DNA of 50,701 nt from Nemertoderma westbladi. Lineage: Eukaryota > Animalia > Xenacoelomorpha. Numbering within the stretch: position 1 is the first letter of the stretch; the number at the start of each line of letters is the position of its first letter. Where the stretch lies: the NCBI GenBank assembly GCA_032718475.1, contig JAUCBJ010000537.1:1-50701 (forward strand). Reading direction: 5' to 3'. Positions 1 through 50,701 of this stretch are shown here, in pieces. A program made the position numbers and the translations under genes. The notes under the pieces were generated by a model that saw only the letters and a list, made by a program, of their open reading frames with translations, ran no database searches and was not told the origin of the DNA.

Positions 1-898
1 CCGGATCGCCCAACACGATGTCATCCTTATTTGGCGCAGACATTTCGATGTGTTTGGTAAACGAGTCGACGAGGAGCGAACGAGAAACTATTGGATTCGG
101 AGAAGAAAGAAACTTAACTCATCAGAAGGGTTCCCGGCATCGGAACCAAATGTAAAGCCAGAGTTGTGGCTGGCTTTCGATTATATTGTTAGAAATTGAA
201 AGATCGTTATATGTGGAATACAAAATGTCAGTTTATTGTTACGTTACATTTAATATGTTACATTTTAATGGTTTCGAAATTCCCTGGCAGTTATTATTGA
301 AAGTACATAAATATGGATGATAAATGAATACTAATATACTACAAAGGGTAAGCGCAGGGCAATACACTAATCATAACGGAATACTGATTGGTATTAATAA
401 AGTCACAGGAAATCTGAGTATCAATCAGCTGATTAAATATGGTGATAACGAGAGGTTTCCCTACAGTAAATCTATTACATTACCAATTTACAACAAACCA
501 ATCAGTGACTCGGCTCCCAGCTGAGAACTCCTAATTGTAATATTTGGATTTCAGTGGAGGCAATATCGCCAGCTGATATGTGTTACAACATGTATAATAT
601 GCAGGGCTGGATTAAGGCCTAGGTTAGCTAGGCTGCTATAGCCTAGGGGCCCCCGACTTTTTGGGGCCCCAATTCCAATAACATGTAAAGGAGGATTAAA
701 AATAAGAAATCAATAAATAATGTAAAATTTAAACTATGGAAACCATTCTTTGACTTGAAAACATTGCATTTTATCGGTTTACATGTAATATGTAATGTTT
801 GAACTCGGAACAGTAGAGCAGTTAAACTCTATAGGGGCTGTTGCGCTCTCAGTCCAAAGTCAGAAAAGAAACAGCCCATGAGGTTAGGATTTCCCTTT

Positions 899-1400
899 GA
901 TACCAACTGTCCCCAGATAGTCTGATACCAACTGTCCCCAGATAGTCTGATATACCAACTGTCCCCAGAAAGACTGATACCAACTGTCCCCAGATAGTCT
1001 GATACCAACTGTCCCCATATAGTCTGATACCAACTGTCCCCAGAAAGACTGATACCACCTGTCCCCAGATAGACTGATACCAACTGTCCCCAGATAGACT
1101 GATACCAACTGTCCCCAGATAGACTGATACCAACTGTCCCCAGATAGTCTGATACCAACTGTCCTCAGATAGTCTGATACCAACTGTCCCCAGAAAGACT
1201 GATACCAACTGTCCCCAGATAGTCTGATACCAACTGTCCCCAGATAGTCTGATACCAACTGTCCCCAGAAAGACTGATACCAACTGTCCTCAGATAGACT
1301 GATACCAACTGTCCCCAGGTAGTCTGATACCATAACTGTCCCCAGATAGACTGATACCAACAGTCCCCAGATAGTCTGATACCAACTGTCCCCAAATAGT
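899..1400 (+). repeat. 25-bp minisatellite, about 20 copies (GATACCAACTGTCCCCAGATAGTCT)
   Basis: 25-bp period seen directly, with AGTCT/AGACT and GATA/GAAA variants. It explains the repetitive minus-strand ORFs at 829-1395. Confidence 0.95.
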
Positions 1401-1477
1401 CAGACTGTCAGACAGCATATTTCTAGGATGGCTAAAACGTCTGATCAGATCTGATGGTATCGGACCTTGTTCCACCT

Positions 1478-1640
1478 TGGTTCAGGGATTAGATTGAATT
1501 CATATCTCTAGGAGGTTGTGGGTTCAACCCCCGCATGGGGACCAAGTCAGTTTTCGTTTCGGCACGAATGCTTTGAAAGGTTTAGCCAGGCATCTCTGCA
1601 TTGTATCCTTAAATGGTAGCTAAATGAGTACTGGAGCTTC
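1478..1640 (+). mobile_element. Degraded tRNA-derived SINE
   Basis: B-box-like GGTTCAACCCC near 1522, followed by TAAATGAGTACTGG near 1621, a motif shared with the SINEs at 3729 and 8172. Confidence 0.4.
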
Positions 1641-1888
1641 TGCCCATATCAGCATGTGAAGTTTCCCGGCATTCCCTTTCCAAGCGAAAAAAAACACATC
1701 ATAGATAGATAGATAGATTTATTTATATATTATATGGGGGGGGGGGGGGTGGAGGGTGGTCTGTTGATCAGTCGGTCGGATTCTGAGTGAGAAGGTGGGT
1801 GGTAATGGTAATGTGGGTGGATGGGCATCGATGGTTGTTTACTGTTTTGATTAGAAAAGACAGCCTCGGTAACATGACCAACACCCCC

Positions 1889-1924
<36 letters not shown>

Positions 1925-2749
1925 ACCTCCAGTACGAGGGCTCCTTATTTGTCATTAGCCTAGGGGCCCCCAAAACCTTAATCCAGCCCTGTGTATATGA
2001 ATAGCTGCGTAGTAATGATAGCCCAATTATATTATAGGCCATGCCCATGTATGGATGGCATTGTTGCCCAGCTAATTAGACAAATATAATGTTCGAGAAT
2101 TATGTGTGTACCGGGACCGATTTATTAAAACCGCCTCACCGCGCCGATGCAAAACAATCCAAATTTCTAACGCCCATATATCTCTCAGCTACATATTTGG
2201 AATCTTATAACATTGAATCATAAATTGGAATCTCATAACAAGTCACCCAGTAAGGATGAGTGAGGTGAAACTATCTAGCTCACTAGCTGCGTCAAATTTC
2301 ATTCAATTTACGAATTACGATTAATAATACTTTTTTTAAGATCAATGGGAACCAAGGCAACTCGGGAAACAGTGGAAGGGTTTACTGTGAAATATCAGTA
2401 GATCACCCATGGTGGTGAACAGGCATTCCTTGGTTTAACGAGCATAAAAGATTCTCCCATTCATTTAAGATCAATCGTTTTTTTATGACGAAATGAAAAT
2501 CAGCTTGTGTGAATACAATTTTACGAAAAATGACTCATTGGCGTATCCAGAGGGGAGGCAAATGGGGGCATCCCCCCCCCCCCCCCCCCACCCTCCCAGT
2601 GGGGCAAACACCTCCTTAGGATATGCTAATGCTGCTATATTTATGTAGTTGTGTATGATACCGTTTCAGTTTTCCTGAGCTGACGGTAGTTCCCTTGTAT
2701 AATTTTGTTTACATCATATCCCGGAATTATTGTTTCGTCAAATGAAAGA

Positions 2750-3206
2750 AATGAAAGAGCTGACCTCGCGTCTGTGAATGAAAGAGCTGACCTCGCGTCT
2801 GTGAATGAAAGAGCTGACCTCGCGTCTGTGAATGAAAGAGCTGACCTCGCGTCTGTGAATGAAAGAGCTGACCTCGCGTCTGTGAATGAAAGAGCTGACC
2901 TCGCGTCTGTGAATGAAAGAGCTGACCTCGCGTCTGTGAATGAAAGAGCTGACCTCGCGTCTGTGAATGAAAGAGCTGACCTCGCGTCTGTGAATGAAAG
3001 AGCTGACCTCACGTCTGTGAATGAAAGAGCTGACCTCGCGTCTGTGAATGAAAGAGCTGACCTCGCGTCTGTGAATGAAAGAGCTGACCTCGCGTCTGTG
3101 AATGAAAGAGCTGACCTCGCGTCTGTGAATGAAAGAGCTGACCTCGCGTCTGTGAATGAAAGAGCTGACCTCGCGTCTGTGAATGAAGGAGCTGACCTCG
3201 CGTCTG
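2750..3206 (+). repeat. 27-bp minisatellite, 17 nearly identical copies (AATGAAAGAGCTGACCTCGCGTCTGTG)
   Basis: Exact 27-bp period with only two internal substitutions seen (about 3011 and 3189). The unit is a multiple of 3, giving NERADLASV / RREVSSFIH / DARSALSFT repeat ORFs. Confidence 0.97.
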
Positions 3207-3425
3207 ACAAAATTGTTATTTTTGCTTCCAATAAAAGCATTACAAATGTGTCTCCATCGATATATCAGCAATTACTGTACTACTACTAGTAGTTCCAGCA
3301 AGGTGGTAGTGTGTCAAAGCTCGGCGTTTGCCATGCTTGATGTTTAATGCTGATGCCCTTAGTAATCTTGTGTAACGGCCCATGTGAAGAATACCAGACT
3401 TTCTGCCGTTATATTTCACTTTGCA

Positions 3426-3663
3426 GTTACCCCCATGTGAAGAATACCAGGTTTTCACCAAAAACACAGGTTACAGAAGGGCTGAATTTAACCAAAACAA
3501 TAAACGAATTAGTATATGTACAGGTTATAAGACAGAAATAAGCGTTATAAAACACTTAATAAAGATAAATTAAAAATAAATAAATAATCTTCATATATAA
3601 AATTCCAATAAAAAGTGGACCGAAAAGTGAGAAATCCTGGTATTCTTCACATGGGCGTGTAAC
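3426..3663. mobile_element. MITE-like element with CCATGTGAAGAATACCAGG inverted repeats
   Basis: GTTACCCCCATGTGAAGAATACCAGG at 3426 is mirrored by CCTGGTATTCTTCACATGGGCGTGTAAC ending at 3663. Further copies of the motif lie at 3378 (+) and near 4515 (-). Confidence 0.6.
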
Positions 3664-3728
3664 TAAACCGTAGCTACTTAGAAATAAACGTAATGTTCCA
3701 AAATATGGTGTTTATTAAATAGAAAAAA

Positions 3729-3910
3729 GGCGGGGTAGCTGAGTTGGTTGAGCGCCGGGCCTCCGCAATCTAATGGTTGTAGGTTCGAACCCTGGCAGTG
3801 TCCACTCAACACTTCATCCCCTGGGGTCGATAAAATTGAGACCAGTTGACACCAGTTAGTGGGAGCAAGATTAGGGATAGGAGTAGCGCCCACCCTTACC
3901 CTCGGCTCAC
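3729..3910 (+). mobile_element. tRNA-derived SINE with a Deu/Nin-domain-like central region
   Basis: Pol III A box TAGCTGAGTTGG and B box GGTTCGAACCC, then ACTCAACACTTCATCCCCTGGGGTCGATAAAATTGAGACCAG, which resembles the Nin/Deu SINE core as I recall it. The 3' boundary is approximate. Confidence 0.7.
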
Positions 3911-4043
3911 GTTTAATATGCTTGCTTCCAAATAGAAAGAAAACTTTGTCTCAGCTATTCGCGTCTATCTGAAACTATAATTATGGTATCATCAGATTGT
4001 TGAATGCCCCACTTAGCATTGTGGAGGGCCGAGGGGAGCGAGG

Positions 4044-4258
4044 GGCCATGAGGAAGTAAATTGCGAAAATTAGTATTTACAGGTCTACACATCGCGTTAT
4101 CCTAATGATATTCATTAATTCATTGGGAATCACATCGCCGGTAGAGTCGAGTCGAGCGATGTGATTCCCAATGAATTAATGAATAGGCCTATCATTAGGA
4201 TAAACGCGATGTGCAGACCTGGAAATACTAATTTTTCGCAATTTACTTCCTCATGGCC
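4044..4258. repeat. Foldback palindrome (about 95-bp arms, short loop), probable non-autonomous transposon
   Basis: GGCCATGAGGAAGTAAATTGCGAAAA...GGGAATCACATCGC is the near-perfect reverse complement of GCGATGTGATTCCC...TTTTCGCAATTTACTTCCTCATGGCC. The right arm has a small extra insertion around AGGCCT. Confidence 0.85.
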
Positions 4259-6944
4259 TGGCCTCCCATCTGTCAATACCATAATCTACTGCCACAAATA
4301 TCATACTTCTTCCGTTGACCGAATAGGTGATTTCCTATATTTTTTATTACCGGTAGGTATTATTTATTATTATTTAATTTATTATTTTTTTTTTTAATTA
4401 CCAGGTACCGGTACCGGTATTAAATACCGTTATGTATAAACTGATAAATTCTTCATACCTACCTGGTATATAAAATTTCAATAAAATTTCAACCGGAAAG
4501 TGAAGACCTGGTTGGTATTCTTCACATTGGCTACAATACGTAGCCAGGTAGCGTACCATTGTAACAAACAAACTTACCTGTTCAGCCGTTTAGCATAGCA
4601 TACCTACAGGGACAGGCAGGCAGTTGAGCGATAGTAAAGATAACAACATTCCAAACAACGCTGCAAAAGCTGAAATCGTTCTCCAGAATGCCAGAAGCCG
4701 TAAATGAATAAAAAAAACATACAGGTCAGGCCTACTGAAGTAGGCCTACGGTACTGTACAGTTAAAAAAAAATACTAAAATTAATACCGGTAGTTAATAC
4801 TAAAATAATTATTATTGCTGGGTGGCGCAGTTTATAAGGAATGGTAAATGCACAGCGAAATTATAGCAATTGCAAAAGAAAATGTACTAAAGGAGCAAGA
4901 GATGGAACTTATGGCGTAGGGCATGGGGCGGCTTACTTATATAAAGTATGTCTGCTATAGAAGAGCATTAAATATTTGTCTTTGTCTGGCCAATGTGAAT
5001 GAGTGAACGATATCACCAGGGGCAACGGATAAAAGCCGCCATCCTTGGCTCACTGGCGAGGATGACGTGACGCATAATTTACTAACAGTAAGCTGTCTAG
5101 GCACTCAATTCTCCTTCAATGTAGGGAGGGAGACGGCGGAATATTCCTAACGGAACATACTGCGGCTTGCCAGCTCACATACACTCACGGGTTTATGGTA
5201 GTACCATTTCCAATCAGGGATCGTCATGTGAAGGAAATGAGAACGTATTGCCTAACCATGACATGTTTGCGCTGTACGCTGCGTATTCGATGTTATGTGT
5301 ATACCAGTAGCCATTATCCAATTCAATGTTTAATGTTAAGCCGTATCCCCGTATCCGTTCTGGCATAAACTATTGCTGTAATTTATAATAATTGCGTCTC
5401 TCCAAAAAGGTAAAACATCATAGTGATAGAACGGTTAATGTGACAATATTGTCTGCAATAGATCAGACAGTACTGTACAACATTGCATGCAATGTGCCAA
5501 ATCCATATACAGTGAAGAGGTTTTCCCTAGACAGAGCCAGTGCGCCAACCTAATTAAGTAAGCCCAGCATATATCGTATTACCGTTTGAAGGTAACCAAT
5601 GCACCTCAGCATAACGCAACGGCTGCACTATCTGCAGAGATCTGCTCATTAACGACCCAACCAGACAGGGCGTTTCCTTATCCACAACACAACACCGGCT
5701 AGACAAAGGCGAAAGGTTATTTCGCATTAACTTTAATGGAATGCAAATGTTACAACCAGACAGACATGACACATGAAATTAATACCAACGCCTAGCTTTA
5801 TTCGATGACAACTAAAGTGAATCCATAGCAATGTTTTTTTTTTATAAATATTATCAATGTTATTCCTCTAAAATATTGAGGAAAAATACAATAATTAATA
5901 TTAAAATTCATGACATACACAGCAGATACAGAATGTATGGCATACAGCTTACCATTTTAATTGAATCTCAAATCCTACTACATCCACAACACATAGAGTA
6001 TACATAAGTAGAAGACAATACAACATATAGTTATGTTAGATCAAAAAACATATTCGAAATTCCATCAAAGGAATACCACCGGCACCGCAGCACCAGGATA
6101 AATATTGTGTGGTTCCTGTGTACTGTAGTGGCCATATGTATTAGGGGTCATCGAACCTTGAATTGAACTCCATCTTACCTATGCCAGTACCAAACATTAT
6201 TTATGTCTTTGTTTATTAATTTCTGAGAACTTCCATGGTTCTAGAATTATATATAATACGATAATTAAATATTGTATAATTTTATTTATTTGTAAAGAAT
6301 TAATTTCGCACTACCATAACATTAACATAGTGATGCTTTCCTGATAACAAGGATGTTCTAGAAAGTTTAAGTGCATAATTACAAATGATTCCATAAAAAT
6401 GAATAAAATTTGATTCGCCATTGTTCATAATTAGCACTCGTGCCGTAACGCTATAAAGTGCTATTTATAAACAATAGCTAATAATAGATCACACTATGTA
6501 GTGCAGTATGAGTGGGGTACCTTGAATTTACAAATAGTTTTTATTCAAAAATATTTGTTTTTTACAATTTAGACACCATGGAACGTAATACACAATATCC
6601 TGGTTTAATGTAAATTTTCGCATATTGCTGCGCGAATCACCCCAGATGAATGATATTTATTGTATCGAAAGTACAACTTGCTTGGTCAGCCATACCAAAC
6701 ATCGAGGACTGCCCTACAAGGAAAATATACACTGACAAGACGCTACCTATAGAAACAGGGGACTTCACACCTGCAAAACTTACCAGAAGTAATTGTCGCT
6801 GGCATTGGATTGTTATATTGTGACACATAATCTCACGTTAGTACTCTCACCAGGTGGTAAAACTGATTCTTCTCAATCCTGGTTGGCGTACATAATCTAT
6901 GGAATTTTTGGTCTAATTTTTGTTGGTATATGTAATTTTACTGG

Positions 6945-7807
6945 ATTACGCAATGAGGACGGCCACAAAGGGTGAAGATCTGGGATTCACACGATAAGAA
7001 CGCATATATAAGTAGCAGATATCAGGCAACTACAGTCACAGACACCGACTTTGCGGATGACATCGCCCTGCTCTCTAATACGCTAGCAGATACACAGCTT
7101 CTACTGAATAAAGTGAAGAAGGCTGCTAAGGTGATTGGATTGCATATTAATGCTACCAAGTCAGAATTCATGACTTTTACTGTTAATGGAAACTTGACCA
7201 CAATTATACCAAAAAACTAAGGAAGGTTGACGACTTCCAGTATCTTGACACTTTTATAGAGAGCAGCAAAAAAGACATTATTATTAGCCGTTAGAAAAGC
7301 TGGGGCATGGGTAGCTCTATCAAAAAAGGATACCATCTATAAATCAGACGACTTCTCCAGGCAATACCAAGTTCTTTCGAGCCACAGTGAAAAGTGTACT
7401 TTTAGACGGGGGTGAAACATGGACTCTGACGAAATCACTTGAACAACGAATTGATGGTTGCTACACAAGACTATTTAGGACAGCCCTAAACATCAGCTGG
7501 AGACAACACATGACAAACGCCGAGCTCTATGGTACAATACCACCTGTATCAACCACCCTCCGTGAACGCAGATTAAGATTCAGTGGGCACTGCTGGAGAA
7601 GTAAAGACGAGGTCATACCAGATGTACTTTTCTGGCAACCAACTCATGGAAAGCGTAGTCGTGGACGACCGGCCATAACATATATAGATCAACTTGGAAG
7701 GGATACTGAACTTGGGAGAAACGAAATTGCGACAACCATGGAGAATCGGGAAGCCTGGAAGGATCTCATATCTACTGTTCAAGCTCGCACGACCTAGTAG
7801 TAGTAGT
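6945..7807 (+). mobile_element. 5'-truncated, decayed RTE-clade LINE (RT C-terminal half)
   Basis: DTDFADDIALL, GLHINATKSEFM, VDDFQYL, VLL.GGETWTLT, RRLRFSGHCWR, GKRSRGRP motifs spread across frameshifted ORFs 6972-7220 and 7387-7797. Ends in a (TAG)n tail. Related to, but distinct from, the family at 26443. Confidence 0.9.
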
Positions 7808-8171
7808 CCCTCTATGGATGGAGTGGAATGCTTTCTTAAAATCCAGAAATGTCAGGACTGCGGGGAGATTCTTTGACTTTCTATTTGTTTGAAATCGAAA
7901 TCCATTACATTGGTTACTATGGTCTTTTTCCAGATAAGAAGAAGGGTCTATCTATGCAATCAAAATTCCCTCCCCAGGTGAAAATTGACACAAATAACAG
8001 CTGATTACTCGCAAAAATAAAATTGCAAGTCCCCCCCCCCCCCCCCCCCCCCCCCCGATTATATCGGATATAGTGGTTAAATAAAGTTCTTAAAATGATA
8101 AACTCTATGTGCTGTACATGGGTTCCACTTTGATGTATTCATTTAAACCGTTTCCTTTATATCTTGCTCCA

Positions 8172-8290
8172 GCGGTCCATGTTCGAGCCCTGCAAGAGGG
8201 CCACGGAAGTATTCATTTCGGAAATAATTCTTTAATTTTCTCATCTTTGTCTTGAATTTATAAATGAGTACCAGTTTCCTCTGGGAAGTA
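8172..8290 (+). mobile_element. Degraded SINE fragment
   Basis: B-box-like GTTCGAGCCC near 8181 and TAAATGAGTACCAGTTTCCTCTGGG near 8261. Confidence 0.4.
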
Positions 8291-8546
8291 TAATTATAGG
8301 GGGAATGTCCTGGAAATAAGTCGTCAGACTTTGTGCGTAATAACTCGCCAAATGGCAGAAAAATACCTAAATTTAAGTACCGTATTTACTATGTACCGTA
8401 TAAACGCCCCCCCCTTCCATCAAATTATCAACTTAAACGCCTACGCCGAATAAACGAATAATATTACAATGTGGGGAGAGCCACGATTATTGAGCAATGC
8501 CTTTAGCACACAATTATCATTAATATAATTAGGGCCAAATGTAATT

Positions 8547-8737
8547 GTCCGTCTGACTCCGCCCGTCCGTCTGTCTGTCCGTCCGTCCGTCCGTCTGTCA
8601 GCTGGCACGTCTATCAGTCATCTGTTCATCCGTCTGTCAGTCCATCCGCCCATGTGTCCGTCCGTCTGTCAGTCCGTCCGTCTGTCAGTCCGTCTTTCTG
8701 TTCGCCTCTCCTCCGTCTGTCCGTCTGTCTGTCCGTC
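8547..8737 (+). repeat. Imperfect (GTCC/GTCT)n microsatellite
   Basis: Tetranucleotide runs seen directly. Confidence 0.85.
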
Positions 8738-9099
8738 CTTAATTAAAAATTCAATTGATAATAACTATTAAAGCAAAGTAAACTAGTAAAGTAAATCTTG
8801 AATAACCGGATGTGATCATAATCCAAGATAATGTTGATGAAGAAAACCTTGAGGAGACAACTTTAAATGGAAGGGAGAACGATTTCTCGGATGTAGATTC
8901 GGTGTGTGAATCTGATGAATGGCCATTTATGGGTTTCGACTGATTGTTAAGAATGACATTGTTTTGAGAGTTACTGGTAACTGATTGTTAAGAAGACGGA
9001 ATGTAAATGTAGTAGGATGTTATACCACTGTAATAGGCTACATTGTAATAAAGAAAATCCTGTTTTTATTTGAATTATTTCATTTGTTTAACTTGTTTT

Positions 9100-9324
9100 G
9101 GGTGTAAAGGCTACGCCGACAACCGACAGCCGACAACCACTGCCGACAACAGTAAATATAAAAATGTAACCTGAGTTCGTGACTCTCTTTTATTGTTTTG
9201 GTTAGAATAACCTTCCACTGTAACCTGTTCCTTTCCTTCAATTAATAAATAACATTAATTAGCATTAATAATGGTTGTCGGCGTTGGTTGTCGGTAGTCG
9301 GTTATCGGCGTCGCGTTTACACCC
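9100..9324. mobile_element. MULE/Mutator-type MITE nested in the pogo-like element
   Basis: TIRs GGGTGTAAA...CGCCGACAACCGAC / GTCGGTTATCGGCG...TTTACACCC (about 50 bp, imperfect). Perfect 9-bp TSD ACTTGTTTT at 9091-9099 and 9325-9333. A 9-bp TSD with GGG termini fits Mutator. Confidence 0.85.
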
Positions 9325-12300
9325 ACTTGTTTTCTTGAATTTAACAACATTATTTATTAGGGTAGTTAGATTCAAAATGCTGAAAATCTAGAACATAAAC
9401 ATAAACGCCCCCCCTCGAACCACATAATTTGGAACTTAAACGCCTTCAACTAATAAACGCCTTCCTCGAATAAACGCCTCCCCTCGAATAAACGCCTACC
9501 ACGAATAAACGCCCCCCCCTCGAATAAACGCCTCCCCAATTGGCAATTTAAAACGCCCAGGCTCATCTTATTCGAGTAAATACAGTATATTTTGAAAGTC
9601 TGGTTCTCAAATCTAACATCCAAATAGTATAAATCCGAAGATTTACTTCTATAGGAAAGGAAATATTACACATTACCTGAACAGACAACGACCTTTTAGT
9701 ACGTCTAGACAGATAATATTTTATACAACTGATTTACCACACCTATCATATCAGTCTTGTCTAGACTAAAAACAATAAAAATGTAAACTCTGTGGCTAAC
9801 CATAACCGCCTCCACTCGTCAGACATGTTTGATACACCATAGTCAATTGAATTGAATGAATCATGTATTTTGTGAAGGGATGTAAATACCATTTTTATTT
9901 TGGAGGGTAGATAGAGTCAGTCAGTTAGTCTACAAACAAGTATAAATAAAAAAACCCGGACCCAGATATTGTTGCTCATAACTGAGCCCCAAAAGTTGAA
10001 AATTTTTAGGTCCGTGAGGCGAGTTTCGTTTGTTGAAAAAGTTGGCTTTCCGGCAATTTTCACCCCCTTACTTAGGAGAAAAATTTCAAAAAAAATTCAA
10101 AATTTTTAATTTTTACCTAATATTAAGCCTAATTACCTAATTTACCTAATGCTCTTTAATGCAAAGGATATTAGATGGATGGTCTTCAAGTGCTCAAAAT
10201 TTCGTCATTTGTGCACAATGGGGTCATGAAACGACTGTATTTTCAGAATTTAGATAAATGCTCAGGTTCAGAAATTATTATAAAAACAATTTTTTTTGCC
10301 ACAGTTTTGACATATTTTGCCTTTTATTACCTAAATTTGACACTTATTGACTTATATTTCAGCAACCACACACAACATGAAACAATCAAAACAAAGAGGA
10401 GTTAAGCATCACCCAATCATCATTCATGAAAATGTCACGCCAATTCGTTCATTTTTGGAATAGCCTTTGTAATTTGAAATTTATATATTGTATTCGCCAG
10501 AAAATCCATTATTTAAAGTTTATGGTTAGGCTAATTTAATTAATTGAAATGCACATAACCCGGCTGAAAATGTTGTTGCAAAGATTCTCCGGGTCGGTTA
10601 TTTAATTTCTGAAATAAGTTTTCTCATTTGACGGCGTCATGTCTGTCTGAATTGCTGTCAGTCTGTCCGTCAAAATATAACCGACAGCTGAACAGACAAA
10701 CAGCCAATGTGGATGACGTCATACATGAAAACCCCTATAACAAATTTTTTAGCTAGTTTGTGTGCTTTCCAATTACTTTGACAGACAGATCGCTGGAGAG
10801 TCAGAAAAAAGCGACACACGGACGAACACTTTTAGCTTGGTAGTATGATTATTTTGAAAGTTTAAGTTAAATTTTTAATAAATTATATTTTTTTATATAT
10901 TTCCTTATATTTTGAAAGACAGATCGTCTTGCGGACAGACATACAGACATAATAGTTTTCGTTAAAAGTGAACACTGACTTTTTGGAATGAAATCAGCGA
11001 CCAGAAAAACCATCATTACAAATCGTGTAGCTATGATGAATGCTTTTGTTAAATTTTGACAAACAAACCGTCAGAAACACAATCCCAGGCAGACAGACAT
11101 TTTTCACAGACACTTAAACATAGAAAGGATAACATTATCACTCATAAAGTTTGAACTACATTAGCTATTAACAAACGGTTTGAAGTTTGAAACCCTGATA
11201 TAAATGTACACAAGGGGTGGGGGGGGGGGGGGGGGTAAAACTGAAAAATAGACTCCCCCCACCCCATAAGGGGTTGTTTAAGCATCTTAATCCCTCCTTT
11301 TGTTGTAGGGGTTTGGAATTGTTTATTTCCATTTTGCGTTTGCTAACTAGGAAATGTACGTTACTTTTCCTCATTTAGATAATGAAAATTTTCGCATAGT
11401 GTATTTTACGGTTGACGAATTACAATTTTTAGGGGGATTTGCATATCAACAATTTACATAGAGTGATTTTATTACCTTTGATAATACTTTTAATACTTAT
11501 GATTTCCGGCGGGGGTGAAATATACGTGTTTATTTATTCTGCATTTATATTTCATTTTTAATATCAAAATTATACCAGAGAAATCTTCTCTTTAGTAAAT
11601 AGTTTTTATTACTGTGTAAAGGTATTTTGAATTTCTTGACGATGTTCACTATTTTATCTTCTCTTTACAGCACAAGTTACATATTGTGCAACCAGCATCG
11701 CGCAATGCGTGTTTATGAGAGTACCAAATACGTCTATCATCGTTTTCGTGGATATGTAAACTGTTGGACGATGTTATTCCATCCATTCGATCCATCCAGA
11801 TCATAAACATTATCAAATCCTTTATAAATCCATCTACCAACACCAACATCGCGTTCATCCACTCCATATACCTCCGACATCCCCCGTCCACACACTCAAT
11901 CTACCTCTGACATCCCCCGTCCACCAACTCCATCTACTTCTGACATACCCTGTCCACCCATTCCATCTAACTCTGACATCCCCTGTCCCCCAACTCCGTC
12001 TACCTCTGACATCCCATATCCACCAACTCCATCTACCTCTGACATACCCTGTCCCCCAACTCCGTCTACCTCTGACATACGTGTCCACCCACTCAATCTA
12101 CCTCTGACATTCCCCCGTCCACCAACTCGATCTACCTCTGACATCACCGCTCCAACCACTCAATCTACCTCTGACATCCCCCGTCCACCAATTCCGTCTA
12201 CCTCTGACATACCCTGTCCACCCACTCAATCTACCTCTGACATTCCCCCGTCCACCAACTCGATCTACCTCTGACATCACCGCTCCAACCACTCAATCTA

Positions 12301-15300
12301 CCTCTGACATCCCCCGTCCACCAACTCCATCTACTTCTGACATACCCTGTCCACCCATTCCATCTACCTCTGACATCACCTGTCCCCTACTCCGTCTACC
12401 TCTGACATCCCATGTCCACCAACTCCATCTAGCTCTGACATACCCTGTCTCTCCACTCAATCTACCTCCGACATCCCCTGTCCACCCACTCATTCTATCT
12501 GCTCCGACATCACCTGCCCACCCACTCCATTTACCCCCGATACATCCTGTTCATCTACTCCATCTACCTCTGACATCACCGCTCCAACCACTCAATCTAC
12601 CTCTGACATTCCCCGTCCACCAACTCCATCTACTTCTGACGTACCCTGTCCGCCCATTCCATCTACCTCTGACATTCCCAGTACACCAACTCCATCTACC
12701 TCTCAAATCCCCCGTCCACCAACTCCATCTACTTCTGACATACCCTATCCACCCATTCCATCTACCTCCAACATCCCCTTTCCACACACTCCATCTACCT
12801 CCAACATCCCATGTCTACCCACTCAATCTACCTCTGACATTCCCCCGTCCTCCAACTCCATCTACCTCTGACATACCCTGTCCACCCATTCCATCTACCT
12901 CTGACATCCCGTGTCCCCCAACTCCGTCTACCTCTGACATCCCATGTCCACCAACTCCATCTACTTATGACATACCCTGTCCACAAACTCCATCTACCTC
13001 TGACAACACCGCTCCAACCACTCAATCTACCTCTATCATCCCCCGTCCACCAACTCAATCTACCTCTGACATCCCCCGTCCACCAACTCCATCCACTTAT
13101 GACATACCCTGTCCACCAACTGCATCTACCTCTGACATCACCGCTACAACCACTCAATCTACCTCTGACATCCCCCGTCCACCAACTCCATCTACTTCTG
13201 ACGTACCCTGTCCATCCATTCCATCTACCTCTGACATTCCCAGTACACCAACTCCATCTACCTCTGACATCCCCCGTCCACCAACTCCATCTACTTCTGA
13301 CATACCCTGTCCACCCATTCCATCTACCTCAAACATCCCCTTTCCACACACTCCATCTACCTCCAACATCCCATGTCCACCCACTCAATCTACCTCTGAC
13401 ATTCCCCCATCCACCAACTCCATCTACCTCTGACATACCCTGTCCACCCACTCAATCTACCTCTGACATTCCCCCGTCCTCCAACTCCATCTACCTCTGA
13501 CATCACCGGTCCAACCACTCAATCTACCTCTGACATCCCCCGTCCACCAACTCCATCTACTTCTGACATAACCTGTCCACCCATTCCATCTACCTCTGAC
13601 ATCCCCTGTCCCCCAACTCCGTCTACCTCTGACATCCCATGTCCACCAACTCCATCTACTTCTGACATCACCGCTCCAACCACTCAATCTACCTCTGACA
13701 TACAATGTCCACCAACTCCATCTACCTCTGACATACCCTGTCCACACATTCCATCTACCTATGACATCCCCTGTCCCCCAACTCCGTCTACCTCTGACAT
13801 ACCATGTCCACCAACTCCATCTACCTCTGACATACCCTGTCCCCCAACTCCATCTACCTCTGACATCCCCCGTCCACCAACTCCATCTACTTCTGACATA
13901 CCCTGTCCACCCATTCCATCTACCTCTGACATCACCGGTCCAACCACTCAATCTACCTCCACTTCATCTACCTCTGACATCACCGCTCCAACCACTCAAT
14001 CCACCTCTGACATCCCCTGTCCACCAACTCCATCTACTTCTGACGTACCCTGTCCACCCATTCCATCTACCTCTGACATACCCTGTCCCCCAACTCCATC
14101 TACCTCCGACATCACCGCTCCAACCACTCAATCTACCTCTGACATCCCCTGTCCACCAACTCCATCTACTTGTGACGTACCCTGTCCACCCATTCCATCT
14201 ACCTCTGACATTCCCAGTCCACCAACTCCACCTACATCTGACATCCCCCGTCCACCAACTCCATCTACTTCTGACATACCCTGTCCACCCATTCCATCAA
14301 CCTCTGACATCACATGTCCGCAAACTCCATCTACCTCTGACATCACCGCTCCAACCACTCAATCTACCTCTGACATCCCCCGTCCACCAACTCCATCTAC
14401 TTCTGACATACCCTGTCCACACATTCCATCTACCTCTGACATCACCGCTCCAACCACTCAATCTACCTCTGACATCCCCTGTCCACCAACTCCATCTACT
14501 TCTGATATACCCTGTCCACACATTCCATCTACCTCTGACATTCCCAGTCCACCAACTCCACCTACATCTGACATCCCCCGTCCACCAACTCCATCTACTT
14601 CTGACATACCCTGTCCACCCATTCCATCAACCTCTGACATCCCCCGTCCACCAACTCCATCTACTTCTGACGTACCCTGTCCACCCATTCCATCTACCTC
14701 TGACATCCCCTGTCCACCAACTCCATCTACTTCTGACGTACCCTGTCCACCCATTCCATCTACCTCTGACATCTCCGCTCCAACCACTCAATCTACCTCT
14801 GACATCCCCTGTCCACCAACTCCATCTACTTCTGACGTACCCTGTCCACCCATTCCATCTACCTTTGACATACCCTGTCCCCCAACTCCATCTACCTCTG
14901 ACATCACCGCTCCAACCACTCAATCTACCTCTGACATCCCCTGTCCACCAGCTCCATCTACTTCTGACGTACCCTGTCCACCCATTCCATCTACCTCTGA
15001 CATTCCCAGTCCACCAACTCCATCTATCTCTGACATCCCCCGTCCACAAACTCCATCTACTTCTGACATACCCTGTCCACCAACTCCATCTACCTCTGAC
15101 ATCACCGCTCCAACCACTCAATCTACCTCTGACATCCCCGGTCCACCAACTCCATCTACTTCTGACGTACGCTGTCCACCCATTCCATCTACCTCTGACA
15201 TTCCCAGTACACCAACTCCATCTACCTCTGACATCCCCCGTCCATCAACTCCATCTACTTATGACATACCCTGTCCACCCATTCCATCTACCTCCAACAT

Positions 15301-18056
15301 CCCCTTTCCACACACTCCATCTACCTCCAACATCCCATGTCATGTCCACCCACTCAATCTACCTCTGACATCCCCCGTCCACCAACTCCATCTACCTCTG
15401 ACATACCATGTCCACCAACTCCATCTATCTCTGACATCCCCCGTCCACCAACTCCATCTACCTCTGACATTCCCAGTCCCCCAACTCCATCTACCTCTGA
15501 CATCCCCTGTCCACCAACTACATCTACCTCTGACATCACCGCTCCAACCACTCAATCTACCTCTGACATTCCCCGTCCACCAACTCCATCTACTTCTGAC
15601 GTACCCTGTCCACCAACTCCATCTACTTCTGACATCCCCCGTCCACCAACTCCATCTACTTCTGACATACCCTGTCCACCCATTCCGTCTACCTCCAACA
15701 TCACCTTTCCACACACTCCATCTACCTCCAACATCCCATGTCCACCAACTCTATCTACCTCTGACATCCCCCGTCCACCAACTCCATCTACCTCTGACAT
15801 CCCCCGTCCACCAACTCCATCTACTTCTGACATACCCTGTCCACCCATTCCGTCTACCTCCAACATCCCCTTTCCACACACTCCATCTACCTCCAACATC
15901 CCATGTCCACCAACTCCATCTACCTCTGACATCCCCCGTCCACCAACTCCGTCTACTTCTGACATACCCTGTCCACCCATTCCATCTACCTCTGACATCC
16001 CATGTCCACCAACTCCATCTACCTCTGACATCACCGCTCCAACCACTCAATCTCCCTCTGACATCCCCCGTCCACCAACTCCATCTACTTCAGACATACC
16101 CTGTCCACCCATTGCATCTACCTCTGACATTCCCAGTCCAACAACTCCATCTATCTCTGAAATCCCCCGTCCACTAACTCCATCTACTTCTGACATACCC
16201 TGTCCACCAACTCCATCTACCTCTGACATCACCGCTCCAACCACTCAATCTACCTCTGACATCCCCCGTCCACCAACTCCATCTACTTCTGACGTACGCT
16301 GTCCACCCATTCCATCTACCTCTGACATTCCCAGTACACCAACTCCATCTACCTCTGACATCCCCCGTCCACCAACTCCATCTACTTCTGACATACCCTG
16401 TCCACCCACTCAATCTACCTCTGACATTCCCAGTCCACCAACTCCATCTACCTCTGACATCCCCCGTCCACCAACTCCATCTACTTCTGACATACCCTGT
16501 CCACCCACTCAATCTACCTCTGACATCCCCCGTCCACCAACTCCATCTACTTCTGACGTACGCTGTCCACCCATTCTATCTACCTCTGACATTCCCAGTA
16601 CACTAACTCCATCTACTTCTGACATACCCTGTCCACCCATTCCATCTACCTCTGGCATCCCCTTTCCACACACTCCATCTACCTCCAACATCCCATGTCC
16701 ACCAACTCTATCTACCTTTGACATCCCCCGTCCACCAACTCCATCTACCTCTGACATCCCCCGTCCACCAACTCCATCTACTTCTGACATACCCTGTCCA
16801 CCCATTCCGTCTACCTCCAACATCCCCTTTCCACACACTCCATCTACCTCCAACATCCCATGTCCACCAACTCCATCTACCTCTGACATCCCCCGTCCAC
16901 CAACTCCGTCTACTTCTGACATACCCTGTCCACCCATTCCATCTACCTCTGACATCCCATGTCCACCAACTCCATCTACCTCTGACATCACCGCTCCAAC
17001 CACTCAATCTCCCTCTGACATCCCCCGTCCACCAACTCCATCTACTTCAGACATACCCTGTCCACCCATTGCATCTACCTCTGACATTCCCAGTCCAACA
17101 ACTCCATCTATCTCTGAAATCCCCCGTCCACTAACTCCATCTACTTCTGACATACCCTGTCCACCAACTCCATCTACCTCTGTCATCACCGCTCCAACCA
17201 CTCAATCTACCTCTGACATCCCCCGTCCACCAACTCCATCTACTTCTGACGTACGCTGTCCACCCATTCCATCTACCTCTGACATTCCCAGTACACCAAC
17301 TCCATCTACCTCTGACATCCCCCGTCCACCAACTCGATCTACCTCTGACATCACCGCTCCAACCACTCAATCTACCTCTGACATCCCCCGTCCACCAACT
17401 CCATCTACTTCTGACATACCCTGTCCACCCATTCCATCTACCTCTGGCATACCCTGTCCCCCAACTCCATCTACCTCTGACATCCCCCGTCCACCCACTT
17501 CATCTACCTCCGACAAACCCTGTCCACCCACTCCATCTACCTCCGATATCCCCCGTCCACCAACTCAATCTACCTCTGACATCCCCCGTCCACCAACTCG
17601 ATCTACTTCTGACATACCCTGTCCACCCATTCCATCATCTACCTCTGACATCCCCTGTCCCCCAACTCCGTCTACCTCTGACATCCCATGTCCACCAACT
17701 CCATCTACCTCTGACATCACCGCTCCAACCACTTAATCTACCTCGGACATACCATGTCCACCAACTCCATCTACCTCTGACATACCCTGTCCCCCAACTC
17801 CATCTACCTCTGACATCCCCCGTCCACCCACTCCATCTACCTCTGACATCCCCCGTCCACCCACTTCATCTACCTCCGACAAACCCTGTCCACCCACTCC
17901 ATCTACCTCCGATATCCCCCGTCCACCAACTCAATCTACCTCTGACATCCCCTGTCCACCAACTCCATCTACTTCTGACGTACCCTGTCTCACAACTCCA
18001 TCTACCTCTGACATCCCCCGTCCACCCACTCCATCTACCTCTGACCTCCCCCGTCC

Positions 18057-18599
18057 TACTACTACTACTACTAGGATAGGCATGCTGCATTGCAGCTGCA
18101 TTTTTAAGAATGCTGTGCGGGCTTATCGACAAAATTGCACCGCCACAACTCCCTATCACCCATGACATTTGCTAGATCATCCGCATCTTCAAGGCCAGTG
18201 TCCTTTAAGATGCGTCTCAAGAAAGTCATGGGCTGTCCACCATGCTTATTCACTCCATGAGGCTGCCAAAGTACAAGATCATGCACTGGCTGGTCCTCAC
18301 GGCGAAAGCAATGTCCTGCAAAGCGGAGGCGATTTTGTTCTAGTGTCAAGCTTGGGGGAACCAATGAGACACCTCCAATGTTATATAGTGTCTGGTTGGA
18401 GATGTGTGCATTGTACTTGACACAATGAACCCGGCGTAGCATTCTTGTGAATGTGCCATCCAGAGATTTGGTGTCCTCAGCAGTTAGAGCCCAGGATGGA
18501 CTCCCATAGAGGAGTACTGGAACTACTGCTGCTCTAAATAATCGGACCTTAAGTGTCCGATTAATTCTCGGTGATTTCCAAATCCTGGAAAGCCTATCA
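18057..18599 (-). mobile_element. 5'-truncated RTE LINE, copy A
   Basis: Reverse complement of the 3' ~540 bp of the element at 26443-28135. (TAG)n tail at 18057-18072. TSD of about 10 bp (TCCCCCGTCC). Confidence 0.95.
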
Positions 18600-21500
18600 A
18601 TCCCCCGTCCACCAACTCTATCTACTTCTGACATACCCTGTCCACCCATTCCATCTACCTCTGACATCCCATGTCCACCAACTCCATCTACCTCTGACAT
18701 CCCCCGTCCACCCACTTCATCTACCTCTGACATCACCGCTCCAACCACTCAATCTACCTCTGAAATCCCCTGTCCACCAACTCCATCTACTTCTGACGTA
18801 CCCTGTCCACCCATTCCATCTACCTCTGACATACCCTGTCCCCCAACTCCATCTACCTCTGACATCACCGCTCCAACCACTCAATCTACCTCTGACATCC
18901 CCTGTCCACCAACTCCATCTACTTCTGACGTACCCTGTCCACCCATTCCATCTACCTCTGACATACCCTGTCCCCCAACTCCATCTACCTCCGACATCAC
19001 CGCTCCAACCACTCAATCTACCTCTGACATCCCCTGTCCACCAACTCCATCTACTTGTGACGTACCCTGTCCACCCATTCCATCTACCTCTGACATTCCC
19101 AGTCCACCAACTCCACCTACATCTGACATCCCCCGTCCACCAACTCCATCTACTTCTGACATACCCTGTCCACCCATTCCATCAACCTCTGACATCCCAT
19201 GTCCGCAAACTCCATCTACCTCTGACATCACCGCTCCAACCACTCAATCTACCTCTGGCATCCCCCGTCCACCAACTCCATCTACTTCTGACATACCCTG
19301 TCCACACATTCCATCTACCTCTGACATCACCGCTCCAACCACTCAATCTACCTCTGAAATCCCCTGTCCACCAACTCCATCTACTTCTGACATACCCTGT
19401 CCACACATTTCATCTACCTCTGACATCCCCCGTCCACCAACTCCATCTACTTCTGACGTACCCTGTCCACCCATTCCATCTACCTCTGACATCCCCTGTC
19501 CACCAACTCCATCTACTTCTGACGTACCCTGTCCACCCATTCCATCTACCTCTGACATCCCCTGTCCACCAACTCCATCTACTTCTGACGTACCCTGTCC
19601 ACCCATTCCATCTACCTCTGACATCACCGCTCCAACCACTCAATCTACCTCTGACATCCCCTGTCCACCAACTCCATCTACTTCTGACATCCCCCGTCCA
19701 CCAACTCCATCTACTTCTGACATACCCTTTCCACCCATTCCATCAACCTCTGACATCCCCCGTCCACCAACTCCATCTACTTCTGACGTACCCTGTCCAC
19801 CCATTCCATCTACCTCTGACATCCCCTGTCCACCAACTCCATCTACTTCTGACGTACCCTGTCCACCCATTCCATCTAACACTGACATCACCGCTCCAAC
19901 CACTCAATCTACCTCTGACATCCCCTGTCCACCAACTCCATCTACTTCTGACGTACCCTGTCCACCCATTCCATCTACCTTTGACATACCCTGTCCCCCA
20001 ACTCCATCTACCTCTGACATCACCGCTCCAACCACTCAATCTACCTCTGACATCCCCTGTCCACCAGCTCCATCTACTTCTGACGTACCCTGTCCACCCA
20101 TTCCATCTACCTCTGACATTCCCAGTCCACCAACTCCATCTATCTCTGACATCCCCCGTCCACAAACTCCATCTACTTATGACATACCCTGTCCACCAAC
20201 TCCATCTACCTCTGACATCACCGCTCCAACCACTCAATCTACCTCTGACATCCCCGGTCCACCAACTCCATCTACTTCTGACGTACGCTGTCCACCCATT
20301 CCATCTACCTCTGACATTCCCAGTACACCAACTCCATCTACCTCTGACATCCCCCGTCCATCAACTCCATCTACTTATGACATACCCTGTCCACCCATTC
20401 CATCTACCTCCAACATCCCCTTTCCACACACTCCATCTACCTCCAACATCCCATGTCATGTCCACCCACTCAATCTACCTCTGACATCCCCCGTCCACCA
20501 ACTCCATCTACCTCTGACATACCATGTCCACCAACTCCATCTATCTCTGACATCCCCCGTCCACCAACTCCATCTACCTCTGACATTCCCAGTCCCCCAA
20601 CTCCATCTACCTCTGACATCCCCTGTCCACCAACTACATCTACCTCTGACATCACCGCTCCAACCACTCAATCTACCTCTGACATTCCCCGTCCACCAAC
20701 TCCATCTACTTCTGACATCCCCCGTCCACCAACTCCATCTACTTCTGACATACCCTGTCCACCCATTCCGTCTACCTCCAACATCCCCTTTCCACACACT
20801 CCATCTACCTCCAACATCCCATGTCCACCAACTCTATCTACCTCTGACATCCCCCGTCCACCAACTCCATCTACCTCTGACATCCCCCGTCCACCAACTC
20901 CATCTACTTCTGACATACCCTGTCCACCCATTCCGTCTACCTCCAACATCCCCTTTCCACACACTCCATCTACCTCCAACATCCCATGTCCACCAACTCT
21001 ATCTACCTCTGACATCCCATGTCCACTCACTCAATCTACCTCTGAAATTCCCCCATTCCGTCTACCTCCAACATCCCCTTTCCACACACTCCATCTACCT
21101 CCAACATCCCATGTCCACCAACTCTATCTACCTCTGACATCCCATGTCCACTCACTCAATCTACCTCTGAAATTCCCCCATCCTCCAACTCCATCTTACT
21201 CTGTCAAACCCTGTCCACCCACTCAATCTACTTCTGACATTCCCCCGTCCACCAACTCCATCTACCTCTGACATCACCGCTCCAACCACTCAATCTACCT
21301 CTGACATCCCATGTCCACCAACTCCATCTACCTCTGACATACCCTGTCCCCCAACTCCATCTACCTCTGGACATCCCCCGTCCACCCACTCCATCTACCT
21401 CTGACATAACCGCTCCAACCACTCAATCTACATCTGACATACCATGTCCACCAACTCCATCTACCTCTGCTCTGACATACCCTGTCCCCCAACTCCATCT

Positions 21501-24500
21501 ACCTCTGGACATCCCCCGTCCACCCACTCCATCTACCTCTGACATCCCCCGTCCAGCCACTTTATCTACCTCCGACAAACCCTGTCCACCCACTCCATCT
21601 ACCTCCGATATCCCCCGTCCACCAACTCAATCTACCTCTGACATCCCCCGTCCACCAACTCCATCTACTTCTGACATACCCTGTCCACCAACTCCATTTA
21701 CTTCTGACATACCCTGTCCACCCATTCCATCTACCTCTGACATCCCATGTCCACCAACTCCATCTACCTCTGACATCACCGCTCCAACCACTCAATCTCC
21801 CTATGACATCCCCCGTCCACCAACTCCATCTACTTCAGACATACCCTGTCCACCCATTGCATCTACCTCTGACATTCCCAGTACACCAACTCCATCTATC
21901 TCTGACATCCCCCGTCCACCAACTCCATCTACTTCTGACATACCCTGTCCACCAACTCCATTTACTTCTGACATACCCTGTCCACCAACTCCATTTACTT
22001 CTGACATACCCTGTCCACCCATTGCATCTACCTCTGACATTCCCAGTACACCAACTCCATCTACCTCTGACATCACCGCTCCAACCACTCAATCTCCCTA
22101 TGACATCCCCCGTCCACCAACTCCATCTACTTCAGACATACCCTGTCCACCCATTCCATCTACCTCTGACATCCCATGTCCACCAACTCCATCTACCTCT
22201 GACATCACCGCTCCAACCACTCAATCTCCCTATGACATCCCCCGTCCACCAACTCCATCTACTTCAGACATACCCTGTCCACCCATTGCATCTACCTCTG
22301 ACATTCCCAGTACACCAACTCCATCTATCTCTGACATCCCCCGTCCACCAACTCCATCTACTTCTGACATACCCTGTCCACCAACTCCATTTACTTCTGA
22401 CATACCCTGTCCACCAACTCCATTTACTTCTGACATACCCTGTCCACCCATTGCATCTACCTCTGACATTCCCAGTACACCAACTCCATCTACCTCTGAC
22501 ATCACCGCTCCAACCACTCAATCTCCCTATGACATCCCCCGTCCACCAACTCCATCTACTTCAGACATACCCTGTCCACCCATTGCATCTACCTCTGACA
22601 TTCCCAGTACACCAACTCCATCTATCTCTGACATCCCCCGTCCACCAACTCCATCTACTTCTGACATACCCTGTCCACCAACTCCATTTACTTCTGACAT
22701 CCCATGTCCACCAACTCCATCTACCTCTGACATCACCGCTCCAACCACTCAATCTCCCTATGACATCCCCCGTCCACCAACTCCATCTACTTCAGACATA
22801 CCCTGTCCACCCATTGCATCTACCTCTGACATACCCCGTCCACCAACTCCGTCTACTTCTGACATACCCTGTCCACCCATTCCATCTACCTCTGACATCC
22901 CATGTCCACCAACTCCATCTACCTCTGACATCACCGCTCCAACCACTCAATCTCCCTATGACATCCCCCGTCCACCAACTCCATCTACTTCAGACATACC
23001 CTGTCCACCCATTGCATCTACCTCTGACATTCCCAGTACACCAACTCCATCTATCTCTGAAATCCTCCGTCCACTAACTCCATCTACTTCTGACATACCC
23101 TGTCCACCAACTCCATCTACCTCTGACATCACCGCTCCAACCACTCAATCTACCTCTGACATCCCCCGTCCACCAACTCCATCTAGTTCTGACGTACGCT
23201 GTCCACCCATTCCATCTACCTCTGACATTCCCAGTACACCAACTCCATCTACCTCTGACATCCCCCGTCCACCAACTCCATCTACTTCTGACATACCCTG
23301 TCCACCAACTCCATCTACCTCAGACATCACCGCTCCAACCACTCAATCTCCCTCTGACATCCCCCGTCCACCAACTCCATCTACTTCAGACATACCCTGT
23401 CCACCCATTGCATCTACCTCTGACATTCCCAGTCCACCAACTCCATCTATCTCTGAAATCCTCCGTCCACTAACTCCATCTACTTCTGACATACCCTGTC
23501 CACCAACTCCATCTACCTCTGACATCACCGCTCCAACCACTCAATCTACCTCTGACATCCCCCGTCCACCAACTCCATCTACTTCTGACGTACGCTGTCC
23601 ACCCATTCCATCTACCTCTGACATTCCCAGTACACCAACTCCATCTACCTCTGACATCCCCCGTCCTCCAACTCCATCTACCTCTGACATACCCTGTCCA
23701 CCCACTCAATCTACCTCTGACATTCCCCCGTCCACCAACTCGATCTACCTCTGACATCACCGCTCCAACCACTCAATCTACCTCTGACATCCCCCGTCCA
23801 CCAACTCCATCTACTTCTGACATACCCTGTCCACCCATTCCATCTACCTCTGACATCCCCTGTCCCCCAACTCCGTCTACCTCTGACATCCCATGTCCAC
23901 CAACTCCATCTACCTCTGACATCACCGCTCTAACCACTCAATCTACCTCTGATATACCATGTCCACCAACTCCATCTACCTCTGACATACCCTGTCCCCC
24001 AACTCCATCTACCTCCGATATCCCCCGTCCACCAACTCAATCTACCTCTGACATCCCCCGTCCACCAACTCGATCTACTTCTGACATACCCTGTCAACCC
24101 ATTCCATTTACCTCTGACATCCCCTGTCCCCCAACTCCGTCTACCTCTGACATCCCATGTCCACCAACTCCATCTACCTCTGACATCACCGCTCCAACCA
24201 CTCAATCTACCTCGGACATACCATGTCCACCAACTCCATCTACCTCTGACATACCCTGTCCCCCAACTCCATCTACCTCTGACATCCCCCGTCCACCCAC
24301 TCCATCTACCCCTGACATCCCCCGTCCACCCACTTCATCTACCTCCGACAAACCCTGTCCACCCACTCCATCTACCTCCGATATCCCCCGTCCACCAACT
24401 CAATCTACCTCTGACATCCCCCGTCCACCCACTTCATCTACCTCTGACATCCCCCGTCCACCCACTTCATCTACCTCTGACATCACAATTCCAACCACTC

Positions 24501-24624
24501 AATCTACCTCTGACATCCCCTGTCCACCAACTCCATCTACTTCTGACGTACCCTGTCTCCCAACTCCATCTACCTCTGACATCCCCCGTCCACCCACTCA
24601 ATCTACCTCTGACATCCCCCGTCC

Positions 24625-25167
24625 TACTACTACTACTACTAGGATCGGCATGCTGCATTGCAGCTGCATTTTTAAGAATGCTGTGCCGGCTTATCGACAA
24701 AATTGCACCGCCACAACTCCCTATCACCCATGATATTTGCTAGATCATCCGCATCTTCAAGGCCAGTGTCCTTTAAGATGCGTCTCAAGAAAGTCATGGG
24801 CTGTCCACCATGCTTATTCACTCCATGAGGCTGCCAAAGTACAAGATCATGCACTGGCTGGTCCTCACGGCGAAAGCAATGTCCTGCAAAGCGGAGGCGA
24901 TTTTGTTCTAGTGTCAAGCTTGGGGGAACCAATGAGACACCTCCAATGTTATATAGTGTCTGGTTGGAGATGTGTGCATTGTACTTGACACAATGAACCC
25001 GGCGTAGCATTCTTATGAATGTGCCATCCAGAGATTTGGTGTCCTCAGCAGTTAGAGCCCAGCATGGACTCCCATAGAGGAGTACTGGAACTACTGCTGC
25101 TCTAAATAATCGGACCTTAAGTGTCCGATTAATTCTCGGTGATTTCCAAATCCTGGAAAGCCTATCA
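24625..25167 (-). mobile_element. 5'-truncated RTE LINE, copy B (duplicate of copy A)
   Basis: Same truncation point, tail length and target position as copy A, 6568 bp away, with about 5 substitutions. TSD ATCCCCCGTCC. Confidence 0.95.
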
Positions 25168-26442
25168 ATCCCCCGTCCACCAACTCCATCTACTTCTGAC
25201 ATACCCTGTCCACCCATTCCATCTACCTCTGACATCCCATGTCCACCAACTCCATCTACCTCTGACATCCCCCGTCCACCCACTTCATCTACCTCTGACA
25301 TCACCGCTCCAACCACTCAATCTACCTCTGACATCCCCTGTCCACCAACTCCATCTACTTCTGACGTACCCTGTCCACCCATTCCATCTACCTCTGACAT
25401 ACCCTGTCCCCCAACTCCATCTACCTCTGACATCACCGCTCCAACCACTCAATCTACCTCTGACATCCCATGTCCACCAATTCCATCTACTTCTGACGTA
25501 CCCTGTCCACCCATTCCATCTACCTCTGACATTCCCAGTCCACCAACTCCACCTACATCTGACATCCCCCGTCCACCAACTCCATCTACTTCTGACATAC
25601 CCTGTCCACCCATTCCATCAACCTCTGACATCCCATGTCCGCAAACTCCATCTACCTCTGACATCACCGCTCCAACCACTCAATCTACCTCTGACATCCC
25701 CCGTCCACCAACTCCATCTACTTCTGACATACCCTGTCCAAACATTCCATCTACCTCTGACATCACCGCTCCAACCACTCAATCTACCTCTGACATCCCC
25801 TGTCCACCAACTCCATCTACTTCTGACGTACCCTGTCCACCCATTCCATCTACCTCTGACATTCCCTGTCCACCAACTCCATCTACTTCTGACGTACCCT
25901 GTCTACCCATTCCATCTACCTCTGACATCACCGCTCTAACCACTCAATCTACCTCTGACATCCCCTGTCCACCAATTCCATCTACTTCTGACGTACCCTG
26001 TCCACCCATTCCATCTACCTCTGACATTCCCAGTCCACCAACTCCATCTATCTCTGACATCCCCCGTCCACCAACTCCATCTACTTATGACATACCCTGT
26101 CCACCAACTCCATCTACCTCTGACATCACCGCTCCAACCACTCAATCTACCTCTGACATCCCCGGTCCACCAACTCCATCTACTTCTGACGTACGCTGTC
26201 CACCCATTCCATCTACATCTGACATTCCCAGTACACCAACTCCATCTACCTCTGACATCCCCCGTCCATCAACTCCATCTACTTCTGACATACCCTGTCC
26301 ACCCATTCCATCTACCTCCAACATCCCCTTTCCACACACTCCATCTACCTCCAACATCCCATGTCATGTCCACCCACTCAATCTACCTCTGACATTCCCC
26401 CGTCCACCAACTCCATCTATCTCTGACATCACCGCTCCAACC

Positions 26443-28135
26443 GATCCCACTTTGAAAAGCTCCTCAATAATGACAGGGTATTGCCTGATAACTTTATAGA
26501 AGTAAAAGTGTCTGAGTCTGTACTCCCAGATATTCCCATTGGCGATATCTCTTTTGCAGAAGTGAAGGCTGCTGCAAAGAGCATTAAGACCAATCGTGCC
26601 AGTGGAGTAGATGGTGTTCCCCCTGAGGTCTTTAAAATACCTGAGTGTTTAAAGCTCATCTATCCCATCATAGTAGACATGTACCGAATAACAAGAGTCC
26701 CACAAGAAATGAAAACAAATAAGTTGGTGCCAGTTCCCAAGAAGGGCAACCTAACACTCTATGGTTCTTTTCGGGGAATCTCATTGATCTCGATTGCTGC
26801 AAAGCTATACAATAGGATTATATTAAATCGCATCAGGGATCCCATTGAGAGACTGCTCCGTGGAAATCAGAATGGGTTCCGTAAAGGTCGTGGGACCATG
26901 GAGCCCATTTTGGCACTTAGAAGGATAATTGAAGAGTTATCAAAAAAGAAAGACAGGCATCTGGCTGTTATCTTTGTTGACTTCTTCAAGGCCTTTGATT
27001 CAGTCTCTCGCTCACGTATGTTCAGCATACTTTCATTATATGGGATTCCTGATGAAATTATTGCAGCAATCAGATCAGTATACGATGGTTCGACAACATT
27101 TGTGTCTACTGTTGACGGTGACACAGAACCATTTGAAGTGTTATGGGGTGTCCTCCAAGGAGACACACTTGCACCATTCTTGTTCATTATTGTGGTTGAC
27201 TATGTTCTACGCATGTCCTTAGATCATTATAATGATGATGGGGTGATGATAACTCCACCTACTGGCTCCAGAAGTCGAGGAAATCCTGCCAAGTACCTAA
27301 CTGATCTAGACTTTGCTGATGACTTAGGAGTACTCTCAGAATCATTAGAGGGAGTCCAACGGCTCCTCAGCTCATTAGAACATGCTGCTTCTAGTGTTGG
27401 TCTTTTTATTAACTCCAGAAAGACCAAAATTCTGACAGTTAACTTTGAAAGTCCTCAGCAAGTCTCTGATCGGATGAGCATAAGCTCAAAGGATGGTATG
27501 CTTGAGCATGTGGACGACTTCTGTTACCTAGGATCATGGATCCGGAAGTCAGGTGAGGACCTTCGAATACGTAAGGGAAAGGCATGGGCAGCCTTGAATA
27601 GGCTTTCCAGGATTTGGAAGTCACCGAGAATTAATCGGAAACTTAAGGTCCGATTATTTAGAGCAGCAGTAGTTCCAGTACTCCTCTACGGGAGTCCATG
27701 CTGGGCTCTAACTGCTGAGGACACCAAATCTCTGGATGGCACATTCACAAGAATGCTACGCCGGGTTCATTGTGTCAAGTACAATGCACACATCTCCAAC
27801 CAGACACTATATAACATTGGAGGTGTCTCATTGGTTCCCCCAAGCTTGACACTAGAACAAAATCGCCTCCGCTTTGCAGGACATTGCTTTCGTCGTGAGG
27901 ACCAGCCAGTGCATAATCTTGTACTTTGGCAGCCTCATGGAGTGAATAAGCATGGTGGACAGCCCATGACTTTCTTGAGACGCATCTTAAAGGACACTGG
28001 CCTTAAAGATGCAGATGATCTAGCCAATGTCATGGGTGATAGGGTGTTGTGGCGGTGCAATTTTGTTGACAAGCCGGCACAGCATTCTTAAAAATGCAGC
28101 TGCAATGCAGCATGCCGATCCTAGTAGTAGTAGTA
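26443..28135 (+). mobile_element. 5'-truncated RTE LINE, copy C, with the RT domain complete
   Basis: Uninterrupted RT ORF, very short 3' UTR and (TAG)n tail, no endonuclease domain. Flanked by identical 77-bp sequences at 26366-26442 and 28136-28212. Confidence 0.97.
26481..28091 (+). CDS. Non-LTR reverse transcriptase (RTE clade), N-terminally truncated
   Basis: Motifs ASGVDGVPPE, PVPKKG, FRGISL, QNGFRKGR, FVDFFKAFDSV, GVLQGDTLAPFLF, DLDFADD, FCYLGS, RLRFAGH. The frame stays open back to the junction at about 26442 and there is no native start. Confidence 0.93.
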   Translation: MPDNFIEVKVSESVLPDIPIGDISFAEVKAAAKSIKTNRASGVDGVPPEVFKIPECLKLIYPIIVDMYRITRVPQEMKTNKLVPVPKKGNLTLYGSFRGISLISIAAKLYNRIILNRIRDPIERLLRGNQNGFRKGRGTMEPILALRRIIEELSKKKDRHLAVIFVDFFKAFDSVSRSRMFSILSLYGIPDEIIAAIRSVYDGSTTFVSTVDGDTEPFEVLWGVLQGDTLAPFLFIIVVDYVLRMSLDHYNDDGVMITPPTGSRSRGNPAKYLTDLDFADDLGVLSESLEGVQRLLSSLEHAASSVGLFINSRKTKILTVNFESPQQVSDRMSISSKDGMLEHVDDFCYLGSWIRKSGEDLRIRKGKAWAALNRLSRIWKSPRINRKLKVRLFRAAVVPVLLYGSPCWALTAEDTKSLDGTFTRMLRRVHCVKYNAHISNQTLYNIGGVSLVPPSLTLEQNRLRFAGHCFRREDQPVHNLVLWQPHGVNKHGGQPMTFLRRILKDTGLKDADDLANVMGDRVLWRCNFVDKPAQHS

Positions 28136-31100
28136 ATGTCCACCCACTCAATCTACCTCTGACATTCCCCCGTCCACCAACTCCATCTATCTCTGACATC
28201 ACCGCTCCAACCACTCAATCTACCTCTGACATTCCCCCGTGCACCAACTCGATCTACCTCTGACATTTCCAGTCCACCAACTCCATCTACCTCTGACATC
28301 CCCCGTCCACCAACTCGATCTACCTCTGACATCACCGCTCCAACCACTCAATCTACCTCTGACATCCCCCGTCCACCAACTCCATCTACTTCTGACATAC
28401 CCTGTCCACCCATTCCATATACCTCTGACATCCCCTGTCACCCAACTCCGTCTACCTCTGACATCCCATGTCCACCAACTCCATCTACCTCTGACATCAC
28501 CGCTCTAACCACACCACTCAATCTACCTCTGACATCCCATGTCCACCAACTCCATCTACCTCTGACATCACCGCTCTAACCACTCAATCTACCTCTGACA
28601 TACCATGTCCACCAACTCCATCTACCTCTGACATACCATGTCCCCCAACTCCATCTACCTCTGACATCCCCCGTCCACCCACTTCATCTACCTCTGACAT
28701 CAGCTGTCCCCCAACTCCGTCTACCTCTGACATCCCATGTCCACCAACTCCATCTACCTCTGACATCACCGCTCCAACCACTCAATCTACCTCTGACATA
28801 CCATGTCCACCAACTCCATCTACCTCTGACATACCCTGTCCCCCAACTCCATCTACCTCTGACATCCCCCGTCCACCCACTCCATCTACCTCTGACATCC
28901 CCCGTCCACCCACTTCATCTACCTCCGACAAACCCTGTCCACCCACTCCATCTACCTCCGATATCCCCCGTCCACCCAGTTCATCTACCTCTGACATCAC
29001 CGCTCCAACCACTCAATCTACCTCTGACATCCCATGTCCACCAACTCCATCTACTTCTGACGTACCCTGTCCCCCAACTCCATCTACCTCTGACATCCCC
29101 CGTCCACCCACTCCATCTACCTCTGACATCCCCCGTCCACCAACTCCATCTACTTCTGACATACCCTGTCCACCCATTCCATCTACCTCTGACATTCCCA
29201 GTCCACCAACTCCATCTATCTCTGACATCCCCCGTCCACCAACTCCATCTACTTATGACATACCCTGTCCACCAACTCCATCTACCTCTGACATCACCGC
29301 TCCAACCACTCAATCTACCTCTGACATCCCCGGTCCACCAACTCCATCTACTTCTGACGTACGCTGTCCACCCATTCCATCTACCTCTGACATTCCCAGT
29401 ACACCAACTCCATCTACCACTGACATCCCCCGTCCATCAACTCCATCTACTTCTGACATACCCTGTCCACCCATTCAATCTACCTCCAACATCCCCTTTC
29501 CACACACTCCATCTACCTCCAACATCCCATGTCATGTCCACCCACTCAATCTACCTCTGACATTCCCCCGTCCACCAACTCCATCTATCTCTGACATCAC
29601 CGCTCCAACCACTCAATCTACCTCTGACATTCCCCCGTGCACCAACTCGATCTACCTCTGACATTTCCAGTCCACCAACTCCATCTACCTCTGACATCCC
29701 CCGTCCACCAACTCGATCTACCTCTGACATCACCGCTCCAACCACTCAATCTACCTCTGACATCCCCCGTCCACCAACTCCATCTACTTCTGACATACCC
29801 TGTCCACCCATTCCATCTACCTCTGACATCCCCTGTCCCCCAACTCCGTCTACCTCTGACATCCCATGTCCACCCATTCCATCTACCTCTGACATCCCAT
29901 GTCCACCAACTCCATTTACCTCTGACATCACCGCTCTAACCACTCAATCTACTCTGACATACCATGTCCACCAACTCCATCTACCTCTGACATACCATGT
30001 CCCCCAACTCCATCTACCTCTGACATCCCCCGTCCACCCACTTCATCTACCTCTGACATCACCTGTCCCCCAACTCCGTCTACCTCTTACATCCCATGTC
30101 CACCAACTCCATCTACCTCTGACATCACCGCTCCAATCACTCAATCTACCTCTGACATACCATGTCCACCAACTCCATCTACCTCTGACAAAGCCTTTCC
30201 CCCAACTCCATCTACCTCTGACATCCCCCGTCCACCCACTCCATCTACCTCTGACATCCCCCGTCCACCCACTTAATCTACCTCCGACAAACCCTGTCCA
30301 CCCACTCCATCTACCTCCGATATCCCCCGTCCACCCATTTCATCTACCTCTGACATCACCGCTCCAACCACTCAATCTACCTCTGACATCCCATGTCCAC
30401 CAACTCCCTCTACTTCTGACGTACCCTGTCCCCCAACTCCATCTACCTCTGACATCACCGCTCCAATCACTCAATCTACCTCTGACATACCATGTCCACC
30501 AACTCCATCTACCTCTGACAAAGCCTTTCCCCCAACTCCATCTACCTCTGACATCCCCCGTCCACCCACTCCATCTACCTCTGACATCCCCCGTCCACCC
30601 ACTTAATCTACCTCCGACAAACCCTGTCCACCCACTTCATCTACCTCTGACATCCCCGCTCCAACCACTCAATCTACCTCTGACATCCCCTGTCCACCAA
30701 CTCCATCTACTTCTGACGTACCCTGTCCACCCATTCCATCTACCTCTGACATACCCTGTCCCCCAACTCCATCTACCTCTGACATCACCGCTCCAACCAC
30801 TCAATCTACCTCTGACATCCCCTGTCCACCAATTCCATCTACTTCTGACATACCCTGTCCACCCATTCCATCTACCTCTGACATTCCCAGTCCACCAACT
30901 CCATCTACCTCTGACATCCCCCATCCACCAACTCCATCTACTTCTGACATACCCTGTCCACCCATTCCATCTACCTCAGACATCCCATGTCCGCCAACTC
31001 CATCTACCTCTGACATCACCGCTCCAACCACTCAATCTACCTCTGACATCCCCCGTCCACCAACTCCATCTACTTCTGACATACCCTGTCCATCCATTCC

Positions 31101-32394
31101 ATCTACCTCTGACATCACCACTCCAACCACTCAATCTACCTCTGACATCCCCTGTCCACCAACTCCACCTACTTCTGAGTACCCTGTCCACCCATTCCAT
31201 CTACCTCTGACATCCCCTGTCCACCAACTCCATCTACTTCTGACGTACCCTGTCCACCCATTCCATCTACCTCTGACATCACCGCTCCAACCACTCAATC
31301 TACCTCTGACATCCCCTGTCCACCAACTCCATCTACTTCTGACGTACCCTGTCCACCCATTCCATCTACCTCTGACATACCCTGTCCCCCAACGCCATCT
31401 ACCTCTGACATCACCGCTCCAACCACTCAATCTACCTCTGACATCCCCTGTCTACCAACTCCATCTACTTCTGACGTACCCTGTCCACCCATTCCATCTA
31501 CCTCTGACATTCCCAGTCCACCAACACCATCTACCTCTGACATCCCCCGTCCACCAACTCCATCTACTTCTGACATACCCTGTCCACCCATTCCATCTAC
31601 CTCTGACATCCCATGTCCGCCAACTCCATCTACCTCTGACATCACCGCTCCAACCACTCAATCTACCTCTGACATCCCCTGTCCACCAACTCCATCTACT
31701 TTTGACGTACACTGTCCACCCATTGCATCTACCTCTGACATTTCCAGTCCACCAACTCCATCTACCTCTGACATCCCCCGTCCACCAACTCCATCTACTT
31801 CTGACATACCCTGTCCACCCATTCCATCTACCTCTGACATCCCCTGTCCCCCAACTCCGTCTACCTCTGACATCCCATGTCCACCAACTCCATCTACCTC
31901 TGACATCCCATGTCCACCAACTCCATCTACCTCTGACATCCCCCGTCCACCAACTCCATCTACTTCTGACATACCCTGTCCACCCATTCCATCTACCTCT
32001 GACATGCCCTATCCCCCAACTCCGTCTAACTCTGACATCCCATGTCCTCCAACTCCATCTACCTCTGCCATCCTCCGTCCACCAACTCCATCTACCTGAC
32101 ATCCCCCGTCCACCAACTCCATCTACTTCTGACATACCCTGTCCACCCATTCCATCTACCTCTGACATCCCCTGTCCCCCAACTCCGTCTACCTCTGACA
32201 TCCCATGTCCACCAACTCCATCTACCTCTGACATCCCCCGTCCACCAACTCCATCTACTTCTTACATACCCTGTCCACCCATTCCATCTACCTCTGACAT
32301 CCCCTGTCCCCCAACTGCAAAATTTGCAAATTATATTGAAGTATTGGAATACACCATGTCCTGGAATATAGAGTCGTTATTCAGGTACCTGCCC

Positions 32395-33596
32395 TGTTCG
32401 CGCTTTTAGACCTTTAGCAGTTTAACCTGCCAAATTTAGGTGTCTTCTAGGTTATAAATCGACTTTAGCCTATGACAAGTATTTGATACACATAAACTAC
32501 ATTAGCCGAAGCCAGCCTATGCGCGACCATTCACCCACGGTTAAGGGAGACTGGATTCGGATGCTCTGACCTTATTGCGGTGTAGGCCTACTGTATTATT
32601 CGACTGATCGTTAATATATAATCTCTGACAAATATTATTCACTTTCGGGAAATATTAACAGTTCCTTTAGGACGTGGCGCTCTAAGTATGTAAACAGAGT
32701 TATAACTTACACTAAACACAACGGGATGGCTAATGATTCACGTATAAAGCGCATTCTTTAGGAGATGCTTTGTTATCTATCACACTCATGCACACTACCG
32801 CACAATGCTGCACACCGATCTGCCGACCTTCACTAATTGTAATCATATATAAGGAGAACAGCCACTGACACATGTAGGGTCTATGAAATAGCATTCAATT
32901 CACTCCAAAACCACTATAATGTAAGTCGCAATTGCTATATGTAACCGGTCTCTCTAACCTTCAGTATATCAAGAAGATTGGGGTTTTCTGATTATTTATC
33001 GATATTCTCCAAATATAACAATATTCCATCAACTGATACAATTAATAACCGACAGTAAATAGCAGTAAAATAATGCAGTGTTTGTATGTGACAATATGAG
33101 CAGTTTGTGATATGCAGATTTGGTTTGATATGATAGATAGAATAACAGTTATACGTTTCTATGATCAAAGCCGTTCTAATGTTTTGCTAAAGTCTGAAAC
33201 ACAGAATAATTCCACAGCCGATGTTCTGGCATCAGGAAAAAAGGTAAACAAAGACCACAATGCATTGTGCGATTTCCCGGAGGCCTCTGTGCAAGTAAAA
33301 TGAAAATCGCTCTGATTGGTCGAGTGAGTGAGCCTGAACAAAGAAAGCCAAAAGCTACACGTCGACATCTCAGCTGATAGATGTCGTCATCTGAAATACA
33401 CTGTATTAAGAGTATTTTGGTGCATTGCGGCATAAAATTGCTAGTTATGTCCGCTAAAGTACACATACAGAAGAAATGGCTTTTTATGTCTACTAAAACA
33501 CCTGTACAGTAAGGAAACGGCTTTTTATGTCCGCTAAAACACCTACAGAGTACTTAGCGGGGAAAATAACCAGCTAATTCCGCAAAAGCCTTTACA
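32395..33596 (-). repeat. 3' LTR (1202 bp)
   Basis: Matches 47655-48856 at offset 15260. About 10 substitutions by eye, no indels. Confidence 0.97.
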
Positions 33597-33604
33597 CCGC
33601 TCCC
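33597..33604 (-). promoter_or_regulatory. Putative short polypurine tract (GGGAGCGG)
   Basis: Purine-rich run directly upstream of the 3' LTR on the element strand. Confidence 0.5.
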
Positions 33605-33674
33605 AGAAAATGGGATTTAATTCTATAAAATATAAAAAATCACAGTTTCTAAAATATAAAAATACTCTAAACAG

Positions 33675-35226
33675 TTAGTCTTTCATGCGAGGACGGCGTT
33701 TACGCAGTTTTTTGAGGCTAGCAAGAGTCCTTTTCTCTTTGGGGCGAGCCACTTTACTAGGAGGGCTATAACTCCTGTGTGAAGGGTGCAATACAATTGC
33801 ATCGGAAGGTTTAGGATTACAGTCGGTGTATCCGCCGGTCGAGGTACCTGGTTGATCTATATCAACCTCAGTGGAACGAGGTCGAACAACCTGGAGAGCG
33901 CATTTTAAGACAGCAGCACTTATTGGTCCCTGACGGGTCGTTTGCACAAAAGCGGTAGGTGGACCGTGTGTAGTATGAAATTTCCTTGGTTTGATGATTC
34001 TTTTCAACTCGCGTTCTCGGACTCTATCGGAATCGATATGCTTCTCCTCGAGCTGATTTTCCTCCGCTTGTTATTGAAAGCATTCGTCCAAAACTCTTGC
34101 AGAAAGTAGAGTCGTCCAAGTTCGATATCTTCTTAGAGATTCCGGATTTCCTGATCGAACTGAGATAAAGCTAATTCGTTTACCGCTTGGACTTGCTGCT
34201 GCAATTTACATTTCTCTAAACAATTATAGGTTCCTTTTTCGATCTTTTGACGAATAGTGTCCAACGCGTTTCATACAACTCTCTCCTCCGCCTCGGTGAC
34301 AGGTTGTATCGGGTTAAACCGGGACGATGATATGGTTGAATGGCGATATTAGATGTCCGTGTCTCAATCTGGCTAGGTAAGATGGGCGAATATCTAGGGA
34401 GCCCACAACCGGAGTGCCACCGACTAACCGTTCGGGTAACACTAGATCTTTGAACAGTGAGTACAGTTCGGGAGGATCCGTGATACTATTAGGATCAAGA
34501 GTCTGAGGTCTAACTAGGGAATGAGGAGGTCTGACCGAGTATTCCGGAACTCTGATCATAGGTTTATTTAAGGATCGTTTGAATCGAACGAGCATAGGTG
34601 ATACATCGAACAAGTTTCGCTAGAAACTCCCGTAAATATAGCGAGTAAAACCGTGTTTAAAGCAACGTCTCCGCGGATGTTTATGTCTTTCCATTTGTTG
34701 GTTGGGTCTTGGGCATTCATCGCAATAATACCAAAGACGCACGTCTTGTAGGGGAAACGCGGGTGATATTTATTCGGTTTTACAATGTTTCTCTCAAGAA
34801 TTCCAAATATACGTTGGAGTTACCGCGTTTATCCGGTTCTTTAACGTCTTCTCTTTCGAGTCGATTTCGAATAGAATTTTCGCATTCGATTTTTAGTTTA
34901 TCGTTCCGACTCCGCTGGGTAGGATATTTAAATAGTACCATTTCCCTTTCGGTGTCGACATAGTCCGTATCGTGTAAATCGATAGGATGGCCAGTAGTTA
35001 AGAAGTCCATATACGTACCATTACGATGCGTATAACGAGCGGTGAATTTTCTATAGTCCAATTCACGCGTAAGTTGCTCCTGGGACATCGGCAGTTCGAT
35101 ATAACGACCATCGTCCTCCGTAGTAGTTGGACTAGCGTCGCCGCGTATCAAGCTATCAACAAACGCTTGTAAAGGTAGAGTATATCGATCCCTGATACCA
35201 AGATCATCTTCTATCAACTCAGTCAT
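33675..35226 (-). pseudogene. Accessory ORF of the BEL element, about 515 codons, frameshifted, unknown function
   Basis: ORFs 35226-34780, 34613-34314 and 34007-33675 can be joined through open segments in other frames (e.g. NIVKPNKYHPRFPYKTCVFGIIAMNAQDPTNKWKDINIRGDVALNTVLLAIF; LDTIRQKIEKGTYNCLEKCKLQQQVQAVNELALSQFDQEIRNL). Coding-like GC content against AT-rich flanks. Basic C-terminus. Confidence 0.7.
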
Positions 35227-35643
35227 AGCTGCTATATGAGTTTATCAATATTATAATGAGTTTATAATTAGGCTAGCAGGCGTCGCTGCCTACCCCTCAC
35301 GGCCCCCGGACAGTGCAAGATCCTCAGCGCTGATGCACTGCCGCCGCTGTGCTTATCGCCAACATAGTAGCTGCACAACGACAATAACAACCAGCGCGAG
35401 TCACTCCACTGTCCGTCCCAAGGGCTAAGATTTACTTCAGGTTATTACTGCAGAGTTAGGGCTACTTTCACAATTGCGACTCGCTACTGTAAACACACTT
35501 TAGTAGTAACATTCATCTATAAACGCACAAATTCCACACAACTGTCACAAACCGCACACATTCGGGCCATTTGTCCTTTAGTCAAGTGGCCTTCCAGAAT
35601 GCCACGTTATTATTATGTATCTCTGGATACTAGCAGTGCGCTA

Positions 35644-36403
35644 TTTATTCCGTATGCTATTCAATGGGGCACGCTTTATTGTTCTTTTAACTCACTTCTA
35701 ATTCTAGCATGGTTGTTGCTATGGTGACATTATGGAAAGCTAGCAGTAGAATTAGGGTAATTCTCATGCATACAGATCTGGGATGCTATTTAATAATATT
35801 TCTTTAATTGTCCATATCTCCCTTATACATGATTTTATGAATTTTATCGGCTATTGACTATATATTGGAGATTCTTGCACACTAATACACTTAATAGGGT
35901 GAATCTCCGCTCCCATGATCTATTAATTAATGGAATTTTGGGAATGTCATAAATTGTATAAAAATGACAATTTATCAAATTCATTAAAAAGATGAATTTA
36001 AATTTATTCCCGTAAATTTTATTATTTAATATTAAATAGACACAATTTTATTCCAGAGCATGTCTGGGGACTAAGATCCTGAATTCTAGGGAATTTGTCC
36101 TTTTAAGAGTATCGGTAAGTGCTACGATATCTTAGTAGACTAGAATTTTAAAGGATCTAAATTTTAACAGATTTTGATTTATATATTTTCTAGAGTTACT
36201 TGTAAGTATTTACTCTATTGTATTTGTTTGACAGATTTTATAAATATTAATAGTTAATATTTAAGATGGGCACCGGTTTATTCCAGAACTTGTCTGGGGA
36301 CGTTAACCACTGATTCTAGAATTTTGTCTTTCAAGTATATCGGTGGGTGCCGCGATATCTTAATCGACTAGAATTACAGATGGTCAAAGGGTTTAACAGA
36401 TTT
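35644..36403. ncRNA. Cluster of repeated stem-loop modules (35644-35777, 36047-36174, 36277-36403)
   Basis: Shared skeleton TTTATTCC..TGGGG..ATTCTA..TAGAAT..ACAGAT, with pairing retained despite sequence divergence. Function as an RNA is inferred only. Confidence 0.5.
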
Positions 36404-36539
36404 ATTTTGCGTTTTACGCTACTGTTAAAAGGACATCACACTACTATATGTATTATTTAATATACGGTATGAGAGCAATATTGCAAGAAACACAGTGAGA
36501 AGAGGCAAGTCGTTTCCAAGGTCTACCCAGAGCTTGGTT

Positions 36540-36914
36540 TACTACTATGACTACTACTACTATGATCGGCATGCTGCATTGCAGCTGCATTTTTAAGAAT
36601 GCTGTGCCGGCTTGTCAACAAAATTGCACCGCCACAACTCCCTATCACCCATGACATTTGCTAGATTATCCGCATCTTTAAGGCCAGTGTCCTTTAAGAT
36701 GCGTCTCAAGAAAGTCATGGGCTGTCCACCATGCTTATTCACTCCATGAGGCTGCCAAAGTACAAGATTATGCACTGGCTGGTCCTCACGGCGAAAGCAA
36801 TGTCCTGCAAAGCGGAGGCGATTTTGTTCTAGTGTCAAGCTTGGGGGAACCAATGAGACACCTCCAATGTTATATAGTGTCTGGTTGGAGATGTGTGCAT
36901 TGTACTTGACACAA
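36540..36914 (-). mobile_element. 5'-truncated RTE LINE, copy D, nested in the BEL element
   Basis: Near-identical to the 3' ~350 bp of copy C (ORF 36593-36853). Irregular (TAG)n tail. No clear TSD. Confidence 0.93.
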
Positions 36915-37404
36915 ACTTGACACTAAACGTTAAAATGTCACAATGTTAAAATGTCTATTTAGTTCACAAGGGGAGTCCCCAGCGTTTAACTCATAAAAAC
37001 AAACTTGACACAACTGGTTTAGCCGAGACACGAGGATCTGAATTTTGCATTCCTAATACTCTACTTACCAATAATACTTGAATATAGTAGGAGCTTTATT
37101 GTACTTTAATAAGTACGGACATTTCATCTTATTGTAGTCACGTATTTATAATATGATACGGACAGTAAGGAAAGAGAAAAATAATTATTTCTCGCCGTCG
37201 CACTAAATATATAATATATAAGTAATTAAGTAATAAACGCGAATATATATGGCACTAATCTACTAAATAATCGCTAAAATAACATTCTACTAAATAAAAT
37301 TAAAGAAAACTATTATAATAAAATTACATAATAATACATACCTAAATATAAAAATAATAAAGACAGATATAAATAATATAGTCACACACCCACTCCAGAC
37401 GCTG

Positions 37405-38780
37405 TCACGTTGGGGAGTCCCTAGATGTCTGTTGGATTAGGGAGGTGGTCGTGGGAAGAGTATCTTGCCTTCCATAGTTTCCGGAGAGTTCTCTGTCTCT
37501 TTCCAGTAAATATAAACGACCAACTGGGCGATTGAGCTGCTGTGTCTCGAAGACAATTCCCGTTTTCTTAAAGTTACGTCGCATGACGACGAGTTCTACC
37601 GATCGCACCAAACCATCATCCGAGATATGAGTCTCGATGATACGACCTGTCTGCCACCGCTTACGTGGAAGATCTGAATCCACAATAAGGACCATGTCTC
37701 CAGCGCCGACGTTTTCTTGCTGCGCAAACCACTTAGTTCGAAGTTGTAGCGTGGGCAGATAATGTTTTTCGAAATGGTCAGCGAAATGACGGGATAACAA
37801 CTGCATAAGTTGCCAAGTTTGCCGGCAGTATTCGTCTCCGTCCGTGATTTCCGATCGTGGGAGCATGGCTACAGGTTTCTTCAGTAGGAAGTGCGCGGGT
37901 GTTAGCGCTTCCAGGGAATCGGAACTCAATGAGACTGGCATAAGCGGTCTCTCGTTGAGATAGGCGGCGATTTCCTCCATTAACGTCCGCAAAAGTTCGT
38001 CGGTGAGATACGCGCGGCATGGCACTATAAAGTGAAATGCGTCTTCACGCTTCTGATTAATCTCTCCCAACTTCCTCCCCACCAAGGGGCGTCGGCGGCG
38101 TTGAAGGTCCAGCTAGACGCTGTTACCCTTAGCTGATCGTCCACCTGTCTTTGGTTCCAATCTTTGACGTAAGCCTTGATTTCATTGTTGGCACCAATGA
38201 AGTTCGTTCCCTTATCAGATCTCATCGTGTTACTAGTTCCAAAGCAAGCGATCTGTCGGCGTAAGCTCAATATGAAGCTATTGGTAGACAAATCGTTCAC
38301 CATATCGAGATGGATAGCTCTACAAGTCATACAGACAAAGATGACACACCATCTCTTGACTATAGTCCTAGCACGATATACTTCAATAGGGCCAAATAAA
38401 TCCACACCGGTATTAGTAAAGGGTGGTTCATAGAAGCTTACTTGTTCCCTAGGTAATTCTGCCTCTCGCTGTGTTAAAGGCCTACTGAATGCTTTCCTAC
38501 AGGGTATGCAGTTCCTAAGAACTTGGTTCAGAGCTCTACGGGGTTTATGAAAATAATAGTGAGTTCGAATTTCGCTAAGAACTCGTTCTCTACCAGCATG
38601 ATAAAGCTTACTGTGAACATCTACAATCATCTTGATTTGAATTTCAAGATTTCTAATGAGTATGGGAAACTTAGTGTCAAAGGATAATGGAGCATTAGTC
38701 AGTCTCCCTCCAACACTTATTAACCCATCTATCATTGTGCTAGAGAAACGATCCCTTAAGCGCATCTGTGGATTTCTCAA
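37405..38780 (-). pseudogene. pol: BEL integrase (HHCC, DDE core, C-terminal domain), frameshift near 38030
   Basis: HSKLYH..CIPC, TGVDLFGP, SDKGTNFIG, GGSWERLIRSVK, then LNERPL, LTPAHFL, KW, GDMVLI, W.TGRI, DGLVRSV. Confidence 0.92.
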
Positions 38781-38831
38781 TAACAGGAAATACTTATCGG
38801 AATCCTCATAGCATTGCAGGAGTCTCAGTAT

Positions 38832-39914
38832 CTATTTATTGGTTTCTTCATGCTCCTGGTAACTGATCTTCTCCTTCAGAAACCTGTCGGATATCTTGTA
38901 TTTGGGAAGATCTTTAACAACATGGACCTGCGCAGATGTCAGTGGAGCGGTATCACTAGTGGTCTTCGTCCTGGAGTAGTGATGATGAAAACATCGCTTT
39001 AAATATGTAACGGCCTTACAGAGCCGATTCCAGGAACTATAGTGATGTATCGCTCTCTGCAGGAGGGGTGAGAGTCCTTGCGAGACGTCTGGTATTCCAG
39101 ATTTCCAATCCCTCTCTCTGATTTCCACAACAGACTTATTTGTGGCTGTGGGTTTCGGATCCAAAGCGTCGTCTCCGGAAGTGTGTAGTACAGACAGATC
39201 TACCACGGGTTTAAATAACTTCGATTTACTCGCCCGAGTTTTAGGTTTGACTTTCTCCGCTCCCTTGGCCTGTCTAATCTCCGCCGTAGTAAGATGAGGA
39301 GGCCATTCATCCTCTTCTTTGCTTAGGAAGTCGGGTCCACCTAACCAGTCTGGAGTATCTATCAGTTCTTGTGGAGTTGCTCCCCTGGAGGCGATGTCTG
39401 CTGGATTAATCGTTCCGGGGCAATGTCTCCATTGATCTATCTTCGTGCGACTAAGTATAATGGCTACTCTGTTGGTAACGAAGACGCTGAACTGACAGAC
39501 TTCATTGGTTATATACTCCAACACGAGTAAAGCATCGGTCCAATAGATAGTTTTCTCCAGTGGATAGTCGATCTGTTCTGTTACATTCCGGCCGATGGCT
39601 GTAGCGTATAGAGCCGCTTTCAACTCCGCTCGAGGAACTTTCAACTTGTTGTTTATCAAGGCCTTAGAGGTAACCAAGGCGACCTTAATTCCATCCGGAG
39701 TTTCAACTCTCAGGTAGGCTACTATACCTATTCCCATATCGCTAGCGTCTCCAAACACATGGAGTTGAGAGGAATACGTAGGGAGAACATGACCAAAATA
39801 TGAACGGGAAATTATAAAGTTCTTGATTGATGGTAGAGAATCTTCCCATTTCATCCACTTCTTTAATAGTTCTCCCTTAAGTGGATCGTCCCATGAGTGG
39901 TTTTCAAGCCACAT
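38832..39914 (-). pseudogene. pol: BEL RT connection and RNase H segment, frameshifted at both ends
   Basis: SWDDPL, LHVFGDASD, VPRAELKAA, YWTD, FVTNRV, WRHCPGTINPADIASRG. Confidence 0.92.
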
Positions 39915-42900
39915 TTTTGTTGTACTAAACTCCGAGCAATCAATATAACCGGGCTAATAAATCCCAATGGATCGAAATAAGTGCTCAGGATACTTAGACA
40001 AATCCGTTTAGTCCGAACTGGATTATCTCGCTGTTTTAGCTGGAAAAACAGGATATCTCTCTCTGTGTCCCATTTCAAACCAAGTGTCTTGGTTTCTGGA
40101 AGATCGTCTTTGATTAGGTCTAGATCTTTAACTCCTCGGTCTTCTACCGGGATCGATTCCAGATACTCACGGGAGTTGCTGGTGAATTTAGTTAATCGAA
40201 ATCCACCTCTTTTCAAGCACTCTACCGTTCCTTTGGCGACATCAATGGCTTCTTCCACTGATGGGAGGGACTTTAAATTGTCGTCCATGTATATATCCCG
40301 TTTGATGTTGTCGATCACCTCTTTAGAGAAGGCGTCCCGGTTGTCATCAGCAGTGGTGCGCACTACTGAGCAGGCGTTTGAAGGGCTCGAGATGATCCCA
40401 AAAGCCTGGATGGTCATCCAGTACTCCACCGGTTTCTGGTTGAGGTCTCCCTCAGGCCACCACAGAAATCGTAGGCTGTCTCGATCCCTATCCAGCGCCT
40501 TAACTTGTAAGAACATGCCTTCTATATCGGAGGCGAAAGCGATTGAATATTGTCGTAATCTTAAAAGTATTCCCAACAAGGATTGGAGTAAGTTGGGTCC
40601 TGGCAACAACTCGGAATTGAGGGATTGGCCCATGTAGAGGGCGGAGCCGTCAAATACTACCCGGACTTGGTTGGGTTTACCGGGTTTGGGAACGTAATGA
40701 TGTGTTAGATAGTACGTTCTCTCAGTTATGGGTGTATCTTCCGGTACTCGCTCCGCATATCCCTTGTCAATAAATTTCTTCAACTGAGTTTTGTACATTT
40801 CCTTAGCTGAAGCATTTGCCGTAAGGCGTCGATGTAGTTGCGCAATTCTTTTCTCCGCCAAGGGTCGGTTGTTTATAAATATAGGTTCTCGCTTTCGAAA
40901 TGGCACACCAATTTCATATCTACCTTGATCTTTAAGAAAACGTGTAGTTGTTTCCTGTATCTGCTTGGATCTTTCTTCTTCTACCGATAGGGCCTTATCG
41001 TAGGAATTAGGCTCTACAGCCTCTTGAGTAAAGAATCGTACGGCGTGTTCATCCCGAGTCTTCGCGTTGTAGCGATCTATCACGTCATTCAGTTCGTCGT
41101 TATAGTCGACTGGTCCTGATGGACGAATGAGTTGACATAGGTTCACTTGGTTTTGCCAAGTTTCGTTTTCCGTAAGGAGGTCGATGGTATTCTCCTCGTC
41201 GAAGAGTTGGTGGATATCGTCATTATCTGAGGAGTATGGTGTTCCCTCAGTTGTGTCGTCTACCTCACTGTTCTCCTCTTCCCATTCACTTACCTGGTAG
41301 ACCCGTTCTTTGGGTAACCTTTCCATGAGAGTTCTACGGGAAGGGCCAGTAAAGTACCAACCTACTCTAGTTCTTCCCGCATAGGTTTGTAGTGGTTGCG
41401 GTTGAGCAGGCCGTTTCTCCAATGTCTCAAGCGCCTCATGCGCATTTTGGCCGATGAGTATTTGCACTCCAGGGTAGTCTGTGTTGAATCTAGGTATCTT
41501 AAGCTGCTGGGTGAAATCGTCCTCATCCCAGTTATAAGGTTCCACTTGGCTGGTAGCGAAGTTCTTTATCGCTACCATTTTTACTGACCTTATACTGTGT
41601 TCTCCTAGTTCATCCTGGGGGGTGGACAACGCACCTACATAGTAATCTGCAATTACTGTAGATTTCCAAACCTGCATAATTCCTGACATGTTTAACTTAG
41701 TTCGGAACTTGGGTTGTCCAGCAAAGATGTCTTCGGCTAGTTCTTTGTCGATGAATGTTCCTGTGCTGCCGGAGTCAAGGAGGGCATTCACTATATAACT
41801 CTTGTCAGGCCCGTGGACTCTCAACTGCACTATGGGAAATTCTCGGATTCCTACGTTGGAAGTTGGTGCTTTCCAAGATGGTTGTCGGTCAGGAGTAGTT
41901 AGGGGGAGCTCATTGTCGGTTTCCTTCTCATACGTAAGTGCTCGATACACTGCGGTATTTATTAGGTAACAGGATTCGTTTTCGTCGGAGAATTCGTCCG
42001 TATAGAATCCTTCCATCTCAGAACTTTGGTCAGTGTCGTTCACATCACTGAATTGGACATGTAGTTCGGACTCACTTACCTGACTCGGGCTGTTTCTTTC
42101 GAATTCAGTGTGCAACAAGATATGATGTTTCGCGCCGCACTTTGCACACCTTGCGTCGGAGTAACAGGTTCGCCGTTGGTGTCCTTGTCTGAGGCAATTA
42201 TAACACAACCGCTTATCCCACATGACTTTACGTCTATCTTTTAGTGATTTCTTTAAAAATTTATCACACACACTTAAACGGTGGGACCCGTCGCACAGCG
42301 CACATTTTGGTTTGATGTTACTCACCTTACCTTGGGTAACGTTGTGCACTCTCGTTCTTTCCTCGGGCTTTCTTCCGTGAACTCTATTAGGAGACGTAGG
42401 AGGAGTTTTTGTTACCTGTTCTCTCCTGTCATTGGTTCGAGACTTAAATTTACTTACGTCTTTAGGCGCTTTGTTGATATAGTAAGATCTTTCAGTGTCT
42501 TTCCCGCTGTCCTCTTCTTGAGAAGCCTGGCTTTCGCCGTCGTCGGTATAACACACTGGTGTTACTTTTCTCCTAGAAACGGGTTTCTCACTTACCTTAT
42601 TTTCCGGTGTCTTCTCTCTGGACTGCTTTAGGAGCTGTAATTTTACTTCTCCATCTAAGAATGACATGAGATCAGCCATGGTAGGGTCTCGTCGTTGTTG
42701 TTCCATCATATATAACACTTTCTTATCCCAGCGTGTACCTACTCCACCCTTTGGTAAAGTAGATGCTACGGCTCCAATAACCATAGAACTCTGATATTCA
42801 TGAGACTTACCTAGCCAATCTAATTGTCTACAGATCTCCTGAATCTCATCGGAAAACTCTATAATCCCGCTGCTAATGAACTTTCGGGGCGCTACCAATT

Positions 42901-43069
42901 TTGCATACAAATACCTAGCTATGTTATTCCTATTACCATACCTGATGTTTAGTGTATCCCAAACTTGTCTTAATCCATCTGGATGTCCAATAAACTTTAA
43001 CGCCATTAACTTGGGAGATCCTTCCAAGCACTCGATGAGGAATCTAAGTTTCTCTCCGTTAGATAGCAC
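39863..43069 (-). CDS. BEL gag-protease-RT segment (1068-aa open piece of the polyprotein)
   Basis: EKLRFLIECLEG..L..RYG capsid-like region. Knuckles CALCDGSHRLSVC, CYNCLRQGHQRRTC and CAKCGAKHHILLH. Protease ALLDSGS..ILIG. RT RVVFDGSA, DIEGMFLQV, LRFLW, FGIISSP, IYMDD. Confidence 0.93.
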   Translation of the reverse strand: MLSNGEKLRFLIECLEGSPKLMALKFIGHPDGLRQVWDTLNIRYGNRNNIARYLYAKLVAPRKFISSGIIEFSDEIQEICRQLDWLGKSHEYQSSMVIGAVASTLPKGGVGTRWDKKVLYMMEQQRRDPTMADLMSFLDGEVKLQLLKQSREKTPENKVSEKPVSRRKVTPVCYTDDGESQASQEEDSGKDTERSYYINKAPKDVSKFKSRTNDRREQVTKTPPTSPNRVHGRKPEERTRVHNVTQGKVSNIKPKCALCDGSHRLSVCDKFLKKSLKDRRKVMWDKRLCYNCLRQGHQRRTCYSDARCAKCGAKHHILLHTEFERNSPSQVSESELHVQFSDVNDTDQSSEMEGFYTDEFSDENESCYLINTAVYRALTYEKETDNELPLTTPDRQPSWKAPTSNVGIREFPIVQLRVHGPDKSYIVNALLDSGSTGTFIDKELAEDIFAGQPKFRTKLNMSGIMQVWKSTVIADYYVGALSTPQDELGEHSIRSVKMVAIKNFATSQVEPYNWDEDDFTQQLKIPRFNTDYPGVQILIGQNAHEALETLEKRPAQPQPLQTYAGRTRVGWYFTGPSRRTLMERLPKERVYQVSEWEEENSEVDDTTEGTPYSSDNDDIHQLFDEENTIDLLTENETWQNQVNLCQLIRPSGPVDYNDELNDVIDRYNAKTRDEHAVRFFTQEAVEPNSYDKALSVEEERSKQIQETTTRFLKDQGRYEIGVPFRKREPIFINNRPLAEKRIAQLHRRLTANASAKEMYKTQLKKFIDKGYAERVPEDTPITERTYYLTHHYVPKPGKPNQVRVVFDGSALYMGQSLNSELLPGPNLLQSLLGILLRLRQYSIAFASDIEGMFLQVKALDRDRDSLRFLWWPEGDLNQKPVEYWMTIQAFGIISSPSNACSVVRTTADDNRDAFSKEVIDNIKRDIYMDDNLKSLPSVEEAIDVAKGTVECLKRGGFRLTKFTSNSREYLESIPVEDRGVKDLDLIKDDLPETKTLGLKWDTERDILFFQLKQRDNPVRTKRICLSILSTYFDPLGFISPVILIARSLVQQKCGLKTTHGTIHLRENY

Positions 43070-43100
43070 AGAGTTCTGTATGTTATCTTTATAATATTCA

Positions 43101-45625
43101 TTAAAACCATTTCATCTCATCTCCATTGAACTTGACGATCTCTCCCACCTTTACCGCTTGACGGGCTTCGGTTCTAGCCATTTGACGCGTAAAACTTTCT
43201 TGGGCCATCGTGTTATTTAATATCGAGTTATCGGTATATAAATTTCTCGGATTATGATCAGGTCTATATGGAATATCATTGTCAACAGGTTTATAATTAC
43301 CCTTAATACGGTTTACTATAGGAGTTTCTACTTCACTAGCAGTATAGATGCGTGTAGGCTCCACACCTTGCGCATGAAATACTTCAGACCTAACAGGTTG
43401 ACACATTGTTACAGGGGGTGGTGGTATACCCTTTTGTATATTTACCAATTTATCGCGTTCTAACGCGATACTCTGCAGCACTTCTTGCAACTCTAACCTA
43501 CCCTCTCTGACTGTTCCCTTTAACTGCTGAACAGTCCCTTCCATCTCCCAGATCTGCTGAGAGGAGCAGAAACGGTGTTCCCTCAGCTGCCCGAGCAGGA
43601 GACCCATCTCCCGCCGTCCCTCATCCACCCACTCCACCGCCGAAGCAGGAGCTGCCAACATAGTAGCGGGTAGACGAGGGACAACGGGCGACAAATCGTT
43701 GATATTTCGCTCGGAGTCCAGGACAGGAACTGTCTCAGGGGCAGTTCTGCTGGGCACAGGTAGTTTAGTGCTGTGCAAAGGGAATTTAGAGGTAGGTTCT
43801 GGGAGTACAGGTGTCTCTATCACCGAAGGGGTGGCTTCAAGAACAGGCCTAATTATTTCAGGCTCATCTACTATAGTAGGGAGTCTTTCTATTCTAATAA
43901 TCTGGTCTGTGGGTTCTGTACACCTAAGTCTGTGCTAGCTAGTTGCCTTCTAACAGCTGGGGGCAAATCAGGCAATTTCTGACGGTGGGGCATTCTTCTA
44001 CGCCTGCTTAGACGAGATCTATTTCCCCCGCCTTCAGGATCGGTGGTATCGCCTTCATCAGATGATGTAAATCCCTGTCTTTTGGGAGTAGATCGACTTA
44101 TCATCTGCATTTGACTAGCTGTTAACTGTTTATTCATGTAGTCTTGCTTCTCTTGAAGATTTTCCAAATCTAGTTGGGTGGTCTCTTCAGATGCTCTCCG
44201 TTCTGCTTCTGCCACTGCTATCTTTCTTTCCACTTCTGCCGCTTTTCTTTCCGCTTCTGCCGCTTTTCTTTCCACTTCTGCCGCTGCCTCTGCCACTTTT
44301 CTTTCCACTTCTGCCGCTGCCTCTGCCGCTTTTCTTTCCACTTCTGCCGCTGCCTCTACCGCTTTTCTTTCCACTTCTGCCGCTTTTCTTTCCACTTCTG
44401 CCGCTTTTCTTTCTGCTTCTGCCGCTGCCACTGCCGCTGCTGCTGTCTTTCTGTCTTCTATACGTTTTTTCTTTACTTGTTCTTCTTGGACCCTAGTGAT
44501 GCGGAGGCGTTCATCAAATTTAGCTTGGTTTGCAGCTAACATTTCCGCATCTATTGCGTCCAACACAAACTTGGCTCCTTCACTATTAGGACGAAGTCCA
44601 GCCAGCCTTCTCCTCAACTCTTCATCACCTAGAAATCGTTGATAGTCTGACAGATAGATGTCAATAGTGTCCTTCTTCTACGGTTTCTCTGCTGTCGATT
44701 CGCTTTCCACCTGAGAAAAGGTAGCGTCTGTTGATTCTCCGTGGGTTGAGTGCTCAGCCAGCTGAAATTTCCACTGGGCCATTCCTTGAACCTTGAGACT
44801 CACCCGCTGGAACCAAGTCTTTACGGCAACTTGCAACGACGTGTCTTGTCTTCTTTTCGAAGCTTCCTCAAAGGCCGATAGGATTAGTCTGATTCTTCGA
44901 ATTCTTTCTCTAACTTGATAAAGCAGCTCTCCCTGCTCTTGAGGTCCTTGGGGTTGTCGAAACAGTTGTTCTTCTAATCGCTCCAAAGAGCTGAAGAATC
45001 CCTGTACATATCCTGCTGCCGACCTCTTCCACACAGCTGGATCACTAGTGTCTTTTGTCACTCCCATCCTGTGTATGTCTTCCCAGGCAACTTCCGATAA
45101 GTCAAACGGGAGTCCGGGTCTGGGGAAGTTCCATTGCGACTCGACAATAGACTTCAGTTCCTCCCTTGTGTATCCCGCATAACTATCCTTGGTCGATCGC
45201 TTACTTCTCGCCCAATCAATTTGGTGTTCCTCCACCGCAATCAATACCCTAGTGAGTACGGCTGCAGGAAGGATGAGAAGGGGATCCGAATAAACCGCAT
45301 CTGCCATCTTTGCTCCGCGCTCGGGTGTCAGCTCTACAGTATCCGAACTACTGGAGCTGTCGGGCCGCTGAGAAATAAGTTCTCAGCTCGAGTGTTGCTG
45401 CTGTTTAACAGCTGATTCTTGGTCCCGCTTGACTTGAGCCTGAGTGCCTATGATAGACCTACGGTGTTGGACTAGCCTAGGGTCTGATACTACTACTGGA
45501 GGGATGATCTTTCTTACAGTAGGAGGTGAGTTGAACTTCGGTCTCACACGTTCCACACTCCTGTCTGGGTCACAGATGGTTGTATCTAGGAGACTGTCTG
45601 ACAGGTTTTGCTTTGTGTCAGACAT
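43101..45625 (-). pseudogene. gag: Long N-terminal gag extension (about 840 codons) with two in-frame stops and frameshifts
   Basis: ORFs starting at 45625, 45307 and 44617 share one frame and are separated by single stops (45383, 44678). The frame shifts to ORF 43823-43101, which ends in KFNGDEMKWF, the FxGD..xW motif that begins the BEL capsid domain. Confidence 0.8.
44195..44445 (-). repeat. Coding 21/33-bp repeats (AAEVERK)n, coiled-coil-like
   Basis: TTTCTTTCCACTTCTGCCGC units on +, translated in ORF 43889-44617. Confidence 0.85.
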
Positions 45626-45759
45626 GTTTGTTTGTACAGTTGAATGCCTACTGCTATATTACAGTTAAAGCAAGTCTAGTAATTCAGTATCAACTGTTAG
45701 CCTAGTAATTAATTACCGATATCGTTACTCAGTGTAACGTGATATATTTACAATATATT

Positions 45760-46137
45760 AGAATACCGGTATGCACTTATAGTATATATATAAGTATTAT
45801 TACAGACTAGGTTTGTCACAGAATACCGGTATATAATTTCATCGCAAATATATAGAAATATATAATAAGCATATCGTAAATACCGGTATACAGCTTACAC
45901 TTATAGTATATATAAGTATAATTATAGACTAGAATTAATTACAGAATACCGGTATATAATTTTAGCTCAAATTTATAGAAATAAATAGAATAAGCCTATC
46001 GTAAATACCGGTATACAACTTACACTTATAGTATATATAAGTATAATTATAGACTAGAATTAATTACAGAATACCGGTATATAATTTCAGCACAAATATA
46101 TAGAAATATATAATAAGTCTATTGTAAATACCGGTAT
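45760..46137. repeat. About three copies of a 123-125-bp AT-rich tandem repeat in the 5' leader
   Basis: GAATACCGGTATATAATTT recurs at 45821, 45944 and 46069. Each unit carries two ATACCGGTAT palindromes. Confidence 0.85.
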
Positions 46138-47643
46138 GTCAATTATTTTAGAATAATTGAATTTCTGAATTTTAGGGTTACTTGGTTACTTTACTTTACT
46201 TTATTACCATTATTTAAGCAGTAGTCCAACTGATATTAAGACCTAATTGTTGTATGACAGGCCTACTATTTTATAAATCGGTTTGAGTTGATTTATAATA
46301 TATATACCCGTTTAATGGGTTTCGTTACAATATTTGAAATAAATGTTATTATTTCTGGGAAGGAGTCACTACACAGAAGCTGTACGCTCTCAGTGAAGTG
46401 CTACTTGTTGGACACTAAAACAAATAATTCTAATTTGCCTAAGTTACTTATTACTACAAATTATGTACAATACGGGATGAGATTACAATCTCCAAATAAA
46501 CACAAAAATTACACGTACGAATTTTAGGGGTAATTTTAAAAGAAGTCTACAAACCAGCCTAACAAGGGGTTAGAATTTCTGGTTATTACAACGGACAGGA
46601 TACTACAGTATTTGAAAGTAATGAAGCAGTAGTAAATATATTGCGTTGTCCAGATAGGAAAAATACCACCGTCTGACGACTTATAGCCGTAGCGCTATAA
46701 GTACTACGTTATGTACACGGAGTGTTCCTACCTAGAAGTTAATTACCGCGGCCTACCAGAGCCAACGTGCCTATTAACCACTTTACAACACAAATATACT
46801 GCCTACACACTAATTACCTTCGGAAAGCACTGTACACTAAACCCTAAATTAGGTACAAGTACTTATACAACAAATAACCAGCAGTTAAAAATACTTGTAC
46901 AGTAAAAGAACCACGGTATCTGCCGGAGTGACCAGAGCATAAAATCACCAGTCTTTACCTACGCCGAACAGCCCTGATGTAGTACCGGGGTTAATTTAAC
47001 TATAACGGTATGTATAACAAGCACTATTACTGTAGGAATAAACTTGGGGGTATGTATGTTGCGAATAATCGCATAAACTCTGAATAATAAATATTACGCT
47101 ACCCGTACAGACTACACAAACAAACTACAAACCAAATGCTGGCAGACTACTATCAAGCCTAAATAAACTACAGTATATGCAGACTCCGAAATGGTTAGTT
47201 AGTATGCGTTCTAACCGAGTAGTACGACTTATTCTTTCGGGGGGATTTACCTTACAGCACTGGATGCCACCCACGTTCCTAACTAGTACTTTATCGGACA
47301 TACACTCTACACACACTGCAATCTCTTCAGACTTAACAACAGTCAGACAACAGTCCAGCCTATAAATTATCTGTACAATCTGAGCAGGCTTATATGCCTT
47401 CTGCTCAATATTAACTTACAAATAAATAAAACTGACAGAAATAAGTAAAATCCCAATAAAAAACCAGGGTGGCCGTCCCTGATTAAATATCAAGACCTAC
47501 CGGTATATAATTATCAAATCGAATAATACTGCTGTACCTGTACTGCTGTAAGTACCGGTTCGGGTGGTTAGGCAGTCAGGCCTACTGGTTACCGGTCGAC
47601 CGGTACTTTTCGACTTTATTGCCTACGTTTCAATAAAGAAGCA

Positions 47644-47654
47644 ATAACTGTTAT
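47644..47654 (-). promoter_or_regulatory. Non-canonical primer-binding site ATAACAGTTAT (candidate self-priming PBS)
   Basis: Abuts the 5' LTR end, lacks TGG, and is the exact reverse complement of ATAACTGTTAT at 48412-48402 on the same strand within the LTR. Confidence 0.6.
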
Positions 47655-48856
47655 TGTTCGCGCTTTTAGACCTTTAGCAGTTTAACCTGCCAAATTTAGG
47701 TGTCTTCTAGGTTATAAATCGACTTTAGCCTATGACAAGTATTTGATACACATAAACTACATTAGCCGAAGCCAGCCTATGCGCGACCATTCACCCACGG
47801 TTAAGGGAGACTGGATTCGGATGCTCTGACCTTATTGCGGTGTAGGCCTACTGTATTATTCGACTGATCGTTAATATATAATCTCTGACAAATATTATTC
47901 ACTTTCGGGAAATATTAACAGTTCCTTTAGGACGTGGCGCTCTAAGTATGTAAACAGAGTTATGACTTACACTAAACACAACGGGATGGCTAATGATTCA
48001 CGTATAAAGCGCATTCTTTAGGAGATGCTTTGTTATCTATCACACTCATGCACACTGCCGCACAATGCTGCACACCGATCTGCCGACCTTCACTAATTGT
48101 AATCATATATAAGGAGAACAGCCACTGGCACATGTAGGGTCTATGAAATAGCATTCAATTCACTCCAAAACCACTACAATGTAAGTCGCAATTGCTATAT
48201 GTAACCGGTCTCTCTAACCTTCAGTATATCAAGAAGATTGGGGTTTTCTGATTATTTATCGATATTCTCCAAATATAACAATATTCCATCAACTGATACA
48301 ATTAATAACCGACAGTAAATAGCAGTAAAATAATGCGGTGTTTGTATGTGACAATATGAGCAGTTTGTGATATGCAGATTTGGTTTGATATGATAGATAG
48401 AATAACAGTTATACGTTTCTATGATCAAAGCCGTTCTAATGTTTTGCTAAAGTCTGAAACACAGAATAATTCCACAGCCGATGTTCTGGCATCAGGAAAA
48501 AAGGTAAACAAAGACCATAATGCATTGCGCGATTTCCCGGAGGCCTCTGTGCAAGTAAAATGAAAATCGCTCTGATTGGTCGAGTGAGTGAGCCTGAACA
48601 AAGAAAGCCAAAAGCTACACGTCGACATCTCAGCTGATAGATGTCGTCATCTGAAATACACTGTATTAAGAGTATTTTGGTGCACTGCGGCATAAAATTG
48701 CTAGTTATGTCCGCTAAAGTACACATACAGAAGAAATGGCTTTTTATGTCCACTAAAACACCTGTACAGTAAGGAAACGGCTTTTTATGTCCGCTAAAAC
48801 ACCTACAGAGTACTTTGCGGGGAAAATAACCAGCTAATTCCGCAAAAGCCTTTACA
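47655..48856 (-). repeat. 5' LTR (1202 bp)
   Basis: Direct repeat of 32395-33596. Three ~35-40-bp TTATGTCCGCTAAA-type repeats at about 48705-48810 in the U3 end, and a minus-strand CCAAT at about 48575. Confidence 0.97.
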
Positions 48857-49189
48857 TGCCCCCCCCCCCCCCCCCAAATTGTTCTACAAATCTTAGTGAG
48901 ATTGCATGAAATTTGAAACAGAGAAAGTTTCACCTCCCGACCACTGACTGGGTGACCCAGAATTTTTATTTTTGGTTTCATTCTTTAGCTACAAGCGTTT
49001 AAAAAAGTGTCTCCGTCGATATTGCACCAGGTACACCGCAGTTATTCTTCAAACATTTAGTGATTTGTTGGTGCTAGTGGAAAGCTGACCGTGCAAGGAA
49101 TCCAAATAGGTAAACATATGTGAATTTGGTTGGTAAATAGCTGAGATATGGGCATTAGAATTTTGCATGTATTTGCTTCCACTGCAGGT

Positions 49190-50460
49190 CATTTATTCTA
49201 TATAAATAAATTATTCTTACAATTATTGCACAGTACAGACCTAACTACAGACACTCTAGCACAAAAAAAGAAAAATAATTAAAGTAAGTAGATTTAGAAA
49301 AATAATTTAAAATGTATGCTGTCAAATAAATCTCATCGCACGGAAGAAAGAATAATGGTAGTTAATATACCGCTATAAATTCCAACATTGAGCGCAAATC
49401 ATCGTACCAGAAGCCATAAACCACAACATCACCAGATAAGGTGTTACATAATTCAATACATGCATTAACTCTCCAGTTTTGACCTACTGGTATTCTAGAA
49501 TAGGAAACACATCTGTTTATAATATGTGGTGATACATTACTTGGGTTAGCAACACTGCACTCATTGGCTATCCGTCTAAAATTTGTACCGCACCGACTAC
49601 GACAATCAAACAGTGTAAGATTTGCAAGAAAACGCACTGGTAATTTTAAAGAGTCACGTAAAGTATTTGTAAATGTTATAAACCGTTTGCACAACATAAC
49701 ACGTGGATGTTCCCAACCGACAACGTTTTCAACAATAAATCTGTGCGCATTGTAAGGCAGACCCCAAACCTTCCTAACATTAATATTCCATGTCGTGTAC
49801 ACTCGGGGTGATTTCAGATCCCACAAAGAGCTCCCATAAAAGCTTGTTGAATACAACCGCTGGATATGTTTTACAGATCCAGGTAGTGCAAAATTAAATT
49901 CCTGTTTGAGGTTCGCAAGTTTTCCAAGTAATGCCCCACGTTTCTTCTCTATATCGCGCACCAATGAACATTTAAAGTCAAGAGTGTTCCCAAGATGCAA
50001 AGTTTCCTCCACCCACGGTAGAGAGACTCCATTTACTACGATATTTACCGATGGAGGCGACCAAGTCCATTTAAACGGCATACATTTGGATTTACATTTT
50101 GCGGGATCCACATTAGTACTACAGTAATAACTAAGTTGTAGCGTAAACAGAAGACTTTACAAATGTTAACCATGAACTGTAATCCAGCTACTGACGCGAT
50201 TTAGCAATAAAATATCGTCGGCATAAACGAGTATCCCATAATATACCGATCCGATATGGCACCCAACCCCAGAAGATTTCATTGAATTAATTAACACATT
50301 TATCACTACACAGAACAAGGTCGGAGAAATGATAGAATCCTGTCGGACGCCATTAGTAATAGAAAACACGGACGAAGAAACGGAATTCCAATTAACCGAG
50401 CACATTAAATCGGTCAAGTTTATTCATGAAATTAAAACAAACTTGGTACGTATGCAGTCT
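49190..50460 (-). mobile_element. Decayed 5'-truncated LINE, RTE-X-like
   Basis: ITNGVRQ..IISPTLFC, GVGCHIG, LVYADDILLL (50166-50417), then HLGN, STSFYGSSLWDL and WNINVRKVWGLPYNAH (49362-50111). Stops and frameshifts are present. Boundaries are approximate and the clade call is from motif recognition. Confidence 0.8.
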
Positions 50461-50701
50461 GTCAAAAGTTTAGAAAGAACCTGAGGTTTAAGGAATCAAA
50501 GGTCACATATCAGACAAGTCTTGGTGTAAAAGCTTTTGTGGGATAACTGATACGTTTGCCTATGCTGGCCAGTTCCCCCCCAGGCGCTGGAATACTCTAA
50601 AAAAGGTTTTCTAACTGTATATATATTCCCCTCGCCCGCAAGGTACCTTTACAGGTGTTTTAACGGACATAAAAATCATTCTGCCATATACGTGTTTTAG
50701 T

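Follow-up and report, generated by a model that had tools for sequence, protein, structure and literature searches.

Self-priming, in which an LTR retrotransposon primes from its own RNA, has been proven in fission yeast elements (Tf1). In the portions of the literature available to us, it is described for the Tf1/sushi group and predicted for Tcn1 and for the TAR lineage of Ty1/copia (PMC6317226, PMC4600332, PMC5341516). The predictions for plant TAR elements (Houba, Osr-1) and plant Tcn1 chromoviruses come from complementarity between LTR and PBS (PMC6317226, accessible text), and self-priming is therefore not confined to one superfamily. As given in the accessible parts of the Tf1 reports, the primer of that element is 11 nt long, with an RNase H cut between bases 11 and 12 (PMC7175516), the first five bases of the PBS are ATAAC, and about half of the cDNA retains a full-length copy of the PBS (PMC11042837). 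Tf1 also requires a “pretzel” of three duplexes, in which LTR sequence downstream of the primer pairs with each flank of the PBS (10.1101/2022.12.06.519325, accessible part).

For BEL/Pao elements, the ICTV description of Belpaoviridae (genus Semotivirus) specifies a PBS of 18 nt that is complementary to tRNA-Arg or tRNA-Gly, and a genome of 4.2-10 kb (PMC8742986). We found no report of self-priming in BEL/Pao in the literature searched, which took in few subscription papers and no supplements, so an earlier report is possible. The subject is absent from the accessible portions of PMC3601003, PMC2864245, PMC5443660, PMC8220671, and PMC13524379, and the main texts of papers on Sinbad, on metazoan BEL/Pao elements, and on molluscs make no mention of a PBS or a tRNA (PMC554778, PMC3118150, PMC6238403).

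The stretch of DNA analyzed here (the window, 50,701 nt of Nemertoderma westbladi contig JAUCBJ010000537.1) carries on its minus strand an element that spans positions 48856-32395 and measures 16,462 bp, including a nested insert of 368 bp (Table 1). Judged by its predicted proteins, this is a BEL/Pao element, as the first-pass annotation of the DNA had called it. Its gag-pol domain set comprises a DUF1759 Gag, protease, RT (YMDD), a Peptidase_A17/RNase H region, integrase H2C2, and DUF5641. Pfam matches were obtained for DUF1759, Peptidase_A17, Integrase_H2C2, and DUF5641, and that for the protease is weak; the YMDD and three Cys-His knuckles are visible in the translation. The domain order is PR-RT-RH-IN between TG...CA LTRs with a TSD, as is expected of BEL/Pao. 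Among the matches listed, the closest proteins are BEL/Pao polyproteins with 40-48% identity (best 48%), and all those that have names or domains are BEL/Pao-type proteins. The named closest proteins come from fishes, cnidarians, echinoderms, and molluscs. For the N-terminal piece of Gag, no homologue was found among longer proteins.

With Semotivirus, the window element shares the Cys-His knuckles of Gag, the PR-RT-RH-IN order, an LTR within 0.2-1.2 kb, and a short polypurine tract, but it has no tRNA PBS and, at 16.5 kb, exceeds the 4.2-10 kb given for the genus (PMC8742986). It is thus outside the ICTV description, and we do not place it in the genus. In a quick tree of 46 RT rows, which took in neither loci L081-L098 nor 51 loci without a PBS call and included no named reference elements of the clades Sinbad, Sparrow, Surcouf, Suzu, BEL, Pao, Tas, Dan, and Flow, the window element forms a long end branch (1.69) in no supported group. 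Given this lack of a supported position, the relatives described below are treated as analogues at a distance.

Table 1. Positions in the window of the BEL/Pao element and of the features that bear on its priming.
Feature	Position	Strand	Details	Basis
TSD, upstream copy	48857..48861	-	GGGCA (5 bp)	
5' LTR	47655..48856	-	1202 bp, TG...CA	LTR pair comparison
CCAAT-box match	48575..48581	-	In predicted U3, about 165 nt upstream of candidate primer	Putative
Candidate self-primer	48401..48412	-	ATAACTGTTAT(T); LTR positions 445-456; predicted R start	
Pretzel partner (predicted)	48006..48020	-	TAAAGAA-T-GCGCTTT; the two halves can pair with both PBS flanks	
U5-end arm	47660..47666	-	AAAGCGC; pairs with 48012-48006, -8.5 kcal/mol	
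Non-tRNA PBS	47654-47644	-	ATAACAGTTAT; adjoins LTR, no spacer	
Post-PBS arm	47634..47640	-	TTCTTTA; can pair with 48020-48014 (pseudoknot), -3.5 kcal/mol	
Hairpin	47614..47638	-	8 bp, immediately 3' of PBS; kept in sisters with another loop	
Leader	45308..47643	-	About 2.3 kb; 125-bp tandem repeat at 45774-46137	
gag-pol	37405..45382	-	Seven reading-frame pieces, broken by stops and frameshifts	
Polypurine tract	33597..33604	-	GGGAGCGG; adjoins 3' LTR	
3' LTR	32395..33596	-	1202 bp, TG...CA; 10 differences from 5' LTR	LTR pair comparison
Candidate self-primer, 3' LTR copy	33141..33152	-		
TSD, downstream copy	32390..32394	-	GGGCA (5 bp)	

The two LTRs are 99.2% identical, with none of their 10 differences in the primer site or the pretzel arms, and the copy is a recent insertion. 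Despite this identity, gag-pol has six reading-frame breaks; either the copy is defective and was moved by helpers, or the breaks are assembly errors. Some 3.8 kb separate the integrase from the 3' LTR (33597-37405) and hold sense ORF pieces of 153, 101, and 131 aa, which are possibly a decayed extra gene; none has a Pfam match, and the 153-aa ORF (34780-35241) has no Atlas match either. The 368-bp piece within the element (36547-36914) is 98% identical to 27770-28137 in the opposite orientation, and its 109-aa frame, which has no Pfam match, looks like the C terminus of a LINE RT.

The features on which the first-pass annotation had built its proposal were found again. The 5' LTR is followed directly by ATAACAGTTAT, and the same strand of the LTR carries ATAACTGTTATT at 48412-48401 (33152-33141 in the 3' LTR), which is the exact reverse complement over 11 nt. 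The complement grows to 12 nt if the terminal A of the LTR is counted, the 11-nt core being LTR positions 445-455 (48412-48402), and Watson-Crick pairing ends at 48412. No tRNA-type TGG is nearby, as the first one starts 189 nt past the LTR and none occurs in the first 188 nt. The 12-bp primer/PBS duplex is predicted at -11.0 kcal/mol. The 11-mer was present in 14 of 20,000 dinucleotide shuffles of the LTR, and only 5 of 14,028 interior positions, the PBS among them, have an 11-nt complement in the LTR. When offsets of 0-5 and spliced matches were permitted, 1 of 410 interior 30-mers reached 11. The own-LTR complement at the PBS is therefore real and beyond chance.

This arrangement resembles that of Tf1, Tf2, and Tj1 (Tf1/sushi), which likewise have an 11-nt PBS complementary to their own LTR. 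As in Tf1, the PBS starts with ATAAC (PMC11042837, accessible part), and two flanking arms with the topology of the Tf1 pretzel are possible (10.1101/2022.12.06.519325, accessible part). The first-pass annotation had stated that the Tf1 primer begins AUAACUG; in the accessible text, ATAAC starts the Tf1 PBS and not the primer (PMC11042837), so that the parallel it drew holds for the common start of the PBS, whereas the motif had been misassigned to the primer. Nothing relevant to the letters of the Tf1 primer was found in the literature searched. The likeness sits at the priming end, and a match of five AT-rich letters may be a coincidence.

Unlike the Tf1/sushi elements, the window element has BEL/Pao proteins with no Pfam match to a chromodomain, an animal host, a predicted R-U5 of 758 nt, and a near-palindromic site, with a predicted start and a predicted cleavage. 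Its relatives need the removal of an intron to form the primer, and no such step is mentioned for Tf1/sushi in the source portions available. The TAR and Tcn1 elements belong to other superfamilies and another kingdom than the window element, and BEL/Pao lies outside that survey in its accessible part (PMC6317226). We class the window element as a probable case of Tf1-like self-priming in BEL/Pao; it is outside the Tf1/sushi group, and the likeness is one of mechanism only.

Sister copies were sought among diverged contigs (of unspecified kind) of public run X1, which have zero cover at 48366-48647, a region that includes the primer site; no RNA run was among those listed. Eight contigs aligned to 47560-47760, and three of these span the LTR end (depth 2.2-7.1), one of them with at least 31 aligned letters on each side. 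Sister copies with a TGG PBS, which the first-pass annotation had held would count against its reading, were not seen: all three spanning contigs continue with ATAACAGT, none has TGG, and the PBS is retained over 10-13 nt in each. The missing TGG is therefore not a one-copy deletion, and the PBS is a family trait. In two of the contigs the match to the window ends at nt 10 and nt 13, respectively, and the third has a change at PBS nt 9, which may be an error (depth 3.6). By a hand reading of loose ends, the hairpin 3' of the PBS is present with a different loop in both diverged contigs, which differ from each other by one compensatory pair and one wobble.

More distant relatives were taken from the best 80 of 543 loci (21 of 64 parts of the collection) and from 18 further loci of a second scan; no relative turned up in two scans of viral contigs. 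A repeat pair was present in 50 loci and in none of 39 of the 80 and 9 of the 18. Twelve of the 80 lacked a usable LTR start or end (L020, L033, L042-L045, L051, L063, L065, L070, L071, and L080), and L082, L085, L089, and L094 of the second scan lacked a usable LTR; L063 and L065 were scored nonetheless, and no complement was found. In 18 loci, the point at which the two copies diverge showed the LTR end; these relatives are at about 40-47% RT identity. The end was set from the sister L073 for L067 (contig end), it was read past one mismatch for L092, and the ends of three relatives were moved by one base after inspection.

Among these 18 readable relatives, 15 (about 14 families) have an own-LTR complement of the PBS, 10-13 nt long and 0-4 nt from the LTR end. 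The complement is contiguous in two, and in the other 13 it is split by a canonical GT...AG intron of 67-451 nt, whose donor reads GTAAG, GTGAG, or GTACG and whose AG acceptor is rich in pyrimidines. In the corresponding null, no relative has more than 5 of 410 interior 30-mers that reach 10; this interior-position null replaced a matrix of non-cognate LTRs by PBSs, which was inflated by related families. All 15 positives have a PBS that starts with GT or AGT, and that of the window element starts with AT. Three relatives fail, namely L017 and L059, whose ends are not CA, and L081, which by eye has one mismatch at the predicted junction. TGG lies within 5 nt of the LTR in only one of the 18, L059, whose LTR end is ill-defined.

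A blind set was formed by 15 loci in which the LTR start, but not its end, is known. Spliced matches of 10-16 nt were found in 8 of them, 3 of which are near-copies of loci already counted, and spliced matches of at least 10 were found in none of the 15 on the opposite strand. Contiguous matches of at least 11 occurred in 4 of the 15 on either strand and were not counted. One further positive is L087. The first-pass annotation had proposed checking whether PBS and LTR 11-mer covary in related BEL families, and they do in L084 and L086: the RTs of this pair are 87% identical, two primer bases in exon 1 differ between them, and so do the two matching PBS bases.

With no tRNA site in the window element and an own-LTR complement both there and in 15 of 18 relatives, an own-RNA start of DNA copying is likely in this animal group of BEL/Pao elements. 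The proposal of tRNA-independent, LTR-derived priming in BEL/Pao is well supported by these relatives, by the compensatory pair, and by the lack of TGG in the window element and its sisters. Going by the sequences compared here, the window element itself very probably primes from its own RNA.

Most relatives would need splicing to form the primer; the window element is an intron-less form. A splice-built primer was also tried for the window element and rejected, as the best spliced match is 10 nt, has a non-consensus donor, and is shorter than the contiguous one; the sole GTRAG donor in its LTR (47970) does not build the complement. The site at 47970 is a consensus GTAAGT donor, and a strong acceptor-like site was noted by eye in the leader at about 47433. 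If joined, these two would delete the U5 end and the PBS and give a non-priming mRNA.

Several other observations were made in these loci. The relative at L054:6904-13929 is intact, with LTRs that end in TA rather than CA, a 5-bp TSD, and a spacer of 4-5 nt before the PBS. In L092:1539-6258, a nested element in reverse orientation has LTRs of 331 bp followed by a GGTTATGGGCCCAG site, which we take to be of the half-tRNA-Met Copia type. The BEL/Pao elements with LTRs in L081-L098 belong to contigs classified as bacterial MAGs, and host contamination is the most likely reason.

The sequences that flank the PBS add a second likeness to Tf1. Complements of both flanks, 7 nt each with a one-base gap between them, lie at 48020-48006. 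Arms of 7+7 Watson-Crick pairs arose in 7 of 2,000 shuffles, and in 12 of 800 under looser settings, in a test devised after the arms had been seen; with G-U pairs allowed, 20 of 150 shuffles had them, which is not significant. The arms are mostly missing in relatives, where among 14 only L058 comes near (8 of 200 shuffles). Two sister contigs carry changes in the weaker, post-PBS arm, and they retain the hairpin with which this arm competes.

Folding was computed without pseudoknots. The minimum-energy fold of an 853-nt RNA from 48412 (z -1.75) includes the duplex between the 5' end and the PBS. For an 838-nt fragment with the same start, this pairing has a probability of 0.55 at 37 C and of 0.02 at 20 C, and it loses to a competing fold by 0.6-5.5 kcal/mol. 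These predictions are equivocal; folding neither sets the transcription start nor proves the duplex.

A transcript start at 48412 would predict a U3 of 444 nt and an R-U5 of 758 nt. As the first-pass annotation had cautioned, no TATA-like motif lies 20-50 nt upstream of this position. Only two of 14 relatives have a TATA upstream of the complement at a distance of 26-31 nt, and a third has CATAA. Neither AATAAA nor ATTAAA occurs in the window LTR; in relatives that have one, its position is downstream of the complement (9 of 12 checked, and also L084/L086), and a primer at the poly(A) site is therefore disfavored. On balance, we favor a Tf1-like 5'-terminal primer, with a predicted start no more than a few bases from 48412.

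Self-priming could instead use an internal primer, which would derive from a transcript with an upstream start, from the 3' LTR copy, or from a second RNA, and would be freed by a cut 3' of the duplex. With an upstream start, U3 would therefore be shorter than 444 nt. We consider this alternative unlikely, although several observations agree with it. For starts upstream of 48412, the predicted pairing is equal or stronger (0.64-0.97 at 37 C), an extension upstream of 48412 with G-U pairs and a bulge brings the duplex to -15.2 kcal/mol as opposed to -11.0, and the CCAAT match is about 165 nt upstream of the candidate primer. In addition, a 5'-terminal primer would require first exons of only 3-6 nt in the defined set of spliced relatives, and exons this short are unusual. 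However, Watson-Crick pairing ends at 10-13 nt in all 15 positives and in the window element, which is near the 11 of Tf1, and the sequence that extends the pairing is lost in two sister contigs. The TATA motifs at -31 in L069 and -26 in L086, together with the downstream position of AATAAA/ATTAAA in relatives, also count against an internal primer.

Priming by a host RNA, such as a tRNA half or fragment or another small RNA, would make the LTR complement a chance match or a regulatory shield. Half-tRNAs are recognized as a third type of primer (PMC6317226, accessible part). Against this reading, which we judge improbable, the absence of TGG leaves no place for a mature tRNA 3' end, and the GGTTATGGGCCCAG site of the nested element in L092 shares only GTTAT with the window PBS. 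Moreover, the letters of the PBS vary among relatives yet follow the LTR of each, with the compensatory change in L084/L086. No Rfam family was found in the window, and no tRNA gene was found there or in the 26 of 98 loci screened.

The first-pass annotation had itself warned that the 11-mer is nearly palindromic, and each of the two 11-mers is in fact palindromic except at the central base, with the PBS and its flanks reading CAATAAC-A-GTTATTG. The complementarity could thus be a mere by-product of a duplicated near-symmetric site that serves for protein binding, as an RNA dimer contact, or as a hairpin primer site, and the sites would form homodimers of -5.0 and -5.5 kcal/mol. This too has little probability, since the central base is complementary and not identical between the sites and the heteroduplex has roughly twice the stability. 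The motif is also confined to the PBS and the two LTR sites within the 50.7 kb, its symmetry is broken after nt 10 in one sister contig, and the PBSs of relatives have own-LTR complements while being non-palindromic. Finally, a chance match in AT-rich DNA after deletion of a normal tRNA PBS, although compatible with an AT-rich match in a copy whose gag-pol is broken in six places, is largely refuted by a p of about 0.0004-0.002, by the like, non-TGG starts of all three spanning sister contigs, and by the near-absence of TGG among the 18 relatives, and we give it almost no weight.

Under self-priming from the 5' end of the transcript, minus-strand DNA of the window element would be primed by the first 11-12 nt of its own RNA. 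The RNA 5' end would fold back on the PBS, aided by the two 7-bp flanking arms in a pretzel of the Tf1 type, and the RNase H of the element would, as in Tf1, make its cut where the duplex ends. From the 3' end GUUAU released in this way, RT would continue directly into U5, and plus-strand synthesis would recopy the primer, so that a perfectly matching PBS would be regenerated. In most relatives, the primer may be assembled by splicing out the LTR intron, and the unspliced 3' LTR would pass this intron on. The intron would survive because strong-stop DNA would transfer to the 3' LTR downstream of the unspliced copy, and splicing of the 3' LTR copy of the intron would yield intron-less forms. 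We tentatively extend this to a broad aquatic-animal lineage of BEL/Pao elements that may have abandoned tRNA priming, most of which would splice a capped first exon of 3-6 nt onto LTR exon 2. The window element could then be an intron-less branch that converged on the Tf1 design, with an 11-nt 5'-terminal primer ending in GUUAU, no spacer, and a pretzel.

If the splice-built primer is real, the spliceosome would control reverse transcription, and host splicing would be tied to its start. Likewise, self-priming would reach a third LTR superfamily and many animal hosts, and its elements would probably be beyond the reach of tRNA-fragment control. PBS-based annotation would miss such elements, and the repeated origin of self-priming would become testable. 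The window element provides the intron-less, Tf1-like comparison, with base-precise predictions of a start at 48412 and a primer of 11-12 nt.

The DNA next to the element is a 20-kb array (11861-32394) of about 617 copies of a 33-bp unit. The array is open on the plus strand as an 11-residue repeat rich in Thr, Pro, and Ser, which appears mucin-like from its composition. The element was inserted antisense to the array, about 10 bp beyond a donor-like site, CAG|GTACCT, at the end of the array.
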